Counted from the first letter of the stretch, positions 1 through 64,000 are shown. The stretch is 64,000 nucleotides of DNA from Chryseobacterium sp. (GCF_031277615.1 NZ_JAITMC010000038.1), one strand, 5' to 3'. Notes: a model not told the origin generated them from the sequence alone. Made by a program: numbers and translations.

Positions 1-1
1 G

Positions 2-127
2 GAAGTATGGGAAGTAAAGCTTCACCTGAATTTCAATCTTCCGGATCCGGCAGAGTTTTACGACCGTTTGAATGATTTAGAAGCAGAAATACAGTATTTA
101 AAAACGAATAGGAATATAAACAATTGA
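2..127 (+). CDS. 3' end of a gene entering from the left edge; resembles the C-terminus of Bacteroidota XRE/LexA(S24)-family regulators
   Basis: Open frame from nt 2 reads EVWEVKLHLNFNLPDPAEFYDRLNDLEAEIQYLKTNRNINN* (TGA 125-127). It is not in the ORF track because it is truncated. Family call is from recalled similarity only. Confidence 0.55.
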   Translation, partial: EVWEVKLHLNFNLPDPAEFYDRLNDLEAEIQYLKTNRNINN

Positions 128-384
128 TTTTCAGTTGAATTTGGTTTTTATCCGAATCCCCTAAAGGGTACTGAATCATTATTTTTCAGCAATCCGGGCT
201 GCTTTTCAGGCTTTATGGGTTGATTAATCCGGGTGAAAAGGGAGGTAATTGTCCGTGCAGATGTCCACCCAAATGTCCATGCAGCTGTTTTTAATGATCT
301 TTTGTAGGTTGGGTTCCGAAATATTACAAAATGAAAAGATCAGGTTCAGTTCCTTCCTGAAGCTGGTTTTACTGGATTTAAAAT

Positions 385-410
385 AAAAAAGCACCTCGGG
401 GTGCTTTTGT
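385..410. terminator. Intrinsic (probably bidirectional) terminator
   Basis: AAAAAA-GCACC-TCGG-GGTGC-TTTT hairpin flanked by A and T tracts. Confidence 0.65.
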
Positions 411-693
411 CGTTTTGAGTGGATTTAAATAAAATCCGGCATTTGGAAAAACGGAGAATTTTTAGAGAGAATAGCTTAATGGGTTGATATATAGTTGTTA
501 ATGATGAAATTGAATGGTGGGTGTTCTGGACTTTTTAATCTGGTGGGAGTAGATTGTAATTAAAATAACTTTCTGTAAAGGTTTTTTATGGATGGCTCAA
601 ATTCTGTTTATTGGTTGTCTCGGAGATTTTGCAGATGGCACAGATTTATTGAACAGGTTTTGGCTGAAGCCGGAGGATTGGATTTTATTATTT

Positions 694-722
694 AGGTGGG
701 TTAAAACCCACCTCTATTGAAT
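694..722. repeat. Isolated REP-like hairpin (family C)
   Basis: Perfect inverted repeat AGGTGGGTT-AA-AACCCACCT followed by CTATTGAATA. The hairpins in the 27910-28300 array have the same tail. Confidence 0.6.
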
Positions 723-774
723 AGGTCCTACAGCGTTAGTACATTTTATCTCCGTTGAACCCTTTGGTTTACAA

Positions 775-947
775 TTTCCCACAGATCCCGCAGATATCAC
801 AGATTATTATTGTTCTGCTTATTGGTAAGGATGCATATTTCTTACTTATTCCAATAAAAATCGTAGATTTTTAAGAACTTAAGTGAACTTTTATGTGCAA
901 AGAATTTAACTTAAAAGACCACTTAAGTGTTACCCTTTTGTGGTTAA
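775..947 (+). repeat. Dispersed ~200-bp intergenic repeat (family A), single copy
   Basis: TTTCCCACAGATCCCGCAGAT...AATAAAAATCGTAGATTTTTAAGAACTTAAGTGAACTT...CACTTAAGTG...TTTTGTGGTTAAA matches the copies at 9442, 17147 and 27113, and in reverse complement the 5164-5902 array. Confidence 0.8.
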
Positions 948-1063
948 ATATTTCTTCATAAATTCTCCAGATTTAAAAACTACATTGTAAGACATAAAGC
1001 AGTCATTTAATCTTATACTCACCTGTAAACCTCCATTAATTCAACTTCCAGCCTGCAGCCATA

Positions 1064-3226
1064 TCAATTAATCCTGTTCCGTTCCTCTTCATTCCCGAAG
1101 TTTCTGTCTTTGGTTTTCATATTATTATTCCCGAATCTGTAGCTTAAGGAAATTCTGAATCCACGGGTGTAATTATTGTTTCTGATATTGGTGTCTATCC
1201 CATTAGACTGATAGGAGATCAAAGGTTTCTGACCGTTCAGGATATCGGTTGCGGCAACGGTTACAGATAACTTTTTATCAAGGCATAAAAATTTAACGGC
1301 AACATCCATGATATTCATTGTAGAAATGTGAAAGATCTGGTATCTTCCCGGAAGCTGTAATGCATAATTAACACTCAGGGATACGGTTTTTTCCTGATTT
1401 AAAGTAAAGTCGTTATTGGTATAGAAATACGCATTATACCCATCAATTGATTCTGCAAATGCAACTTTTGATTTTACATTCTGATAATTAACATTGAATC
1501 CCGTGAAACTGTTCCACCATTTCAGTGTATTGAAATTATACGAGGTGGAAAATCCGATCTGATAGGTATCTGCATAGTTCACCGGAGTATTTCGGGTAAT
1601 ATTGGTTTCTCCATCCAGAATGGATAAGGCCTGCCCGAAATCTGAAACTTTTGAATAGTACAGCGAAGAGATCCATTTTTGCCCGTTTACGTAAGTGAAT
1701 TCTACATTATCAATAACAGAAGGTTTCAGGTACGGATTCCCTTCAGAATAATAAAAAGGGCTGGTACGAACGACGAACGGATTCAGATAATCAAAACCGG
1801 GGCGTCTGATTCTTCGGTTGTAGTTTAATGAAAGCGAATGGTTGCTGTTCAGGGTATAGGTTACATAGGCTGTAGGAAACAGTTTAATATAGTCATTTTT
1901 ATCCGTTCGGCCTGTATTTTCGGAAAGTCCTTTGGTTTGAGTGGCTTCAGCACGAAGTCCCAGTTTGGCTTCCCAATGATCGTTGAATTTCCTGTTTAAA
2001 GATACATAGGCTGCTTCATTGTATTCCTTATAAACGAATGTATTGGATTGGTCGGTATTCAGGATAGGAGCTCCTGTTTCTTTTCCGTAAACGGTAAGGT
2101 CATTATCGGTCCTTGTATAGGAAAATCGGGCTCCGAAATTAAGGTCTGCCCATGAAAGTTTGGTTTCCAGATCGGCTTTTCCGGAATAGTTGCGGATTCT
2201 GTTGATGTTGGTATTCAATGCTGAAAAGTAGGTGCCGGGAATCGGTTGATATCCTGCATTAAGCTCTTCGCCGCTAAAATCCCTGCGGTCTGTTTTTTTA
2301 TACTGAAAGAAATCAAAATCTGTGGAAAGAACTGTTCCGGTACTGTCTGTTTTGATGGTATTGAACCAGTTGAAGGTATGGGTGCTGGGTTTATTGGATG
2401 CATTAACATCGGATGCAATGAAGGAATCCGCATTCATATTTCCGTAGTTCATTCTTGAAGTAAGGGGAGCGCTGGAAGAATTTTCCTGGTTAAAGCTTCC
2501 CAGATATTTTATTCCGGACGTCCATTTTTCAGAGATTTTGTAATCTGCACCCAGGCTCAGTCCTGTATTTTTGTTTTTGTCCCTGCCGGTCTCATTCATT
2601 GCCCATAATTCTTTCTGATAATAGGTTTGGCTTTCAGAGAAAGAACGGAGTTTCTGCTGTTCCGTATAAAGAGATGCCTGAAGAGATAGTTTTTCACGGT
2701 TATAGGCAAATGTCCCCTGAAGGCTGTTTCCTGCGTAATATCTTTGGGTGTAATTGGCTCCGGCACTGGCATTCCAGGAATTGTTTCTGGCTTTTTTTAG
2801 TCTGATATTGATAATGCCGCTGTTTCCTTCCGCTTCATATTTTGCGGGTGGTGCAGTAATAATTTCTATACTTTTGATATTATCGGAAGGAATGGTTTTT
2901 AAAAAAGAGGCTAATTCGCTTTCCGGCATTCTCTGTAAACGTTCGTCTACCATTACCAATACTTCACCTTTTCCCACAATGGAAACGGATTCGTTCTGTA
3001 CTCTTACCAATGGAGCAGATTTCAGGACATCAAGGGCATTTCCGCCTGTTGCTGCTGCGGAATTTTCAACATGATAGATCATCCGGTCCACTTTTTTCTC
3101 AATGACCTTTTTACGGTTTTTGATCACAACGGCTTCCAGTGCTGTTTCATCGGTTTTTTCTTTTTCCTGGGCATTGATGCTGTAGATAGAGAGAAGAAGA
3201 AAGGCAGGAATTAATAGAGATTTCAT
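1064..3226 (-). CDS. TonB-dependent receptor / outer-membrane beta-barrel protein
   Basis: 720 aa with signal peptide, plug-like region (DVLKSAPLVRV...IEIITAPPAKYEAEGNSGIINIRLKK) and amphipathic beta strands ending ISLSYRFG. Confidence 0.9.
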   Translation of the reverse strand: MKSLLIPAFLLLSIYSINAQEKEKTDETALEAVVIKNRKKVIEKKVDRMIYHVENSAAATGGNALDVLKSAPLVRVQNESVSIVGKGEVLVMVDERLQRMPESELASFLKTIPSDNIKSIEIITAPPAKYEAEGNSGIINIRLKKARNNSWNASAGANYTQRYYAGNSLQGTFAYNREKLSLQASLYTEQQKLRSFSESQTYYQKELWAMNETGRDKNKNTGLSLGADYKISEKWTSGIKYLGSFNQENSSSAPLTSRMNYGNMNADSFIASDVNASNKPSTHTFNWFNTIKTDSTGTVLSTDFDFFQYKKTDRRDFSGEELNAGYQPIPGTYFSALNTNINRIRNYSGKADLETKLSWADLNFGARFSYTRTDNDLTVYGKETGAPILNTDQSNTFVYKEYNEAAYVSLNRKFNDHWEAKLGLRAEATQTKGLSENTGRTDKNDYIKLFPTAYVTYTLNSNHSLSLNYNRRIRRPGFDYLNPFVVRTSPFYYSEGNPYLKPSVIDNVEFTYVNGQKWISSLYYSKVSDFGQALSILDGETNITRNTPVNYADTYQIGFSTSYNFNTLKWWNSFTGFNVNYQNVKSKVAFAESIDGYNAYFYTNNDFTLNQEKTVSLSVNYALQLPGRYQIFHISTMNIMDVAVKFLCLDKKLSVTVAATDILNGQKPLISYQSNGIDTNIRNNNYTRGFRISLSYRFGNNNMKTKDRNFGNEEERNRIN

Positions 3227-3280
3227 AGGTTTTGTATTTATTTTGCAGCAAAACTGCTTCTTTGTACAGTGTGATGCTAC

Positions 3281-3312
3281 TTTTATCGACGTTTCCCGGG
3301 ATTTTATCTACG
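3281..3312. promoter_or_regulatory. Putative LytTR binding site (direct repeat, 21-bp period)
   Basis: TTTTATCGACG (3281-3291) and TTTTATCTACG (3302-3312), lying between the divergent receptor and LytS/LytTR genes. Confidence 0.55.
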
Positions 3313-3370
3313 AACCCGGTCAATTGCTCACCTTTAAAATCCTATTTTTACAAAAAAATTAATCACCGGA

Positions 3371-4396
3371 ATGGATCAACTTTATCTGAACAGGAAAACA
3401 GAGATCGGCCTGCATCTTTTATTTTGGGGCCTGACCCTGTATTTTGTAGTGGTTGGCAATACAGCTTATTATCTGAACATTTCGGAAATCGATCTGTTCC
3501 TTAAGACCTATGCTGTTGTTTTTGTCCTTACTTTCTATTTTCATTACTGGTTGGTTATGCCGAAGGTCTTTAAAGATTTTAAATGGCCGAAGCTGATCGC
3601 CGGGATTGCCGCTTCTTATCTGTTTTTTACCCTGACCCGTTTTATAGCAGAACAATTGGTGACAGACTGGTGGTTTGGAAAGACCAATTATACTAATCCT
3701 ATCCTCGGAAATTATCTGGCTGATAACCTTTTGTACAGTCCGAGGCCCATTATCCTCAGTTCATTTTTATGGCTGGTGATCCACGTTATCCGCCTTCTGG
3801 AATATAATAAAATCATTCTGGAGGAACAGAAAAATACGGAGATCAAATTTCTGAAAGCTCAGATCAATCCGCATTTTATTTTTAATACTTTGAATAATAT
3901 CTATTCTATGGTACATTTTCAGTCACCGGAATCGCTCTCTGCCATTGAAAAGCTCAGCAGTATTATGCGTTTTACGACCTATGAAGCCCAGAAAGAACAT
4001 ATTGCCCTGTCCGAAGAGGTCGATTATATCAAGGCTTATATTGAACTGGAACAGCTTCGGCATTATGAAGATCATATCGTACACTGGACCACAGATATTG
4101 AAGATGAAAAAATCCGGATTGCTCCTTATATTCTTTCACCTCTGGTAGAAAATGCCCTGAAACACGGTGCTTATTCCGATAAAAACCCTATAGAAATTAT
4201 TATAAAAACAGATGCCGGGCAATTGAATTTTGAAGTCATCAACACCATCGGAAAACAGAAAACAGATAAATTGGGCGGAATTGGTTTGGATAACCTGAAA
4301 AACAGACTGGATATGCTGTATCCGAATCGATATGAACTTAAAACCGACCGTTCTGACAATCAATTTAAAGCCTCTATATACCTTCAATTCTCATGA
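3371..4396 (+). CDS. LytS/YehU-family membrane sensor histidine kinase
   Basis: N-terminal TM helices; LKAQINPHFIFNTLNNI, PLVENALKHG and GGIGLDNLKNRL motifs. Confidence 0.93.
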   Translation: MDQLYLNRKTEIGLHLLFWGLTLYFVVVGNTAYYLNISEIDLFLKTYAVVFVLTFYFHYWLVMPKVFKDFKWPKLIAGIAASYLFFTLTRFIAEQLVTDWWFGKTNYTNPILGNYLADNLLYSPRPIILSSFLWLVIHVIRLLEYNKIILEEQKNTEIKFLKAQINPHFIFNTLNNIYSMVHFQSPESLSAIEKLSSIMRFTTYEAQKEHIALSEEVDYIKAYIELEQLRHYEDHIVHWTTDIEDEKIRIAPYILSPLVENALKHGAYSDKNPIEIIIKTDAGQLNFEVINTIGKQKTDKLGGIGLDNLKNRLDMLYPNRYELKTDRSDNQFKASIYLQFS

Positions 4397-5097
4397 AACA
4401 AAAGATCAACTGTATTATACTGGACGATGAGCCGTTTGCGGTAAGGCTCCTGAATGATTACGCATTGAAAGCCGGAGTTCTTCATGTAGTGTATGCCGGA
4501 AGCGATGTATATGAGGTGATGAAAATCCTGAGATCAGAAAATATCGACCTTATTTTCATCGATATTCAGATGCCTGAACTGACAGGTATTGAAATGATGA
4601 AAATGTTCAATAAGAACCATAATTTCATTGTAACCACCGCCTACGCAGAATATGCCCTGGAAGCTTTTGACTTCCATGTTGTGGATTTTTTACTGAAACC
4701 CATTATATTTAACCGCTTTTACCAGAGTGTAGAAAAATTTATTCAGTGGCAGCAGGCATTTGCACCCACTTCCCAGACGGAATATCTGCTGATCCGTGCC
4801 GACCGTAAATACTATAAAATAGCTTTTGAAGAGATCATTTATATTGAAGGTCTGAAAGATTATATCCGGATACACACCGCCAACGATAAAGTAATGATGC
4901 TTGAAAATATGAAAGATATCCTGGAAAAGCTGCCTGAAAACCGTTTTATGAGGATTCACAGGTCTTATATTATTGCTACGGATAAAATCAAGGTGATTGA
5001 AGGAAACCGGATCCAGATGCGGAACATGGATTTTGTGACCGTAGGAGAGACGTATCGAAAACCCTTTTCTGAATGGATTGAAAATAATGGAATGTGA
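4393..5097 (+). CDS. LytTR-family response regulator
   Basis: Receiver motifs ILDDEP, FIDIQMP, TTAY and FLLKP; LytTR domain IIYIEGLKDY...FMRIHRSYII; 4-nt overlap with the kinase. Confidence 0.95.
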   Translation: MKQKINCIILDDEPFAVRLLNDYALKAGVLHVVYAGSDVYEVMKILRSENIDLIFIDIQMPELTGIEMMKMFNKNHNFIVTTAYAEYALEAFDFHVVDFLLKPIIFNRFYQSVEKFIQWQQAFAPTSQTEYLLIRADRKYYKIAFEEIIYIEGLKDYIRIHTANDKVMMLENMKDILEKLPENRFMRIHRSYIIATDKIKVIEGNRIQMRNMDFVTVGETYRKPFSEWIENNGM

Positions 5098-5163
5098 CGG
5101 TTGAAATCACCTGAAAGCTTTCAAAAAAACAATAAATACTGAATGTTTGAGGAATTTTTTTTA

Positions 5164-5902
5164 ACCGCAAAGATTTTTGACACTTGAGTAATTTTAAGTT
5201 AATGCATTGCGCATAGAAGTTCACTAAAGTTCTTAAAAATCAAAGATTTTTATTGGGATGAAATATAAAATCTGCTTAATCAGCGAAATCTGCGTGAGAA
5301 GAAATACCCACAAACATCAGTGCAATTTGTATGATCTGCGGGAAACTCTTTTAAACCACAAAAGGTACAAAGATTTTTGACACGTAAGTAACCTTGAGTT
5401 TAATGTATTGCGCATAGAAGTTCACTAAAGTTCTTAAAAATCAAAGATTTTTATTGGGATGAAATATAAAATCTGCTTAATCAGCGAAATCTGCGTGAAA
5501 AAAATATCCACAAGATCTGCGAAATTTGTGGGATCTGTGGGAAACTCTTTTCAACCACAAACCGAAGGTTCGACGGAGTCAAAAGCCACAAAAGGGACAA
5601 GATTTTTAACACTTGAGTAATTTTAAGTTAAATGCATGTCGCATAGAAGTTCACTAAAGTCTTAAAAATCAAATATTTTTATTGGAATTAAGTAAGAAAT
5701 ATGCATCCTTGCCAATAAGTAAAACAATAATAATCTGTGACATCTGCGGGATCTGTGGGAAACTCTTTTAAACTACAAAAGGGACAAAGATTTTTGAAAC
5801 TTGAGTAATTTTAAGTTAATGCATTGCGCATAGAAGTTCACTAAAGTTCTTAAAAATCAAAGATTTTTATAAAATCTGCCTCATCGGCGAAATCAGCGAG
5901 AG
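5164..5902 (-). repeat. Tandem array of ~4 family-A units (about 190-230 bp period)
   Basis: Anchor CAA(A)GATTTTT recurs at 5168, 5368, 5598 and 5785. Each unit has TAGAAGTTCACTAAAGT(T)CTTAAAAATCAAA and GGGAAACTCTTTT. Lies between convergent genes. Confidence 0.9.
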
Positions 5903-6028
5903 TCAAATTTAATATTAAGATTTATACAAATCGATAATGTGGTTTAATTAAAACACGCCTTATTCAAAAATCTATTTGATTTTCTTAATAATCTTCATTC
6001 ACCTTAATGGTGCAAATTATTTTTAATA

Positions 6029-6964
6029 TTACAAATATTTCTGAAACCACTCATCAATCTCCCGGAAAACCTCTGTTTTTATTTCTTCATTCAGGATTTC
6101 GTGGCGCATTTCCGGATAAAGTTTACAGCTGATGTTGGTAAATCCGTCGTGCTTCAGATTATTAACCGTTTTCATCACTCCCTTTCCGAAATCTCCGATC
6201 GGATCATTCTGCCCGCTGATCAATAAAATCGGAAAGGACTTAGGAATAGAATCAGCCCAGTTTCTTGCCGTCGCTTTTTTGTAAATGCTGAACAGGGCAT
6301 AGAAGGCATTGTTGGTGAAGGGAATTCCACAGAGTTCATCCTCTTCAAATACTTTCCTGTTGGCTCGATTCAGACTGAGCCAGCTTGTATCACTGAAATC
6401 CGGGTCCTTCTTAAAATGGCTGTTATTGACTTTATTAAAAAGTGTATTGAGATAAGTAGGATAATGATGAGCTATGGTATTGGCCAGGGACAGATATCCT
6501 TTTATAAAACTGATTCCGGCTAAAGGACCTCCGGTTCCGGTGATGACTGCTCCGGTAAACTGGCTGGCTGCTTTTTGAAGAAGACATCTCGTTACAAATG
6601 AGCCCATAGAATGGCCGAGTACAAAATGGGGAACATCCGGATATTGCTGATGAAGATGGGCTGCCATAACCTTTGCATCAGCAATCAGCCTTTTATCCGG
6701 CCTGTGAAGCTGGAAGAATCCGATGTCTTTTTTATCTTTCACCGATTTGCCGTGTCCCAAATGATCATACGTAAGAACTGCAAACCCCCGTTCAGCAAAA
6801 TAGGCAGCTATTTCAGTATATCTTCCGCTGTGCTCCTGCATACCGTGGATGATGAGGAGGGTGGCTTTGGGAGGGATAGCTTCCGGAATGAAAAGGGTGT
6901 GGAAGAGTTGAGGCTCAATAGCAGAAGATGGAGATAGGTAAGATGATTTTTGCAAATAAGTCAT
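6029..6964 (-). CDS. Alpha/beta hydrolase (lysophospholipase / Hydrolase_4-like)
   Basis: IHGMQEHSGRY, YDHLGHG, nucleophile elbow GHSMG, GQNDPI, MRHEILNE. Confidence 0.9.
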   Translation of the reverse strand: MTYLQKSSYLSPSSAIEPQLFHTLFIPEAIPPKATLLIIHGMQEHSGRYTEIAAYFAERGFAVLTYDHLGHGKSVKDKKDIGFFQLHRPDKRLIADAKVMAAHLHQQYPDVPHFVLGHSMGSFVTRCLLQKAASQFTGAVITGTGGPLAGISFIKGYLSLANTIAHHYPTYLNTLFNKVNNSHFKKDPDFSDTSWLSLNRANRKVFEEDELCGIPFTNNAFYALFSIYKKATARNWADSIPKSFPILLISGQNDPIGDFGKGVMKTVNNLKHDGFTNISCKLYPEMRHEILNEEIKTEVFREIDEWFQKYL

Positions 6965-7015
6965 GTTGAATTTATTTTTAAATTTCTAAGAGAATGGAAG
7001 TTAGAGAATGTTAGA

Positions 7016-7861
7016 TTACTCTATTTGATAAAGTTTTCTATTTTTTAGATTCACCTTTATTTTTCCAATTCCTCTTCCTCCATTAAAAAGGATTTTTCTT
7101 TTTGTATCTTCATTGAACTGATTAATTCTCATTTCGAAAACTTCATATTTTCTATTTACAGTTTCTACAGTTGTTTTGAACAGCCGGTCATCTGCAATTT
7201 TAACATAAAAAATATCGTTTTCTACAGCTTTAAAATGGTAATCAAAACCTGTATTTAAACATAACTCGCGACTCTTTAATTCTAGTTCTGTAATTCTATC
7301 TAAATATACATCATACGAAGAGATAAATATTGTGTTTTTATCTATTTCTTTGATAAAATGAAAATCATCGAAAATTTGTAAAGCTTTAAATGAAGTAATT
7401 AAAAATTCCTTTTCTTTGAATTTATAGACGTAATCATATAAATGTTGTAATTCAGACATATCTAATCTTCGCCAGTCGTTAGAAAATTCTATTACCTGAT
7501 GCTGATCTGTGTTTTCTTGGGGTATAAAGTTGAGTTTCTTAGAATATATATTAATATTATTAAACTTTTTATTATATGAATAAGTAGTATTATCTGTACA
7601 AGGATGTTTTGGCCATGGCGGCCCTAGTTGGTCAAAGTAGACCCTGCTTCCATGATAATTTTGATAAAAAAAGACATTCTCTGAGCATACAGGACATTTT
7701 GCATTGGGAACAGTAAAAGAGAATGATTTTACTGGGAATATTTCTAATACGTTATCTGCGTAATTAGTTTTAGCTAAATACTGCTGATATTTATTAAAAT
7801 TATTTGTTCCTTCACCAAATCCGCATCCGCAATACTTTGAATGATTATGAGCTGTGCACAT
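7016..7861 (-). CDS. AT-rich hypothetical protein with N-terminal Cys/His (putative Zn-binding) motifs
   Basis: 281 aa; MCTAHNHSKYCGCG, KCPVC, GSRVYFDQLGPPWPKHPC. Sampled 60-nt lines are 18-27% GC versus about 43% in purA. Confidence 0.75.
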   Translation of the reverse strand: MCTAHNHSKYCGCGFGEGTNNFNKYQQYLAKTNYADNVLEIFPVKSFSFTVPNAKCPVCSENVFFYQNYHGSRVYFDQLGPPWPKHPCTDNTTYSYNKKFNNINIYSKKLNFIPQENTDQHQVIEFSNDWRRLDMSELQHLYDYVYKFKEKEFLITSFKALQIFDDFHFIKEIDKNTIFISSYDVYLDRITELELKSRELCLNTGFDYHFKAVENDIFYVKIADDRLFKTTVETVNRKYEVFEMRINQFNEDTKRKILFNGGRGIGKIKVNLKNRKLYQIE

Positions 7862-7978
7862 TAGTTGTATGTATTTTCCGCTAATTTCAAATATATGGAA
7901 ATTAGCTTAAAAAAGAATTGAGAATTTTGTTTCAAGCATATGATTTTCATTCTATTCAAAAATAAAATCTGTCTATAA

Positions 7979-8010
7979 TTTGCTCACCCTATTTTTTCAG
8001 AGTAATTTTG
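7979..8010 (+). promoter_or_regulatory. Bacteroidota housekeeping promoter for purA
   Basis: TTTG (7979-7982), a 20-nt spacer, then TAATTTTG (8003-8010), matching the -33/-7 consensus. Confidence 0.65.
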
Positions 8011-8036
8011 CATGAATCTAAAAACAAAAGTAAAAT

Positions 8037-9323
8037 ATGTCAACTTACGTAGTTGTAGGTCTTCAGTACGGAGATGAGGGTAAAGGAAAAATCACGGATG
8101 TTTTATCCGCAAAATCGGATTACGTTGTACGTTTCCAGGGCGGTGATAATGCCGGCCATACGGTTTATGTGGGCGATGAAAAATTCGTACTTCACCTTCT
8201 TCCTTCAGGGGTGCTGCAGTGCAAAGGGAAGTGTATCATTGCGAACGGAGTAGTGGTAAACCCTAAATCTTTTATTAAGGAAGTTAGCCAGATCGAAAGC
8301 AAAGGCCTGAGAACGGACCACATTTTTATCAGCAGAAGAGCGCATGTGATCATGCCTTACCATATTCTTTTGGATACGTACCGTGAAGAGGAACATGGCG
8401 GAACTCAGATCGGAACTACTAAAAAAGGAATCGGACCTTGCTATGAAGATAAAATAGCAAGAGTAGGAATCAGAATGGTTGACCTTTTGAATCCTGAGAT
8501 TTTAAGAGAAAAAATCGAGAAAAACTTAAAAGTTAAGAATTCTCTTTTTGAAAAATATTACGGAAAGCCGGTATTGGATGTTGAAGAAATCTACAACGAG
8601 TTTCTGGAGATCGGAAAACAGCTTCAGGACAGAATCGTTGATACGGAACTGGAACTGAACGAGGCGATCCACGAAGGGAAGAACGTATTATTCGAAGGAG
8701 CCCAGGCATTGATGCTTGATATCGATTTCGGAACTTATCCATACGTGACTTCATCTTCTCCGTCTACAGGAGGAGTTTGTTCAGGTGCCGGAGTACCTCC
8801 TACATCGCTTCAGAACCTGATCGGAGTTGCCAAAGCATACTGTACAAGAGTTGGAAACGGACCTTTCCCTACTGAATTGGATAATGAATTAGGAGAAAAA
8901 ATCAGACAGATCGGGGGTGAGTTCGGTGCTACAACCGGAAGACCAAGAAGAACGGGATGGTTAGACCTTGTTTCTTTAAAGCATGCCTGTATGATCAACG
9001 GAATCAACAATCTTGTCATTACTAAGCTTGACGTTCTTACCGGAATTGATACCCTGAAAATCGCGACCCACTATAAAACAGAGGACGGGAAAATCATCGA
9101 TTATTTTACTTCTTCCACAACAAAATTATACGACTACGAAGCGATTTATGAAGAACTTCCGGGATGGAATGAAGATATCACGAAAGCCAGAAGCTATGAT
9201 GAGCTTCCTGACAACGCGCAGAAGTATATCGAGTTCATCGAGAAATACTTAGGAATCAATGTATATCTTGTTTCTGTAGGTCCTGAAAGAAGCCAGAACA
9301 TCATCAGAAAAGAATTATTCTAA
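8037..9323 (+). CDS. purA: Adenylosuccinate synthetase
   Basis: QYGDEGKGK, RFQGGDNAGHT, GTTKKGIGPCY, EFGATTGRPRRTGW. Confidence 0.99.
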   Translation: MSTYVVVGLQYGDEGKGKITDVLSAKSDYVVRFQGGDNAGHTVYVGDEKFVLHLLPSGVLQCKGKCIIANGVVVNPKSFIKEVSQIESKGLRTDHIFISRRAHVIMPYHILLDTYREEEHGGTQIGTTKKGIGPCYEDKIARVGIRMVDLLNPEILREKIEKNLKVKNSLFEKYYGKPVLDVEEIYNEFLEIGKQLQDRIVDTELELNEAIHEGKNVLFEGAQALMLDIDFGTYPYVTSSSPSTGGVCSGAGVPPTSLQNLIGVAKAYCTRVGNGPFPTELDNELGEKIRQIGGEFGATTGRPRRTGWLDLVSLKHACMINGINNLVITKLDVLTGIDTLKIATHYKTEDGKIIDYFTSSTTKLYDYEAIYEELPGWNEDITKARSYDELPDNAQKYIEFIEKYLGINVYLVSVGPERSQNIIRKELF

Positions 9324-9343
9324 AAAGAATATGATCTTATAAT

Positions 9344-9380
9344 AAAAAGACCGTTTCACAAACAGTGGAACGGTTTTTTA
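9344..9380 (+). terminator. purA intrinsic terminator
   Basis: ACCGTTTCAC-AAACA-GTGGAACGGT followed by a T-tract. Confidence 0.75.
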
Positions 9381-9397
9381 TTTTGTGCTTGCAGATT

Positions 9398-9635
9398 CAA
9401 CTTAAAAGATCACTTAAAATGAAACTTTTGTAGGTGAATGATTTCCCACAGATCAAACGAATTTCACAGATCTGGTGGAGATTTTTCTCACGCTGATTTT
9501 GCAGATGGCGCTGATTTTATATTTCATCCCAATAAAAATCTTTGATTTTTAAAAACTTTCGTGAACTTCTACGCGCAAACTATTAAACTTAAAGAAAACT
9601 TAAGTGTCAAAAGCTTTTGTGTCTTTATGGTTAAA
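9398..9635 (+). repeat. Family-A repeat (one full unit plus the tail of another)
   Basis: TTTCCCACAGATC...CCCAATAAAAATCTTTGATTTTTAAAAACTTTCGTGAACTTCTA...CTTAAGTGTCAAAA...TGGTTAAA. Confidence 0.85.
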
Positions 9636-9668
9636 GAGTTCTTGTGGCCGATACAGCCTTGATGTGAA

Positions 9669-10757
9669 TCAGTCTTCCGTTACCACTTCATCACGGTTTC
9701 CGTCTTCTTCTTTTCCTTCCTGTATCATTTCTTCAGCTTCCGCTTTTTCTTCGGAAGTAGCTTCTTCTACAAGCTCTTCCTGTTCATCATTATGATGGTC
9801 GATAAAGAATTCACAGTAAACCGGAAGATGGTCTGAACCGAAATTTTCCAGCGTTTTCAGTTCTTTAATAAAAATATCGTCACTGTGAAACATCAGGTCT
9901 ATCGGAAATCTCAGCAGGCGGTACTTGGCATGGAATGTAGAGACAAATGAATGTCCGATTCTGGGATCGATCAGGCCGCTTGTTTTTCTGAACAGGATGG
10001 AAGACCTGGACCAGGCTACATTATTAAAATCTCCCACAACAATAACAGGCTGATGAAGGTCTTTTACCCGCTTTGCCGTACTGAGAAGATCGCCGTCCCT
10101 TTCTTTTGAGGTTTCCTCTTCCGTAGGACTTGGCGGCGGCGGATGAACTCCGAAAAATACAAACCGGAATCCGTCTTTTGTCTTTAAATGGGTTTCAATA
10201 CTCGGAATATCGTCCGCAACAAAATAATGGGTCTGTGCATTTTCAATCTCCATTTTAGAATAGAAATGCATTCCGTAGGTGTTTTCAAGGGTCACTTTAT
10301 GCTGATACGGATACGCTTTTTCAAGACCTCGCATTGCTTTTTCCCAGTCACCGTTGCTTTCCATTGTAAGGAAAACATCGGGTTGGTACTTTTCAATAAA
10401 CCTGATGAAGCGGTCATAGTCTTTGTTGAATTGGTATACATTTGCAGAAACAAAATGAATTTTCTCAGAAGAACGGTTACGCTGTCTGTGCTTTTTTACC
10501 GGATAAAGCGGTGTATACTTGACAAGAGTAACCCCGTGATGAACAAACATCAGCAACAGAAGCCCCTGAGAATATAAAAAATACTGCGGTTTTTCCAGTC
10601 CGAAACCTAAGATAAACGTAATAACAACAATATAAGTGATCTGGATCTTGCCAAATTCCGGCACTCTGAATATCCAGTGCGAATTCTGAATTTTAGGAAA
10701 TACCGTCAGCAGTACCAGCAACACGATTAAAAATAAATAAATAAATAAATACCCCAC
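9669..10757 (-). CDS. Endonuclease/exonuclease/phosphatase (EEP) family protein with N-terminal TM segments
   Basis: SANVYQFN, PDVFLTME, GVHPPPP, VGDFN, GSDHLPV; acidic C-terminal tail. Confidence 0.9.
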   Translation of the reverse strand: MGYLFIYLFLIVLLVLLTVFPKIQNSHWIFRVPEFGKIQITYIVVITFILGFGLEKPQYFLYSQGLLLLMFVHHGVTLVKYTPLYPVKKHRQRNRSSEKIHFVSANVYQFNKDYDRFIRFIEKYQPDVFLTMESNGDWEKAMRGLEKAYPYQHKVTLENTYGMHFYSKMEIENAQTHYFVADDIPSIETHLKTKDGFRFVFFGVHPPPPSPTEEETSKERDGDLLSTAKRVKDLHQPVIVVGDFNNVAWSRSSILFRKTSGLIDPRIGHSFVSTFHAKYRLLRFPIDLMFHSDDIFIKELKTLENFGSDHLPVYCEFFIDHHNDEQEELVEEATSEEKAEAEEMIQEGKEEDGNRDEVVTED

Positions 10758-10884
10758 ATATCAATAAATAACAGATAAAAATAAATTATTTCTCAATATA
10801 TCCGGCCTCTTTATCTTTTAAACTTTGTTAATTTTAAAGTTTTCCAATATTTTTTTTACTTTTATCGGATCAGATTAAACCGTT

Positions 10885-11331
10885 ATGAACAAACTGGCCG
10901 CCGCAGCATTAATATTGAACACATTCTGTTTTGCCCAGAATCAGAATCAGGACATAGAAAAACCGATCCGGAACTTATTTCTGGGCATGAAAAATGCAGA
11001 TGCAGACATGATAAAATCAGCTTTTACCGAAACAGCAGTTCTTCAGACCATCACCAGAGACGGAACCGTAAAAACTGAAGAAATCAAAGATTTTATTTCA
11101 TCCGTTGTCAGTATTCCTAAGGGAAGCATCGATGAAAGGATTGAGATTGAAGCCATTCATTCAGATGGGATACTGGCCAGCGTATTTACTCCGTATTCCT
11201 TTTATTACAGGGAAAAATTTACCCATTGCGGAACCAACAGTTTCCAGCTTGTAAAGCAGAAGGATAATACCTGGAAAATTCAATACCTTATTGATACAAG
11301 AAGAAAAGATAACTGCAAGGAAGCAAAATAA
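10885..11331 (+). CDS. Secreted NTF2-like (SnoaL / lumazine-binding-like) protein
   Basis: Signal peptide; ASVFTPYSFY...HCGTNSFQLVK...WKI pattern. Confidence 0.75.
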   Translation: MNKLAAAALILNTFCFAQNQNQDIEKPIRNLFLGMKNADADMIKSAFTETAVLQTITRDGTVKTEEIKDFISSVVSIPKGSIDERIEIEAIHSDGILASVFTPYSFYYREKFTHCGTNSFQLVKQKDNTWKIQYLIDTRRKDNCKEAK

Positions 11332-12254
11332 TGAGAAATAAAAACCTGATCTTCAATTATATTTTTTTAACCAGTCTTGTTATTCTGTTTTTAAATGATC
11401 ATTTCTTTAAATATGAGTTTACCAGCTGGCTGACCGGAAAGCTGTCGGATATTGTGGGAATTATCCTGCTACCGATGTTGCTCACCTATTTATTTCCAAA
11501 GCTGAAACAGCATTCGGTCTATCCCGCCGGGCTTTTATTTGCTTTCTGGAAATCTCCTTTCTCGGAAAGTTTTATCAAACTGTACAATACTTTTTCTTTC
11601 ATTCCGTTACACAGAGTTGTGGATTATACGGACCTTATGGTGCTGATACTGCTTCCTGTGCCTTATGTACTGATGAAGAACAGCGCTCTTATTGATCGTT
11701 TCAGTTTAAAAAAACTGAATCCGTCTCTGGTATTGCTGCCAACAGCATTGATTTTAATGTCCACTTCTCCCGGAAACCGGTATTTTGATTATGTTCCTTA
11801 CACCGGGAATCTGTATTTCAATGATTATTCTTTTGAAGTAAGCCGGTCTAAAGATGAAATACTTTCTGAACTCAAAAAACGGAATATTGTTGTACAGAAA
11901 GATACCGCAAGAATTATTGCCAAACACAAAAGCATGCTTCTGAGCACCGGAAATTTTGAGCAGAAGAATCTTTATAACGACCAGAAGGTCTACCAGGTTT
12001 CGGATGATTCTTTAAAAGCTGCTATTTTCAGAATGGTCCGTTTAGGTAATGAATATAAAATAGACAGCATTCAGCTGGATGACCAGACGGTCTGGAATAT
12101 ACAGTTTGATATGCACAGGATCACAGAAAATAAAGGAACCCAGATTACCGTAAAGTCTGCAAGAATAGGAGAGACCATGAAAGCTCAGGAAGTTGACAGA
12201 AAACTCAGAAAGCTCTACGGAAAACTCCTGAAAGAAAAATTTAAAACATTCTAA
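11331..12254 (+). CDS. Hypothetical membrane protein
   Basis: 307 aa with N-terminal TM region (LNDHFFK...TGKLSD); start and stop overlap both neighbours. Confidence 0.75.
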   Translation: MRNKNLIFNYIFLTSLVILFLNDHFFKYEFTSWLTGKLSDIVGIILLPMLLTYLFPKLKQHSVYPAGLLFAFWKSPFSESFIKLYNTFSFIPLHRVVDYTDLMVLILLPVPYVLMKNSALIDRFSLKKLNPSLVLLPTALILMSTSPGNRYFDYVPYTGNLYFNDYSFEVSRSKDEILSELKKRNIVVQKDTARIIAKHKSMLLSTGNFEQKNLYNDQKVYQVSDDSLKAAIFRMVRLGNEYKIDSIQLDDQTVWNIQFDMHRITENKGTQITVKSARIGETMKAQEVDRKLRKLYGKLLKEKFKTF

Positions 12255-12637
12255 TGAAAATTAAGATTCACCATATTGCCATGATCTGTTCGGATTATGA
12301 AATTTCAAAAAAATTCTATACTGAAGTCTTAGGCTTAAACATCATCCGGGAAGTATACCGTGAAGAAAGAAAATCGTACAAGCTGGACCTTGCCATCGGA
12401 GAAGACTATGTCATTGAACTTTTTTCGTTTCCGGAGCCGCCACAAAGACCTTCCCGACCGGAAGCCTGCGGATTAAGGCATCTGGCTTTTTCTGTAGAGG
12501 ATGTAGGGCATAAAAGAGAGGAACTGGTCTCAAAAGGCCTTACCTGTGAGGAAATCCGTATTGATGAATATACCGGTAAGGAATTTTTCTTTACCCAGGA
12601 TCCTGATCAGCTGCCGCTGGAGTTCTATGAAATGTAA
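12254..12637 (+). CDS. VOC/glyoxalase-family protein (YaeR-like)
   Basis: IHHIAMICSDYEISKKFY, IELFSFP, GLRHLAF, DPDQLPLEFYE. Confidence 0.92.
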   Translation: MKIKIHHIAMICSDYEISKKFYTEVLGLNIIREVYREERKSYKLDLAIGEDYVIELFSFPEPPQRPSRPEACGLRHLAFSVEDVGHKREELVSKGLTCEEIRIDEYTGKEFFFTQDPDQLPLEFYEM

Positions 12638-12639
12638 AA

Positions 12640-13023
12640 TCAGTGCGCGTATCCGGTAAAAAAGCTTACCGCCATAATCGCTAATACAATAGAGGAAATG
12701 ACTACGTATACGTAGTCTTTTTCTTTTAAATACCCGATCAGGGCGAAGATGATCCTCATAAGAGGCGTAAAGATCAGCAGAAGGATTCCTAATTGGATAA
12801 TGGCCATTCCTTCCCCTTTGCATAAGGAATTCCAGAAATGTCCCCATACTTTTTCAGATGAGGTTCCTATTTCAAGACTGGTGTATTTTTTAGGCATTTT
12901 AAAACCTTCCAGAAACAGCTTGATGAAGCCTGCCAGTGAAGTGATCACAGACAAAATAACGCCCAGTCTCAGAAGATTTCCTACCGAACGGTTCAGATCC
13001 ACATCTGTAAAATTCTTTTTCAT
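12640..13023 (-). CDS. DUF1634-like membrane protein
   Basis: GNLLRLGVILS, AIIQLGILLLIFTPLMR; coupled downstream of a TauE gene, its usual partner. Confidence 0.8.
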   Translation of the reverse strand: MKKNFTDVDLNRSVGNLLRLGVILSVITSLAGFIKLFLEGFKMPKKYTSLEIGTSSEKVWGHFWNSLCKGEGMAIIQLGILLLIFTPLMRIIFALIGYLKEKDYVYVVISSIVLAIMAVSFFTGYAH

Positions 13024-13853
13024 TATCTGAAGCTTTTGTTGATCCCGTTATACATCATATATACTGAAAGCACCGTAATCACGATGGCAAAAAATACTTT
13101 TAATTTCTTGGTTTTGGAAACCATCAGGGTTTTTGAACCGATAAAGCTTCCCACGACCACACCAATAAGAACCGGAGCTACGATCACCGGAATGATCTCA
13201 CCTCTCTGAAAATAAATCAGGGCACTGGCTACCGCTGTTACACCAATCATAAAGTTACTGGTGGTTGTAGAAACCTTAAACGGCAGCTTCATCATATTAT
13301 CCATCGCCAGAACCTTCAGAGCCCCAGAACCAATACCTAAAAGACCGGACATGGCCCCTGCAAACATCATCATCAGAAATCCGGGAACGGTATTTCTTGC
13401 CGAATAGCTTTTCAGAACTCCTTTGTCAGGAAAAGTTCCGTACAGTTTCAGCTTGTCTTCAAGACTTCCTTTGATCAGAGGTTCCTGGTGATCCGGCTTT
13501 CCCTTTAGATTTAAAATAACCGTTAAAAGAAGAATGCTGGCAAAGATAATCCCGATCGTATTCGGATTAAGCATCCCCGAAACCAGGGCTCCCATAATGG
13601 CTCCTGCCGTGGTGGCAATCTCCAGAAACATTCCGATCCTCATATTGGTAAAACCTTCTTTCACGAAGGCTACCGCAGCACCGGACGAAGTTCCGATCAC
13701 GGAAATTAAAGAAGCGCCGATGGCATAGTGCATAGGAACGCCGAAACCCAGCGTCAATAAAGGGATGATGATAACTCCTCCTCCTAAACCGGTAAGCGAA
13801 CCCAAAAGCCCCGCCGAAACAGCCCCGAGGAAGAGAATGATGATTTCTGACAT
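13023..13853 (-). CDS. Sulfite exporter TauE/SafE family protein
   Basis: GSLTGLGGGVIIIP, SGLLGIGSG, STTTSNFMIGVTA. Confidence 0.92.
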   Translation of the reverse strand: MSEIIILFLGAVSAGLLGSLTGLGGGVIIIPLLTLGFGVPMHYAIGASLISVIGTSSGAAVAFVKEGFTNMRIGMFLEIATTAGAIMGALVSGMLNPNTIGIIFASILLLTVILNLKGKPDHQEPLIKGSLEDKLKLYGTFPDKGVLKSYSARNTVPGFLMMMFAGAMSGLLGIGSGALKVLAMDNMMKLPFKVSTTTSNFMIGVTAVASALIYFQRGEIIPVIVAPVLIGVVVGSFIGSKTLMVSKTKKLKVFFAIVITVLSVYMMYNGINKSFR

Positions 13854-13926
13854 GTTACAAATATAAAACTATTGCCGTACTCTGCCAAACGTTTAAAAAA
13901 GATAAATTTGACGTATTTTTGTAAGC

Positions 13927-14490
13927 ATGAAAAGCGAAATGAAATTATTCTATATCATCCTGGGTGCAACACCAAAGGGCAGAAATATCGAGCAGCATGA
14001 CGTTTTCTTCGGAATTGCGGAAAATCTCAAAGATCTGGTTCCCGATATGAAGGAATTCTGGAAGGAAGCGGAAGGAAAAATCCACCTGGACTGTTATCAG
14101 GAAGTGAAATTTGCAGACGGATATGAAGTGAAAATTGTTGAAAAAGGAGAACAGACTTCAGAAGATCAGTTGTACTTTTTAAATTTAGGAGGCTACAAAA
14201 AAGGTTTTTTTGAAGAATTTCACGAGCAGCACCTGATGGTAGGTAAATCAATGGGAGAGATTGTAAAAAGGGCAAAAGCTACGGAATTTTATGCCACGAT
14301 GGGGTTTGAAGGAGCGGTAAGCCATATTGATGATAAGCATGGGGTTGATATTGATGATATTTTCAATGTGAACGATATCCTGCCTGAAAAGATGAAAGAG
14401 AAATATTCCATTATTCTGACCAGATCGGATGCCGGAAATCAGGAAAATCCAATGGGATTAGGATACCTTAAGATTGATAAAATTCAATAG
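13927..14490 (+). CDS. DUF1543-like protein
   Basis: LGATPKGRNIEQHDVFFG and a second half-repeat NLGGY...EFHEQHL. Confidence 0.8.
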   Translation: MKSEMKLFYIILGATPKGRNIEQHDVFFGIAENLKDLVPDMKEFWKEAEGKIHLDCYQEVKFADGYEVKIVEKGEQTSEDQLYFLNLGGYKKGFFEEFHEQHLMVGKSMGEIVKRAKATEFYATMGFEGAVSHIDDKHGVDIDDIFNVNDILPEKMKEKYSIILTRSDAGNQENPMGLGYLKIDKIQ

Positions 14491-14533
14491 GCCACAAAAG
14501 CCTGAACAGCTAATAGAAAAAATAAAAGTAAAA

Positions 14534-15646
14534 ATGAAAATAGGAATTTTAGGAGGCGGACAGCTGGGAAGAATGCTGATCCAGAGCGCATTGAAATACG
14601 ATGACGAATTTTATACGCTGGATCCTGCTTCCGATGCCCCATGTCACAATATCTCATATTTCACTCAGGGAAATTTCAATGATTATGAAACAGTCCTGAA
14701 TTTTGGAAAAGATAAGGACGTGGTCACCATCGAAATCGAGCACGTGAATGCCGATGCTCTTGCAGAACTTGAAAACCAGGGTATAAAAGTAGTACCGAAT
14801 GCAGCGATTATCAAAACGATCCAGCAGAAGATCCTTCAGAAAGAATTCTATAAAACCCATGATATTCCAAGTCCTGAATTTCAGGTAGTGTGGAACAGCG
14901 ATGAAAAAATCATTGTGCCTTTGCCGTTTGTTCAGAAAATGAATACCGGAGGTTATGATGGGAAAGGAGTACAGGTAATCAAAACAGAAAGCGAGCTTCA
15001 GGACCTGTGGAAAGAACCGTCCGTTATTGAAAACCTCGTAGACATCGATAAAGAGCTTTCCGTGATCGTTGCCCGAAATGAAAGCGGGGAAACCAATATT
15101 TTCCCGGTAACGGAAATGGTAGCTGATCCTAAACTTAACCTTTTGGACTTCAATGTTTGTCCGGTTCTTCTGACCGGGGATGTTCAAAACCAGATCGATG
15201 TTATTACAGAAAAATTCCTGAATGCAGTTAACTCACCGGGACTTTTTGCCATTGAGCTATTCCTGGATAAAGAAGGGAAAGTCTGGGTGAATGAAACAGC
15301 TCCAAGACTGCATAATTCCGGCCACCAGAGCCAGGAAGGAAACACCAACTCCCAGTTCGAACAGATGTACAGGGTCGTGAAAAACCTGCCTTTAGCTGAT
15401 ACCGATGCCATTACCTACAGCGGAATGCTGAATCTGGTAGGAGCGGAAGGATATGCCGGAAAAGTAGTATATCAAGGTATGGAAGACGTCCTCAGATTAC
15501 CTGAAACCTATGTACATCTCTATGGAAAAACAGAAACCAAGCCAGGCCGGAAGATGGGGCACATCAACGTTCTGGCAGATTCAAGAGAAGAACTGATGGA
15601 AAAGCTGGTGCAGGTAAAAGGAATGGTGAAAGTGATTGCTGAATAA
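14534..15646 (+). CDS. purK: N5-carboxyaminoimidazole ribonucleotide synthase; probable start ATG 14534 (ORF track starts at 14474)
   Basis: GILGGGQLGRM, GGYDGKG, NETAPRLHNSGH, LYGK...GRKMGH. Confidence 0.96.
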   Translation: MKIGILGGGQLGRMLIQSALKYDDEFYTLDPASDAPCHNISYFTQGNFNDYETVLNFGKDKDVVTIEIEHVNADALAELENQGIKVVPNAAIIKTIQQKILQKEFYKTHDIPSPEFQVVWNSDEKIIVPLPFVQKMNTGGYDGKGVQVIKTESELQDLWKEPSVIENLVDIDKELSVIVARNESGETNIFPVTEMVADPKLNLLDFNVCPVLLTGDVQNQIDVITEKFLNAVNSPGLFAIELFLDKEGKVWVNETAPRLHNSGHQSQEGNTNSQFEQMYRVVKNLPLADTDAITYSGMLNLVGAEGYAGKVVYQGMEDVLRLPETYVHLYGKTETKPGRKMGHINVLADSREELMEKLVQVKGMVKVIAE

Positions 15647-15780
15647 AAGATAGGCTGGATGATGGGTGATGGAGGCTTGCAATTATTTTTAATGATCATT
15701 AAAAGGGTCACTATAAAATGGAATGAAGAATAAAAAAGTTATTCTTTTATAAGCTTCATCAAATTCCATTTCCCATCGTC

Positions 15781-16143
15781 CTATTTTTTAAAAACTTTAG
15801 GAAAGTCAATGCTCCAGGCCTTTTCATTGGAATTCCAGATCAGATAAGGACCATCAAAACCATCCGGATAAGATATTTCATATGAGCCGGCACCATCCGT
15901 ACTATAATCCGGCTGGGTTTCCATATCACCGGATTTGAATCCTAATTTTTCCAACGTTTTCCAGTCAGTGTTTTCCGGTAGCTTATGATGAATTTTCCTG
16001 TAATCTTCAATATTTTTGATCAGGGTGTTTCCATATTCAATATCAGAATGTCTGGTGACGGATATCGGCAGGTTCCAGTAGATGGTAAAGGAAATCACGA
16101 TCAGTACAACGATAGAGATAAAAATAAGTGCGGTCTTCTTCAT
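15781..16143 (-). CDS. Hypothetical exported or membrane-anchored protein
   Basis: 120 aa with N-terminal hydrophobic segment; family not recognised. Confidence 0.7.
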   Translation of the reverse strand: MKKTALIFISIVVLIVISFTIYWNLPISVTRHSDIEYGNTLIKNIEDYRKIHHKLPENTDWKTLEKLGFKSGDMETQPDYSTDGAGSYEISYPDGFDGPYLIWNSNEKAWSIDFPKVFKK

Positions 16144-16194
16144 TGAATCTTATATGAACAGTTTGGATAAATATAATTCATTTTAAAGATGAAA

Positions 16195-17007
16195 TTAAGG
16201 TTTCTTCGTTTTCTCCAGAGAATCTTTCTTATAATTATAGGTCATGTAGGTACCAAGGGCAGGTGAGTATACTGAAAACTCTTCCATTTTTGTAAGCGGA
16301 GCATACAGCTTAAAGGTACAGATATCGGTAGCCGAAATAAACGGACTGGTCCTTAAATGACTGTGGGTAGCCTTGGTGATCGTTGCTCCGTTTTCCATTT
16401 GAGTAAAAGCAGGAATCAGTCTTGAATGAAATTTCTGGTGAGAAAGAATGGCCCCTTTCTTATCGGTAATGAACAAATAATCATTGCCAAACGGAATAAG
16501 CCCGTTCTGTGAGGTTCCGGGAATTAAATACACCTTATAGTTTTCATTCATCGGAAGAATAATGACATTGAGGGTAAAACCTTCGGGAGCCCCTACTTCA
16601 TATCTGGGATCGGAGAGTTGTGGAATAATCGTATTTCTGACGTTATTGATTCCTGATTCCGTTACATTAAGCTTCCTCTCCCTGAAGCTTTCTTTTACAG
16701 GTGTTTTCTGGTTATTTTTAAAAGAATACTCAGCCAGAACCAGACTTTGATCTCTGTTCAGAAACACTGTTTTTATAGTATCATGGGCTTTATAGGTGAG
16801 ATAAGTTCCTACAGAGCCGGCAACAGATTTGTTCTGGCCGATGAGATCCCCGGAATGCCATGAAGCATTTTCATGAGCAAACAATAAGTTCCCTTCCGCT
16901 TTGATGGAATCGAGCTTCTGCTTCAGCTCCTGATCTGAATGTTTTTTCTCCTGTGCGGAAATAAGCATCGACATGAGGATAAGAAGAATTCCTGTTAACT
17001 GTTTCAT
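16195..17007 (-). CDS. Hypothetical secreted protein
   Basis: 270 aa with signal peptide; family not recognised. Confidence 0.75.
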   Translation of the reverse strand: MKQLTGILLILMSMLISAQEKKHSDQELKQKLDSIKAEGNLLFAHENASWHSGDLIGQNKSVAGSVGTYLTYKAHDTIKTVFLNRDQSLVLAEYSFKNNQKTPVKESFRERKLNVTESGINNVRNTIIPQLSDPRYEVGAPEGFTLNVIILPMNENYKVYLIPGTSQNGLIPFGNDYLFITDKKGAILSHQKFHSRLIPAFTQMENGATITKATHSHLRTSPFISATDICTFKLYAPLTKMEEFSVYSPALGTYMTYNYKKDSLEKTKKP

Positions 17008-17146
17008 AGATTATTTTTCTGTGGACTAAAATACAAAAATTGATGGTATAAGACAGATGATGCTTTAAAGCTGTAGAGCTGTATTTTGGATGAATAATTT
17101 GAACATTAAGGGCTGTAAAGGAGTAAGGTTGTTGTGGGTAAATAAT

Positions 17147-17573
17147 TTTCCCACAGATCCCACAAATTTCACAGATCTTGTGGATATTTTTCTCACGCGG
17201 ATTCCGCAGATTGGGCAGATTTAATTCATCAATAAAAATCTTTGATTTTTAAGAACTTTCGTGAACTTCTATGCGTAATAAATTAAACTTAAATTTTACT
17301 TAAGTGTTAAAAATTTTTGTGGCTTTTGACTCAGTCGAACCTTCGGTTTGTGGTTGAAAAGAGTTTCCCACAGATTCCGCAGATTTCACAGATCTTGTGG
17401 ATATTTTTCTCACGCGGATTCCGCAGATTGGGCAGATTTAATTCATCAATAAAATCTTTGATTTTTAAGACTTTCGTGAACTTCTATACGCAATGCATTT
17501 AACTTAAAATTACTCAATTGTCAAAAATCTTTGTACCTTTTGACTCAGTCGAACCTTCGGTTTGTGGTTGAAA
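17147..17573 (+). repeat. Two tandem family-A units (217-bp period)
   Basis: TTTCCCACAGAT at 17147 and 17364. Both units end TTTTGACTCAGTCGAACCTTCGGTTTGTGGTTGAAAA, the near-exact reverse complement of the segment around 5550-5585. Confidence 0.9.
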
Positions 17574-17626
17574 AAAATTCTTACAGAATACACTGATAAA
17601 TAATTTTATTAAAAGAACGCTTCATC

Positions 17627-17676
17627 GAATCAACAAAGTTGATTCTACTCTTTGCCTCCTGAAATCAACGATATCA
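17627..17676. repeat. Family-B ~50-bp repeat, copy 1
   Basis: GAATCAAC-AAA-GTTGATTC palindrome plus tail; about 7 mismatches over 50 nt to 27225-27274. Confidence 0.7.
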
Positions 17677-17725
17677 AAAATCGAACTTTGCGTTCCAAAA
17701 AATATTTTCTATTAGAAGCTTAGTC

Positions 17726-18358
17726 TTATTTAATCTCTTTTTCATCTGCTTTTTCAAAAATCTTCTTCCGTTCATTCCAGACAAAAGCATTATAATAGAC
17801 GTTTTCCGCTTCAGGGGTTTCACGGTATATGCTGGCAATGAAGAGTCTGCTGTCTGTGTCAAAAATAGCTCTGTCATCAGTAAAGAGACATGAAGTTTCT
17901 TCTCCCAGCGGAAGGCCGTAAATTTTTCCGTCACGCACATCCATCATCATTCCCATGATACAGCTTGTTCCGCAACCGAAAATAACCGTGATATAATAGC
18001 TGGCAAAATCGGGTGTTCCGGATTCATAAGCCTGCCTGATCCTTGTTCTGAAGTTGTATAAGCCTTCATCATCAGAAAAATCCAGTTTTGCTTTTTTGGT
18101 GAATTGGTATGGAGTTGAAGAAAATTTATCGAAATTGAAACTAACAACAGCCGTATCAGATTCTATTTTCGATTCCTGAAACGACTTACTTTCAATTTTA
18201 TTAATATTAACCGTATCCGGAATTTTTGCGGGTTGTTCCGTCGCTAAAGTATCCGTTGTGGAAGATTGTGGAACCTCATTTTTAAGAACTTCTTTTTTCT
18301 CTTTACACGAAAATAAAATAAGAGCAAACAAGGGAACTGATAATGTATTGATTTTCAT
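17726..18358 (-). CDS. Hypothetical lipoprotein
   Basis: Lipobox LFSC; FRTRIRQAY...DFASYYITVIFGCGTSC motif. Confidence 0.8.
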   Translation of the reverse strand: MKINTLSVPLFALILFSCKEKKEVLKNEVPQSSTTDTLATEQPAKIPDTVNINKIESKSFQESKIESDTAVVSFNFDKFSSTPYQFTKKAKLDFSDDEGLYNFRTRIRQAYESGTPDFASYYITVIFGCGTSCIMGMMMDVRDGKIYGLPLGEETSCLFTDDRAIFDTDSRLFIASIYRETPEAENVYYNAFVWNERKKIFEKADEKEIK

Positions 18359-18369
18359 GGTTTTTGTTT

Positions 18370-19080
18370 TTAGAACGGCATAATTACTGTTTTTCCTTTA
18401 TATTTCCCTTTTTCGATCCTGAAAAGGACCGCATACCCTCCGGCTCCATCCGAATTGATCATGCTGATATAGAGCGTTTCGTTTTCAGAATCAAAATAGC
18501 ATTTAGTGAACTCGGTATTAACGTTGAAGAGATTTTCTGTTTCTGCTGTAGGGATTTCAACGGTATTATTCCCAATTTTAATTGTAATCGATTTATAATG
18601 AGTTTGCGGAATAGTTCCGTCAATGCCCCAGGCCTGTTTTCCTTTATACAGATCTTTTATCTGAATTTCCCGGCTGCTTGAAGAAAAATATTTTTTATTT
18701 TCTTTATAAGGAAAAGGCTCTGCAATGATCTCCACTTTTATATTCTTTGATGAAAAAACAGCTTTGTTTTCATTGATGGAAACCGAAGGTACAGGCCGAT
18801 AAGATTCGATATACCGGACTCTTGACTGATGGATATAACCTGAAAGGAGATCGCCGTTTTTAGCCGGATAATCTGTCATCAGCCAGTTTTTACTGCTGTC
18901 GTCACGGTCGTAGACATAAATAATCTCATCTGAACTGACTTTTCCGGCAATATCGCCATTGGCATCAGCACTTTTTCTGATATTAACATAGCCGTCTTTG
19001 TCCACAACTTTGGCAAACTGGGCAAGAGACCACTGGAAGCATAAAACGGCTGCCAGAAATAGTGTTTTATTGGTTTTCAA
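18370..19080 (-). CDS. Secreted protein with N-terminal SH3b-like domain
   Basis: Signal peptide, then DKDGYVNIRKSAD...W...GYIHQSRV. Confidence 0.75.
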   Translation of the reverse strand: MKTNKTLFLAAVLCFQWSLAQFAKVVDKDGYVNIRKSADANGDIAGKVSSDEIIYVYDRDDSSKNWLMTDYPAKNGDLLSGYIHQSRVRYIESYRPVPSVSINENKAVFSSKNIKVEIIAEPFPYKENKKYFSSSSREIQIKDLYKGKQAWGIDGTIPQTHYKSITIKIGNNTVEIPTAETENLFNVNTEFTKCYFDSENETLYISMINSDGAGGYAVLFRIEKGKYKGKTVIMPF

Positions 19081-19098
19081 TGAATATGTTTGAAGTTA

Positions 19099-21222
19099 TT
19101 ATTTAAAGATCTTCTGGATTACATTTCCTATTTCCACAAAGTCACCATGGTTACCTACAGAACGTATTTCCGGACTGTTTTTATCAAATTCAGAAAACGG
19201 GAAGATCAGAAGATAGTTATTATCATGCAGGTTTCTGTTCAGGAGCTCCGGAATCAGACGCATCTGAGGAATGTATGACTGCATACCCCGCTTGGCCATG
19301 AACAGGATCAGTGCCTCGTCATCTTTCAGCTTGGCAGCGGTTCTTTCCCCGTCCTGCCAGGTGTTCATGATGATGAATTCTGCTTCAATATTAGCTTTTT
19401 TGATGATCTTATGCAGGATATCCAGAATATTTTCAGGAGCATAGAAAACGATAGTGGCTCCGGAATTTCTGGCGATATTCCAAACCCTCAGAAGCGCATG
19501 GAAAAATCCGGCTTCCTTATGGGCATTTTCAGGGATCATCACTGCGTATTTCTTAATCGTGGAAAGAGGCTGGGCAGCATGATAGACCAGCACATTTACA
19601 TCATCATTCTGAAGATAACCGTTGTACAGATTATAGACAAAAGAAGGGGAGAAGCCTTTTTCATCTTCCAGACCGATGATGAGATCGGTAATTTCCTGTT
19701 CTTTGATCACATTATTCACCCCGTTTATGACGTCATTATCATATCTTTTCAGTGTCTGCATTTTAACATCGGCTGCGGCTGCGGCATCAGCTGCCTGATG
19801 AAGCAGTTTCTCCGCATTTTTTACAGAGGATTCATTTTTATCCTCATTAATAACGTTCAGGGCAAAAAGGTCTTCCGTATTGGAGTGGGCTTTGATCAGG
19901 ATTCCCAGATTAACCATCCTTTCCACTGTTTTTTCATGATTAATGGCCAGCAGGATATTTTCTTCCTCATGGCTCGTTCCGGAAACAGTATCTTCATTAT
20001 CGGTTTCCGCAATTTTCTGAGCACTTGCCAGTGAAATAAAAGATGAAATGGTACATGAAATAAGGATCAGAAGGATGCTTCCGTTCAGGACGTGCTCATT
20101 TAATAGTCTTACGGGTTCTCCGGTTTCGGTTTCGGAAAGGATAATGTTATATCCTACCATTACGGATGCTAAGGTTGCCGCTGCTGAAGCAGAACTTAAT
20201 CCGAAGATCAGCTTGCCCTCTTCTTTGGAAAGCCTGAATGTTTTCTGGGTGGCTACCGCAGAAAGGTATTTTCCTCCGATGGATGCCACCAGCATAATGG
20301 CCGCTACTTCCAAAGTTTCCCAGCTTTTAAAGAATACTTTAAAGTCGATCAGCATTCCCACACTGATCAGGAAAAACGGAATAAAAATAGCGTTTCCGAC
20401 AAATTCTACCCGGTTCATCAGGGATGAGGTATGGGGGATAAGCCTGTTTAAAGCGAGTCCCGCAAAGAATGCTCCGATAATCGCCTCTACACCGGCAAGT
20501 TCCGCCAGCATGGCCGCCAGATAAATCATGACGAGAACAAAAATATACTGGGAGATCTTATCATCTACTTTTTTGAAGAACCACCGCCCGATAATCGGAA
20601 ATACAATCAGCACAATCAATGCGAAAACGATAAAAGAAACGGAAAGTTTCACCCAGAATTCCGTGCCTACATCTCCCTGGGACATTCCTACAATCACAGC
20701 AAGCACCAAAAGCGCAAGAATATCCGTAATCATAGTTCCTCCAACGGTAATATTAACGGCTTTGTTCTTGGCTATTCCCAGCTTGCTCACCAGCGGATAG
20801 GCAATGAGCGTATGGGATGAAAAAAGACTGGCAAAAAGGATAGAGGTAAGCATCGAGAAATGGAGAATATAATATCCTCCCAGATACCCAAGAACAAAAG
20901 GAACCGTAAAGGTATAGATTCCGAAAGTGAGGCTTTTCCATTTGTTCTTTTTAAAATCACCCATATCAATCTCCAATCCTGCCAGGAACATGATATAAAG
21001 AAGACCTGTTGTTCCTGTAACAACAATACTGCTGTCCCTTGAAAGCACATTGAAGCCGTTCGGGCCAATGACAGCCCCGGCAATGATAAGCCCCAGAAGA
21101 TGGGGAACTTTAATTTTATTCAATAGCAGAGGAGCGGCCAGAATAATGATCAGTACCAACAAAAATTTTAATACCGGATCTTCTATAGGAAAACTCAGAT
21201 TGTGTATACTCAGTAAAATCAT
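19099..21222 (-). CDS. Cation:proton antiporter (CPA2/KefB-like) with C-terminal USP-like domains
   Basis: About 12 TM segments, GLLYIMFLAGLEIDM, GAFFAGL, FIPFFLISVGM; soluble C-terminal half. Confidence 0.92.
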   Translation of the reverse strand: MILLSIHNLSFPIEDPVLKFLLVLIIILAAPLLLNKIKVPHLLGLIIAGAVIGPNGFNVLSRDSSIVVTGTTGLLYIMFLAGLEIDMGDFKKNKWKSLTFGIYTFTVPFVLGYLGGYYILHFSMLTSILFASLFSSHTLIAYPLVSKLGIAKNKAVNITVGGTMITDILALLVLAVIVGMSQGDVGTEFWVKLSVSFIVFALIVLIVFPIIGRWFFKKVDDKISQYIFVLVMIYLAAMLAELAGVEAIIGAFFAGLALNRLIPHTSSLMNRVEFVGNAIFIPFFLISVGMLIDFKVFFKSWETLEVAAIMLVASIGGKYLSAVATQKTFRLSKEEGKLIFGLSSASAAATLASVMVGYNIILSETETGEPVRLLNEHVLNGSILLILISCTISSFISLASAQKIAETDNEDTVSGTSHEEENILLAINHEKTVERMVNLGILIKAHSNTEDLFALNVINEDKNESSVKNAEKLLHQAADAAAAADVKMQTLKRYDNDVINGVNNVIKEQEITDLIIGLEDEKGFSPSFVYNLYNGYLQNDDVNVLVYHAAQPLSTIKKYAVMIPENAHKEAGFFHALLRVWNIARNSGATIVFYAPENILDILHKIIKKANIEAEFIIMNTWQDGERTAAKLKDDEALILFMAKRGMQSYIPQMRLIPELLNRNLHDNNYLLIFPFSEFDKNSPEIRSVGNHGDFVEIGNVIQKIFK

Positions 21223-21231
21223 AGGTGTTTT

Positions 21232-21804
21232 TTATTTGGTGGAACGTACTAACTCTACGGAGAACTTAGCCGTACAGCCGTTGTCAGAAATAACGGTTCT
21301 TGTTCCTTTGATCTTATTGTCGGAAATATCATTAAGAACAACGTTCATTTCCACATTTTTTTTAGCCGTAGAATCGGTTTTGAAGTTGAGACGGATCTCA
21401 TTGTTTTCAAATTTCCCGGAATACAGTCTGACCAGATTGTTATTGTTGATGATCTTGGTAACCGGCTGGGTTGGATCGTTATCAAATTCCCAGAGGTCTG
21501 TACGCTGATCACCCACAACATAATCGCTGCAGTTGGACTCTGTACAGATCACTTTCCCGCTCCACGGTCCTGATATTTCTGCCGGCCATACCGCTACTTT
21601 TATTTCGGCAGAATCTTTTTCGGAGAAAATACTGTCTCTCATTTTCAGAAGCGACTGGTACTCCGATTCTTTTTGGGCGAATAATTTTTCTTTTTCAAGC
21701 AATTGTTTTTCTCGTTCCATAAGATTTTTTTCCTTCTCCTTATAATCACAGCTGATCAGAAGAAAGGAAGCGGCGATGAGTAAAAAAAATGTGTTTTTAA
21801 GCAT
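21232..21804 (-). CDS. Hypothetical lipoprotein with coiled coil
   Basis: LISC lipobox and E/K-rich heptad segment. Confidence 0.75.
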   Translation of the reverse strand: MLKNTFFLLIAASFLLISCDYKEKEKNLMEREKQLLEKEKLFAQKESEYQSLLKMRDSIFSEKDSAEIKVAVWPAEISGPWSGKVICTESNCSDYVVGDQRTDLWEFDNDPTQPVTKIINNNNLVRLYSGKFENNEIRLNFKTDSTAKKNVEMNVVLNDISDNKIKGTRTVISDNGCTAKFSVELVRSTK

Positions 21805-21993
21805 AAAGTGTAGATTGTAGTATACAATATAAGAAAAAATATAAAAACAGGAAAATATCGTGCCAGAAAAGCCTATTGCTATTCTGCCGGATCTTCCTGC
21901 TCTAGGTTGACGTTTTTTTTAATAAAATTTATGTGAGAGACACACTCCAAATAATTATGACCGGAGTCGTCTACGTGATTACATGTTGTGCTG

Positions 21994-22623
21994 TTAATTC
22001 GGATTGAACTGAATATTAAAATACTTTAAATAATCCTCTATTGGTTCCAATCCCATTTCTTTTCTTCTTTCGTTTACAGTTTCAGGATTTTCTAATGTAT
22101 ACAATTTACCATTTTCTATTTGCGAACCATATATTTGGGGTTTTCCTTCGTCCATTAACATCCTATCTTTCATCAATGCATATTGCTGTTTAGATAAGTC
22201 TCCATTTTTTACCGCTTTCTCTATTTGTGGAAAATACTTTTTTCTGATTTCTTTAGTACTATGTTGCAGACCCAACCAGATTGCATCCATGTGTTTTTGA
22301 TCCACCTCCTTTAATGTCGGCATACCACACTTTTCAATAATACTAATCACTAATTCCTGATTCCTGTGATCTTCTTTAGCGTATTTGATGAGTTCATTTG
22401 ATTTTCTAATCCTTTGGTCACTTTCTAAAACTTCGCTCAAGATTTGACGTTTTTTGCTGCAATCGACTTCAATAATATCTACTGAACCTACATAGACAAA
22501 TTTATCCCTATTCATATAAAGGAATATTGATATCATTAAAACAAGAGCGGTTAATATGCTAAATAATATTTTTTTTATTTTCATTTCTATTTTTGTGTCA
22601 TATTCCAAAAATAGATTGACCAT
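21994..22623 (-). CDS. DUF6624-like exported protein, AT-rich; probable start near 22584 (MKIKK)
   Basis: DQRIR, WLGLQHS, YALMKDRMLM...KPQIYGSQ, VNERRKEMGL motifs. Confidence 0.75.
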   Translation of the reverse strand: MVNLFLEYDTKIEMKIKKILFSILTALVLMISIFLYMNRDKFVYVGSVDIIEVDCSKKRQILSEVLESDQRIRKSNELIKYAKEDHRNQELVISIIEKCGMPTLKEVDQKHMDAIWLGLQHSTKEIRKKYFPQIEKAVKNGDLSKQQYALMKDRMLMDEGKPQIYGSQIENGKLYTLENPETVNERRKEMGLEPIEDYLKYFNIQFNPN

Positions 22624-22854
22624 TTTTGGTTAAAAATTAATTGTAAAAATAGGAATTATTTTTAAGTGTCAGGGAACAAAGGATAGGTCAATAGTTGATT
22701 TGTCGAAGTGTATGGATAAGTATACGATTTCATCAGTGACGAAGTCGTTTCACTTTACCCGCTTAAAATAAAACACAATCATTCATCACTTTTGCGGTTA
22801 ATCTTTTTAATCAAAAATTCCTGATTAAAATGTAGACAGACTCTTATCAATTAA

Positions 22855-23775
22855 TTAGTTTTTTACAGATTGAGGAGATTTATCCTTTTTAAACATTTCC
22901 GGTTTATAATTGATGATGAAAACCCCGCAGATAATTAAAGCCGCCGCAAGAATAAATTTAGCCGAAATCTGCTCGTCCATGATAAGCCATCCGAGGAATA
23001 TAGCAATAATGGTATTGATATAAGCCAATATGGAAACCTGTACCGGGGAAATTTTGGTTAATGCATAATGAAATGCAAAAAAGGCAGCTACAGAGCCAAA
23101 AACAGCGAGATAAAGCATGGCAGAAATACTTTTTAAGGTCCAGTTTCCGAAATTGTAATTTTCTGAAAAAAGAAAAGCAAAGAGAATCTGAACAATTCCT
23201 GCAAACAAGAACTGATAGAACAGGTTGAGGGTGATATTTCCGCTCTGAATATTTAATTTTTTGGTGAATATAGTGCCTGATGCCCATCCTGAAATGGCAC
23301 AGAAAAGAAAGATCATTCCCATCCTGTAATCGGGATTGGCGAGATCCTGTATACCATCCCAGAAGATAAAAAGAATGCCGCTGAAACACATGAGTACTCC
23401 GGCAAGAGCCCGGAGACTGAATTTCTGCAGTCCTACAGCTACGCTTCCCAAAAAAACGAGAATAGGAGAGCAGGCACTGATGAGTGATGCCAGGCTGCTG
23501 GATACGGTTTCTTCAGCTACAGTCGTCATTCCGTTGGCTACAACAAGCATCAGCAGTGAAAATATAACCTGATAACGAAGGCTTTTCCAGCCTATCCATT
23601 TGAATTGGTTTTTAGAAAGAAGTACAAAAAACATGATGACAGCCGCCAGAAACTGACGGATTCCGGCTACAAACCAGGCCGGGATGGTTTCTACCGCTAC
23701 ACGGATTGCCAAAAATGTAGTTCCCCAGACAAGGGCAACGGTAAGGACTGCAAAAATGAGTTTATAATCTTTCAA
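22855..23775 (-). CDS. EamA/DMT-family transporter; probable TTG start at 23775 (ORF track starts at 23799)
   Basis: VWGTTFLAIR, YLAVFGSVAAF, AYINTIIAIFLGW; about 10 TM segments. Confidence 0.9.
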   Translation of the reverse strand: MKDYKLIFAVLTVALVWGTTFLAIRVAVETIPAWFVAGIRQFLAAVIMFFVLLSKNQFKWIGWKSLRYQVIFSLLMLVVANGMTTVAEETVSSSLASLISACSPILVFLGSVAVGLQKFSLRALAGVLMCFSGILFIFWDGIQDLANPDYRMGMIFLFCAISGWASGTIFTKKLNIQSGNITLNLFYQFLFAGIVQILFAFLFSENYNFGNWTLKSISAMLYLAVFGSVAAFFAFHYALTKISPVQVSILAYINTIIAIFLGWLIMDEQISAKFILAAALIICGVFIINYKPEMFKKDKSPQSVKN

Positions 23776-24097
23776 GGCAGGTGAAAATATAACAAACAAA
23801 TGTATTGGTTTTAAAATAAACAGAACGGGTACAGTTAAGGCGTTTTTTAATGATACAGATGAGGTGTTGATGTTTAATCTCAGGTTGTGAACGGAAAGAG
23901 GGGGATTTGTTGAGCGAATGGACTGGGATCTTCAGATTAGGATGATGTGAGATGTTTTTTAGTGGAAAGTTGTTAGGTTTTCAATTAAGCCATCAGATTT
24001 TAGGGAAAAGCGATTAATTCTGATAATTTAAATCTGAACGGCTGTGATATTTTCAGCAACCGCTTAAAATTCTTTATCTTTGGGGATCTAATAAAAA

Positions 24098-24607
24098 TTG
24101 AAGATGGTAGGAATTATTATGGGCAGCCAGAGCGATCTGCCGATCATGGAACAGGCTGCAAATTTTTTGAAAAGTCTGGATATTCCCTATGAATTAACGG
24201 TAGTTTCTGCGCACAGAACACCTGAAAGAATGTTCGATTATGCAAAAACAGCTAAAGAAAGAGGGCTGAAGGTGATTGTTGCCGGAGCGGGAGGAGCCGC
24301 GCATCTTCCGGGAATGGTAGCAAGCTGTACAACACTTCCGGTGATCGGGGTACCGATTTTATCGAGTAATTCTATTGACGGATGGGATTCTGTCCTATCT
24401 ATCCTTCAGATGCCGGGCGGAATTCCGGTAGCGACAGTGGCTTTGAACGGAGCACTGAATGCAGGGATTTTAGCAGCGAAGATTTTGGGAAGTGCCGATG
24501 TTCAGGTAGCTGAAAACCTTCAGAAATACCAGGATTCCCTGAAAGATAAGGTACTGGGAACGGTGGATGACATCAAAGCAAAACATCCCAATCATTTTGA
24601 TCAGTAA
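24098..24607 (+). CDS. purE: N5-CAIR mutase (start TTG 24098 or ATG 24104)
   Basis: IMGSQSD, SAHRTP, GAGGAAHLPGM, LSILQMPGGIPVATV; TATCTTTG -7 element at 24075-24082. Confidence 0.98.
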   Translation: MKMVGIIMGSQSDLPIMEQAANFLKSLDIPYELTVVSAHRTPERMFDYAKTAKERGLKVIVAGAGGAAHLPGMVASCTTLPVIGVPILSSNSIDGWDSVLSILQMPGGIPVATVALNGALNAGILAAKILGSADVQVAENLQKYQDSLKDKVLGTVDDIKAKHPNHFDQ

Positions 24608-24627
24608 CAGAACTACATATTTATTGT

Positions 24628-24660
24628 AAAAGCCTCACTTTTCAGCGAGGCTTTTGTTTT
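24628..24660. terminator. Bidirectional terminator between purE and the BspA-like gene
   Basis: AAAGCCTC-ACTTTTCAGC-GAGGCTTT. Confidence 0.7.
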
Positions 24661-26344
24661 ATTGTTTGGTGAACTTCAGGTTCTGAATATTTTCTTTTGT
24701 ACGAAGTTGTAAAAGGTAATTCCCGGGAGTAAGAGATTGGATATTAATGTGTTGATCCGTTAGGGAGCCCTTTGAAACAACTCTTCCGGACAGATCGTAG
24801 ATCGTATAACTTTCTGTATGAGGTATTCTGATATAAATGATATCTCTGGCAGGATTGGGGTAGAGTGGTTTTTTCTGATTCATTTTGAGGTCTGAGGTGC
24901 TTAGTTTAGGGGAACATTCTCCGTCGTAAGTATCACCTGAAATGATCCAGCTTTTGTTGCTCATTAAAAAATTTCTTGCACTTACGGCATTGGTTCCCGA
25001 ATACACCAGTGGAGAAACCGATGACAGATCAATATTGGAAGCAACCAATGGATTCTGGCTCCAGCCGAAAAGGGTCTCATCATAATTCTGGCAGGTAATG
25101 GCTGTATTTCTAAGCATATTGGCCGCAAACTGAAGGGAGTTAAGTTCCCATTCTCCCAGGCTTTGATTAAAATCTGTGGCATTATCGAACATGCTCGTCA
25201 TATTTTTAACTGATTTTACGTCCCATTTTCCCACATTCTGATTGAATATTTTAGCATTGTTAAACATATTCTGCATTCGTTCTACCTTGGATACGTTCCA
25301 GTTTGTGATATCACTGTTGAATTTTTCTGCGGAAAAAAACATTCCGTCCATATATTTTACATTGCCTGTATCCCAATTGCTGATATTCTGATTAAAAGCT
25401 TTGGCATTAAAAAACATAAAATTCATTTCAACGATCTGCGAGGTATTCCAGCTTCCGATGGGCTGGTTAAACTGTGCTGCATTGGCAAACATAAGCTCAG
25501 CATCTGTATTTTTAGACATATCCCAGTTTCCGACAGGCTGATTGAAAGTTTGGGCATTCTGAAACATGGCGGTCGTGGTAACTACTTTGGAGGTATTCCA
25601 GTTTCCGATTGGCTGATTAAATTTCATGGCCAGCATAAACATCACCTCCATCATGGTAACATTGGAAGTATCCCAGCCTCCGATAGGCTGATTAAAGAGA
25701 AAGCAACCTGAAAAAGTTCCTACCAGACTCGTTATATGAGAAATATCCCAGTTATTGATGGTTGGGTTTCCTGTCAGGTTAAAACAGTTGGCGAACATAT
25801 AAGACATATTGGTGGCATTGGAAAGATCCGGAATATCAGTAGCGGTTACGTCTAAAGCCCTACATTCATAAAATGCTCCTGCCATGCTGGACCAGCTGAT
25901 ATTTCCCCATTGTTCAACCTTCAGTATTTTGAAGTTATCTCCCAGAATGGTAATGCCGGGAGGGACGTCAGCATTTGAAAATGCGATCCGTTGAAAATTT
26001 CCGTTGCCGTTACTTACTTTGATGCGGTAGGTAGCCTGAGCAGGCTCTGGGTTCAAAGGGGTTCCAAAATCTATCAGGATCTGATATTGAGAAGTTACAT
26101 TCGTTAACGTTGCATGATGGGAAGGGTAGCCTATTTCTTCCCAATAGATGGTATAATCGGTTCCTGTTCCCGGAAACCAGATCTGGGTATTGCCTGAGCT
26201 GCCCGGAGTTCCCTGGCCGGCAGACGGAAGACTCGGGTTCCAGACGGTAATAAATTCATTCTGAGCTTTGGTCAGTTGAAATAACAGAATAAAAAGAATG
26301 GCAGCTAGTAAATTTTTTTTGTACATAATATTTTGTAAAATCAA
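24659..26344 (-). CDS. BspA/DUF285-type leucine-rich-repeat surface protein with T9SS C-terminal domain
   Basis: About eight 25-aa repeats WDTSNVTxMxxMF...FNQPIGxW; C-terminal LYPNPARD...YTIYDLSGR...PGNYLLQL...KFTKQ. Confidence 0.92.
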   Translation of the reverse strand: MILQNIMYKKNLLAAILFILLFQLTKAQNEFITVWNPSLPSAGQGTPGSSGNTQIWFPGTGTDYTIYWEEIGYPSHHATLTNVTSQYQILIDFGTPLNPEPAQATYRIKVSNGNGNFQRIAFSNADVPPGITILGDNFKILKVEQWGNISWSSMAGAFYECRALDVTATDIPDLSNATNMSYMFANCFNLTGNPTINNWDISHITSLVGTFSGCFLFNQPIGGWDTSNVTMMEVMFMLAMKFNQPIGNWNTSKVVTTTAMFQNAQTFNQPVGNWDMSKNTDAELMFANAAQFNQPIGSWNTSQIVEMNFMFFNAKAFNQNISNWDTGNVKYMDGMFFSAEKFNSDITNWNVSKVERMQNMFNNAKIFNQNVGKWDVKSVKNMTSMFDNATDFNQSLGEWELNSLQFAANMLRNTAITCQNYDETLFGWSQNPLVASNIDLSSVSPLVYSGTNAVSARNFLMSNKSWIISGDTYDGECSPKLSTSDLKMNQKKPLYPNPARDIIYIRIPHTESYTIYDLSGRVVSKGSLTDQHINIQSLTPGNYLLQLRTKENIQNLKFTKQ

Positions 26345-26448
26345 TATAATTAAATACTGTAAATAATCTTTTTAATGCTGATCTGTGTGTTTTTAGGATG
26401 AAAAGTAATTAAAAAAAGCCGCTTCATCCAGTGATAAAGCGGGAACTT

Positions 26449-26811
26449 TTATTTTTTGGTGAATCTGAAGGTTCTTGTTTCATTAGGATTGGTAACAGAG
26501 ACACTGTATTTTCCCGAAGGAAGCCCGCGTACATTGATATAGCTTTTGGTGAAGCTGTTTTCTGCGATGGTTTTACCTTCGGAATCCTGTATGGTATATT
26601 TCTTCAATCCCGGCATATTCTTGATGAAGATAAGGTCCCGCGCATATTTCTGGGATGTACTTTTTTTCTTTTGCCTTGTTTCAAAAGTGGAGACATTGTT
26701 ATCATGGGACCGGTTTTCTGAAAGTTCTGAAATCCGGGTGATTCTGTCTTTTGCATTAGCCGGCTGGGAAGCGGCCAAACACAGTACAAGCATAAAAAAT
26801 GTTTTTTTCAT
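26449..26811 (-). CDS. Small secreted protein consisting almost only of a T9SS CTD-like domain
   Basis: Signal peptide, about 30 polar residues, then ARDLIFI...YTIQDSEGK...INVRGLPSGKYSVSV...FRFTKK. Confidence 0.75.
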   Translation of the reverse strand: MKKTFFMLVLCLAASQPANAKDRITRISELSENRSHDNNVSTFETRQKKKSTSQKYARDLIFIKNMPGLKKYTIQDSEGKTIAENSFTKSYINVRGLPSGKYSVSVTNPNETRTFRFTKK

Positions 26812-27112
26812 AAGGTGGTATTTGAGGTTAATGAATAAAAAAACAGTAGTCTGATGCTGGGTCAGACAGCTGCATTATTTCAATAAACTTAAGTAACCAG
26901 GTCTTTTGATTCCGGGGGGATCTGAAAAAAAGGAAAGGTTAAAAGTTTTTTTTAAGGCTGTTAGGCTCTTACGGCTAAAGGTAGTAAAAATATATAAATA
27001 TCAAATGATTTTGCGGAAAAAATGATAGTTTTCATTAAGAGTCTGTTTAAATTTTATTTAAAAAAATGTGTACATGATTATCAGTCCTTGGGTTTCTCTT
27101 GAATTTGGGATT

Positions 27113-27194
27113 AAAAGAGTTTCCCACAGATTCCGCAGATTCCACGGATGTTTGTGGATATTTTTCTCGCGTAGATTTCACAGATGACGCTGAT
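27113..27194 (+). repeat. Partial family-A repeat
   Basis: AAAAGAGTTTCCCACAGATTCCGCAGATT...GTGGATATTTTTCTC. Confidence 0.8.
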
Positions 27195-27224
27195 GATACA
27201 GTATACTTATCCATATGCTTAGAC

Positions 27225-27274
27225 GAATCAACGAAGTTGATTCTATCCTTTGCTCCCTGAAATTAACAATATCA
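27225..27274. repeat. Family-B ~50-bp repeat, copy 2
   Basis: GAATCAAC-GAA-GTTGATTC palindrome plus a tail matching 17627-17676. Confidence 0.7.
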
Positions 27275-27405
27275 TTCATAAAACTCTGCGTGGTAAAAAA
27301 ATATCATCAGTACATCATCTTTGTTCCTGAAGAATATGATTGAGGTAAAGATTTGAATGTTCTACAGAAATTAAATTTAGAAATTTAAACAGGCTCTAAA
27401 AATAT

Positions 27406-27433
27406 AAAAACTCTTCAATTGTGAAGAGTTTTG
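27406..27433 (-). terminator. yiaA terminator
   Basis: AAACTCTTCA-ATTG-TGAAGAGTTT hairpin just past the stop codon. Confidence 0.7.
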
Positions 27434-27442
27434 TATTGAATA

Positions 27443-27835
27443 TTATTCCTGAAGCATATTGTCTCTGGTATTTTTCTGAACCGCAATGGCTCCAAAAAGG
27501 GCGAGAAGGAAAGCAAATGCATAAAACCCTTTTTCACTGGGAAGTATGGTGGCATTCCAAAGCCCGATAGCCAGCAGTACAATGGAGGACAGCGTGGCGA
27601 ACCAGCATATTCCGTAATAAATATCCGTTACCTGAATATTTTCTAATCTGTCGCGAACTGCTTTCTGAAGGGAAACTACCGCAAACAGTCCATATAGAAG
27701 GATGGTAAAATAATAGCCTTTTTCATTCAGCTGCATTTCTGCTCTTGCAAGACCAACGATATAGCCGATCATTCCTGCGCCCAATGCCACCCATGATGCT
27801 GCGACAAATGCATTCGATACTTTTTGTTTTTTCAT
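27443..27835 (-). CDS. yiaA: Inner membrane protein YiaA (two YiaAB repeats)
   Basis: QLNEKGYY, SLQKAVRD, LPSEKGFY, AVQKNTRD. Confidence 0.9.
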   Translation of the reverse strand: MKKQKVSNAFVAASWVALGAGMIGYIVGLARAEMQLNEKGYYFTILLYGLFAVVSLQKAVRDRLENIQVTDIYYGICWFATLSSIVLLAIGLWNATILPSEKGFYAFAFLLALFGAIAVQKNTRDNMLQE

Positions 27836-27909
27836 GATTAATATTTTTGTGGGCTAAATATATTCATTTTTTTATGAATTCCGGTAAAATCCGGATGAAA
27901 TACCGCAAT

Positions 27910-28300
27910 GGGAGTGTTGCTGTTTGTTGTATGGTGCGGGGCGTGTGGATGTTTGGGACGCATGTGATGTTTGGGACGGGCTGAAGCCCATCCCTATTGA
28001 ATAACCGGCTATGCTTTTACGGTTTGTCTTTTTTGTCCCCGATCGGGAAATGGGAATGTTGTCGTTTGTTGTATGGTGCGGGACGTGTGGATGTTTGGGA
28101 CGCATGTGATGTTTGGGACGGGCTGAAGCCCATCCCTATTGAATAACCGGCTATGCTTTTACGGTTTGTCTTTTTTGTACCCGATCGGGAAGTGGGAATG
28201 TTGTCGTTTGTATGGTGCGGGACGTGTAGATATGTGGAATGTGTGGGACGGGCTGAAGCCCATCCCTATTGAATAACCGGCTATGTTTTTACAGCTTGTC
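27910..28300. repeat. Tandem array of three 142-bp units, each with a REP-like hairpin (family C)
   Basis: Units start at 27910, 28052 and 28194. Each contains GGGACGGGC-TGAA-GCCCATCCC-TATTGAATAACCGGCTATG. Confidence 0.92.
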
Positions 28301-28433
28301 CTTTATTAAATGGCTCCAGGTTTATAGCTCAATCTGTTATATGCTTCATAGATCAATAACAAGGTATTGATATTTTGGGGCTCATTTTTATATTACCGAT
28401 TATTCATCATTCATTATTGATGGCTTATTCCTT

Positions 28434-28510
28434 AGCCCCGATAGCAGCGGTTACCCCACAGCAAGCCCGGTATCGGGTATGGAGCGAGGAGTAGGAGCGG
28501 ATAGCGGGAA
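28434..28510. other. GC-rich ~77-bp structured intergenic element
   Basis: 28441-28500 is 37/60 GC in an AT-rich spacer; GATAGC near both ends; internal CCCG-GTAT-CGGG hairpin. Confidence 0.45.
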
Positions 28511-28544
28511 ACAGCTTCTGAAAAACAAATTGAATAGAAAAAGT

Positions 28545-28576
28545 AAAAGACTTTCCAGAAATCTGAAAAGTCTTTT
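28545..28576 (-). terminator. ahcY terminator
   Basis: AAAAGACTTT-CCAGAAATCTG-AAAAGTCTTTT (extended imperfect hairpin). Confidence 0.7.
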
Positions 28577-28598
28577 GCTATAATAAGATTAAAAAATA

Positions 28599-29912
28599 TT
28601 AGTATCTGTAGTATTCAGGCTTGAACGGCCCTTTTACGTCTACTCCGATGTATTCTGCCTGCTCAGGAGAAAGCGTTTCAAGCTCTACGCTTAATTTCTT
28701 AAGGTGTAAAGCTGCTACTTTCTCATCCAGGTGCTTAGGAAGCATGTATACTTCATTTTTGTAAGCTGCAGAGTTGTTCCATAGCTCGATCTGTGCCAAA
28801 GTCTGGTTAGAGAAAGAGTTGGACATTACGAAACTTGGGTGGCCGGTAGCACATCCAAGGTTTACCAGTCTTCCTTCTGCAAGGATGATGATTTCTTTTC
28901 CTTCTACGGTGTAGATATCTACCTGAGGCTTCACTTCTGATTTTGTCTGACCGTAGTTTTTGTTTAACCACGCCATATCGATTTCGTTATCGAAGTGACC
29001 GATGTTACACACGATGGCTTTATCTTTCATTTTAAGGAAGTGCTCTCCTCTTACGATGTTGAAGTTACCGGTTGTTGTGATCACGATATCTGCGTTATCT
29101 ACCACAGTATCTAATCTTTTTACTTCATAACCGTCCATTGCGGCCTGAAGCGCACAGATCGGGTCAATTTCAGTAACCGTAACGATAGAACCTGCTCCTC
29201 TGAAAGAGGCAGCGGTACCTTTACCTACGTCTCCGTATCCGCAAACGACCACTCTTTTTCCTGCCAACATGACGTCTGTGGCTCTTCTTACTGCATCTAC
29301 AGCAGATTCTTTACATCCGTATTTGTTGTCGAATTTAGATTTGGTTACCGAATCGTTTACGTTGATAGCCGGCATTACCAAAGTTCCGTTCTTCATTCTT
29401 TCGTACAGTCTGTGAACTCCGGTAGTGGTTTCTTCAGAAAGTCCTTTGATATCTTTTGTGAATTCCGGGTATTTATCAAACACCATGTTGGTAAGGTCAC
29501 CTCCATCATCAAGGATCATGTTCAGAGGTTTTCTGTCTTCCCCAAAGAATAAAGTCTGCTCAATACACCAGTCGAATTCCTCCGCATTTAAACCTTTCCA
29601 TGCGTAAACCGGGATTCCGGCAGCAGCAATAGCGGCAGCCGCGTGGTCCTGAGTAGAGAAAATATTACAAGATGACCAGGTAACTTCAGCTCCTAAGGCT
29701 ACCAATGTCTCGATAAGCACAGCCGTCTGGATCGTCATGTGAAGACATCCTGCGATTCTTGCTCCTTTAAGCGGTTGAGAGGGTCCGTATTCTTCACGGA
29801 TAGCCATCAGACCTGGCATTTCTGCTTCTGCAAGGGTAATTTCTTTTCTTCCCCATTCTGCAAGGGAGATATCCTTAACTTTATAAGGAACGTATTGTGT
29901 TGTAGTACTCAT
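28599..29912 (-). CDS. ahcY: S-adenosyl-L-homocysteine hydrolase; probable start 29912 (MSTTTQ)
   Basis: [59 protein letters not shown]. Confidence 0.99.
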
Positions 29913-30026
29913 ATGTAATGAATAATTTTTATTTCTGTTGATAACGAAATGCAAAATTACAATTAATAATTAAGATATAAAAACATCGTCCGGTTCTTAT
30001 GAAATGAGATGATACAGGGCTTAAAA

Positions 30027-30049
30027 TTATTTAGTCTTAATATAAATAA
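30027..30049 (+). promoter_or_regulatory. Putative Fur box
   Basis: TTATTTAGTCTTAATATAAATAA. The core 19-mer matches 15/19 to ATTTAGAATTATTCTAAAT, the Fur box I recall for Riemerella. It lies upstream of a heme-utilization-like gene. Confidence 0.55.
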
Positions 30050-30077
30050 CTATTTTTACGTGATTAATCAATATATT

Positions 30078-30611
30078 ATGGATCAAACCAATACCCAGCA
30101 CGGCGCCGAGAGAAAGGCAAAACCGGTTGCCCCAAAAGTAAAAGAGCTGATAGACGCTTCCAAAAGCATTATTCTAGCAACAGTAGATGCGGAAGGAAAT
30201 CCCAATTCAAGCTATGCTCCTTTCGTACAGATCGGCCATACGTTCTATATTCTTGTATCTTTTATGGCAAAGCATACCAAAAATCTGGCAGACGGAAGGA
30301 AAACTTCAGTGATGTTCATTGAAGATGAATCTGCCACCAAGCAAATCTATGCGCGTGAACGTTTGACGATTGAGGCCGCCGTTTCACAGATTGAAAGAGA
30401 AACGGAAATCTGGAACGAAGCGGTTGCGAAGCTTAAGGAAACACACGGAAAAGTGGTGGACGTTATTTCTGAAATGGGAGATTTTATCCTGATTGCGCTT
30501 CAGCCTGTGAAAGGTTCTTATGTAAACGGATTCGGAAGTGCTTATTTTGTGGATGAAAACCTGGAAATTCTGGAGCACAGAAATGATGTGAATCATCAGG
30601 CGAGGAGCTGA
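30078..30611 (+). CDS. Pyridoxamine-5'-phosphate-oxidase-like protein of the HutZ/HugZ heme-utilization type; probable start 30078
   Basis: LATVDAEGNPNSSYAPFV, SFMAKHTKNL, MFIEDES...IYARERLT, DFILIAL...YVNGFGSAY. Confidence 0.8.
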   Translation: MDQTNTQHGAERKAKPVAPKVKELIDASKSIILATVDAEGNPNSSYAPFVQIGHTFYILVSFMAKHTKNLADGRKTSVMFIEDESATKQIYARERLTIEAAVSQIERETEIWNEAVAKLKETHGKVVDVISEMGDFILIALQPVKGSYVNGFGSAYFVDENLEILEHRNDVNHQARS

Positions 30612-30821
30612 GAAGGGAGGAGCTGGATGAAAAGATGATGGGTGAAAGGGTGATGGAGGCGGGAGGCTTTGGATGTTAAGGTAATACCTGAAGTTCTTTT
30701 GAATGTGATATGTTTTCTGATCATAAGTTTAAAAGAAGTTGTAAAACCTTATAATTTCCATTCTCCAGCTTCCATTCCTCTTTCCCATTCTTTTTTTGTA
30801 TTTTTGCAGAATAAAAAAGCA

Positions 30822-31436
30822 ATGCCCCTTTACCGAGATTTTTCAGATGACAACGCCACCATTCTTGTGTGGAAATATGATGAGAGTGAGGAACTTGACA
30901 TCCATGAGCTTCTGGAGCCGGAAAATGCTGAAAAGGTAAAAGATTACCATCCCAAAAAGCTTCAGGAAGTCCTGATGGTCCGCAAACTGCTGAAAGGCCT
31001 GAAACCCCATTCCAAAATCCTGTATAAAGAAAGGGAACCTTTTCTTTCGCCTAAAGATGCCGAAATCTCCATTACCCATTCTTTTCCTTTTGCCGCCATT
31101 GCTATTTCCAGAAATAAAATAGGCATCGATATCGAGAAATTCAATCCCAAGATCTTAAGGGTCATTGATAAATTCACGTATGAAAATGAAAGGGGATTTA
31201 TTCCTGCCGACAAAGCGGATACCTTTTACACCATTATCTGGAGCGTAAAGGAAAGCATGTACAAGATCCACCACTCAAAATACTGGTCGCTGAAAAAAAA
31301 TTACGAAGTAAAGCCTTTCGAGCTGAAACACCTTCACAAAATAAGCTGCCGGGTATACGACGAGCAGTTCTCGGATGAGTTTAAGGCAAGAGTGGAGTTT
31401 TTTGATGATTACTGTTTTACAATTGTGGAGGAGTAG
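30822..31436 (+). CDS. 4'-phosphopantetheinyl transferase family protein; probable start 30822
   Basis: ISITHS, IGIDIEK, IIWSVKESMYK. Confidence 0.9.
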   Translation: MPLYRDFSDDNATILVWKYDESEELDIHELLEPENAEKVKDYHPKKLQEVLMVRKLLKGLKPHSKILYKEREPFLSPKDAEISITHSFPFAAIAISRNKIGIDIEKFNPKILRVIDKFTYENERGFIPADKADTFYTIIWSVKESMYKIHHSKYWSLKKNYEVKPFELKHLHKISCRVYDEQFSDEFKARVEFFDDYCFTIVEE

Positions 31437-31446
31437 AGAGGAAATC

Positions 31447-32067
31447 TTATTCAGCTTCTTCGCAGTTAACATTATTTTTACATTCGGGAAACTCTTGCTG
31501 ACTGATTATTTTTCCTGCTGGATCAAGATTTTTCCAGATACCACAGGGACATTCTGCACTTCCCTCATAACTTTCATGGGTATATTGTATTGATTTAATT
31601 GTTTTTGTGTTTTCAAAAAACTCTTTAATTTCATGGATCAGTATTTTTTCGCTGCAACTATTTCCATATTGTGTATGAAGCGTTTCTTTTATTAAAGAAC
31701 CTTTTGCATTCCAAAAAAATTCCTTTCCGGTAATGGCTATACATCCCCCGATATTTCCTTCTGTCCACTGATGTACCAACCGGTTGTTTTCATATTCATA
31801 ATGATTCTGCGGATAGTGATTGAAATTGGTTGTTTTACCCGTTAATGATCCTGTTTCAGAATAATACAGTTGTACATTTTTATGGTTTTCATGTTCTGAT
31901 AATAAGAGCTCTTTTACTTTTTTATTGGGATAATAAGAGATCTGTAAAGTATCAACGGAATCTGATACATTTTCTTTGGAGATAGAAGATGCTTTTGTAT
32001 TCTTTTTGCAAGAAAGTAAAATAAGAATTACTAAACTTATTGAAATGTTTATACTATATTTAATCAT
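31447..32067 (-). CDS. Hypothetical lipoprotein with YwqK/MORN-like short repeats; candidate orphan immunity protein
   Basis: LLSC lipobox; YYPNKKVK, YYSETGSL and CPCGIWK...GKIISQ segments; last gene of the effector cassette. Confidence 0.75.
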   Translation of the reverse strand: MIKYSINISISLVILILLSCKKNTKASSISKENVSDSVDTLQISYYPNKKVKELLLSEHENHKNVQLYYSETGSLTGKTTNFNHYPQNHYEYENNRLVHQWTEGNIGGCIAITGKEFFWNAKGSLIKETLHTQYGNSCSEKILIHEIKEFFENTKTIKSIQYTHESYEGSAECPCGIWKNLDPAGKIISQQEFPECKNNVNCEEAE

Positions 32068-32224
32068 TACTGATGTTCTTTATAGCTTTTGGGCTTGTTG
32101 AATAGTTACTTAATTATTAAGTATTTCAAACTAATTTTTATTGAAAATTATAATGACTTCAGTCTGTAAGATCTATTGATTTGCGGTAACTGTATTGATT
32201 TTTCAAGACTAAGAAATCATAGTA

Positions 32225-33112
32225 TTAATGAGAACATTGATTCCGAATTGTATTGGAATTAAATTCCTGGAACGATAATTTTCCAAAATTTTTCTCGGAA
32301 CATAAAATATTATTTTGTGTTCCGTCATTCCAATGTACATTTTCACCATACTTAGAAAGAATAATTTCGTTTAATTTCCCGTCAAATCTAAAAGTAATAT
32401 ATTTATCTGTACTATAATTATCTGGAACCTCATTTGTTAATTCAATGGTGAAAAATTGATTTTTGATAACCAGTTTTTTGAAAACATCTCCGAAATCATT
32501 AGGATATATATTTTCATTAGTTAAAATTCTATATTTTTTATTTTGTTCATTTAATAAAATTAGTATCGGTGCTACTTTCGTATTTGGATTTTGAGGGTCA
32601 ATATCATCATTATTGCCTAAAACAATAACTTTATCTGTAAATGTATCGTTATTTAGATCAGCATCTTTTTCCTCAACAGTAAAATATTTGCTTTTTGCAA
32701 TTGAATCAATAATTTTCTTTGAATCTAAATTCTTTAAGGCTGTATGTTCTTGGTGGTTAAAGAACTTTGGATATTCATTTTTAATATTTATCATATCCAG
32801 AGTTTTATACTTACCATTTTCAAAAAATATTAAATACCAAGGACTTTTAAAACTAGCAATCCTTATAAATTCATTGTTATGTTTAAATCCAATTATTTTA
32901 TTGTCTTCATAGTTTTTATAAGGAGTTTTCAAAGAGTCTAAATAACCAGATGCTTCAGAAAAATAATTATTTATATAATTTGCATTTGTAATTTCAAGAT
33001 TTCCTATAAAAGAACTATCAATGATGTTTTTATTTTCAGCTATATCTTTTTTTTGTTGACATGAAATAGGAATGAAAATGCTTATGAACAGAGATAAAAT
33101 TAAGTTTTTCAT
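32225..33112 (-). CDS. Hypothetical lipoprotein; candidate immunity protein
   Basis: ISC lipobox; DLNNDTFTDKV motif; very AT-rich; 11 nt downstream of the preceding gene. Confidence 0.8.
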   Translation of the reverse strand: MKNLILSLFISIFIPISCQQKKDIAENKNIIDSSFIGNLEITNANYINNYFSEASGYLDSLKTPYKNYEDNKIIGFKHNNEFIRIASFKSPWYLIFFENGKYKTLDMINIKNEYPKFFNHQEHTALKNLDSKKIIDSIAKSKYFTVEEKDADLNNDTFTDKVIVLGNNDDIDPQNPNTKVAPILILLNEQNKKYRILTNENIYPNDFGDVFKKLVIKNQFFTIELTNEVPDNYSTDKYITFRFDGKLNEIILSKYGENVHWNDGTQNNILCSEKNFGKLSFQEFNSNTIRNQCSH

Positions 33113-33123
33113 TTGTATTTTCT

Positions 33124-33969
33124 TTATGGTGTAGATATTCTTACAACAGATCCGTTATGATATTCTCTTATTTTCTCAACAGGACCATTAGGAGAAATAT
33201 TCCATTCTTTATTTCTTAGGCCGTTATTATAATCACCATCCATCCATATGGAGGTATTATATTCAAAAGAGTATCTTTTTTCTTCCCAATGACCATTTTT
33301 TAAATGATTTCTAACCTCACCTTTTTCCTGATATTCATATGTATTGCTCTCATTCTTGTCCCAATTTTTATTTACTTTTTCATTATTTTTTATAAAATAG
33401 TCCAAAAACATATTTTTATCGATTAAATATTGATAGCGTTTAGATTCTTTTTTGCTTTTCTCTAAAACGATATTTAAAATATTGGTTTTGTCAACATTAG
33501 AAAATCTTTTATAAAGTTCTTCGGAGTATAAATTTTCATAAACAACTATTGAAGATTGATCATTGATAGCTGCATCTAAATTCTTTGAGACAAGTAAAAT
33601 AGCTTCATACTTAGCATCCTCATACTTTATTTTAATACAGAATGAATTGAAACTCTGATTATTAATGATATAATCTTTATAAGAATAAAATTTGATAAGA
33701 TTTTCATTTTCAGCAAGAAATGCATCCCACATATAAGGCCTTTCAAAATCCCTTTCGAGTGCCTTTTTATAAATTATTACAAGTTTTTCCTTTGTTGTAT
33801 TAAGAATTTCTTTTCCAACCAATGCTTCATCTATTGATATGAAATTAGGGTTGTTTGGCTTATTTTGAGATATATTATTATCTAGTGAAATATCAGAAAA
33901 TTTTTCTTTCTGTTCACCTTTACAGCAGTTAATTATTAATATAATAATTAATAAAAAAAGATTTTTCAT
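33124..33969 (-). CDS. Hypothetical lipoprotein; candidate cognate immunity protein
   Basis: INCC lipobox; C-terminal KGEVRNHLKNGHW...GDYNNGLRNKEW repeats; starts 5 nt after the effector stop; very AT-rich. Confidence 0.8.
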   Translation of the reverse strand: MKNLFLLIIILIINCCKGEQKEKFSDISLDNNISQNKPNNPNFISIDEALVGKEILNTTKEKLVIIYKKALERDFERPYMWDAFLAENENLIKFYSYKDYIINNQSFNSFCIKIKYEDAKYEAILLVSKNLDAAINDQSSIVVYENLYSEELYKRFSNVDKTNILNIVLEKSKKESKRYQYLIDKNMFLDYFIKNNEKVNKNWDKNESNTYEYQEKGEVRNHLKNGHWEEKRYSFEYNTSIWMDGDYNNGLRNKEWNISPNGPVEKIREYHNGSVVRISTP

Positions 33970-33974
33970 GAATT

Positions 33975-36671
33975 TTATAATTGTTTTAATTTTGGTGTGA
34001 AAGTTTGGACATGTAAGTGATCATGATGATCTTCAAACTTAATTGCATGATTTAATATTTTTCCATTATATTTCCATGATAAGATACCTTTCCAACCATA
34101 TTTGTAAAGTGCATCATTGAAATTATTTTGTCGGTTTTCATCCATACCTTTCCAACCGCAAGGATCTCCTTTTTCATCATCTAAGTTAAGATGAACTTTC
34201 CTACCTGATTTGTCTTTTCTTAAATATCTTAGATCACCATTCATACCATTTTTATGAGATTTACTTCCTCCAATAGATTCACCTCTTTCATTACTAAAGC
34301 CATTGAAAGTATAATCTTCATAACTACAATCTAGCATGGCCCCTAGTAATGCAGCTAAGGAAACATCATTCATATAATAACGATTGGTGTTTATGTCTAA
34401 CGTAAATTTAATTGGACCATTTTTATAATTTTTTAAGGATCGAATATCAATTAAATATACATTATTTCCTTTTATTCGGTCTTTATAAAGATCACCATAA
34501 ATATTTTTAATTTTATTTAATTTATACTTACCTAGAGTATGAATTTTTCCTGTTTTGTCATGATAAAAGTATTCGGAAACTTCTCTTTTTTCATTCTGTA
34601 TTTTATAATTTATTTCTCCGGTTGAAGCCATTATATGAAATTGTATATCAGCATTTGATACATTGGAAGGTATTGCAATAGAACTTTTACATCTATCGGT
34701 TTCTAAAATAAGTTTTATTTTATTTAATATTTCTGTTTTTGCTACTAAATCTAACGTTGTGCCATGAACTAATCTGGTGACTTCTTTAAAATCTCCTTGT
34801 CTTGCAACCTCATTAATATCTTTTTCCGATCCATCTTTTAATAGGACACCATATTTCCAAAACCATCCTGCAGATCTTACCATTAAATCTAAGTCATTTA
34901 ACAATAAATCGGGATTTGATATTAAATCCTTACTAACATATTTTCCAAATCTTCTATAACCTTTTTTTCTCGTTATTTGTATTAAGCCTCGACCTCTGAA
35001 TTTATACCCATCACCTGATAATTCGTTTCCATTTTCAGCAATATTTCTGTATACATAATTTCCTAGCTTTTCAGGATCTCTAAAGTATAATTTAGGAATA
35101 CTATATAAATTTGGGTGGCTATCTTTTTTCCAATAGGTATGAAGAGCTTGCTCTGAAGTATAATATAGATTTTCATCTATTCGCGAAAAGTAACCAGTTT
35201 CTTTTGTTATTTGCGCTAAGAAAAAAGCTTTTTTTATACATGTATCTATTTTGAATTCAATAAGAGTTTCATTTAAGGCATTAATAAATTGTTGAATAGT
35301 TGTTGATGAAAGATTATTTTTTCCAGAAGTAAATAATTTCCTTACGTCTGGATATATTTTAGTAAATTCACTTAATGTAATTGATTTTTTACAGTTGCGA
35401 CATTCATTGTTCTTTAGATTCTGTGATTTCTGCATTTTCTCCACTCCCGTCGCACTTCTCACTTTCTCCACTTCCAGAAGCCCTTCCGAAGTTAGTCCAA
35501 ATTTTTGAGACTGAGCAGCAAGGTCTTTGGAAATAATTTCGATAAAATAGTTCTGGCTTTTTGCATCAGGATCCTGGGGAAGAAAGGATATTCCTTTTTT
35601 GAAGGCGCTTTCGGTAATATGAAAGGGTGGGAGAGTGTCACAAAGATCGCCCGGGATCTTAAAGACAGAGCTTCTGTAAATTTCATCATGTGAAGCGGCA
35701 TCATATTCCCAGATTACATATTGTACATGTTTTCCAACCATATTTTTGGAATAGATCCTGACATATACTTTATCGCCAACAGCTACTTGCGAGAGTTCTT
35801 TTCCGGTGCTGTCTACAAATAAGGCTTCTATGATATTGCCGGTAGGATCAGGTTGTTTGGGCGCTTTTCCTGGTCCTATGGGGAATTTTGGGGTGCTTTT
35901 CTGGGGTTGAGGTTTAAGCAGGCTTGGTGGCTGGTCTGTTTTATGATCGGGGTTGTTTACCTGTACATTGGCTTGGCTGGCTCCTTGTATTTTCCCTGAA
36001 TAGCTGGCAGTCACGTAATATTCATGGCTGGCTCCCTCATCCTGATCTCCTTTCATTGTAAAGGCATCAGCCATTTTTCTGAGAATGCGTTCATCAGCCA
36101 TCAGGGGAATCGGTACTTCTGCAATCCCTTTAGGGTTTACTCTGGCCTTATAGGTCCGGGGATGAAAGTTATTTTTGTTTACAATAGGATCATGGCCGTG
36201 TCCCGGTGCATCATCTTCCCAGAGATGAAATTCTATTTCTTTGTTGAACATGGCGATACAATGAGCCTGCGCAATAAGGGTATCACGGTAGCCGGCTTTG
36301 TTCACGTTTTTTGAACCTCTGTTAAAAAGAATTACCTTTTCTATTTTGGATACTTTACTGCCTGTCGGAACTAAAGTTAATGTGCCTGTCAATTGCCTGG
36401 TGGCCGGCATTCCAGGTAGTATACCCTGTTGGTTTTCGTAGACTTTCATCTGAAACTCTATCCCCAAGGCCGGCTCTCCAAACCGGTAGCTTACTTTCAC
36501 CCCGGTTTTGGGTGTTCCGGTGATGTCTTTCCAGGTTCCGTTTTTCTGCTTTTTATAAAGATACCACTCATAATGACCTTTTAAACAGCTTAAAAGACCA
36601 GAGGGCGTTACTTCATAGTGGTATGTTGTTCCCGTTAAGGGATTTTGATGACCAATAATATTTCCTGTCAT
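33975..36671 (-). CDS. Putative polymorphic antibacterial effector: conserved N-terminal region + GH19 lysozyme-like domain + LAS/M15-type Zn peptidase
   Basis: No signal peptide. GH19 motifs FLAQITKETG, GDGYKFRGRGLIQITR, NPDLL, SAGWFW, VTRLVHG. LAS motifs SHKNGMNGD (H-x6-D) and HHDHLH (HxH). Confidence 0.82.
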   Translation of the reverse strand: MTGNIIGHQNPLTGTTYHYEVTPSGLLSCLKGHYEWYLYKKQKNGTWKDITGTPKTGVKVSYRFGEPALGIEFQMKVYENQQGILPGMPATRQLTGTLTLVPTGSKVSKIEKVILFNRGSKNVNKAGYRDTLIAQAHCIAMFNKEIEFHLWEDDAPGHGHDPIVNKNNFHPRTYKARVNPKGIAEVPIPLMADERILRKMADAFTMKGDQDEGASHEYYVTASYSGKIQGASQANVQVNNPDHKTDQPPSLLKPQPQKSTPKFPIGPGKAPKQPDPTGNIIEALFVDSTGKELSQVAVGDKVYVRIYSKNMVGKHVQYVIWEYDAASHDEIYRSSVFKIPGDLCDTLPPFHITESAFKKGISFLPQDPDAKSQNYFIEIISKDLAAQSQKFGLTSEGLLEVEKVRSATGVEKMQKSQNLKNNECRNCKKSITLSEFTKIYPDVRKLFTSGKNNLSSTTIQQFINALNETLIEFKIDTCIKKAFFLAQITKETGYFSRIDENLYYTSEQALHTYWKKDSHPNLYSIPKLYFRDPEKLGNYVYRNIAENGNELSGDGYKFRGRGLIQITRKKGYRRFGKYVSKDLISNPDLLLNDLDLMVRSAGWFWKYGVLLKDGSEKDINEVARQGDFKEVTRLVHGTTLDLVAKTEILNKIKLILETDRCKSSIAIPSNVSNADIQFHIMASTGEINYKIQNEKREVSEYFYHDKTGKIHTLGKYKLNKIKNIYGDLYKDRIKGNNVYLIDIRSLKNYKNGPIKFTLDINTNRYYMNDVSLAALLGAMLDCSYEDYTFNGFSNERGESIGGSKSHKNGMNGDLRYLRKDKSGRKVHLNLDDEKGDPCGWKGMDENRQNNFNDALYKYGWKGILSWKYNGKILNHAIKFEDHHDHLHVQTFTPKLKQL

Positions 36672-36674
36672 TGT

Positions 36675-37493
36675 TTAAGTGTAATAAAGTTCGTCTGTTC
36701 CGTGTATATTTTCTTTGAATTCATCAAAATCTACCAGAGGATTGTAAATCTGCTGTTCATGGGTATGGGATTTAACCACCTGATTTTTTCCGATTTCACT
36801 CTGCTGTCCATGTTTCAGGATGGTGATTTTTCCTCCTGTACTGCACATCAGTTCAGAAATTTCCGTAAGGCAGCTTTTTCCCATAACTTTTACCTTTTCA
36901 TAAGGTTTCTGCCATTTTCCGGTAGGAGCATAAGTGCAAGGAAGATAGCCTCCTGCAGAGGGTTTTAGCTTACACTGTCCGAAAGGCCGGGCTTCGGGAT
37001 CAAACTGAAGATCATCTTCTGTAACGGCAAGATAGTCTTCCTGTCCGTCGGCATCGTTCCAATAGTGTTTCTGATGGCTTGTGACCTTGAATTTCGGAAA
37101 TGCAAAACCTTGGTTACACTGTACAATTCCTTTTTGGATCACAAAATATTTTCCTTCATGAGCATCGGAGCCTTTATTTTGCTCCTGATCATGTAATTTT
37201 TTAGAATTGCTTTTCTCTTTCTCTAGTTGTTCATGTCTTTGCATATTTGTACCCGAGGAAGCTTCCGTTTGTCCCTGATATCTGTGATCATCAGAAATGT
37301 TGTTGACTTCATCGGCTATCAGCAGAGGATCTTCTGGTATAAGGATTGTTTTTCCCGGGATAGGTTGCTGCATAATGTCCTCCGGAGGACAGTGAAGGTT
37401 ATGGTAGGTTTTCAGAATACCTTCATTTTTCAGTTTAAACTGTCTTGCAAGAGAGCTGAAGGTATCACCCTGCTGGATGATATAATTTTTCAT
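36675..37493 (-). CDS. LysM + DUF4280 (PAAR-like spike) protein
   Basis: N-terminal YIIQQGDTFSSLARQF (LysM). C-terminal VQCNQG...PFGQCKLKP...YLPC...KW...SELMCSTGGKITILKHGQ (DUF4280). Confidence 0.88.
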   Translation of the reverse strand: MKNYIIQQGDTFSSLARQFKLKNEGILKTYHNLHCPPEDIMQQPIPGKTILIPEDPLLIADEVNNISDDHRYQGQTEASSGTNMQRHEQLEKEKSNSKKLHDQEQNKGSDAHEGKYFVIQKGIVQCNQGFAFPKFKVTSHQKHYWNDADGQEDYLAVTEDDLQFDPEARPFGQCKLKPSAGGYLPCTYAPTGKWQKPYEKVKVMGKSCLTEISELMCSTGGKITILKHGQQSEIGKNQVVKSHTHEQQIYNPLVDFDEFKENIHGTDELYYT

Positions 37494-37494
37494 A

Positions 37495-38523
37495 TTATTC
37501 CTGTATTAGTGTAATTGTATGTCGGTGAATAAGATCTTTTCCTTCCCGCAACGATACAGACGCCTTTAGCTGAAGAAGGTTTTTACTTTGTTGATGGGTG
37601 GTATATTCCAGTAAAATATTTCCGGATGCTGGTTCTGCAGGAAGTTCAGGCAGCCTTATTCCGCGTATGATTTCCTGTAAGCTGTATGGTTCTGCAAGAC
37701 TACCGTTTAAAGTTGTCTTTACAAGGCGGTCGTCTGAAATTTCCTGTTCTATATTCATTTCGCACTGTACGGGAAAAGAATTTTTATAAAAATAAAATGT
37801 TTCTTTCCAGGCTTTTGTTTGATGGAAACGGTTCAGTTCAGGGAATAGTGACTGAAAAAGAAGCGTACTCTGAAACTGCTGCAGGACAAAAATTTCATCT
37901 ATAATACTTCTTTCAAACGAATTCATATAAATTTCGGCAATTTCACCCGTAAAGAAATCCTCGATCTGCTGACGCCTTTCTGTAAAGGCGGTCATGAGCT
38001 TTTTATGATCAGCGAGTCCTGTAATGTTACCCTGATCATGAATGATGAAGCAGAGCGGCATAATACTGTTCATAGATGCGATGGATAGACTGCTTACCTT
38101 ATCCTCCACGATCTGCTCATCTGATTTAAAATCCTTCTGAACATAAGAGAGGATCAACTGGTTTTTATAATGATCTTTGTTCAGGTTCAGGTCAACAGTA
38201 TAGCTGATGCTGATGTTGGGTTCATACAGGCTTTCGATGTTTTCACTGACCTTATAGCTGGAAGCATAAAAAGAATCCAGCAGCAGGGAAGAAGGTAGCC
38301 TGTTTTTTCTTTCTTCCCGTTGCTGTTTTTCCGATTTAAAAACAGCAGGAACAAGGATACGCCTGATTCCGGTTAAGCTTTTCAGCCGGATAATATCTGT
38401 TTTCGGGCAATGGGAATTATGGAAAAGCTTCAGTTCTTCATCAGTCATTCCCAAACGGGAAGATATCGACTTTAAGGTGTCTCCGGAACGGACCCGGTAT
38501 TCTAAAATAGTATTTTCCATCAA
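37495..38523 (-). CDS. LysM-domain protein, cytoplasmic; candidate adaptor
   Basis: YRVRSGDTLKSISSRLG LysM; no signal peptide; 1 nt from the DUF4280 gene. Confidence 0.82.
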   Translation of the reverse strand: MMENTILEYRVRSGDTLKSISSRLGMTDEELKLFHNSHCPKTDIIRLKSLTGIRRILVPAVFKSEKQQREERKNRLPSSLLLDSFYASSYKVSENIESLYEPNISISYTVDLNLNKDHYKNQLILSYVQKDFKSDEQIVEDKVSSLSIASMNSIMPLCFIIHDQGNITGLADHKKLMTAFTERRQQIEDFFTGEIAEIYMNSFERSIIDEIFVLQQFQSTLLFQSLFPELNRFHQTKAWKETFYFYKNSFPVQCEMNIEQEISDDRLVKTTLNGSLAEPYSLQEIIRGIRLPELPAEPASGNILLEYTTHQQSKNLLQLKASVSLREGKDLIHRHTITLIQE

Positions 38524-38666
38524 ATGTGAGTTATATTATAAAGTTATGAAAAACTTTAAAATAAATCCTTTTTTAATGTTTTATTTTTAAGAATACTGGT
38601 ATTTTTTAATTAATTAAAGTTTTTTATTGTTTTTCGTTGAAAAATATTCAATTATTGAAAAAGAAA

Positions 38667-40925
38667 TTATTTAGTCTCATCCACTTTTTCTGCCTTATAT
38701 TTTTCTATAACCTTGCGCTGTTCTTTGGCTACATCATAAATCAGTTCCAGAATATCGTGAATGTTTTTAAGTTCCGTTAAATGCGAAATTTTATCTGGAT
38801 CTCTGCGGTCGATAATGTCGTTTTCCTCAATTTCGGATTTTCTTTTCAGAAGCATGTCCTCGATGGATGAGTCTTCCGGTTCCAGGCGGCTTTCCATTTT
38901 CAGGGTTTCATTTACGTCGTTGCCATTGAGCAGGGTGGAAGTCTGCTGCATTTCAGCTTCAATTTTACGGCTCCAGCTTTCGGCATCTATCTCAGGATAT
39001 TTCTCTTTGCTTTTCGAGTATTGGGATAGGGAAGCGGTATAGGCGGTGATCAGGTGTGAGGTGGCCACAAACTGATGGACAACTTCCAGTTTTTTCTGCT
39101 GGTTTTTGGGATCCGAGATCATCCTCTGGAAATTATCCGAAAGGTTGGCCAGGGAAATGATCGCGTTTTTACGTTTTACCTTGTAATCTTCAATATCGAA
39201 ATCTCCTTCCAGAAATTTAGACATGACACTCTGAAAGTAGATAAGGTTGTCGGCTGCGGATTTTTTCATCAGCTCCAGGTTCTGCGTATGCTCCCAAACC
39301 GGAAGTACAATATAAGATACTGCAAAAGCGATAATTCCGGCAATAGCCGTATCCAGAACCCTGTCTTTGAATATGATATCCACTTTCCCCGGATTCAGGA
39401 AGTTGAAACTCAGGAATACATAGATCGTCATAAACAGAACCGCCCAGAAATACCTTCCTTTCAGAAAGCTGAAACACATGATCATGCTGATCAGCAGAAT
39501 GGCAAACAGAACACTGTTGATATGGATGAAATGAAGAACGGCATAGGCAATGGCCGCCCCGGTTACCGTTCCGTACAGACGGAGAAGGTTCCGTTGTTTG
39601 GTGATGGAGTAGGCGGGTTTTAAGATCGCAGTAATGGTAATTAATATCCAGTATGTATGTCCCAGCTCCAGAAAGTCGAACATGGAGAAAAGATATCCCA
39701 GCAGCAGGGCTATGGTAATCCTGATGGCATGACGGAAATGGGAAGACGATAACGAAATATTATTCTTTAAGACCTGTGCATTAAGCTTGGGCTCATTCGG
39801 CATGAATTTTTTCAGATCCAGTCCGGTAGATAAACTTTTTGCGAGCTTTACATTTTGGGAAAATACCTTATAGATTTCATTGATCTCTTTGGTGATTTCA
39901 TTAATACGCATCAGGATCTGGCGCAGGATCATGAAGTTTTCCAGGTTATCAGGAGAAAGCTGCTTATTTCTGAGTTCAAAATAATGGTAATTAAGGTTTT
40001 TCAGTTCCAACTCCAGATTAACCATCGGCCGGGCTCTGGTACCACTCTGAAGGGCAATCCCGATATTGGTGATCTCCTCGGCCAGAAGGTTGAGGTAATC
40101 GTGGATATTCACCAGGATCATGCTGTCTTCAAAACTCTGCTGCAGCTTTTGATAATCACTTTCAGAAGTCATCAGCTTTTCATGAAGGTCCATTGAATTC
40201 AGAAACATCAGCATCAGTAAGCGGCTGGTTGTCGTAGATTCGTTAACGATTGTTCTGGTTTTGAAAACAGTTTCCCGGGTATCTTCCTGAAGATTTTTTA
40301 TTTCAATCTGCTTGGCAATCACCTGGGTTGTCAGTTTATTAAAATCCGGATTTTTCTGATAATAGCTGGCTTTGATCTTTAAAAACTCTGCCAATTGAAG
40401 ATAATTTTCCCCGATCATCTGCCCGGCAAGTTTATAAGGGCGGATTGTTGTTACAACGAGGAATATCATTAAAAACCAGATACATCCGCTGGCGAATATC
40501 AGTAAGCTTTTAAAAATATCAGCCCCCGTAAGGTGGCCGTCGATGAAGATGGCGAGAACGACGAGCGATAGCGAGCCCACAGCTGCCAGCCTCTGCCCGT
40601 AAACACCGATCAGGGAGAAAAACATCCCGAATACAATGATTTCAAGCAGGACCAGTGCTTTGACGTTCATTACCAGACTGGCTATCAGCGCTACAAATAC
40701 AAAGCAGCAGATGGCAAAAGCCAGGGCATTTCTTCTCCGGATAAAAGGTCCGGGTTGGTCTGTAAGCGCTACAAAGCTGGTTCCGAGAGGGAAGAGGAAG
40801 TATTCCTTCAGAATTCCGAAATGTGCAAGAACCAAACAGGGCAGAACGGTAGCCAGTGTAATCCTGATGGCAGAATATACATATTGGCTGGTCACAAATT
40901 TTTTTAGCTCTGCTGAGTAGTTCAT
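38667..40925 (-). CDS. FUSC-family (YccS/YhfK-like) membrane protein
   Basis: ALTDQPGP, FRHAIRITIA, HTYWILITITAILKP, QRNLLRLYGT. Confidence 0.9.
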   Translation of the reverse strand: MNYSAELKKFVTSQYVYSAIRITLATVLPCLVLAHFGILKEYFLFPLGTSFVALTDQPGPFIRRRNALAFAICCFVFVALIASLVMNVKALVLLEIIVFGMFFSLIGVYGQRLAAVGSLSLVVLAIFIDGHLTGADIFKSLLIFASGCIWFLMIFLVVTTIRPYKLAGQMIGENYLQLAEFLKIKASYYQKNPDFNKLTTQVIAKQIEIKNLQEDTRETVFKTRTIVNESTTTSRLLMLMFLNSMDLHEKLMTSESDYQKLQQSFEDSMILVNIHDYLNLLAEEITNIGIALQSGTRARPMVNLELELKNLNYHYFELRNKQLSPDNLENFMILRQILMRINEITKEINEIYKVFSQNVKLAKSLSTGLDLKKFMPNEPKLNAQVLKNNISLSSSHFRHAIRITIALLLGYLFSMFDFLELGHTYWILITITAILKPAYSITKQRNLLRLYGTVTGAAIAYAVLHFIHINSVLFAILLISMIMCFSFLKGRYFWAVLFMTIYVFLSFNFLNPGKVDIIFKDRVLDTAIAGIIAFAVSYIVLPVWEHTQNLELMKKSAADNLIYFQSVMSKFLEGDFDIEDYKVKRKNAIISLANLSDNFQRMISDPKNQQKKLEVVHQFVATSHLITAYTASLSQYSKSKEKYPEIDAESWSRKIEAEMQQTSTLLNGNDVNETLKMESRLEPEDSSIEDMLLKRKSEIEENDIIDRRDPDKISHLTELKNIHDILELIYDVAKEQRKVIEKYKAEKVDETK

Positions 40926-41166
40926 GCTACAAAAATAATTATTGAAAAGCGAAAATACCTTATAAAAATAAGACTTTTATGAACTTATTTTTAAGTTAAC
41001 CGTTAATATTTTCTGTCAGTGATGCCTTCAGCTTTGCAAGTGAATGATGAATAGGATTTTGCAGAAAGAATTCTAAGCTTTTATACCAAAGACTCATCTT
41101 GATATCCGGAGCTTTTCATCAATGACTGCGAAGCTGATTAACCGTTCACCTTTGACTTTACCCCAT

Positions 41167-41198
41167 AAAAAAAGCTGGCCCGTTTTGAGCCAGCTTTT
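41167..41198 (-). terminator. porV terminator
   Basis: AAAAGCTGGC-CCGTTTTGA-GCCAGCTTTT. Confidence 0.75.
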
Positions 41199-41214
41199 CT
41201 ATAGGGTAAATATC

Positions 41215-42378
41215 TTAATAATCTACATTAGACGTCTCTTCACCAATGTTCCAGGTAAGTCCGAAACGAAGGGTATTATCTAAAGCAGTATTGATTTTTG
41301 ACATATTGATCAGGTAAGAAAGATCAAGTCCGAAAGAACGGTATTTTAATCCTACACCGGCTGTTGCAAATTGTCTTGCTCCCTGGGTTTCACTTTCAGA
41401 AAAATAACCGGCTCTCACAGCAAAAGCATTGTCATATGAATATTCCAAAGCGCCACTGTACATGATGCTGTTCTTATTTTTGAACGATTTGCTGATCCCT
41501 GCAATAGGACCTACGTTTGGAATCTCATATCTCGGCTGTCTTGTATTAGGATCTATTCCTACAAATTCAGCCTGTGGAACAAGAATCTTTGAACCCTCGA
41601 AGCTGATTCCGATTTTATTCATATCATCAAGAAACATATCGTATCCTACCCCTATTCTTGCTGTCGCAGGAAGGTAGTTTCTGGTATCATCATTTCCTGA
41701 ATAATCCAGCTTAGGACCTATGTTTTTAATGGTAAAACCTGCATTTACCTTACCTTCATAGCCTCCAAAACTTGAAAATCTAGGTGAGGTATAGTATCCT
41801 GATATATCTACCGCAAAAGAGTTGGCTGGCTTAAGAGTGGTATCTGTGTTGAAACCTCCGGCTAAATCTGAACGGATGAATCTACCGGTAACCGCTCCTG
41901 AGAATGAATCTGAAAGCTTCAGGGCGTAGGCTACGTCAATGGAGAATTCGTTAGGCTTGGAAGTTCCCATTGAGGCTACATCAGAACCTACTAATTGTGT
42001 AAGATCCACTTCCCCCATATTGAAATAATAAATACTGGCAGAAAGGGTAGATCTTTCATCCTGTCCTAAGAATTTATGGAAAGATGCGTAAAGTAAAAAT
42101 ACATCATTGGTAAGCTTACTCATATAAGGAGTATAACTAAGACCTACGGAAGAACTTGTTCTGCTAAAAGGATATTTCGCCGGATTCCAGAATTGCGAGA
42201 ATGCATCAGATGAGGTGGCTACCCCCTGATCTCCCATCCCTCCAGACCTTGCATCTGGTGCAATCCTTAGAAATGGGGCTCCGGTTAATACGGGGTTTAT
42301 CTTGCCCAAGTCCTGTGCATAGCCTAGAAAACCAGCGCTTAAACCAAATCCCAAAAGCAGTTTTGTAGTTAAATTCAT
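41215..42378 (-). CDS. porV: T9SS outer-membrane shuttle PorV
   Basis: TGAPFLRIAPDARSGGMGDQG, FWNPAKY, YFNMGE, NALDNTLRF; immediately downstream of porU. Confidence 0.95.
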   Translation of the reverse strand: MNLTTKLLLGFGLSAGFLGYAQDLGKINPVLTGAPFLRIAPDARSGGMGDQGVATSSDAFSQFWNPAKYPFSRTSSSVGLSYTPYMSKLTNDVFLLYASFHKFLGQDERSTLSASIYYFNMGEVDLTQLVGSDVASMGTSKPNEFSIDVAYALKLSDSFSGAVTGRFIRSDLAGGFNTDTTLKPANSFAVDISGYYTSPRFSSFGGYEGKVNAGFTIKNIGPKLDYSGNDDTRNYLPATARIGVGYDMFLDDMNKIGISFEGSKILVPQAEFVGIDPNTRQPRYEIPNVGPIAGISKSFKNKNSIMYSGALEYSYDNAFAVRAGYFSESETQGARQFATAGVGLKYRSFGLDLSYLINMSKINTALDNTLRFGLTWNIGEETSNVDY

Positions 42379-42438
42379 ATGTTGTCTTTTATATATTATC
42401 AGTTTTTTATAAATATTATTATGTATGCTTTATTTAAA

Positions 42439-45400
42439 TTATTTCAAAAGTACCATTTTTTCTACAGCTGTGGCACTTCCTTTGCATTTTTCTTGGTTTT
42501 GACTTTTTGCAAATATCTTAAAAATATACGTACCTTTTGCAACACTTGCCCCAAAATCGTCTCTTCCGTCCCATTCTATTGCCTGACGTGGTGTTCTGAA
42601 GCCCTGTAGGAACGGTTCTGCAACCACCGGCTGCGATAATGTTCTCACTAATTTTCCTGTAATCGTATAAATCTGAACATTCACATCCAGAATATCATCA
42701 CAGTTATGTTCAAAATGAATATAGGTTTTATTCGTGAAAGGATTCGGCCAGTTCAGCGGTCGGTTAATCACCAGATGCTGATCGGATTCATCCTTAACTT
42801 CAAAGTTTAACGTAGCAGTTGTCGAATTATTGTTTATATCCCAAACTTTAAATGTTAATTGATGTTGACCTATCGCAAGATTTCTGAAAGGGTAGGTTAC
42901 GTTTCCTTTCTGATAGTCAGCCAGACTTGGGTTAAGACATCCGTTACCTTCACCGGAAGCAAAGAAATCATTAAGAACAACCGTGTTGATTATCTGGCCA
43001 TCCAGATACACCGTAATATCGTGGCCCACTCCGGATCCTGTAGAGTTAATTCCCGTATCATCGGTAATACAGGCCAGAAGCATAGGGTTCTGGTTGGTGA
43101 TTCCACCATCTGCAAAGTTGGTGTTATTCATATACAGCTTTACTTTTGGAGGCTCATTATCGTTGATTCCGTTCGGGTTGATATCTCCTACCTGAACAGT
43201 CTGGTTGTTGAATACATCAGAAACCTTATTGTCTGCATATCCTAAGATTCTTCCCTGTCCTACTGCATAATTAATGTCTTTAGGAACATAGAACTCTACC
43301 GTGAAAACACCGTTTACAGCCGTACCGGAAGCTTTTACAATAGCACTTCCTTCTTCTGTGTAATCCAGTACAGGCGATAATCCACCGTCATTATTTAAAG
43401 TCTTTTTATTAAGTCTTTTATCAAAAATATTGATGGAAACCCTTCCGTTGAATGTAGAATTAAGCGTTCCGTTAGGATTGTTGATATGGCCTTTTACTTT
43501 TACAAAATCCAGACCTCTGATCAGTCCCGGAACCGGCGTTTCAATATTGTCTATCACCAAAAGTCTCTGAGGTCTGCTCAGTTTCATGGCCGGATCACCC
43601 AGGAAATTAACTTTAAGGTGGTCAATTCCTGCTGTTTTTTGTTTTTTAGCGATTAAATGAGCGTATCCTAAAGATTCAAAATCATCACCGGTTAATTTAA
43701 AAATATTTCTGGTGTAATAATCGGTAAAGCTACGGCCGTATCCTACGTCGATGGCACGGCTGGAAGTAATCATTGCCGCTGCACCTCCCTGTTTCAGTTT
43801 AATGAATTGCTCTCCGGCTGAGAAAGTAGCCGGTTCATCCCATAATGTGAATTCACAGGTAATGGTAGATACAAACGGGAATCTGCTGTACACCGTAGAA
43901 AAATTATTGGAGTTCTGGATCTCAGTGCTGGTGAGTACTCTTTCCTGTGCCCATCCGTTGATTCCTCCATGTCCGAAATAGAACATATATAAGCTGTTTC
44001 CGATATCATTTGAAATAGCCTGCGTTACCTGCGGATATCTTTGTCCTCCCGCTGTACTCTGAGCCGGAAAAGCATCCAGATACAGTTTTCTTACATTATA
44101 CTCTTTCAGGTCCACTTGCCCCGGCTGCTCAAATACATTCACGAGAGTTGTGTTCATTTCATTATGGAAAGGCGCTCCGCCGTCTTTATCATCATCCACC
44201 ACGAAATCAAGCTTCATACGCCATTCTCCAAAAGGAGAGGACTGGCCCGGAAGGGAATTATAATAAGCCAGCGTTTTACTGATCATGTCTCCGGCTTCAC
44301 TTACATTGGCTGCGGGGATTCTTCCTACAGGCAGGTCCGGCAGATTATTATCAATAGTGGATGCCGTTTGCGGCTGGGTCATTACAATATAATCATCCGT
44401 AATAAAAGAGGCTACAAAATCCGAAGAATATTCACTCTGGTAGCCGGTGACAATATTCGAGTTGTTGGAGATCCTGTTTTTGTAATCATAGGAGCCATCC
44501 CCTAAAATGAATACATATTTAAGGCTTCCTGCAGGAGTATTAAGCTTTGTGACAAAATCTCTCACGGCTGTAAGATCCCTGCTTCCGCTTCCGAATTCGT
44601 TATAAACTTTATTAACGTCTACGATTTCTACCTTATAATTGTTCTTGGTCTGATGGTAATTAGCCAGTCTCTGGGCCTGTCCCATCATTTCAGGAACAGT
44701 AAGGATCAGGTAATCTACATTCTGAAGAGCCGAAAGATTCTGATTGGCGACTCTTTCCACAAACTGGGGCGTGAAAGCCGCATCAGCACGGAAGGCTACG
44801 AACTCATTATTAAAATTAGGATCTGAAGCCAGATAACCGAAGTTAAAGCTTCCTGCACCTCCTTTGTTGACCCTTTTGTTGGCATTGGTAATATCTGTCA
44901 CATCCCATACCTGCTCCAGAGCCGCTGCATTACTGATACCAAAACCATAATTGGTATTGGAGCCGCTTACCAGAGAAAAATCCCTGAAATTCATCTGAGA
45001 ACCATTGAAGGTAAGATTTTCTTTATATTGTACCTCTACATAGTCCAGGTAAAATGTTCCGTTGGGATTGATCGAAATATTGGGTGAATAACTGATGGCT
45101 ATCTGATTTCCGGTCAGCCCGGTCAGCATTCCTTCATATCTTACCGGATAAAAATCACGTATGGTATTCTGATCATTGTCAGGAACCAGCTGAGAAGAAG
45201 GATTGGTATTGTTGATTTTAAATTCAATCGTGTTTTTCTGGGCTTTGAAACCAATTACCTGCGTCTTGAAACGCACCATATCAGAAGCCTGAATAGGCGA
45301 ATTTGTGGTTAAAGTAACAGTCTTATCCGTTGTAATCGGGCCGTCTTCTACCCAGACTCTTCCAACTTTTAAAAGATTCTTCTGATCCTCGTTGATCACC

Positions 45401-46341
45401 TGATAATTATCGTACCTCGTAATCAGAGGAGTTGTAGGAAGATTTCCGTCTATAGTCTGAACCCTTTTACCCGGGCCTTTATCAAAATTGATATAATAAT
45501 AGGAGAAATCTTCGTAAATATTTTTTAGATTGTTGATCCTGTTGATTCTGGTTTCGGTTCTTTTGAAGCCGTTTCCATTGGACGTATCATAGAGGTTATA
45601 TCCGTTGGGCCCCTGCGCATAGAAAAGAGCATAATCCCCGTCATTCCATACATTATCTTCTTCGCCTACCACCTGAATGGCATTTTCCTGAAGCGCACTG
45701 TATTTAGTATCCTGATTGAATTCCGGAAGCATAACGCCCCCATTTCCGTAGATCCTGAAATTTCTGGGATTTACAGAAGATGGATTGATTCCGTTGTCTC
45801 TTAAAAACTGTGCTGTAATTTTAAAAATCCCCGAACGGTCTACTTTAATTTTGTAAAAGCCACCACTGGAAAGAGGATTATCAGCTGTCCCGACTCTGTT
45901 GGCCGTTCCGGATCTGAAATTATTCGGAGCAGAGGTTTCTGTAACATTGAATGACGAAAGCCTTTGAACCCGGCCTTTTACATTTTTAAATAAAGAGACA
46001 CTGATGTTGGCGTATCTTTCCCCTTCCAATGTATAATACGTAATATCCGCTACCTCATAATCAGGCAGGCTGTTTTTGTCAAGGTCAAATAAATCTTTCC
46101 CGGAAATGTTGTCCCAGGTAAGATCTGAAACTTTAAGCTGCTTTTCTCCTACTTTTTGTTTAGTTATAATAAAAATGTTATTTTGGCTAAATGAAAAACC
46201 TTCATTTTTAAAATTCGGAAGATTTAATTTTGTTTCGCCAAAGTCCTGAATTTTGGAACCATCCCATTCTATGGTTTTCCTTTGGGCCCAAAGCACTGAT
46301 GCAAAAGAAAATAGAAATAAAAGCGTGATTTTTTGTTTCAT
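42439..46341 (-). CDS. porU: T9SS sortase PorU (C25 peptidase)
   Basis: 1300 aa; catalytic YFGHGG and TITCEF; LPVGRIP; C-terminal CTD (NWPNPFT...YTITGKLV...GTYI). Confidence 0.96.
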   Translation of the reverse strand: MKQKITLLFLFSFASVLWAQRKTIEWDGSKIQDFGETKLNLPNFKNEGFSFSQNNIFIITKQKVGEKQLKVSDLTWDNISGKDLFDLDKNSLPDYEVADITYYTLEGERYANISVSLFKNVKGRVQRLSSFNVTETSAPNNFRSGTANRVGTADNPLSSGGFYKIKVDRSGIFKITAQFLRDNGINPSSVNPRNFRIYGNGGVMLPEFNQDTKYSALQENAIQVVGEEDNVWNDGDYALFYAQGPNGYNLYDTSNGNGFKRTETRINRINNLKNIYEDFSYYYINFDKGPGKRVQTIDGNLPTTPLITRYDNYQVINEDQKNLLKVGRVWVEDGPITTDKTVTLTTNSPIQASDMVRFKTQVIGFKAQKNTIEFKINNTNPSSQLVPDNDQNTIRDFYPVRYEGMLTGLTGNQIAISYSPNISINPNGTFYLDYVEVQYKENLTFNGSQMNFRDFSLVSGSNTNYGFGISNAAALEQVWDVTDITNANKRVNKGGAGSFNFGYLASDPNFNNEFVAFRADAAFTPQFVERVANQNLSALQNVDYLILTVPEMMGQAQRLANYHQTKNNYKVEIVDVNKVYNEFGSGSRDLTAVRDFVTKLNTPAGSLKYVFILGDGSYDYKNRISNNSNIVTGYQSEYSSDFVASFITDDYIVMTQPQTASTIDNNLPDLPVGRIPAANVSEAGDMISKTLAYYNSLPGQSSPFGEWRMKLDFVVDDDKDGGAPFHNEMNTTLVNVFEQPGQVDLKEYNVRKLYLDAFPAQSTAGGQRYPQVTQAISNDIGNSLYMFYFGHGGINGWAQERVLTSTEIQNSNNFSTVYSRFPFVSTITCEFTLWDEPATFSAGEQFIKLKQGGAAAMITSSRAIDVGYGRSFTDYYTRNIFKLTGDDFESLGYAHLIAKKQKTAGIDHLKVNFLGDPAMKLSRPQRLLVIDNIETPVPGLIRGLDFVKVKGHINNPNGTLNSTFNGRVSINIFDKRLNKKTLNNDGGLSPVLDYTEEGSAIVKASGTAVNGVFTVEFYVPKDINYAVGQGRILGYADNKVSDVFNNQTVQVGDINPNGINDNEPPKVKLYMNNTNFADGGITNQNPMLLACITDDTGINSTGSGVGHDITVYLDGQIINTVVLNDFFASGEGNGCLNPSLADYQKGNVTYPFRNLAIGQHQLTFKVWDINNNSTTATLNFEVKDESDQHLVINRPLNWPNPFTNKTYIHFEHNCDDILDVNVQIYTITGKLVRTLSQPVVAEPFLQGFRTPRQAIEWDGRDDFGASVAKGTYIFKIFAKSQNQEKCKGSATAVEKMVLLK

Positions 46342-46505
46342 GTTTATTATTGAAATTTCTGAATTACAAAATAAATGAAAATTTTAGAATTAAATTGTGA
46401 TACAATAAAATTAATTTGTTAACGTTTTTCAAAAAAATCAAATGTTTACTTGATTTATTGAATAATTTATTTTTTCTTTGTACTTTGAAAATATTTATAT
46501 CGACT

Positions 46506-48107
46506 ATGAAAAAACTAAAGTTGTTTTCATTAATAGCATTAAGTTCTACACTTGCATTAACCAGCTGTGGCGGGTCAGGAACCAGCAAAGGAGGCGGTAC
46601 CAAAAAATTTGTCAGCAAGACAGGTTGGAAACCAAACGAAAAACAGGGTTGGTTTTTTGCAGGAAAGCAACAAAAGCAGAAGGGTTGGCCGGGAATGGTA
46701 TATGTAGAAGGTGGAACTTTTACAATGGGATTAGTGAAAGATGATGTTATGCACGATTGGAACAATACACCACGCAGAATGCAGGTAAGTTCGTTCTTTA
46801 TCGGAGAAACTGAGATTACTAACTACGAATACCGCGAATACCTGACATGGTTGAAGTATGTATTCCCACCGAGTGACCCAAGCTTTAAGGAAATCTATAA
46901 CGGTGCTTTGCCGGATACCTTATTATGGGACAACAAATTAGCTAGAAACGATTATAATGAAACGTACCTGCGTTCTCCGGAATTCGACTACTATCCTGTA
47001 GTAGGGGTTTCCTGGACTCAGGCTAACAGATACTGCGAATGGCTTTCAGACAGAGCCAATGAAAAAGCTTTGATGCAGGCTGGTATTATCGCAAAAGATT
47101 TGTATATCAACGAATCGAACAACCAGGGTGGAACTGCTTTCAATATGGATAAATTCAAATCGAATGATCCTGAAATGCAAGGCTACATCAATGAAAAAAG
47201 AATGCAGCAGAAATCCGGTATGAAAACTACCAACCAGAGACTTCTTGCCGCAAACAGAGCTCCAAACGCTTCTATGGTTCAGAAATTCAGACTTCCTACC
47301 GAAGTTGAATGGGAATTTGCAGCGCTTGGAATGGCTAAAAACAGAGAATATAACCAATACGTAGGAAAAAAACCTCAGATTGAAAGATTAAGAGGATCCA
47401 AAGGAAGAGACAGAGGAATGTTCCTTGAAAACTTCAAAATGGGTAGAGGGGATTATTCTGGTCTTCCTGGATGGAAAAACGACGGATCTGCACAAACTTC
47501 AGACGTTAGACAATATCCTTCCAATGATTTAGGAATTTACGGAATGTACGGTAACGTTTCCGAGTGGACTGCCGATGTATACAGACCTATCATTGACGAA
47601 GACTTCAGCGACTTCAACTATTACAGAGGAAATATGCCTCAGGCGATCGTAAGAAACGGAGACGGAACTTACAAAATGATCGACGAAGGAACCATTAAGT
47701 ATGATACTTTAGCTGACGGAAGACTGGTATACAAAGGACTTCCTGGTCAGTTTGAAAGAGAAACCATCGCAGATTACAGAAACTTCAGAGACGGTGACAG
47801 ACAGTCATCTCTTGACTACAGAAACGCTTCAGATTCTGCTTCTTCATATGACATGTACAACTCGCCTAAAGCAAGATTTGTTGTAGATGCCAGCGGAAAA
47901 GTGAAAATGCAGAAAGATACAAAAGACAGAACTTCTGCCGTATCTAATGAAGTAAGAGTAGTAAAAGGAGGATCATGGATGGATACTGCTTACTGGCTGG
48001 ATCCGGGACAGAGAAGATATAAAAACCAGGGGAAAGCTTTTGGTTGGATCGGATTCCGTGTTGCACAAGATGCCAGATCAACGGATAAAAATAGAACTAG
48101 AAGATAA
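46506..48107 (+). CDS. gldJ: Gliding motility lipoprotein GldJ; probable start 46506
   Basis: LTSC lipobox; FGE-sulfatase motifs VEGGTFTMG, FRLPTEVEWE, GNVSEW, VKGGSW; divergent from porU and upstream of murF (conserved synteny). Confidence 0.93.
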   Translation: MKKLKLFSLIALSSTLALTSCGGSGTSKGGGTKKFVSKTGWKPNEKQGWFFAGKQQKQKGWPGMVYVEGGTFTMGLVKDDVMHDWNNTPRRMQVSSFFIGETEITNYEYREYLTWLKYVFPPSDPSFKEIYNGALPDTLLWDNKLARNDYNETYLRSPEFDYYPVVGVSWTQANRYCEWLSDRANEKALMQAGIIAKDLYINESNNQGGTAFNMDKFKSNDPEMQGYINEKRMQQKSGMKTTNQRLLAANRAPNASMVQKFRLPTEVEWEFAALGMAKNREYNQYVGKKPQIERLRGSKGRDRGMFLENFKMGRGDYSGLPGWKNDGSAQTSDVRQYPSNDLGIYGMYGNVSEWTADVYRPIIDEDFSDFNYYRGNMPQAIVRNGDGTYKMIDEGTIKYDTLADGRLVYKGLPGQFERETIADYRNFRDGDRQSSLDYRNASDSASSYDMYNSPKARFVVDASGKVKMQKDTKDRTSAVSNEVRVVKGGSWMDTAYWLDPGQRRYKNQGKAFGWIGFRVAQDARSTDKNRTRR

Positions 48108-48128
48108 TATTTATCAAAAAATACTTAC

Positions 48129-48161
48129 AAAAAACCTTCCGGATTTTCGGAAGGTTTTTTT
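48129..48161 (+). terminator. gldJ terminator, directly followed by a TATTTTTG -7 element for murF
   Basis: AAAAAACCTTCCG-GATTTT-CGGAAGGTTTTTT. Confidence 0.8.
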
Positions 48162-48172
48162 ATTTTTGGGAC

Positions 48173-49444
48173 ATGAATACAGCACAGTTTTATCCTTTAC
48201 TGCTACAGGCAGATCAAGTGACCATCGATAGCAGAAAAATAGGGAAGAATGATATCTTCTTCGCTTTTTCCGGTGAAAATTTCAACGCAGCCACCCTGGC
48301 AGAAAAAGCGATAGACGATGGTGCGCTGGCAGTAATTGTAGAACAGACAGCATTTGAAAACCAGGACCGGAATATTTTCTATGTTCCGTCTACCCTGGAA
48401 TTCCTTCAGGAGCTCGCCGTTTACCACAGGAATCAGCTTCGGATTCCTGTTATAGGTTTAACGGGAAGTAATGGTAAAACAACCACCAAAGAGCTTATTC
48501 ATGCCGTGCTTTCGGAGAAATACAATGTTCAGTATACCATAGGGAATCTGAATAACCATATCGGAGTGCCCCTCACCATTCTTTCCATAAAAAAAGAACA
48601 TGAAATGGCTGTCATCGAAATGGGAGCCAATCATCAGAAAGAAATAGAACTTTTGTGTACGATCTCGCAACCCGATTTCGGATATATTACCAATTTCGGG
48701 AAAGCGCATTTAGAAGGTTTCGGAGGTTTTGAAGGGGTGATCAAAGGAAAGTCTGAACTGTATGACTACCTGAAAAATAACGGGCAAACCATTGTTGTCA
48801 ACGAAAATGATCCGATTCAGAAAGAAAAAGCAGAAGGTTATACCCCTATAATTACTTTTGGAAGTAAAGACTCGGACTATCAGTTCGTTCTGGTTTCAGA
48901 AGACCATTTTGTAGGATTGGAATACAACGGTGAAAAAGCAGTATCAAAGCTTACGGGAGAATACAACTTTACGAATCTCTGTGCGGCGGCAAGCCTGGGA
49001 CTGCATTTCGGGATCAGCTTTGAAAAGATCAGGCATGCTGTGGAAAGCTATACGCCAACCAATATGCGTTCGCAGGTCGTAAAGAAAGACAGCAGAACCT
49101 TGGTCTTGGATACCTATAATGCCAATCCGAGTTCTATGACCGCCTCTCTGAATAACTTTATCTCTTTTGAAGGCCGTAAGACAATCATTATCGGCGATAT
49201 GCTTGAGCTGGGAGAAGAAAGTATACCGGAACACCGGAACATTCTGGAACTGGCTCAGAAATTAGGCTTTGATGAGGTCATTACGGTAGGAAAGAACTTT
49301 AAAGCTGTTCATTCATCAGCAGTATCTTTTGAAAACACGGCAGAACTTATCGATTACCTGAAGCAGCATCAGATATTGTCTGAAAATATTCTCTTAAAAG
49401 GATCCAGAGGAATTGCGTTGGAAAAATCTATAGAATTTATTTAG
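48173..49444 (+). CDS. murF: UDP-N-acetylmuramoyl-tripeptide--D-Ala-D-Ala ligase
   Basis: GLTGSNGKTTTKE, NLNNHIGVP, IEMGANH, DTYNANPSSM, LLKGSRG. Confidence 0.97.
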   Translation: MNTAQFYPLLLQADQVTIDSRKIGKNDIFFAFSGENFNAATLAEKAIDDGALAVIVEQTAFENQDRNIFYVPSTLEFLQELAVYHRNQLRIPVIGLTGSNGKTTTKELIHAVLSEKYNVQYTIGNLNNHIGVPLTILSIKKEHEMAVIEMGANHQKEIELLCTISQPDFGYITNFGKAHLEGFGGFEGVIKGKSELYDYLKNNGQTIVVNENDPIQKEKAEGYTPIITFGSKDSDYQFVLVSEDHFVGLEYNGEKAVSKLTGEYNFTNLCAAASLGLHFGISFEKIRHAVESYTPTNMRSQVVKKDSRTLVLDTYNANPSSMTASLNNFISFEGRKTIIIGDMLELGEESIPEHRNILELAQKLGFDEVITVGKNFKAVHSSAVSFENTAELIDYLKQHQILSENILLKGSRGIALEKSIEFI

Positions 49445-50048
49445 GCTGGGAATTCCGGAATTCATCAACGATCAACCGGATATTTTTGAAGGTGCTTGGA
49501 AAAACTTCGTTCTCAATCTGTGATGTATTTTTCCAGGCCACTTCTGTAATGCCTTCCTCAATCTGTGGTTTTGAAGTGTCTTCACCGTCGAAATACATTT
49601 CAAACCAATGTGTGCATTTCAGAATTTTCTCCCCGTTTCTTTCAATATAAATATGATAAGTGGTATTGATGAACCGGATCAGTTCAACATCCCTTAAGCC
49701 TGTTTCCTCCTCAATCTCTCTTACGGCAGACTCTTCACGGGATTCCCCTTTCTCCATTTTCCCCTTCGGAAGATCCCATTTCCCGAGCCTTTTAATGAAA
49801 AGTAGGTCCCCATCCGGATTATTGACCAGTCCTCCGGCGGCCTCTATGATTCTGAAAAGCCCCTGAAACTCTTTCCAGATCTCATCTATATTCTCACCGA
49901 ATACATTAAGTTCGTTCACCGAGGTGTTCTCCAAAAGATCCAGTGCGATCTCTAAAGTTGTGAAACTTTCATACTTAAGCTCTTTTTCGAGATGCTCAGG
50001 ATGCTTAGACACCAATAATTTTTTTTCGTTCACAAAAACTTTATACAT
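49437..50048 (-). CDS. NUDIX hydrolase
   Basis: Nudix box GKMEKGESREESAVREIEEETG; 8-nt convergent overlap with murF. Confidence 0.93.
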   Translation of the reverse strand: MYKVFVNEKKLLVSKHPEHLEKELKYESFTTLEIALDLLENTSVNELNVFGENIDEIWKEFQGLFRIIEAAGGLVNNPDGDLLFIKRLGKWDLPKGKMEKGESREESAVREIEEETGLRDVELIRFINTTYHIYIERNGEKILKCTHWFEMYFDGEDTSKPQIEEGITEVAWKNTSQIENEVFPSTFKNIRLIVDEFRNSQPK

Positions 50049-50084
50049 TTGTAAGAATTAAGAATTTAAATACAAAAATAAAAA

Positions 50085-50474
50085 ATGAATTTAGAAGGAC
50101 GAAAAATTATTGTCAATAAATCATCTAAGGAGTTATCAGAATTATTGAAAACCCCTGAGAACTATAAAGATTTCATGCCGGACGGTCTTCAGAAATTTGA
50201 AACCAGAGACAACGGATTTAAATTTGGACTTCAGGGAATGCCTGAAATTGCTTTAAAAATTGATGAGGTAACCGACCAGAAAGCGGTTTTGAAATCAGCA
50301 AGCTCCAGTTTAGATTTCTCTCTAACGGCAACTTTGAATCCTGTAAACGAAAATCAGACTGAAGTTCAGATGCTTTTTGAAGGAAAATTCAATCCGTTCA
50401 TCAAAATGATGGTAGAAAAACCGCTTCAGAATTTTATCAATACCTTAACAGATAAGATCGAAGCTTACAAATAA
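50085..50474 (+). CDS. SRPBCC (START-like) family protein
   Basis: 129 aa; ENYKDFMP, GMPEIAL, FEGKFNPFIKMMVEKPLQNFI. Confidence 0.75.
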   Translation: MNLEGRKIIVNKSSKELSELLKTPENYKDFMPDGLQKFETRDNGFKFGLQGMPEIALKIDEVTDQKAVLKSASSSLDFSLTATLNPVNENQTEVQMLFEGKFNPFIKMMVEKPLQNFINTLTDKIEAYK

Positions 50475-50479
50475 AAACT

Positions 50480-50507
50480 AAAAACCTTCAGTACTGGAGG
50501 TTTTTTT
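50480..50507. terminator. Bidirectional terminator between the SRPBCC gene and anmK
   Basis: AAAAACCTTCAG-TA-CTGGAGGTTTTT. Confidence 0.75.
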
Positions 50508-51549
50508 ATGCCATTATTCCTGAGCTGTGATCAGAAGAGCTGCCGGTTGCTGAAGAAAGAACATTCACTTCGTTATTCATTCTTAAAACGCCCATAAAGC
50601 CAAAAATCAAAGCTTCTTTATGATCGATGATCTCTTTTTCCGGAATGATGATTTCTGCGGTGGTTTTTTCCTGAATTTTCTCCACCAGAAAAGTATTATA
50701 AGTGCCGCCGCCGGTGAAAAGGATGTTCTTTAAGTGATGTTCGTTGATTACTGTTGAAATCTGCTGGGCTACATGTTCTGTAAAAGAAGCCATCGCATCC
50801 GTAGTTTCGATGTTGTCAAGCAATGGGAAAACATTCTGAATACACCATTCGATGCCCAATGATTTCGGATGAGGAAGTTGATAGAACGCTAAAGAATTAA
50901 GCTGATCGATAAGGTCGGGGTTGATATTGCCTTTTCTGGCAAGATCTCCGTTTTCATCAAAGCTTTTGCCTAGCTTCTGAGCAAGTCTGTTCAGAACAAT
51001 ATTGACCGGTGCAATGTCAAAAGCAATTCTTTTTCCGTTTTTCTGTAAGGAAATGTTGGAGAATCCACCCAGATTAAGACAGGCATCATATTCCGGAAAC
51101 AGCAGCTGGTCGCCGATAGGAACCAAAGGGGCGCCGTTTCCTCCCATCAGTACATCCTGACTTCTGAAGTCGTAAACCACCGGAAAATCTGTTTCCAGTT
51201 TAATGGCTCTGCCGTCACCAATCTGAAGGGTAAATTTTTTTTGAGGCTGATGAAATACCGTATGGCCGTGTGATCCTATCAGTCCGATGTCTTCAAGCTG
51301 ATGCTTACGGATGAATTCCTTCACCTGTTGTCCCAGATAAAAACCATAGGCTGAATGAAGCTCCAGAAGCTCTTCTGAGGAAAGATTCACTGAATTTTTC
51401 AGTTTTTCTTCCCATTCAGCAGAGTAGGGGAACGTTTCTGCTTTCAGGATTTCAAAAGTCCAGCGGTCGCTCTTTTCAAAAGAAGCGTAACATAGGTCCA
51501 GACCATCCAGACTGGTTCCTGACATTAATCCAAGAGCCCGTATTTTCAT
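50506..51549 (-). CDS. anmK: Anhydro-N-acetylmuramic acid kinase
   Basis: GLMSGTSLDGLD, SHGHTVFH, DFRSQDV...GGNGAPLVP, LNLGGFSNI, GGGTYN. Confidence 0.95.
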   Translation of the reverse strand: MKIRALGLMSGTSLDGLDLCYASFEKSDRWTFEILKAETFPYSAEWEEKLKNSVNLSSEELLELHSAYGFYLGQQVKEFIRKHQLEDIGLIGSHGHTVFHQPQKKFTLQIGDGRAIKLETDFPVVYDFRSQDVLMGGNGAPLVPIGDQLLFPEYDACLNLGGFSNISLQKNGKRIAFDIAPVNIVLNRLAQKLGKSFDENGDLARKGNINPDLIDQLNSLAFYQLPHPKSLGIEWCIQNVFPLLDNIETTDAMASFTEHVAQQISTVINEHHLKNILFTGGGTYNTFLVEKIQEKTTAEIIIPEKEIIDHKEALIFGFMGVLRMNNEVNVLSSATGSSSDHSSGIMA

Positions 51550-52148
51550 TACTGTGGTGTTTTTTTATCCTGGGAAAGCCTTTGAGAACTGAAATTCCCT
51601 GAATTGTTGTAGAATGTATATTCAGAGAAGTCATCTTTGGCCGTCATTCCGTTAGCACCTACCAGCGTAGAGCCGTCTTCCATAGTCACATATACTGTAT
51701 CCTTGGTATAGATCCGGTTTTTTCTCTGATCCCAGAAAATACTCTGCATGGCAAACCGTTGGCCTTCATTGGTGGTGATTTTTACATCGCCTTTTGCTTC
51801 ATAAAACTTTTTGTATTCAAAAAAACGGGCATATTTTGCGGTAATTTTTCCAGGAACTTTAGGCTTCTTTTTATCGAAAAACTCAATATTGATTCCTCTT
51901 CTGGCAACAGAATAAGGGCTGTCGATAAGTTCATATTTTTCAATAATAGGAGCTTTGGCCTTTAAAGTAATAAAGCCGGAATCACGCTGAATGATATTCG
52001 CGTTGTTAATAATCTGTGAAGGAAAGTTCTTGGTGTCTTTTCCGTTCCGTTTCGTAAGATCTTCTTCACAGGAAGTCAATATAAAAAATATAGCACAACT
52101 AAAAAGGCATGCTATATTTTTATATGATATTTTGTATGAAAAATTCAT
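51549..52148 (-). CDS. lptC: LPS export periplasmic protein LptC; probable start near 52148
   Basis: LTSC lipobox; beta-jellyroll pattern (KITAKYA...YEAKGDVKI...SIFWD...IYTKDTVYV). Confidence 0.85.
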   Translation of the reverse strand: MNFSYKISYKNIACLFSCAIFFILTSCEEDLTKRNGKDTKNFPSQIINNANIIQRDSGFITLKAKAPIIEKYELIDSPYSVARRGINIEFFDKKKPKVPGKITAKYARFFEYKKFYEAKGDVKITTNEGQRFAMQSIFWDQRKNRIYTKDTVYVTMEDGSTLVGANGMTAKDDFSEYTFYNNSGNFSSQRLSQDKKTPQ

Positions 52149-52149
52149 G

Positions 52150-53460
52150 TTAGTTATACAGATTCTTTCTGAACCATTTATCAGCAAAATTGAAGCCGAC
52201 TCTCAGGTTGATAAAGTTCTGGTTGATCAGATTATTCTTAGTGGTTCCTCTCTTTCCTACTTCAACGCCTAATTCAAGACCGCTCATTCTGGTAATGCTG
52301 CTGGTTTTGAACGGAAGCATTACTCCGGCAGAGATCCCGAATTTATTGATGCTGTGACCGTCTAATTTCAGATTTCCTCTTTCATAGAATGCCCCATACC
52401 GGTAAATCACTCTGGAGAAATAGTTTCTGAAGTTGTTATAGTTCGGAAGGTACCAACCTCCGGCAGAAACTCTGTAGCTGTCCTGGAAGTCAAGAGTTTT
52501 TCCGAAATAAGAGATGTCTTCCCCTTTTTTATAATCAATCTGACCGGACAGGAACCAGTGATTCTCGCTACCGTAACCTACCCCTAAAGAGGCCTGTACC
52601 GGAAGAAGATTCTTGGAGCTGGTACTTTTCTGCTCAATGATACTTTCATTCGCTTTCCCCGTTTGTGCCTGTATATTGGAATAGGTATAGGTACTGTTGG
52701 TATAGTCCGTAACCATATTGCTGGTATTCCCGAAAGTAGCGGTTGCCCCGATCGTAAGCTTCTTATCAGTACGGGGATTCACACTCTGGTAGCTACCACC
52801 CAGGGTAAAGTTGAAGTTTTTAATGTTGTTTTTAGTCTCGTAACCATTGATCAGGTCAGACGGAACACCGTTATAAGAAGAGGTAAATTCATTAAGGTCA
52901 TACAGATTTCCGAAATAAAGATTCGCTCTTAAACCTACCGCAAACTGTTGGTTGATTTTATAGGAAACAGCTGCCTGAGCCGTATTCAATGTTCCGCTTC
53001 CTTTAAAGCGGTTTCCATATACTGCCTTTGTTCCGTCCTCTAAAGTTACATTCTCGGTATTTACAATATCATAACTTTTAGAACTGTATGGCTGGTAAGA
53101 AAGTCCCATTTTTACCTTTGAAGACAAAGGAAAAGCCAGTGCAATATTAGAAAGATACGTAGAATGTTTGGTCGCCTTCGTATCGTTATAATTAGTTTTG
53201 AAGTAATTGTTTTCGTTGGTTGCTTCCAGTCTGATGCTTGTAAGCTCGAAGTTGGAGTTGTTTGCAGGGTTTGCAAAGTTGAAGCTGCTTGTGAAATCAC
53301 TGATGTAAGCAGTAGATATACCACCCATAGAGGCAGTTTCAATCGTATTATCATATTTTACATCTCCGATCCCGTAAGTGGCATAAGGGGAGTTACTTAT
53401 GCTCTGTGCATTCAGGAAGTATCCAGCTGATATGAATGATACTACAAAGATTTTTTTCAT
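52150..53460 (-). CDS. Uncharacterized outer-membrane beta-barrel (FadL/Toluene_X-like)
   Basis: Signal peptide; SNSPYATYGIGD, MGG, NFANPA; ends LRVGFNFADKWF. Confidence 0.8.
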   Translation of the reverse strand: MKKIFVVSFISAGYFLNAQSISNSPYATYGIGDVKYDNTIETASMGGISTAYISDFTSSFNFANPANNSNFELTSIRLEATNENNYFKTNYNDTKATKHSTYLSNIALAFPLSSKVKMGLSYQPYSSKSYDIVNTENVTLEDGTKAVYGNRFKGSGTLNTAQAAVSYKINQQFAVGLRANLYFGNLYDLNEFTSSYNGVPSDLINGYETKNNIKNFNFTLGGSYQSVNPRTDKKLTIGATATFGNTSNMVTDYTNSTYTYSNIQAQTGKANESIIEQKSTSSKNLLPVQASLGVGYGSENHWFLSGQIDYKKGEDISYFGKTLDFQDSYRVSAGGWYLPNYNNFRNYFSRVIYRYGAFYERGNLKLDGHSINKFGISAGVMLPFKTSSITRMSGLELGVEVGKRGTTKNNLINQNFINLRVGFNFADKWFRKNLYN

Positions 53461-53813
53461 TCTTTATTTTTAAAACAATGCGCAAATATCTTAAATATTA
53501 ATGAATTGTAAAAATTATATGTGGTTAAAGTTTGTTAAGGAGGGTAGGGAAGCGGAAAAGTTGATGGATATTGAATAATTCATGGTGAATAGTGAATCGG
53601 CAATAGGCGTTGCCGTGAATGTATTATGATGACTGACTTGAAATTATTCATATTTTGTAGTGTAAATAAAGAATTTTTGAATAGTGAGTCTTCTTCCCGG
53701 CTGATGAGGTCTGCGGACTAAAAGTCATTCTGAAATTCAGGATTCATCTGCACACCAACCCCATCATTCATATTTAATATGATATTCTGCTTCAGATTTT
53801 TTATCTTTGGAAC

Positions 53814-54932
53814 ATGAATTGGGAGAACATTGCCGGACAGCAGAACCTGAAACAACTTCTTAAAGATAGCATTGCCGAAAACAGAGTAAGCCATGCCCAG
53901 CTTTTTACAGGAAAAGAGGGCTATGGGACCTTTCCTATGGTATTAGCCTATGCCAGAGAAATTTTAAGCAGAGAGAACGAACATGCCGCCTCCAAAGTGG
54001 AGCATCTGAACCATCTTGACCTGCATTTCAGCTTTCCGGTTTTTACGGATAACAAAAACTCTTTGAGCAAAAATAAATTTGAAGAATTCCGGGAAATGAT
54101 CATGGCTTCTCCCTATGCCAGCTACGACGACTGGACTGCCTTTCTGGAATCTGAAAATAAACAGCTCTTTATTTCTGCCGACGAAATAGATGATCAGAAC
54201 CAGAAATTTGCTTTGAAAAGTTTTGAAGGCGGAACCAAGATCCTGATTGTCTGGAGAGCCGATAAAATGAATGTGGCCGCTTCCAACAAATTTTTAAAAT
54301 TCCTTGAAGAGCCTCCTGCGAAGACGATTATTCTTCTGACTGCAGAAAATACCAATGATATTCTTCCTACTATTCTTTCAAGAACCCAGATTGTAGAGGT
54401 TCCAAGAATCAGTGATGAAGATCTTGAGGCCTTCCTTAAAAATAATTTTTCCATTTCTGAAGAAAAAGTACGTGAAATTGTACACGAAGCTCAGGGAAAT
54501 TTAAATGACGCCATAAAACTCATGAACTCCGGACATAAATCCGACGAGTTTGAAAAGCTGTTCGTACAATGGGTGCGTGATGCATTTATGGTGAAAAAGA
54601 AACCTCAGTTCCTGAAGAGTATTATCTTTTGGGCCAGGGAAATTGCCGGATGGAACAGGGAAAAACAGAAAAATTTCCTCAACTACTGTTCTGAGATTTT
54701 CCGGTTGGCACTGCTTCAGAACTATCAGTCGGAAAGTCTGGTGTATAAAAAGATTAATGCTGACGGGTTTAATTGGGCAGGATTTTCAAAATTCATCAGT
54801 GGAGCCAATATCGAAAGCATTCTGGAGGAGATTAATACCGCAGATCTTCATCTCACCAGAAACGGAAACCCTAAGATCGTCTGGACAGATCTTGGGATAA
54901 AACTTTCGAGATACATTCATAAAAATTCCTAA
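53814..54932 (+). CDS. holB: DNA polymerase III subunit delta'
   Basis: WENIAGQ, HAQLFTG, KFLEEPP, ILPTILSR; TATCTTTG -7 element at 53802-53809. Confidence 0.88.
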   Translation: MNWENIAGQQNLKQLLKDSIAENRVSHAQLFTGKEGYGTFPMVLAYAREILSRENEHAASKVEHLNHLDLHFSFPVFTDNKNSLSKNKFEEFREMIMASPYASYDDWTAFLESENKQLFISADEIDDQNQKFALKSFEGGTKILIVWRADKMNVAASNKFLKFLEEPPAKTIILLTAENTNDILPTILSRTQIVEVPRISDEDLEAFLKNNFSISEEKVREIVHEAQGNLNDAIKLMNSGHKSDEFEKLFVQWVRDAFMVKKKPQFLKSIIFWAREIAGWNREKQKNFLNYCSEIFRLALLQNYQSESLVYKKINADGFNWAGFSKFISGANIESILEEINTADLHLTRNGNPKIVWTDLGIKLSRYIHKNS

Positions 54933-55155
54933 AAACCGTTTTCAGAAACTTTGCTGATCTTTGGAAATTCTTTTTCCGAATGCCTCTTACGTTTGCTTGA
55001 AGAATAACTACGCTTATCTGTAAAATACCTGCACTTGCTGTTTGGTGTTTTCTTGGTTTTGAATGACCTGGTATATTTAAAGAAGAACTTCAGGAATTTT
55101 TATCACGAAAGACCTGAAGGATTGTTTTTGCTTAAATCACTAAACAAATTATAAT

Positions 55156-56355
55156 ATGAAAACAATTAAAACTTCTTTAAGCCTGCTTATCTTGTTAGGA
55201 ACAGGAATGAGCGTGGCTGCTCAAAATGTATGGGGAACAACAGATGTTCCTACAACCACCTCAGGAAATGTAGGGATTGCCACTACGACACCGGCGGCAA
55301 AACTGGATATCAATTCAAGTTCTGTTTCCGCTTTAAAGATCAATCATACCCAGATTTTGGGCGGAACCAACCCCACCAATATTATGGAAGTGTACAAGAA
55401 AATCAATGTCCTTTCGGGTTCACCTGCACTAATCAGCTGGTTAGGGACCAATGGAATTTTCGGACTTAGCTCCTTATCCAATACAGCTAATGAAAACAGG
55501 ATGGTATACAGTGACGGGGCAGGAAATATTAAATCACCCAATATTAAACTTTACTCCAATCCGTACTCCAATAACGGAATAATAAATTCTCTTGGCGGGA
55601 TTTCAAAATTTGATTTTATTAATATTTACACCGGAAGTCAGGCCGTTAACCTGATGTGCAGAACAGATAATGAGCTGGAACTGGTAGGAAATTTAGATGT
55701 AATGTTTAATGTAAAAGCCATATCCTTCCTTTCCTCTTCCGATAAAAGATTAAAAGACAATATAAAACCTCTGAGCGGTTCTTCCCCGAATTTATTGAAC
55801 ATCAGTTCCTATTCCTATACATTTAAAGAGAAAAAGGAGGCCGAAAAAAGAAATGATACCCAAAAACTCCATTTTGGTTTTATGGCCCAGGAGGTAGAGA
55901 AAGAATTTCCCAATCTGGTCAGCATAGACGAAAAAGGAAATTACGCGCTTAACTATATAGAATTTATTCCCCTGTTGCTCAATGAACTCAAAGATCAGAA
56001 AAAGGAAATTAATGATCTGAAGACTAAAATGGAAGCAATGGAAGCCAAAATTGATGCGCTGGCAGGAAACAGAACTGCTCAGGCCAATACAGTAAGCACT
56101 TCCTCATTTTCATTGGAACAGAATGTCCCGAATCCTTTCAACAAGGAAACCATAATCCGATTTAATGCAGAAGGGGAGCATATTATGATTGGAGTATATG
56201 ATTCCAGCGGCAGACAGCTTCAATCGATTCCCGTAAAAAAGGGTGAAAAACAGATCACAGTTTCTGCGAATACCCTGACTCCGGGGGTGTATATTTATAA
56301 TCTGGTAGCCAATGGAAAGCTGGTGGATTCAAAGAAAATGATGGTAACCCATTAA
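55156..56355 (+). CDS. Secreted tail-fibre-like protein with peptidase S74 autocleaving chaperone, coiled coil and T9SS CTD
   Basis: Signal peptide; GNVGIATTTPAAKLDI; SSDKRLKDNI...GFMAQEVEKEFP...LNYIEFIPLL; heptads; EQNVPNPFN...VYDSSGR...GVYIYNL...KKMMV. Confidence 0.88.
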   Translation: MKTIKTSLSLLILLGTGMSVAAQNVWGTTDVPTTTSGNVGIATTTPAAKLDINSSSVSALKINHTQILGGTNPTNIMEVYKKINVLSGSPALISWLGTNGIFGLSSLSNTANENRMVYSDGAGNIKSPNIKLYSNPYSNNGIINSLGGISKFDFINIYTGSQAVNLMCRTDNELELVGNLDVMFNVKAISFLSSSDKRLKDNIKPLSGSSPNLLNISSYSYTFKEKKEAEKRNDTQKLHFGFMAQEVEKEFPNLVSIDEKGNYALNYIEFIPLLLNELKDQKKEINDLKTKMEAMEAKIDALAGNRTAQANTVSTSSFSLEQNVPNPFNKETIIRFNAEGEHIMIGVYDSSGRQLQSIPVKKGEKQITVSANTLTPGVYIYNLVANGKLVDSKKMMVTH

Positions 56356-56375
56356 ATGGTGGATATAATAAGATT

Positions 56376-56410
56376 AAAGGATCTGCTTCAGTGGTGAAGC
56401 GGATCCTTTA
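56376..56410 (+). terminator. Terminator after the S74 protein
   Basis: AAAGGATCTGCTTCA-GTGG-TGAAGCGGATCCTTT. Confidence 0.75.
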
Positions 56411-56543
56411 TGATAAACAACGATCTGTTATTCCCGTTTTTTTCGTGATCTGAAATGAATCGGATACTTCCAGGTTTTTAGAATAACAGATTCTTAATTT
56501 GCTTTATCCTCTTGTTTTTTGCCTGCCTAGGAAAATTTTCTGT

Positions 56544-57659
56544 TTACGAATTTTTTAATGAGGACTGGAATTCCTGAAGCTCTTTTTCCATAAAATCAGG
56601 ATCATTGGTTTGTTTCCGTACCGATTTAATAGTCCCGATCGTACTTTCGACAGCCGTTTTGAACCACGGAAACTCCTGACTTAAAGAGGTAAGCTTTGCC
56701 AGTGCTCTTAAAGAATTACCGGTCTGTGAGAGCTGTACGGCGTGTTCATATCTGAAAACCGGGCAGTAGTAGTATTCTTCAGCAACATGATCCCATGCAT
56801 CATTATCTGCTTCCGAATTCATCAGGTACAGCATGGCGAAAATGGAAGAATCGGTATAGCCTTCAGAGAATCTGAAACAATCGAAGACAGACTCCGTATC
56901 ATTTCTCCGGGTCTTTTTGTCAAGTACCTCTTGAAACAGCTGATGTGAAAACTCTTTTTCAGACTGATTTCCCAATATATGGATGACCGTTGCATATTCC
57001 ACTTTTACCCGGTCATCTTCAGGATGGTTATGATAAGCGGTTTCAATATAATTTCTTGAAGATTGATTATCCAGCAATGCCCGGTGAAGTTTTGAAAGAG
57101 AAACAAGCTCTTCCTTCGTAAAGTCCCTTTTATCCGCCATTTTTTCCTCAAAATAAAGAAGTGCTTTTTTAGGATAGCGGTCTTTTACATACCGTTCTAT
57201 CACCTGCCAGTGATCAAGCTTTTCCAGTTGGGACTGATCCCAGAAACGGTACAATAATGAGATACGGTCCCATTTGGACTGAATATCAGCCCATTCTCTG
57301 AAAAGATCTTCATAAGTCTGATGGGCAGCCTGAATACTACCTTTCTCATCCTGCATCTGAAGGTTAACATCCAGACCCGGATCACTATGATATCTTTTGA
57401 AGGCTTCAGCCATCTCCAGGTCGAAACGGTTTCCTGCTTCATTGAATACAACGGCTGGTTCTTCAGGTAAGGGAGCAGTGATTTCTTCAGGTTCAACCAT
57501 CATATTCTCAACTGATACAGGAGGTATTTCTTCTGGTTTTACATCAGTCTCTTCGGGGAACGGAACAACCGTTATTTCTTCCGGAAAATCATTCTTAACC
57601 GCTACTGTATCTGTCTGATTTTTTTTCTTTCTCTTAAAAAGGAAATCAAATAAGCCCAT
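56544..57659 (-). CDS. Hypothetical helical (TPR-like) protein
   Basis: 371 aa; MGLFDFLFKRKK start, Pro/Glu-rich linker, helical C-terminal part. Confidence 0.75.
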   Translation of the reverse strand: MGLFDFLFKRKKKNQTDTVAVKNDFPEEITVVPFPEETDVKPEEIPPVSVENMMVEPEEITAPLPEEPAVVFNEAGNRFDLEMAEAFKRYHSDPGLDVNLQMQDEKGSIQAAHQTYEDLFREWADIQSKWDRISLLYRFWDQSQLEKLDHWQVIERYVKDRYPKKALLYFEEKMADKRDFTKEELVSLSKLHRALLDNQSSRNYIETAYHNHPEDDRVKVEYATVIHILGNQSEKEFSHQLFQEVLDKKTRRNDTESVFDCFRFSEGYTDSSIFAMLYLMNSEADNDAWDHVAEEYYYCPVFRYEHAVQLSQTGNSLRALAKLTSLSQEFPWFKTAVESTIGTIKSVRKQTNDPDFMEKELQEFQSSLKNS

Positions 57660-57719
57660 AGAAAATTTGTTTTCTGTAAATATAAATTAAATCTACATTA
57701 AATCTGTACTAAAAAAATC

Positions 57720-57759
57720 AATCAATCGTTTGATTTTTTGAAAATGTTCCGTACATTTG
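57720..57759 (+). promoter_or_regulatory. TetR operator overlapping the efflux-operon promoter
   Basis: Near-palindrome AATCAATCGTTTGATT (57720-57735) contains the TTTG -33 element (57729-57732); TACATTTG -7 element at 57752-57759, 19-nt spacer. Confidence 0.65.
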
Positions 57760-57782
57760 CGCCTTGAAAAAAATGAAGTGAT

Positions 57783-58409
57783 ATGATTTCAAAAGAAGAA
57801 AATATATTATTCGCCGCAGAGAAGCTTTTTGCAGAAAAAGGTTTCGACGGAACTTCAACCCGGGAGATCTCAAAGGCAGCCAATGTAAACATCTCCATGA
57901 TCTCTTACTATTTCGGATCAAAAGAAAAATTATACGAGAGCCTTGTTGAATACAGAATGAATGAAGGCCAGTTTTTCTCCAAAGACCTTTTGGAAAGAAC
58001 AGACATCAATGAGTGGCAGAAAATCGAAAGAATTGTAGACCAGTTTTCAGGAAGAGTCAGACATCATAAATGTTTTTACAGGATTATGCAGCGTGAGCAG
58101 CTTCATACTCAGAATCCACAGATTATTGAATTTCTGAAACAAACGAAAATGGGCTTCATTTCCATGTATTCCCAGGTCCTGGAAAGCGGTCTGAAGAAGG
58201 GGATATTTACTAAAAACCCTCCTATTTATCTGCTTCATTCCACCATCAGCGGAACCTTATTCTACGCATCCAACGCCAAAGAAATGTATAAGGAATTCCT
58301 GAATGATACAGAGGATGAAGACGTTTTTGACGAAAAGTACTACACAGAACTTAATAAACATATAAAATATTTACTAAAAGACCTTTTAGGTTATGAAGAG
58401 AATAAATAA
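57783..58409 (+). CDS. TetR/AcrR-family regulator
   Basis: AAEKLFAEKGFDGTSTREISKAANVNISMISYYFGSKE. Confidence 0.95.
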   Translation: MISKEENILFAAEKLFAEKGFDGTSTREISKAANVNISMISYYFGSKEKLYESLVEYRMNEGQFFSKDLLERTDINEWQKIERIVDQFSGRVRHHKCFYRIMQREQLHTQNPQIIEFLKQTKMGFISMYSQVLESGLKKGIFTKNPPIYLLHSTISGTLFYASNAKEMYKEFLNDTEDEDVFDEKYYTELNKHIKYLLKDLLGYEENK

Positions 58410-59709
58410 CTCGGTGATGGCTTTGTCTCTGTTTATGGGACTTACGGCCATCCATGCTCAGGAGAAAAAACAGCTCAGTCTTGATGAAGCCGTGCAGCTG
58501 GGAATCCAGAACAGCAAAAGCCTTAAGATAGATGCCGCTAAGATTGAAGAAGCAACGGCCAATCTTTTGGAAGCGAAGAACAGACAGCTTCCGGAACTGA
58601 AGATTTCGGGCAGCTATATGTATCTTCCCAGCAAACCCACCGTTGATCTGAAAATTCCAATGGGATCAGGAGGAGCCGGCGGACCGGAAGTACATCAGGT
58701 AGCGTATGGATCAGCCAACCTGAGCGTGCCTATTTACAGCGGAGGAAGAATCAAGTATGGTATCCAGTCGGCAAAATATCTGGTAGAAGCTTCAAAATTA
58801 AGCACAGAGAACGATAAGATTGCTATTGCTTATAATGTGGCCCAGGCATATAATAATTTGTTTAAAGCCAACCAGTCCATTAAAGTTTTAGAAGAAAACC
58901 TTACTGCTTCCCAAAAGAGAGACGAAACTTTCCTTAAAATGGAAAATAACGGAATCATTGCAAGAAACGACCGTTTGAAAGCAAATCTTCAGACTTCCAA
59001 TATCGAACTTCAGCTTCTGGAGGCCAAAAACAATTACAATATTGCCAATATCAATATGGACCTGTTACTGGGACTTCCTGAAACTACGGAAATAGAAGTG
59101 GATCAGAATTATATTGAAGAAGGGGATGATATCAAGCCGGTAAATTTCTACGTGAATGAAGCAAGAGAAAACCGTAAAGACCTTCAGGCTCTCGCACAGC
59201 AGAGAAGAGCGGCGGAACTGGGAACGAAAGCTGCAAAAGCAGAAAACCTACCTTCCATAGCATTTACCGGAGGGTATGTGGCCGCGGATATTCCTAAACT
59301 ATTTACCGTATACAATGCTGTAAATATAGGAGTGGGGGTTTCTTATAATCTGTCCAATATCTGGAAAGAAAACTCATCCCTGAAGCAGTCTAAAGCCAGA
59401 GAAATGCAGCTGGCCGCTACCGATGAATTACTGAATGATAACATTAAGCTGGACGTCAACAGAGAATATCAGAACACCGACTACTCTAAAAAGAGAATTG
59501 CTGTTTTCGAAAAATCTGCCGAGCAGGCTAATGAAAACTACAGGATTACCAAAAATAAATATGACAATGGCCTCGCCACAATGACTGAGCTGCTGGATGC
59601 AGATGCGGCACAGATTGCAGCCAATGTAGGGGTAATCAATGCAAAGGCAGATGCAGCACTGGCCTACAGAAAACTATTACAGACAACAGGAACTTTAACA
59701 ATTAAATAA
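58393..59709 (+). CDS. TolC-family outer-membrane efflux protein
   Basis: LSLDEAVQLGIQNS, NLSVPIYSGG, ENYRITKNKYDNGLAT..ELLDA. Confidence 0.93.
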   Translation: MKRINNSVMALSLFMGLTAIHAQEKKQLSLDEAVQLGIQNSKSLKIDAAKIEEATANLLEAKNRQLPELKISGSYMYLPSKPTVDLKIPMGSGGAGGPEVHQVAYGSANLSVPIYSGGRIKYGIQSAKYLVEASKLSTENDKIAIAYNVAQAYNNLFKANQSIKVLEENLTASQKRDETFLKMENNGIIARNDRLKANLQTSNIELQLLEAKNNYNIANINMDLLLGLPETTEIEVDQNYIEEGDDIKPVNFYVNEARENRKDLQALAQQRRAAELGTKAAKAENLPSIAFTGGYVAADIPKLFTVYNAVNIGVGVSYNLSNIWKENSSLKQSKAREMQLAATDELLNDNIKLDVNREYQNTDYSKKRIAVFEKSAEQANENYRITKNKYDNGLATMTELLDADAAQIAANVGVINAKADAALAYRKLLQTTGTLTIK

Positions 59710-59725
59710 TCAGATCGAAACCAAA

Positions 59726-60829
59726 ATGGAAAATAATAATACACAGGCAGCTGAACCGAAAAAGAAAAAAAGTTTAGTCTTTCCTATCATTTTAGCCGCT
59801 GTAGTTATTGGCGGTGGTATCTACGGGTACAGAGCTTATACGTACGGGCAGTATCATGAAGAGACCGATGATGCTCAGATTACTTCAAATATGGCTCCGG
59901 TAATTTCCAAGATTTCCGGTTATGTAGCTGAGGTGAAAGTAAAGGACAATCAGTTCGTGAAAAAAGGAGATACTCTGGTGATTCTGGATAACAGAGATCA
60001 GAAAATGGCTTTAGAGCAGTCTCAGGCAGCCCTGTCTACTGCAAAAAGCAATATATCCACTGCCGAAGCAACCACTACGGCAACCTCTAAAAATATCAAC
60101 AGTTCACAGGCCGCTGTAGCCACAGCTAATGCGCAGATTGAAGCCGCAAAGGTAAACGTATGGAAAACTTCCCAGGATCTGAAAAGATATGCCAACCTTG
60201 TGAAAGACCATTCCATTACAGAGCAGCAGTATGAGCAGGCTTTGGCAGCAAAACAGTCTGCGGATAAGCAGCTTCAGGTATTGGTGGATCAGAGAAACCA
60301 GATTGCCCAGCAGACCACAATTGCTTCTTCCCAGACGGCTGCAAGCTCTCAGCAGATCAGCGTGGCGAGTTCTGTCGCCAAGCAGAGAGAAGTAGATGTT
60401 GAAAATGCGAAACTGAACTTATCATACACGGTAATTCTGGCTCCGGAAGACGGATATGTGGGGAAAGTGCCTACTCAGGCAGGGCAGTTCCTTCAGGCAG
60501 GAGCCCAGCTTTTTGCTTTGGTGAAGAATGATCAGAAATGGGTAGTAGCCAACTTTAAAGAAACACAGGTTGATAAAATGGTGGAAGGACAGAAGGTGAA
60601 AATTGAAATTGATGCTTTCCCTGACAAAGAATTTGAAGGGGTCGTAAGCTCATTTTCACCGGCAACGGGAGCTACATTCTCCATTCTTCCTCCGGATAAC
60701 GCGAGCGGTAACTTCGTAAAAGTAGTGCAGCGTCTTCCTGTAAAAATTGATTTTGTAAATCTGGATCCATCCATTGCAAAACGATTAAGAACAGGAATGA
60801 ATGTGAAGGCAGAGGTTTCCCTTAAATAA
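59726..60829 (+). CDS. HlyD/EmrA-family membrane fusion protein
   Basis: ETDDAQI, VISKISGYV, ILAPEDG, WVVANFKETQ, NASGNFVKVVQRLPVKI. Confidence 0.95.
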   Translation: MENNNTQAAEPKKKKSLVFPIILAAVVIGGGIYGYRAYTYGQYHEETDDAQITSNMAPVISKISGYVAEVKVKDNQFVKKGDTLVILDNRDQKMALEQSQAALSTAKSNISTAEATTTATSKNINSSQAAVATANAQIEAAKVNVWKTSQDLKRYANLVKDHSITEQQYEQALAAKQSADKQLQVLVDQRNQIAQQTTIASSQTAASSQQISVASSVAKQREVDVENAKLNLSYTVILAPEDGYVGKVPTQAGQFLQAGAQLFALVKNDQKWVVANFKETQVDKMVEGQKVKIEIDAFPDKEFEGVVSSFSPATGATFSILPPDNASGNFVKVVQRLPVKIDFVNLDPSIAKRLRTGMNVKAEVSLK

Positions 60830-60974
60830 TATTTTAAAAAAATGGTAAAAAAGTCAATGAGCTTTACGTTCAATAGTGAATTTACATTGCAGTCAATTAC
60901 ATAAACTGTTTTAAAATTTACCATTCATCTGCGAAGCAAAATTCAGCATTGACTTTTTCCTTTGAAAAAAACTT

Positions 60975-62552
60975 ATGCAAGAATCATTAGTAGAATATGG
61001 AGCACGGAGGGTAATCATTACGATTACGGCAATCCTGTGTGCTCTGCTTGAAATTGTGGACTCCACGATTGTGAATGTTGCCCTGAATGAGATGAAAGGG
61101 AACCTTGGAGCCACACTTTCTGAAGTAGGCTGGGTGATTACCGCCTATGCAATCGGGAACGTGATTATCGTACCGATGACGAGCTGGCTTTCACAGCAGT
61201 TCGGGCGAAGAAACTACTTTGCAGCCTCCATTATTATATTTACGGTATTTTCGTTTTTATGCGGAAATGCCACCAATATATGGGAACTCGTATTTTTCAG
61301 GCTAATGCAGGGAATCGGGGGAGGAGCGCTTCTGGTAACCTCACAAACGATCATTACGGAATCTTATCCTATTGAGAAAAGAAGTATGGCACAGGCCATT
61401 TACGGGCTGGGAGTAATCATCGGTCCCACATTGGGGCCACCGTTGGGAGGATATATCGTAGACAATTACAGCTGGCCGTATATCTTTTACATCAATATTC
61501 CGATCGGGATTGCTGCAACGCTGATGACGCTTCAGTTTGTAAGAAGTCCGAAATATGCTGAGAAACGTAAGGTTTCGGATGTAGACTGGCTCGGAATTGC
61601 TTTATTGGCCGTAACGGTAGGTTCATTACAGTTTATCCTGGAAAGAGGGCATGAAGAAGACTGGTTTGAAAGCGGGATGATCGTAACCTTTACCGCAACA
61701 GCAGTATTAGGGTTTATCCTTTTCCTCTGGCGGGAACTTACTTTCAAGTATCCGATTGTTGAACTCAGGGTACTGAAAAACGGGAATCTGAGGATCGGTA
61801 CGATAATGTCATTTGTTTTAGGGTTTGGACTCTATGGTTCTACGTTTATCGTTCCGTTGTATACCCAGAGTATTTTGGGATGGACGGCACTTCAGTCGGG
61901 AGCGCTGATGATTCCGGCAGCTCTTACAACTGCTTTCATGATGCCGATTATCGGAAGGCTTTTAACCAAAGGAGCAAAACAGCAGATCCTGGTATCGCTG
62001 GGGCTGTTTATCTTCTTTATCTACAGCTTCTGGGGCTATAAGATCCTGACACCGGATACCAGCAAAGATGCATTCTTCTGGATGCTGATCGTAAGAGGAG
62101 CCGGTCTGGGACTTTTATTTATCCCGATCACTTCACTGTCACTCAGTACGCTGAAAGGGCAGGAGATCGGTCAGGGAGCAGCTTTTACCGGAATGATGCG
62201 GCAGCTGGGAGGTTCTTTCGGAATTGCAGCCATTACGACTTTTATTGCCAATGCAGGCCAGAAATACAGGAACAATCTGATTTCCCATCTGGATGAGAAC
62301 AGCTTTGAAGTTCAGCAAAGGCTGGCTGCATTAAAGGCCAATTTCATTGCAAAAGGAATGACACCTGATGCCGCAATGAATGCCGCTTATAAGATGATGG
62401 ATCTTTCGGTAACGAAACAGGCTACCGTGCTTTCCTATATGGATGTCTTCCTGTATCTGGGCGTGATATTCCTGATCTGTATTCCGTTTATTCTTTTCAT
62501 TAAAGAAAGAAAAAGCAAAGAGAAGATCGATCTAAGCGAAGCGATGCACTAA
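60975..62552 (+). CDS. DHA2/EmrB-family MFS efflux permease
   Basis: LEIVDSTIVNVAL, WVITAY, FRLMQGIGGG, GPTLGPPLGG, YINIPIG, MRQLGGSFG. Confidence 0.95.
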   Translation: MQESLVEYGARRVIITITAILCALLEIVDSTIVNVALNEMKGNLGATLSEVGWVITAYAIGNVIIVPMTSWLSQQFGRRNYFAASIIIFTVFSFLCGNATNIWELVFFRLMQGIGGGALLVTSQTIITESYPIEKRSMAQAIYGLGVIIGPTLGPPLGGYIVDNYSWPYIFYINIPIGIAATLMTLQFVRSPKYAEKRKVSDVDWLGIALLAVTVGSLQFILERGHEEDWFESGMIVTFTATAVLGFILFLWRELTFKYPIVELRVLKNGNLRIGTIMSFVLGFGLYGSTFIVPLYTQSILGWTALQSGALMIPAALTTAFMMPIIGRLLTKGAKQQILVSLGLFIFFIYSFWGYKILTPDTSKDAFFWMLIVRGAGLGLLFIPITSLSLSTLKGQEIGQGAAFTGMMRQLGGSFGIAAITTFIANAGQKYRNNLISHLDENSFEVQQRLAALKANFIAKGMTPDAAMNAAYKMMDLSVTKQATVLSYMDVFLYLGVIFLICIPFILFIKERKSKEKIDLSEAMH

Positions 62553-62563
62553 TTGAAATATAC

Positions 62564-62593
62564 AAAACCTCCGGAACTGCCGGAGGTTTTTTG
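62564..62593. terminator. Bidirectional terminator between the efflux operon and doxDA
   Basis: AAAACCTCCGG-AACTG-CCGGAGGTTTT. Confidence 0.8.
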
Positions 62594-62613
62594 TTGTTAT
62601 ACAGACGTGCTGG

Positions 62614-63627
62614 TTATCGCTTAACTTCCGAAGTCCATTCCGTACCGCTGATGTCGATCAGTTTTATCTGATGAATTTCCTCCCTGTTCAATCCTTCGGT
62701 AGGAATGATGAGATCTGCTTTTGCACCGAGAGGAATGATCATGCTGTGTTTTCCCGGTTTTACTTTGGCTGTATAATGATTTTTAATGTTTTCTTTCGGG
62801 AATCCGGAAAGATCATGATGTTCCAGTGCTTTCAGGACTTCTCCGTTTTTGTTCAGAATCTGGATGCCAATAAGAAAAGACCCGTAAACATCGGCTCCTT
62901 CTGTTCTGTACACCTGAAACTGAAGATCTGAATGATGAAGAGAAACATTGGAAATTTCAACCTTTGGCTTTACGGACTTGTTATGAAGTTTTCCCCAGAC
63001 TCCGCCATGGAAATACTGGTTGGTGTATAAGGTCAGGCCAAAAATAAGTAAAGAACCTGTCAGAACAAGTATTTTGGGCTTTGCTGTCTGAAGCGGACCG
63101 GAACCCAGCCATAAGAACCATTTTTTCCGGGTAAACGGAAAGTTTTTCCTGATGAAATAATGATCCAGAGAGTATGAACTGCTTCCGGAAAGAAATAAAA
63201 CGAATCCTCCTGCAATTCCCAGAACCCCGATCTGCCATTCATCAAGACAGGTAGTCCCGATCCATCCGGAACCGAGGAGAATTCCCAGGGCAAGACCGAA
63301 AATTCCGATGCTCATTAATCTTGTAAAAAGACCCAGAATAATGAAAAGTCCAACAATGGCTTCAACGATGGTAAAGATCATCATCGATCTCTGTAAGGCG
63401 TCCGGATGGGTAACCAGATATTCTATCAGCGGTTTGATTCCTAAAGCATTGGGCAGGAAATGATTGAATTTCTCACCGATATATCCGTTTTCATCAGGAT
63501 TTAATTTGTTTTCCAGAATAAGTCTTCTCCAGAATGCCGAGAAGTAGGTCCATCCGATCACAAGACGGAGGGATAAGGTATAAAGACCCGCCAGGTCGGA
63601 AGACCGGCTGTCAGCAGTATGTTTCAT
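62614..63627 (-). CDS. Fused DoxD-DoxA (thiosulfate:quinone oxidoreductase-like) membrane protein
   Basis: LRLVIGWTYFSAFWRR, GLFTRL, SGWIGTTCLDEWQIG (DoxD); GGVWGKLHN, YRTEGADVYGSF (DoxA). Confidence 0.85.
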   Translation of the reverse strand: MKHTADSRSSDLAGLYTLSLRLVIGWTYFSAFWRRLILENKLNPDENGYIGEKFNHFLPNALGIKPLIEYLVTHPDALQRSMMIFTIVEAIVGLFIILGLFTRLMSIGIFGLALGILLGSGWIGTTCLDEWQIGVLGIAGGFVLFLSGSSSYSLDHYFIRKNFPFTRKKWFLWLGSGPLQTAKPKILVLTGSLLIFGLTLYTNQYFHGGVWGKLHNKSVKPKVEISNVSLHHSDLQFQVYRTEGADVYGSFLIGIQILNKNGEVLKALEHHDLSGFPKENIKNHYTAKVKPGKHSMIIPLGAKADLIIPTEGLNREEIHQIKLIDISGTEWTSEVKR

Positions 63628-63675
63628 GAATTGTTGATGTTAAAAGGTTGATATTAAAATAGGCTGGATCGTCTT

Positions 63676-63999
63676 TTAAACCAGATTTAATCTCAAACTT
63701 TTAAACAGAATATATTTGGGAGGGCTGTTTCCCGAAGCACTTCCGGAGTATCTACTGAAGCGTTCAGCGTCGGAAGCAAAGAATAAGGTCCTGCGGAACT
63801 CCAGGGAAGGTTTTGTATTTTTTCGTTTGCTTTGGGATTGGGAAAATGATTTTTGGAATGATTGGTTTTCCGAGGTTCCGTCACAGGAAAATACGGTACC
63901 TGCTGTAATTTTTACTTTATTTAAGCCACTGATATACTGAATATCGAAAATACTCAGCACATCCCGCTTTACAGAGCAGGGAGACAATGAAAATACGAG
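63676..63999 (-). CDS. 3' part of a hypothetical protein entering from the right edge
   Basis: The frame of ORF 63676-63987 stays open to the window end (LVFSLSPCSVKRDVLSIFDIQ...), so the true start lies outside the window. Confidence 0.55.
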   Translation of the reverse strand, partial: LVFSLSPCSVKRDVLSIFDIQYISGLNKVKITAGTVFSCDGTSENQSFQKSFSQSQSKRKNTKPSLEFRRTLFFASDAERFSRYSGSASGNSPPKYILFKSLRLNLV

Positions 64000-64000
64000 A

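What the first reader, a model, noticed from the sequence alone, without database searches (positions are those of the whole stretch)
31447..38523. Stand-alone LysM / LysM-DUF4280 / effector / triple-lipoprotein antibacterial cassette
Seen: six co-oriented genes, the first five separated by 1, 3, 5 and 11 nt and the sixth by 157 nt, between housekeeping PPTase and FUSC genes. Order is LysM protein, LysM+DUF4280 protein, 898-aa signal-less effector, three lipoproteins. Known: DUF4280 is a PAAR-like spike domain of T6SS/contractile systems, and effector-immunity pairs are usually adjacent. Inference: an orphan delivery module loaded onto a Bacteroidota T6SS(iii) or another contractile system encoded elsewhere. 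No vgrG, hcp or tss gene is in the window. I know of no characterised example of the LysM-LysM/PAAR-effector layout.
Basis: partly seen in the sequence, partly recalled or inferred. Interest (0 to 1): 0.82.

Follow-up and report, generated by a model that had tools for sequence, protein, structure and literature searches.

The report
Orphan T6SS adaptor–tip–toxin–immunity cassette
This is a 7.2-kb insertion in a Chryseobacterium genome that encodes a loading adaptor, a spike-tip protein, a cell-wall-degrading toxin and candidate immunity lipoproteins for the bacterium's type VI secretion system; it is a LysM-decorated version of a cargo module recently characterised in Bacteroides, so it is informative but not a new kind of system.

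Summary
Six co-oriented minus-strand genes have gaps of 1, 3, 5, 11 and 157 nt and lie between a PPTase gene and a FUSC-like gene. These two genes abut stop-to-stop in 14 of 15 congeners, so the cassette is a species-specific 7.2-kb insertion.

- Gene 1 is a LysM domain fused to a BtapC/Ate3-family T6SSiii adaptor (profile E 7.8e-12 and fold E 7e-10 to PDB 9JG8 chain A).
- Gene 2 is a LysM-like N-terminus plus a four-cysteine DUF4280 PAAR-like tip.
- Gene 3 has N-terminal beta-sandwich domains resembling BtaeB-NTD, a GH19 endolysin-type domain, and a C-terminal domain with an LAS-like HxxGxxxD…HxH motif (unconfirmed).
- The toxin half plus the lipoprotein genes have 24-31% GC against about 40% for the delivery half, so the cassette is a recombinant polymorphic toxin.
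- lip281 travels with this toxin in two other species.

The genome encodes a T6SSiii and no phage-type sheath. It holds five or six paralogous modules, two of them next to hcp-vgrG.

The adaptor, PAAR-like tip and effector triad was characterised in B. fragilis in 2025-26, and LysM loading proteins were characterised in Proteobacteria in 2023. The double LysM decoration is the untested twist.

The parts
31437..38666 (-). The whole inserted cassette, lying between the convergent stop codons of the PPTase and FUSC-like genes.
   Evidence: PPTase and FUSC are stop-to-stop (0-16 nt apart) in 14 of 15 same-genus genomes, and none of them has a cassette gene there. There are no significant flanking repeats and no integrase.
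37495..38523 (-). Gene 1: LysM + BtapC/Ate3-family T6SSiii adaptor (342 aa from the TTG start, or 341 aa from the ATG at 38520). It has no signal peptide.
   Evidence: The family profile hits PDB 9jg8_A 'Bacteroides T6SS Adapter Protein C' at E 7.8e-12. Foldseek of the AF2 model gives 9jg8_A at E 7.4e-10, TM 0.74. The family is present in 78 of 81 Chryseobacterium genomes and has 668 representatives at E<=1e-10.
38347..38508 (-). LysM domain of gene 1 (model residues 5-58, beta-alpha-alpha-beta).
   Evidence: Pfam LysM scores 20.8 bits against a cut-off of 20.9. Profile positions 5-30 hit the LysM domains of LytE at E 2e-8 and of other solved LysM proteins. DSSP of the model gives E5-9, H16-23, H27-37, E54-58.
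37501..38259 (-). Adaptor barrel of gene 1 (residues 88-340): 11 strands plus a helical insert.
   Evidence: DSSP of the model shows 11 strands. This matches the '11-strand open beta-barrel' described for Ate3 (PMC13402684).
36675..37493 (-). Gene 2: LysM-like N-terminus + DUF4280 PAAR-like spike tip (272 aa). It has no signal peptide.
   Evidence: Pfam DUF4280 E 2.3e-19 over residues 118-230. PDB 9jg8_B (the DUF4280-effector fusion BtpeA) E 3.6e-5.
37335..37484 (-). LysM-like N-terminal extension of gene 2 (residues 4-53).
   Evidence: Pfam LysM scores 17.3 bits, below the cut-off. It is 36.5% identical over 52 aa to the LysM of gene 1. The extension is kept in 13 of 13 orthologues of 272-283 aa. 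It is absent from the 161-197-aa DUF4280 proteins of other modules.
36804..37142 (-). DUF4280 PAAR-like domain (residues 118-230) with four invariant cysteines: C126, C174, C186 and C217.
   Evidence: All four Cys are conserved in all 9 DUF4280 paralogues of the genome. Four conserved Cys are the hallmark of the family (PMC5014421).
33975..36671 (-). Gene 3: 898-aa polymorphic cargo effector. It has no signal peptide.
   Evidence: 171 homologues were found. The N-terminal ~420 aa are shared at 65-71% identity with proteins that carry M23, GH108, GH19 or amidase C-termini. AF2 model pLDDT is 75.6.
35412..36671 (-). Effector delivery region (residues 1-420): beta-sandwich domains 1-245 and 280-391, with Pro-rich disordered linkers. 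GC is 43%.
   Evidence: Model secondary structure. Foldseek gives 9jdh 'BtaeB-NTD' at E 4.4e-10 and 9jg8_C at E 3.7e-8, TM 0.50. The region is 70-77% identical to the N-termini of effectors in other Chryseobacterium cassettes.
34689..35384 (-). GH19 endolysin-type (lysozyme-like) domain, residues 430-661, with Glu491 and Glu500.
   Evidence: phmmer to PDB 9eoi at E 8e-22. The profile hits the SPN1S endolysin 4ok7 at E 1.8e-29. Foldseek gives 9eoi at TM 0.82 and the T6SS effector TseP (8xcl). E491 and E500 are nearly invariant across 41 homologues.
33978..34646 (-). C-terminal domain (residues 676-898): a beta subdomain plus an alpha/beta subdomain with invariant H806-x2-G809-x3-D813 and H885-x-H887. 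It is a candidate LAS/M15-type zinc peptidase.
   Evidence: The invariant columns come from an 8-sequence alignment. Model pLDDT in this region is about 88. There is no HMM or PDB sequence support, and hhalign to a genuine M15_4 protein aligns only the motif (E 0.82). One BFVD hit is annotated 'Peptidase M15A C-terminal' (rank 15).
33124..33969 (-). lip281: lipoprotein and most likely cognate immunity protein.
   Evidence: A homologue lies immediately downstream of the orthologous toxin in C. rhizoplanae (62% identity) and in F. johnsoniae (38.5% identity). It has a lipobox N-terminus. GC is 26%.
32225..33112 (-). lip295: lipoprotein, probably an orphan or additional immunity gene.
   Evidence: A homologue at 68% identity is the first gene after a different 863-aa effector inside a core T6SSiii cluster of another Chryseobacterium. 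Another homologue stands alone in Mucilaginibacter, with Rhs genes a few kb away.
31447..32067 (-). lip206: lipoprotein of unknown role, with a weak MORN_2 repeat. It is separated from lip295 by a 157-nt gap.
   Evidence: Only 1 of 80 congeners has a match, and that match is partial (first 44 aa). It lies about 9 kb downstream of a homologous cassette. Pfam MORN_2 is below the cut-off.

Best explanation
The cassette is an orphan cargo module of the genome's Bacteroidota-type T6SS (T6SSiii). It was acquired as a 7.2-kb insertion.

Inferred mechanism, by analogy with the B. fragilis BtapC/BtpeA/BtaeB and Ate3/Pte3/Bte3 complexes:
- In the producer's cytoplasm, the gene-1 adaptor (an open beta-barrel with an N-terminal LysM domain) joins the DUF4280 PAAR-like tip (gene 2) to the beta-sandwich N-terminal region of the 898-aa effector (gene 3).
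- This complex is mounted on one of the roughly 10 VgrG spikes encoded elsewhere in the genome.
- Sheath contraction carries the tip and effector into a neighbouring cell's periplasm.
- There the GH19 lysozyme-like domain, and probably a C-terminal zinc peptidase, cut peptidoglycan.
- Sister cells are protected by a periplasm-facing lipoprotein. lip281 is the cognate candidate. lip295 and lip206 are probably orphan or extra immunity genes.

Shown here by computation: the domain identities, the homology to the characterised parts, the synteny with T6SS genes, the presence of a T6SSiii, the insertion, and the chimeric toxin-immunity half.

Not shown: complex formation, secretion, killing and immunity. 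The role of the two LysM domains is also unknown. They may be protein-protein loading modules, as reported for proteobacterial vgrG-locus LysM proteins, or they may bind peptidoglycan in the prey.
For: Domains.

Adaptor: profile E 7.8e-12 to 'Bacteroides T6SS Adapter Protein C'; Foldseek E 7.4e-10, TM 0.74; 11-strand barrel as described for Ate3.

PAAR-like tip: four invariant Cys.

Effector N-terminal domain resembles BtaeB-NTD (9jdh E 4.4e-10; 9jg8_C E 3.7e-8).

T6SSiii present and no phage-type sheath.

Synteny:
- hcp-vgrG followed by the adaptor in two paralogous loci of this genome.
- tssE-adaptor-DUF4280-effector-lip295 homologue inside a core cluster of another Chryseobacterium.
- The 75%-identical effector plus a lip281 homologue next to tssBC in C. 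rhizoplanae.
- The triad is conserved in 13 of 13 close loci and 4 of 4 more distant loci.

Polymorphic-toxin signature: a conserved N-terminus with variable M23, GH108, GH19 or amidase C-termini. The homology breakpoint at about residue 424 coincides with a GC drop from 43% to 28%.

Insertion.

Experimental precedent: PMC13402684 and PMC13699834; PMC10673891; PMC5014421.
Against:
- No vgrG lies in the cassette, and the cognate VgrG is unidentified.
- The match of the effector N-terminal domain to BtaeB is fold-level only. No sequence-profile hit was found, and the E-values are close to those for generic beta-sandwich arrays such as complement MG domains.
- The LAS peptidase assignment rests on a motif only.
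- The LysM calls are at or below Pfam's threshold.
- The T6SSiii core genes are scattered over at least four contigs, and TssE, TssG and TssK were not checked.
Confidence: 0.85

Rival explanations
1. The cassette is a silent or decaying relic. Its main present value would be the immunity lipoproteins (acquired defence), with the delivery genes no longer used.
For: The location is orphan, with no vgrG nearby. lip295 and lip206 look like orphan immunity genes. The genome already has 5-6 similar modules. There are no expression data.
Against: All six ORFs are intact, and the first five are packed 1-11 nt apart. The catalytic and structural hallmarks are kept: E491/E500, the four Cys and the HxxGxxxD…HxH motif. 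Orphan triads of the same layout are common elsewhere.
Confidence: 0.07
2. The module loads a different contractile system (eCIS, tailocin or prophage tail) rather than the T6SSiii. LysM proteins are core baseplate parts of those systems.
For: LysM proteins are structural in eCIS and phage baseplates and absent from the canonical T6SS core (PMC10673891). PAAR-like tips also occur in eCIS (general knowledge).
Against: The genome has no Phage_sheath_1 match, and none of the cassette proteins matches a PHROG family. Homologous modules are embedded in T6SSiii clusters or sit next to hcp, vgrG or tssBC. The adaptor is homologous to the T6SS adaptor BtapC.
Confidence: 0.03
3. The genes form an endogenous cell-wall remodelling or autolysin operon. 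Under this reading the LysM proteins and a GH19/peptidase enzyme act on the cell's own peptidoglycan, and the lipoproteins regulate them.
For: LysM, GH19 and a possible LAS peptidase are all cell-wall-related domains.
Against: None of the three large proteins has a signal peptide, so they cannot reach the producer's own wall. DUF4280 and the BtapC-like barrel have no role in wall metabolism. The cassette is absent from 15 of 15 congeners at this site. The family is a polymorphic toxin family.
Confidence: 0.03

Closest known systems
B. fragilis GA3 T6SSiii cargo complex BtapC (adaptor) / BtpeA (DUF4280 PAAR-like-effector fusion) / BtaeB on VgrG. PDB 9JG8 and 9JDH. Li et al. 2025, Cell Host Microbe 33:1901; the paper is not held and is cited through PMC13699834 and PMC13402684.
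   Same: The adaptor barrel is homologous (profile E 7.8e-12; fold E 7e-10). The tip is a DUF4280. The large effector has an N-terminal beta-sandwich region of BtaeB-NTD-like fold. The genes are adjacent, and the effectors are antibacterial.
   Different: Here the adaptor and the PAAR-like protein each carry an N-terminal LysM(-like) domain that BtapC (254 aa) lacks. The PAAR-like protein carries no toxin, so there is one toxin protein rather than two co-secreted ones. The module is orphan, outside any T6SS locus. The host belongs to Flavobacteriia rather than Bacteroidia.
B. fragilis Bte3 / Ate3 (adaptor) / Pte3 (DUF4280) module (PMC13402684).
   Same: It is a three-part set: an 11-strand open-barrel adaptor, a stand-alone DUF4280 tip, and an effector with N-terminal beta-sandwich domains followed by a toxin domain. 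Immunity is by a lipoprotein or periplasmic protein. The authors note structural orthologues in Flavobacterium.
   Different: The Bte3 toxin is an open beta-barrel, not a peptidoglycan hydrolase. The gene order differs: effector and immunity genes come first, then the accessory genes. There are no LysM domains. In that system the parts are essential for T6SS firing; this was not tested here.
Stand-alone or fused LysM 'effector-discrimination' proteins of proteobacterial vgrG loci (Ketobacter alkanivorans Kalk_10460; PMC10673891).
   Same: [quoted passage not shown] It was shown to bridge VgrG and effector.
   Different: That work concerns canonical T6SSi with true vgrG linkage. The proteins there are not reported to contain a BtapC-like barrel, and there is no DUF4280 partner.
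Francisella IglG (DUF4280 with an N-terminal extension that binds IglF; PMC5014421).
   Same: It is a DUF4280 PAAR-like tip with four Cys whose N-terminal extension recruits a partner encoded between vgrG and the tip gene. The same paper lists LysM among the domains found fused to DUF4280.
   Different: The IglG extension is a short alpha-helical segment, not LysM. Its targets are eukaryotic cells, and the T6SS subtype is different (T6SSii).
TseP, a dual-function T6SS peptidoglycan hydrolase of Aeromonas (PDB 8XCL), and GH19 phage endolysins (9EOI, 4OK7).
   Same: The fold is a GH19/lysozyme-like catalytic domain with a conserved Glu pair. TseP also combines two wall-cutting activities in one T6SS effector.
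   Different: The delivery domains and the secretion subtype differ. The second domain here is an unclassified HxxGxxxD…HxH domain, not the amidase of TseP.

Membership tests
BtapC/Ate3-type T6SSiii adaptor (gene 1) | Sequence homology to BtapC | tested here: met
   A profile of 9 family members against PDB hits 9jg8_A 'Bacteroides T6SS Adapter Protein C' at E 7.8e-12, profile positions 89-234.
BtapC/Ate3-type T6SSiii adaptor (gene 1) | Open beta-barrel of about 11 strands | tested here: met
   The AF2 model (pLDDT 82, pTM 0.68) has 11 strands in residues 88-340. The top Foldseek hit is 9jg8_A at E 7.4e-10, TM 0.74.
BtapC/Ate3-type T6SSiii adaptor (gene 1) | Encoded next to a DUF4280 PAAR-like gene and a large effector, in or near T6SS loci | tested here: met
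BtapC/Ate3-type T6SSiii adaptor (gene 1) | Binds effector and PAAR-like protein and is required for secretion | not testable with these tools
   Needs co-IP or deletion experiments. No multimer prediction tool was available.
DUF4280 PAAR-like spike tip (gene 2) | Pfam PF14107 above the gathering score | tested here: met
   70.4 bits against a cut-off of 26.3, covering the full length of the model.
DUF4280 PAAR-like spike tip (gene 2) | Four conserved metal-binding cysteines | tested here: met
   C126, C174, C186 and C217 are invariant in 9 of 9 paralogues. The criterion is from PMC5014421.
DUF4280 PAAR-like spike tip (gene 2) | Caps a VgrG trimer | not testable with these tools
   The cognate VgrG among about 10 candidates was not identified.
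LysM domain (N-termini of genes 1 and 2) | Pfam PF01476 at the gathering score and a beta-alpha-alpha-beta fold | tested here: inconclusive
   Gene 1 scores 20.8 bits against 20.9, but its family profile hits solved LysM domains (LytE E 2e-8) and the model has the beta-alpha-alpha-beta fold. Gene 2 scores 17.3 bits, only the first half of the model matches, and it is 36.5% identical to the gene-1 LysM. No model was made for gene 2.
GH19 (endolysin-type) glycoside hydrolase (gene 3, residues 430-661) | Family HMM or solved-structure homology plus the catalytic Glu pair | tested here: met
   Pfam 33.3 bits against 25.5, a partial match. PDB 9eoi at E 8e-22. Profile hit to 4ok7 at E 1.8e-29. Foldseek TM 0.82. 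E491 and E500 are nearly invariant. The statement that a Glu pair about 9 residues apart is catalytic comes from general knowledge of GH19 endolysins.
LAS / M15-type zinc peptidase (gene 3, residues 766-898) | H-x(3-6)-D and H-x-H zinc ligands in an LAS fold, with family HMM support | tested here: inconclusive
   The motif H806xxG809xxxD813 … H885xH887 is invariant. There is no Pfam, NCBIfam or PDB profile hit. hhalign to the genome's own M15_4 protein aligns only the motif (E 0.82). One BFVD hit is annotated M15A.
BtaeB/Bte3-like VgrG-loaded cargo effector (gene 3, residues 1-420) | N-terminal beta-sandwich array homologous to BtaeB-NTD | tested here: inconclusive
   Foldseek gives 9jdh at E 4.4e-10 and 9jg8_C at E 3.7e-8, TM 0.50. 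Generic MG/FN3 arrays score similarly, and no sequence-profile hit was found.
Bacteroidota T6SSiii (host system) | TssB/C sheath, TssD, VgrG, baseplate, and the Bacteroidota-specific TssN/O/R | tested here: met
   TssC E 7e-226, TssB weak, 2 TssO, TssR and a ClpV-like ATPase. 6 TssD. About 10 VgrG. TssF. TssN. TssE, TssG, TssK, TssP and TssQ were not searched for.
Polymorphic toxin-immunity system | Conserved delivery N-terminus, variable toxin C-terminus, and an adjacent cognate immunity gene that travels with the toxin | tested here: met
   with the matching GC break.

The most novel reading that the evidence does not exclude
The two LysM domains, one on the adaptor and one on the PAAR-like tip, form a structural element of the flavobacterial T6SSiii spike complex that has not been described. 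One possibility is that they take the role LysM proteins have in eCIS and phage baseplates. Another is that the tip-borne LysM is injected with the effector and anchors it to prey peptidoglycan. About 130 of the best 150 family representatives carry the LysM N-terminus. If so, the LysM-bearing form would be the usual state of the BtapC/Ate3 adaptor family, and the characterised LysM-less Bacteroides proteins would be the exception.
Probability: 0.3. Interest if true: 0.6.

Novelty: new variant of a known kind. Interest (0 to 1): 0.42.

Why it matters
It extends the recently defined Bacteroides adaptor, PAAR-like tip and effector loading scheme to Flavobacteriia.

It shows that this module is a mobile, self-contained unit. 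It can land between two housekeeping genes and exchange its toxin-immunity half with Flavobacterium-like DNA.

It also defines a large family (at least 668 representatives at 50% clustering) of LysM-fused adaptors for which Pfam-A, NCBIfam and PHROGs returned no family covering the barrel.

This gives a concrete and testable question: what does a cytoplasmic LysM domain do on a T6SS adaptor and on a spike tip?

Practically, the conserved gene-1/gene-2 pair is a good marker for finding orphan T6SSiii effectors and their immunity genes in Bacteroidota genomes.

Tried and rejected
- PF05943 (VipB) found no sheath gene. This was a model-sensitivity problem: the Bacteroidota-specific TssC model PF17541 hits at E 7e-226.
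- PHROGs gave no hit for any cassette protein, so a prophage lysis module was rejected.
- The sigma-70 promoter and intrinsic-terminator scan found no more sites than in shuffled sequence. These consensus models do not cover organisms with other promoter types, so the result was not used.
- LAS peptidase tests all failed to reach significance: Pfam and NCBIfam on the C-terminal piece, a profile of 8 homologues against PDB and Pfam, and hhalign against the genome's own M15_4 protein. The assignment stays at motif level.
- A profile of the effector family against PDB sequences found only GH19 entries and no BtaeB hit.
- A search for direct or inverted repeats at the insertion boundaries gave only a 9-nt AT-rich match, which is chance level. 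No integrase or transposase lies in the insert.
- The primary BtapC paper (Li et al. 2025) is not held and was used only through papers that cite it.

Full report
**Observation**

One search confirms six minus-strand ORFs at the stated coordinates: 342, 272, 898, 281, 295 and 206 aa. The gaps between them are 1, 3, 5, 11 and 157 nt.

Pfam gives:
- DUF4280 in the 272-aa protein (E 2.3e-19, residues 118-230).
- A partial GH19 match in the 898-aa protein (33.3 bits; cut-off 25.5).
- LysM at the very edge of significance in the 342-aa protein (20.8 bits against 20.9).
- LysM below the cut-off in the 272-aa protein (17.3 bits).

The flanking genes are a 4'-phosphopantetheinyl transferase and a FUSC-like membrane protein. 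The three small proteins begin with lipoprotein-type signal peptides. The three large ones have no signal peptide (sequences).

**The cassette is an insertion and a chimera**

The PPTase gene was located in 15 genomes of the same genus, and 12.6 kb around each was fetched.
- In 14 of them the convergent PPTase and FUSC genes end within 0-16 nt of each other. The fifteenth has about 0.8 kb between them.
- None has any cassette gene at this site.
- So the 7.2 kb at 31437-38666 is an insertion specific to this lineage.
- It has no integrase and no meaningful flanking repeats.

Base composition splits the cassette.
- Genes 1 and 2 and codons 1-420 of gene 3 have 40-43% GC, against 39% for the genome.
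- Codons 421-898 have 28% GC, lip281 26%, lip295 24% and lip206 31%.
- The break coincides with a homology break. Residues 1-~420 are 65-77% identical to the N-termini of many Chryseobacterium proteins whose C-termini are M23, GH108, GH19 or amidase domains.
- Residues 424-898 are 64% identical to the C-terminus of a Flavobacterium johnsoniae protein whose N-terminus is only 29% identical.
- This is the signature of a polymorphic toxin whose toxin-immunity half has been exchanged.

**Gene 1 is an adaptor with a LysM domain at its N-terminus**

- The 342-aa protein belongs to a family found in 78 of 81 Chryseobacterium genomes, often in several copies. The best non-self identity is 57%.
- A profile of nine members finds 668 representatives at E<=1e-10 among 1.84 billion clustered proteins. 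About 130 of the best 150 match from the LysM N-terminus through the C-terminal domain.
- The AlphaFold2 model (pLDDT 82, pTM 0.68) has a beta-alpha-alpha-beta LysM fold at residues 5-58. Residues 88-340 form an 11-stranded sheet with a helical insert.
- Its best structural match in the PDB is chain A of 9JG8, 'cargo complex (BtpeA-BtaeB-BtapC) bound to the VgrG spike' (E 7.4e-10, TM 0.74).
- Independently, the sequence profile hits the same chain, named 'Bacteroides T6SS Adapter Protein C', at E 7.8e-12. Its N-terminal positions hit solved LysM domains (LytE, E 2e-8).

The literature held here describes the following.
- BtapC is an adaptor that mediates co-secretion of the PAAR-like-effector fusion BtpeA and the effector BtaeB in B. 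fragilis (PMC13699834).
[quoted passage not shown] Together with the DUF4280 protein Pte3 it is required for secretion of Bte3. Structural orthologues exist in Flavobacterium (PMC13402684).
- Neither paper mentions LysM.

**Gene 2 is a PAAR-like tip**

- The DUF4280 domain has all four cysteines that define the family (PMC5014421). They are invariant in the nine DUF4280 paralogues of this genome.
- It matches the DUF4280 N-terminus of 9jg8_B at E 3.6e-5.
- Its first ~53 residues are 36.5% identical to the LysM of gene 1.
- This extension is kept in all 13 orthologous 272-283-aa proteins examined.
- The DUF4280 proteins of other modules are 161-197 aa and lack it.
- Rigard et al. already listed LysM among the domains found fused to DUF4280.

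**Gene 3 is the cargo toxin**

The model (pLDDT 75.6) shows these parts:
- Beta-sandwich domains at residues 1-245 and 280-391, separated by disordered Pro-rich linkers.
- A helical domain at residues 430-661.
- A beta plus alpha/beta region at residues 676-898.

The helical domain is a GH19 endolysin-type fold.
- phmmer E 8e-22 to 9EOI; profile E 1.8e-29 to the SPN1S endolysin.
- Foldseek TM 0.82 to 9EOI, and a hit to the T6SS effector TseP.
- Glu491 and Glu500 are nearly invariant.

The N-terminal region matches 'BtaeB-NTD' (9JDH, E 4.4e-10) and chain C of the 9JG8 complex (E 3.7e-8, TM 0.50). I treat this as suggestive only. Generic beta-sandwich arrays score in the same range, and no sequence-level match exists.

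The C-terminal domain keeps an invariant HxxGxxxD … HxH pattern, which is typical of LAS/M15 zinc peptidases. Every profile test failed to reach significance. The only extra hint is one phage protein annotated M15A. The second enzymatic activity therefore remains a hypothesis.

**Immunity candidates**

- lip281 homologues lie directly downstream of the orthologous toxin in C. rhizoplanae (toxin 75% identical, lipoprotein 62%) and in F. johnsoniae (toxin C-terminus 64%, lipoprotein 38.5%). This makes lip281 the best cognate immunity candidate.
- lip295 has a 68%-identical homologue in the immunity position behind a different 863-aa effector. It also has a stand-alone homologue in Mucilaginibacter. 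It is probably an orphan or additional immunity gene.
- lip206 is almost unique.

**Link to a T6SS**

The genome encodes:
- TssC (PF17541, E 7e-226), a weak TssB, two TssO, TssR and a ClpV-like ATPase.
- TssF and TssN.
- Six TssD and about ten VgrG-like genes.
- No phage-type sheath.

It carries 11 DUF4280 hits and five or six modules of the same design.
- One runs hcp, vgrG, two genes, adaptor, lipoprotein, DUF4280, 947-aa effector.
- In another the adaptor homologue follows vgrG after 3 nt.

Elsewhere:
- A Chryseobacterium core cluster reads TssN-TssK-TssO-…-TssE-adaptor-DUF4280-863-aa effector-lip295 homologue-…-TssC-TssD.
- In C. rhizoplanae the near-orthologous effector and immunity gene sit beside tssBC.
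- Three distant family representatives again show adaptor, DUF4280, 780-940-aa protein. One lies just downstream of a vgrG island.

**Mechanism, and what is inferred**

By homology with the B. fragilis complexes, the adaptor should tie the effector's N-terminal region to the DUF4280 tip on a VgrG spike. The toxin should then act on prey peptidoglycan in the periplasm, and a lipoprotein should protect kin.

The LysM domains are cytoplasmic in the producer.
- Work on proteobacterial vgrG loci showed that a stand-alone LysM protein is needed for VgrG-effector binding. It also linked LysM to lysozyme-like, NlpD and NlpC/P60 toxins (PMC10673891). A loading role is therefore the default reading.
- A role in binding prey peptidoglycan after injection of the tip is not excluded.

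**Comparison and novelty**

The parts and their order place the cassette in the BtapC/Ate3 + DUF4280 + beta-sandwich-effector class of T6SSiii cargo modules. The differences are:
- The LysM domains on both accessory proteins.
- A toxin-free tip.
- The orphan position of the cassette.
- The GH19-plus-HxxGxxxD…HxH toxin.

I rate it a new variant of a known kind.

Noticed in passing
window 41215-42378 (-): The gene after FUSC is a PorV homologue, a type IX secretion component (Pfam PorV, E 1.3e-74). It is conserved next to FUSC in the congeners and is unrelated to the cassette.
   Followed up: partly
own genome: C41:33044-34872, C30:139366-143891 and 164366-166861, C1:~222000-224000, C45:75683-76519: The T6SSiii core genes are scattered over at least four contigs: tssBC; tssO/O/PKD/tssR and clpV; tssF; tssN. 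They are not in one cluster. In another Chryseobacterium (L064) many of these genes are contiguous.
   Followed up: partly
own genome C39:73464-73697: A 77-aa ORF is 38% identical to the first 72 residues (the LysM part) of gene 1. It lies about 2 kb upstream of another adaptor-DUF4280 pair, with two lipoprotein genes in between. It may be the remnant of a displaced module.
   Followed up: no
L058 13351-13497 (F. johnsoniae locus): A 48-aa ORF with a weak Peptidase_M15_4 hit sits between the lip281 homologue and a further 264-aa gene. It looks like the leftover tip of a displaced toxin followed by its own immunity gene.
   Followed up: no
L060 (C. rhizoplanae) 7323-13560: The 75%-identical effector and its lip281-like gene are inserted between a tssB-like/tssC/152-aa gene block and mutY. 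There is no adaptor or DUF4280 gene next to them. In this genome the same tssBC-159-aa-mutY site (C41) is empty.
   Followed up: partly
own genome C30:172301-173440 and C30:174809-175768: Two proteins with several predicted transmembrane stretches carry only the C-terminal half of DUF4280 (E 1e-7 and 2e-4). The first directly follows vgrG and an adaptor homologue. They may be split or degenerate PAAR-like membrane toxins.
   Followed up: no
window 38667-38700 (3' end of FUSC): The last 6-8 codons of the FUSC gene differ from those of the congeners. In the congeners the gene runs up to, or overlaps, the PPTase stop codon. The insertion therefore replaced the extreme 3' end of FUSC.
   Followed up: partly
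L041, L042 (other Chryseobacterium loci): In two loci the adaptor (50% identity) and the LysM-DUF4280 protein (64-68%) are followed by an effector whose N-terminus is only 25-28% identical to gene 3. The same accessory pair can therefore be paired with rather different effector N-terminal regions.
   Followed up: no

What the first reader, a model, noticed from the sequence alone, without database searches (positions are those of the whole stretch)
33975..35260. One toxin carrying two different peptidoglycan-cutting chemistries
Seen: a phage-endolysin-type GH19 domain at about 35260-34730 (AQITKETG with catalytic Glu kept but the usual His replaced by Lys; GDGYKFRGRGLIQIT; a degenerate VHGTTLD end). 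It is followed by a LAS metallopeptidase at about 34400-33975 (SHKNGMNGD = H-x6-D; DHLH = HxH). Known: GH19 endolysins cleave the glycan, and LAS/M15-M74 enzymes cleave peptide stems or cross-links. Inference: a bifunctional glycosidase + endopeptidase warhead, unusual for a single T6SS-type effector.
Basis: partly seen in the sequence, partly recalled or inferred. Interest (0 to 1): 0.7.

Follow-up and report, generated by a model that had tools for sequence, protein, structure and literature searches.

The report
Two-enzyme cell-wall toxin of Chryseobacterium
This gene encodes a type VI secretion toxin carrying two predicted cell-wall-cutting enzymes, a GH19 sugar-chain cutter and an unannotated zinc peptidase resembling E. 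coli MepA; such dual toxins are already known, so it is a new variant rather than a new kind.

Summary
The 898-aa ORF at 33975-36671 (-) has a GH19 lysozyme-type domain (res 461-658). It matches solved GH19 endolysins (8e-22) and the T6SS lysozyme TsePC (4e-16). Both catalytic Glu (E491, E500) are invariant in homologs.

Residues 665-898 match no Pfam, NCBIfam or PDB sequence. They carry family-invariant SHxxGxxxD and HxxHxH motifs with the spacing seen in E. coli MepA. A pLDDT-95 model gives MepA (three chains) and the Streptomyces Zn DD-peptidase as its only credible PDB fold matches. These matches are weak (best E 0.046, TM 0.42), and profile-profile comparison with MepA is not significant. 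I therefore call it a LAS-type peptidase of a distinct, uncurated family.

T6SSiii delivery is well supported:
- A DUF4280 PAAR-like gene lies upstream.
- The N-terminus resembles BtaeB-NTD.
- A homolog sits inside a T6SSiii cluster.
- The genome has TssR, TssD and VgrG genes.

One conserved lipoprotein (33124-33969) is the likely immunity protein.

The claim of rarity is overstated. Tse4, TseP, WHIX double-blade effectors and Tae8AB already pair two wall-targeting domains. At least 59 of 104 long proteins with this peptidase domain also carry a glycan cutter. Verdict: a new variant of a known kind; both enzyme activities are untested.

The parts
33975..36671 (-). Effector gene, 898 aa, no signal peptide: N-terminal loading region, then GH19 domain, then C-terminal LAS-like domain
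35937..36671 (-). N-terminal beta-sandwich loading region (res 1-245). It is shared by many Flavobacteriia effectors that carry different toxin domains.
   Evidence: Model blocks for res 1-245 are mostly pLDDT 80-93. The top PDB fold hit is the T6SS effector BtaeB-NTD (9jdh, E 1.2e-9); the VgrG cargo complex 9jg8_C also matches. Res 100-260 are conserved in more than 35 relatives.
35472..35837 (-). Second beta-rich segment (res 279-400) after a Pro-rich linker. It is a diverged repeat of res 100-260.
   Evidence: A BLAST HSP aligns res 268-325 with the first-repeat region of the paralog. Model confidence here is low, pLDDT 50-68.
35385..35402 (-). Conserved Cys motif C424-R-N-C427-K-K at the junction between the loader and the toxin half. 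It coincides with the GC break.
34698..35291 (-). GH19 (lysozyme/endolysin-type) glycoside hydrolase domain, res 461-658
   Evidence: PF00182 33.3 bits. PDB hits 9eoi 8e-22, 9ms6 2e-19, 8xcl (TsePC) 4e-16.
35172..35201 (-). Catalytic pair E491 (35199-35201) and E500 (35172-35174). The 9-residue spacing equals that of E654/E663 in TseP.
   Evidence: E491 34/34 and E500 33/34 in homologs. TseP residues are from PMC11893102.
33978..34679 (-). C-terminal LAS-like (MepA-like) putative Zn peptidase domain, res 665-898. It belongs to a family with no Pfam or NCBIfam model.
   Evidence: Model pLDDT 95. Foldseek top four hits are 1tzp_B, 1tzp_A, 1u10_A (MepA) and 1lbu. The family has 288 clusters at 50% identity.
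34233..34265 (-). Motif S803-K-S-H806-K-N-G809-M-N-G-D813 (H-x6-D). H806 and D813 are the putative Zn ligands.
   Evidence: Invariant in the family. hhalign places it on MepA GGHASH113QTGLDVD120.
34011..34028 (-). Motif H882-H-D-H885-L-H887 (HxxHxH). H887 is the putative third Zn ligand; H885 and H882 are putative catalytic or second-shell residues.
   Evidence: Invariant in 51 long representatives. Same spacing as MepA H206-R-A-H209-M-H211.
33124..33969 (-). Lipoprotein (281 aa), the conserved candidate immunity protein
   Evidence: A homolog lies immediately downstream of the LAS domain in 14/14 GH19+LAS loci and in 0/13 LT+LAS loci.
32225..33112 (-). Lipoprotein (295 aa). It may be extra or orphan immunity. 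It is not conserved with the effector.
   Evidence: No homolog in 84 related loci; lipobox seen in the sequence.
31447..32067 (-). Lipoprotein (206 aa) with a MORN-variant repeat. It is not conserved with the effector.
36675..37493 (-). LysM + DUF4280 PAAR-like spike-tip protein (272 aa)
   Evidence: PF14107 2.3e-19. Res 114-241 match the BtpeA PAAR region in 9jg8_B, E 3.6e-5.
37495..38523 (-). LysM protein (342 aa), candidate adaptor. Homologs lie next to the PAAR-like gene in related cassettes.
   Evidence: Its adaptor role is inferred by analogy with BtapC (PMC13699834) and was not tested.

Best explanation
The ORF is a cargo effector of the Bacteroidota-type type VI secretion system (T6SSiii) of a Chryseobacterium.

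Delivery (inferred). Its N-terminal beta-sandwich region mounts it on the VgrG spike. It does so together with the PAAR-like DUF4280 protein encoded just upstream, and probably the LysM protein before that.

Action in the rival cell's periplasm (inferred). The GH19 domain hydrolyses the glycan backbone of peptidoglycan like a GH19 endolysin, using E491 and E500. The C-terminal domain is a Zn-dependent LAS-type peptidase, with H806, D813 and H887 as metal ligands and H885/H882 as catalytic helpers. It cuts the peptide part of peptidoglycan. By analogy with MepA the most likely target is the cross-link, but the exact bond is not determined.

Self-protection (inferred). The producer is protected by the conserved periplasmic lipoprotein encoded immediately downstream (33124-33969).

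Origin. The toxin half and the immunity genes form a low-GC module joined to a resident loading domain at a conserved CxxC junction.

What is shown and what is inferred. Shown here: domain homology, motif conservation, gene context and fold similarity. Inferred: both enzyme activities, zinc binding, secretion and immunity.
For: GH19:
- PF00182 scores above its cut-off.
- E 8e-22 to 3e-14 to solved GH19 lytic enzymes/endolysins, and 4e-16 to the T6SS lysozyme TsePC, 8XCL (PMC11893102).
- E491 and E500 are invariant.

LAS domain:
- S803, H806, G809, D813, D844, H882, H885 and H887 are invariant across a family of 288 clusters.
- Motif spacing is identical to MepA, SH113xxGxxxD120 and H206xxH209xH211.
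- hhalign aligns the first motif in that register.
- The pLDDT-95 model has MepA (three chains) and the Zn DD-peptidase 1lbu as its top four PDB hits. No other hit exceeds probability 0.11.

Periplasmic target:
- All three downstream genes encode lipoproteins.
- The domain is repeatedly fused to other wall enzymes: GH19, lytic transglycosylase, Phage_lysozyme, Amidase_3 and LysM.

T6SS delivery:
- DUF4280 gene upstream, matching BtpeA in 9jg8.
- The N-terminal model matches BtaeB-NTD at 1.2e-9.
- Homolog P0023 lies between TssR/DUF4280 and TssD/ClpV.
- The own genome has TssR, 6 TssD, 10 VgrG-like matches (4 above the Pfam cut-off) and 11 DUF4280 matches (10 above the cut-off).

Immunity and maintenance of the pair:
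- An imm1 homolog follows the effector in 14/14 GH19+LAS loci.
- A diverged paralog in the same genome keeps both domains and both motifs.
- 6/120 congeneric species carry the intact tandem.
Against: - The LAS assignment has no significant sequence support. There is no Pfam, NCBIfam or PDB sequence hit, even with a family profile. hhalign against a MepA alignment gives E 0.31 over 18 columns.
- Foldseek values are modest: E 0.046, TMq 0.42, rmsd 8 A. There are no hits in BFVD.
- I could not inspect model coordinates, so the clustering of H806, D813 and H887 into one metal site is unverified.
- GH19 has K490 where the consensus has His, and a non-consensus VHGT near its C-terminal end. Both are conserved in the clade, but their effect on activity is unknown.
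- Only one conserved immunity gene accompanies two toxic domains, whereas WHIX double-blade effectors need two (PMC12135965). One domain might therefore be non-toxic.
- No expression, secretion or enzymatic data exist.
Confidence: 0.68

Rival explanations
1. Single-blade effector. Only the GH19 domain is catalytic. The C-terminal domain is a non-enzymatic module, for example peptidoglycan binding, an immunity-docking surface, or a structural metal site that stabilises the toxin.
For: Only one conserved immunity gene accompanies the effector. There is no significant sequence match to any curated peptidase family. The fold match is weak.
Against: The invariant residues are exactly the LAS metal and catalytic set, in the MepA register. 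The domain occurs as the only recognisable toxin module at the C-terminus of DUF4280-, RHS- and VgrG-linked proteins, and as short stand-alone proteins. That pattern fits a toxin better than a binding module. Tse4 and TseP are bifunctional yet each needs only one immunity protein (10.1101/2021.03.04.433973; PMC11893102).
Confidence: 0.15
2. The C-terminal LAS-like domain is active but cuts a bond other than the cross-link. Possibilities are an L-Ala-D-Glu or other stem endopeptidase, a D,D- or L,D-carboxypeptidase, or a MurNAc-L-Ala amidase.
For: LAS enzymes span all of these specificities. This is established for families M15A-D, M23 and M74; MepA itself is annotated as a DD- and LD-endopeptidase. 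Nothing measured here fixes the scissile bond.
Against: The closest fold and motif matches are the HxxHxH-type enzymes MepA (cross-link endopeptidase) and the Streptomyces Zn DD-peptidase, not the ExxH-type VanX/VanY group.
Confidence: 0.25
3. The protein is a chitinase, as the database names of its homologs suggest ('Predicted chitinase'). It would be aimed at fungi or used for nutrition rather than for killing bacteria.
For: Pfam PF00182 is named 'Chitinase class I', and sources name homologs 'predicted chitinase'.
Against: The best matches are bacterial and phage GH19 lytic enzymes and the T6SS lysozyme TsePC. Plant chitinases match only at 1e-5 to 1e-6, over about 55 residues. There is no signal peptide or T9SS C-terminal domain. 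The gene sits in a PAAR-like plus lipoprotein immunity cassette. It is fused to a peptidoglycan-type peptidase.
Confidence: 0.04
4. The C-terminal domain is a metal-dependent nuclease or another cytoplasmic toxin, such as a His-Me finger type, rather than a wall enzyme.
For: It has His-rich motifs. A few HNH endonucleases appear among the BFVD hits, at probability 0.04 or less.
Against: Those hits are at noise level. The only credible fold hits are LAS peptidases. The downstream genes encode lipoproteins, not cytoplasmic immunity proteins. The fusion partners are wall enzymes.
Confidence: 0.02

Closest known systems
Tse4 (Tpe4AB) of Acinetobacter baumannii ATCC 17978
   Same: A single T6SS cargo effector that cuts both the glycan and the peptide cross-link of peptidoglycan. 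It is modular, its endopeptidase is a LAS-superfamily enzyme, and one downstream immunity gene protects (10.1101/2021.03.04.433973).
   Different: Tse4 is LysM + phiKZ gp144-like lytic transglycosylase + M23 (HxxxD/HxH) peptidase, delivered by a proteobacterial T6SSi. Here the order is loader + GH19 hydrolase + a MepA-like (Hx6D/HxxHxH) domain with no curated family, in a T6SSiii. Tse4's activities are demonstrated; these are not.
TseP of Aeromonas dhakensis (C-domain structure 8XCL)
   Same: A dual-function T6SS effector whose lysozyme domain is homologous to this GH19 domain (E 4.3e-16). It has two catalytic Glu 9 residues apart. Its halves differ in GC content, which suggests fusion (PMC11893102), and a GC break is seen here too.
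   Different: TseP's second activity is an N-terminal Zn amidase that also has a structural role. Here the second domain is C-terminal, LAS-like and probably a peptidase, and the loading function lies in a separate N-terminal region.
WHIX double-blade effectors (Vibrio/Aeromonas, e.g. Awe1)
   Same: A class of T6SS cargo effectors carrying a peptidase-type domain and a glycosidase-type domain. GH19 and Peptidase M15-like are among the listed domains (PMC12135965).
   Different: In WHIX effectors the two toxins flank a central WHIX secretion domain, and each needs its own immunity protein. Here both toxins lie C-terminal to a BtaeB-like loader, and only one immunity gene is conserved. I did not test for a WHIX domain.
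E. coli MepA (peptidase family M74; PDB 1U10, 1TZP) and Streptomyces albus G Zn DD-peptidase (M15A; 1LBU)
   Same: They are the top four fold matches of the C-terminal model. The motif pattern and spacing, SHxxGxxxD ... HxxHxH, are the same as in the MepA sequence.
   Different: There is no significant sequence or profile similarity: PF03411 and the M15 families do not hit, and hhalign gives E 0.31. MepA is a housekeeping periplasmic enzyme with a signal peptide. This domain is a toxin module found at the C-terminus of polymorphic effectors.
BtpeA-BtaeB-BtapC cargo complex on VgrG of Bacteroides fragilis GA3 T6SS (PDB 9JG8, 9JDH)
   Same: The delivery layout is the same: a PAAR-like protein, an adaptor, and a cargo effector with a beta-sandwich NTD. 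The N-terminal model hits BtaeB-NTD at 1.2e-9 and the DUF4280 protein hits BtpeA at 3.6e-5.
   Different: The toxin domains differ. Here PAAR carries a LysM and no toxin. Equivalence of the adaptor (the 342-aa LysM protein) to BtapC was not tested.
Mycobacteriophage Lysin A-type modular endolysins
   Same: They combine a peptidase module with a GH19 glycosidase module in one lytic protein (my own knowledge of Payne and Hatfull 2012, not re-read here). The 'Endolysin A' chains 9hqw and 9hnu match this GH19 domain at 1.7e-5.
   Different: These are phage lysis-from-within enzymes with cell-wall-binding domains. They are not secreted toxins paired with immunity proteins.

Membership tests
Glycoside hydrolase family 19 (endolysin/lysozyme-type branch) | Significant match to the family profile and to solved members | tested here: met
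   PF00182 33.3 bits against a cut-off of 25.5. 9eoi 8.3e-22 over res 461-638, 9ms6 2.4e-19, 4ok7 3.2e-14.
Glycoside hydrolase family 19 (endolysin/lysozyme-type branch) | Two catalytic glutamates (general acid and general base) | tested here: met
   E491 aligns with the E of HES in 9eoi, and E500 with the E of VENL. Conservation is 34/34 and 33/34.
Glycoside hydrolase family 19 (endolysin/lysozyme-type branch) | Signature [FHY]-G-R-G-x-x-Q-[IL]-[ST] and the W-[FY]-W substrate-groove motif (PROSITE-type signatures, recalled from memory) | tested here: met
   F558-R-G-R-G-L-I-Q-I-T567 and W603-F-W605. R559, G560, R561, Q565 and W605 are 34/34.
Glycoside hydrolase family 19 (endolysin/lysozyme-type branch) | Peptidoglycan (muramidase) rather than chitin hydrolysis | not testable with these tools
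   Inferred from the nearest relatives being lytic enzymes and TsePC (PMC11893102).
LAS metallopeptidases (lysostaphin / D-Ala-D-Ala peptidase / Sonic hedgehog fold; M15, M23, M74) | H-x(3-6)-D metal-ligand motif | tested here: met
   H806-x6-D813, invariant in 116 and 51 representatives.
LAS metallopeptidases (lysostaphin / D-Ala-D-Ala peptidase / Sonic hedgehog fold; M15, M23, M74) | A second motif, H-x-H (or E-x-x-H), that provides the third ligand | tested here: met
   H885-L-H887 preceded by H882. These are invariant in the 51 long representatives.
LAS metallopeptidases (lysostaphin / D-Ala-D-Ala peptidase / Sonic hedgehog fold; M15, M23, M74) | LAS core fold | tested here: inconclusive
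   The top four Foldseek PDB hits are LAS enzymes, but the values are weak: 1tzp_B E 0.046, prob 0.93, TMq 0.42; 1lbu prob 0.25.
LAS metallopeptidases (lysostaphin / D-Ala-D-Ala peptidase / Sonic hedgehog fold; M15, M23, M74) | Zn2+ binding and peptide-bond hydrolysis in peptidoglycan | not testable with these tools
   Needs biochemistry.
Peptidase family M74 (MepA, PF03411) | Significant match to the family profile | tested here: not met
   No Pfam hit at E up to 10 for the domain or up to 1 for 65 family members. hhalign against an 18-sequence MepA alignment gives E 0.31. It is therefore not filed as M74. It works like MepA at the motif level only.
T6SSiii cargo effector (Bacteroidota) | Encoded next to a PAAR-like (DUF4280) or VgrG gene and followed by an immunity gene | tested here: met
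   DUF4280 gene 3 nt upstream. The conserved lipoprotein lies 5 nt downstream.
T6SSiii cargo effector (Bacteroidota) | The genome encodes a T6SSiii apparatus, and homologs lie in T6SS clusters | tested here: met
   TssR, 6 TssD and 10 VgrG-like matches (4 above the Pfam cut-off) in the own genome. Homolog P0023 is flanked by TssO, TssR, DUF4280, TssD and ClpV. PF05943 (VipB) found nothing.
T6SSiii cargo effector (Bacteroidota) | An N-terminal loading domain like that of known cargo effectors | tested here: met
   Foldseek gives 9jdh BtaeB-NTD at E 1.2e-9 and 9jg8_C at TMt 0.48. The model is only moderately confident, mean pLDDT 65.7 and about 80-90 for res 1-245.
T6SSiii cargo effector (Bacteroidota) | T6SS-dependent secretion and immunity-reversible killing | not testable with these tools
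   Needs genetics.
Bifunctional peptidoglycan-degrading T6SS effectors (Tse4 / TseP type) | Two separate wall-targeting catalytic domains with intact active-site residues in one polypeptide | tested here: met
Bifunctional peptidoglycan-degrading T6SS effectors (Tse4 / TseP type) | Both activities demonstrated on sacculi | not testable with these tools
   Needs UPLC-MS muropeptide analysis.
WHIX double-blade effectors | A central WHIX secretion domain flanked by the two toxins | not tested
   No WHIX profile was available. The architecture differs, with both toxins C-terminal of the loader.

The most novel reading that the evidence does not exclude
The C-terminal domain founds an unrecognised, widely spread branch of LAS zinc peptidases. 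It would be a third HxxHxH-type lineage beside M15A and M74, and it has become a dedicated interbacterial toxin module. It occurs in T6SSiii, T6SSi (VgrG-linked in Acinetobacter and Gilliamella) and RHS-type proteins. It is preferentially wired directly behind interchangeable glycan cutters (GH19, lytic transglycosylase, lysozyme). In the GH19 clade a single two-part lipoprotein neutralises the pair.
Probability: 0.45. Interest if true: 0.55.

Novelty: new variant of a known kind. Interest (0 to 1): 0.42.

Why it matters
Effectors that cut peptidoglycan at two different bonds lyse prey efficiently and are candidate enzybiotic scaffolds. Tse4 and TseP have already been studied with that in mind.

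This locus adds a Bacteroidota (T6SSiii) version with a different pairing: a GH19 hydrolase and a MepA-like peptidase. It also exposes a large domain family with no curated model. That family has 288 clusters at 50% identity, found in 103 genome loci across Bacteroidota, Xanthomonadales, Gilliamella and Acinetobacter. At present its carriers are named 'GH19 protein', 'predicted chitinase', 'DUF4280 domain-containing protein' or 'hypothetical protein'. A curated model would improve the annotation of many polymorphic toxins.

The clean loader/toxin junction, marked by the CxxC motif and the GC break, and the single conserved immunity gene give direct handles on two questions. One is how toxin halves are swapped. 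The other is whether one immunity protein can cover two enzymes.

The concept is not new, and nothing here overturns current understanding.

Tried and rejected
- Sequence searches of the C-terminal domain returned nothing. These were Pfam at E up to 10, NCBIfam, PDB phmmer, PDB hmmsearch with a 28-sequence profile, and Pfam at E up to 1 on 65 family members.
- hhalign of the family against an 18-sequence MepA alignment aligned only the H-x6-D motif. The register was right but the score was not significant, E 0.31. The MepA alignment was shallow (at least 72% identity) because only the top 120 hits are listed.
- Foldseek against the viral library BFVD gave no credible hit.
- I could not read model coordinates; no structure file is laid in the Python box. 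The metal-site geometry is therefore unchecked.
- PF05943 (VipB/TssC) finds nothing in the genome. I did not take this as absence of a T6SS, because TssR, TssD and VgrG are present.
- I looked for Fte1 (Fjoh_3275) of F. johnsoniae as a possible known carrier of the domain. The Russell 2014 paper is not held, and the F. johnsoniae record could not be searched as a genome. The F. johnsoniae homolog P0011 lies at about 1.22-1.24 Mb of the genome record, after a separate 161-aa DUF4280 protein. From that position I infer it is not Fte1, but this was not verified.
- I tried to assign imm2 and imm3 to one of the two domains by homology. They have no relatives in 84 related loci.
- I tried to split imm1 between GH19 and LAS by co-occurrence. 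The two co-vary perfectly: every LAS domain at 59% identity or more is GH19-linked. The test is therefore uninformative.
- I considered and rejected the chitinase, nuclease and phage-endolysin readings (see the rival explanations).


Full report
**What is there.** The finding lies in one 898-aa ORF, window 33975-36671 on the minus strand. It is the fourth-from-last of six co-oriented, tightly spaced genes:
- a 342-aa LysM protein (37495-38523);
- a 272-aa LysM + DUF4280 protein (36675-37493; PF14107 2.3e-19);
- the 898-aa ORF;
- three genes whose products begin with lipoprotein signal sequences (33124-33969, 32225-33112, 31447-32067).

The flanking genes are housekeeping: a phosphopantetheinyl transferase on one side and a FUSC-like membrane protein plus PorV/PorU on the other. 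The cassette therefore stands alone, away from any secretion-system core.

**GH19 domain: confirmed.**
- Pfam PF00182 scores 33.3 bits, above its 25.5 cut-off, but only over res 553-606.
- phmmer against PDB is much clearer. The 'putative lytic enzyme' 9eoi matches at 8.3e-22 over res 461-638. Then come the PWe1 endolysin 9ms6 (2.4e-19), 8xcl (4.3e-16), 8p8e, and the endolysin 4ok7 (3.2e-14). Plant chitinases follow only at 1e-5 to 1e-6, over about 55 residues.
[quoted passage not shown] Its active residues are E654 and E663 (PMC11893102). The present protein has E491 and E500 with the same 9-residue spacing.
- In 34 homologous GH19 domains E491 is 34/34 and E500 is 33/34. The residue before E491 is Lys or Arg in 33/34, rather than the consensus His. 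The FRGRGxxQI and WFW motifs are essentially invariant.

It describes a clade-wide feature, not decay.

**C-terminal domain: LAS-like, in no curated family.** Residues 665-898 hit nothing in Pfam (E up to 10), NCBIfam or PDB sequences. A 28-sequence profile hit nothing in PDB sequences either, and Pfam hit nothing when 65 family members were scanned at E up to 1.

The domain is nevertheless a large family. An exhaustive phmmer search found 288 clusters (50% identity) at E up to 1e-3, and 200 at E up to 1e-10. The match lies at or near the C-terminus in nearly all listed proteins, which range from about 75 to about 1800 aa. S803, H806, G809, D813 and D844 are invariant in 116 representatives. 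R764, G859, H882, H885 and H887 are also invariant in the 51 long ones.

I fetched E. coli mepA and read its product.
- MepA has GGHAS-H113-QT-G-LDV-D120 and H206-RA-H209-M-H211-V.
- The present protein has GGSKS-H806-KN-G-MNG-D813 and H882-HD-H885-L-H887-V.
- Both patterns are SHxxGxxxD and HxxHxH, with identical spacing.

An AlphaFold2 model of res 665-898, built on a 28-sequence alignment, is confident (mean pLDDT 95, pTM 0.92). Foldseek against 350,542 PDB chains ranks MepA first, second and third (1tzp_B E 0.046, prob 0.93, TMq 0.42; then 1tzp_A and 1u10_A). The Streptomyces Zn DD-peptidase 1lbu is fourth. No other hit exceeds probability 0.11.

The top four hits are thus the LAS enzymes I recall as carrying the HxxHxH pattern. 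I confirmed that pattern only for MepA. The ranking agrees with the independent motif evidence. The numbers are weak, however:
- hhalign of the family against a shallow MepA alignment aligns only the 18-column H-x6-D motif. The register is correct but E is 0.31.
- The viral structure library gave nothing.
- I could not open the coordinates to check that H806, D813 and H887 converge.

I therefore describe the domain as working like a LAS Zn peptidase of the MepA/M15A type. It is not a member of M74, because that membership test was run and not met.

**Why a wall target.** The downstream genes encode lipoproteins, the usual form of periplasmic immunity in Bacteroidota (PMC13699834). The domain's fusion partners elsewhere are wall enzymes or toxin-delivery modules: GH19, Phage_lysozyme, Amidase_3, LysM, SH3_3, DUF4280 and RHS. 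Relatives without GH19, such as P0048, carry a lytic transglycosylase instead (9udh, 8.6e-19).

I counted 104 family proteins with at least 250 aa ahead of the LAS domain. Of these, 37 have GH19, 22 have that transglycosylase type (one of which also carries the A. bouvetii-type N-terminal domain) and one more has only that N-terminal domain. The other 44 have no glycan cutter recognised by simple phmmer; 41 of them have no recognised partner domain at all. This sample is enriched for close relatives.

In Acinetobacter bouvetii an 806-aa protein ending in this domain follows a VgrG gene and precedes a small lipoprotein-like ORF.

**Delivery.**
- The protein has no signal peptide.
- The DUF4280 protein upstream matches the PAAR-like part of BtpeA in the VgrG cargo complex 9jg8 (E 3.6e-5).
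- A model of res 1-430 is only moderately confident overall (mean pLDDT 65.7) but good for res 1-245. Its best PDB match is the N-terminal domain of the Bacteroides fragilis T6SS effector BtaeB (9jdh, 1.2e-9). It also matches chain C of the BtpeA-BtaeB-BtapC-VgrG complex. Generic Ig/FN3 arrays follow in the ranking.
- Res 100-260 are conserved in more than 35 relatives that carry different toxins.
- Homolog P0023 of C. ginsenosidimutans lies between TssO/TssR/DUF4280 and TssD/ClpV. The DUF4280-fused relative P0043 follows a VgrG gene.
- The window's own genome has TssR, six TssD, ten VgrG-like matches (four above the Pfam cut-off) and eleven DUF4280 matches (ten above the cut-off). A core cluster lies on contig C30.

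**Immunity.** The 281-aa lipoprotein has a homolog (28-62% identity) immediately after the LAS domain in 14 of 14 GH19+LAS loci. It has none in 13 transglycosylase+LAS loci. In this data set GH19 and the 59%-or-more LAS clade co-vary completely, so I cannot say which domain it neutralises. The other two lipoproteins have no relatives in 84 related loci. They may be orphan immunity genes or unrelated.

**Origin.** GC content drops from 42-47% (35650-36700) to 23-32% (about 31900-35400). The break falls at a conserved Cys motif, CRNCKK in this protein (res 424-429) and CPNC[KDE] in GH19-type relatives. GH19, LAS and the lipoprotein genes share the low GC. They therefore appear to have arrived as one module joined to a resident loader.

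A diverged paralog in the same genome (C23:239433-241832, 799 aa) repeats the whole plan. Its loader is 47% identical. It has a shorter GH19-like domain and a LAS-like end with SVEHVNGKSID and HNSHLH. Six of 120 congeneric species genomes carry the full tandem at 65-66% identity. The nearest relative is in Chryseobacterium rhizoplanae.

**Comparison with what is known.** Bifunctional wall-degrading T6SS effectors are established.
- Tse4 combines LysM, a lytic transglycosylase and an M23 endopeptidase. Both activities are shown, and it has one immunity protein (10.1101/2021.03.04.433973).
- TseP combines a Zn amidase and a GH19-like lysozyme (PMC11893102).
- WHIX double-blade effectors list GH19 and Peptidase M15-like among their domains (PMC12135965).
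- A. baumannii group Tae8AB is listed with COG3179, LysM and CHAP domains (PMC6833914).

Three things differ here: the specific pairing, the uncurated LAS branch, and the T6SSiii/BtaeB-type loader. I rate this a new variant of a known kind. It is of moderate interest, chiefly as an annotation gain and as a tractable case for toxin swapping and one-immunity-for-two-enzymes questions.

Noticed in passing
window 35350-35650: There is a sharp GC break inside the effector gene. The N-terminal loader is 42-47% GC. The GH19 and LAS domains and the lipoprotein genes are 23-32% GC down to about 31900. The break coincides with the conserved Cys motif CRNCKK (35385-35402). Relatives have CPNC[KDE] or CxCK at the same junction. 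This is a likely recombination joint for toxin swapping.
   Followed up: partly
G000:C23:239433-241832 (own genome, outside the window): A paralogous 799-aa effector follows another DUF4280 gene. Its loader is 47% identical. It has a shortened GH19-like domain (ILAQATVETG, WRGHGLLQLT) and a LAS-like end (SVEHVNGKSID, HNSHLH).
   Followed up: partly
window 31447-33112: The second and third lipoprotein genes of the cassette have no homolog in 84 loci that encode related effectors. They may be orphan immunity genes. The third has a MORN-variant repeat and follows a 157-nt gap.
   Followed up: partly
window 35472-35837 vs 35892-36389: Res about 270-400 look like a diverged internal repeat of the conserved loader segment at res 100-260. 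Both have a 'WE-DDA' type strand, and a BLAST HSP links res 268-325 to the first-repeat region of the paralog.
   Followed up: partly
window 37495-38523: The 342-aa LysM protein has no signal peptide. It has homologs next to the PAAR-like gene in Chryseobacterium and Chitinophaga cassettes (L018, L019, L020). It may be the counterpart of the BtapC/Ate3 adaptor. This was not tested structurally.
   Followed up: partly
L015:13351-13497 (Flavobacterium johnsoniae): A 48-aa ORF between the two lipoprotein genes downstream of the homologous effector is a C-terminal fragment of a Peptidase_M15_4-type enzyme (GGDW...DKPHFE). It looks like a displaced remnant of another LAS toxin tip.
   Followed up: no
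L078:155-6185 (Acinetobacter bouvetii): The gene order is VgrG, a 165-aa ORF, an 806-aa effector and a 179-aa lipoprotein-like ORF. The effector's last approximately 200 residues are the same LAS-like domain (SKSHINGEAGD, HNNHLH). Its N-terminus shows no Pfam or PDB sequence match. The same domain also occurs in Gilliamella, Luteimonas, Lysobacter and Stenotrophomonas.
   Followed up: partly
own genome: Pfam VipB (PF05943) finds no sheath gene, although TssR, TssD, VgrG and DUF4280 genes are present. The T6SSiii sheath apparently escapes that model.
   Followed up: no
window 41215-46341 and 24659-26344: Type IX secretion genes PorV and a PorU-like C25 peptidase lie about 2.5 kb from the cassette. 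A DUF285-repeat protein with a T9SS C-terminal sorting domain lies at 24659-26344.
   Followed up: no
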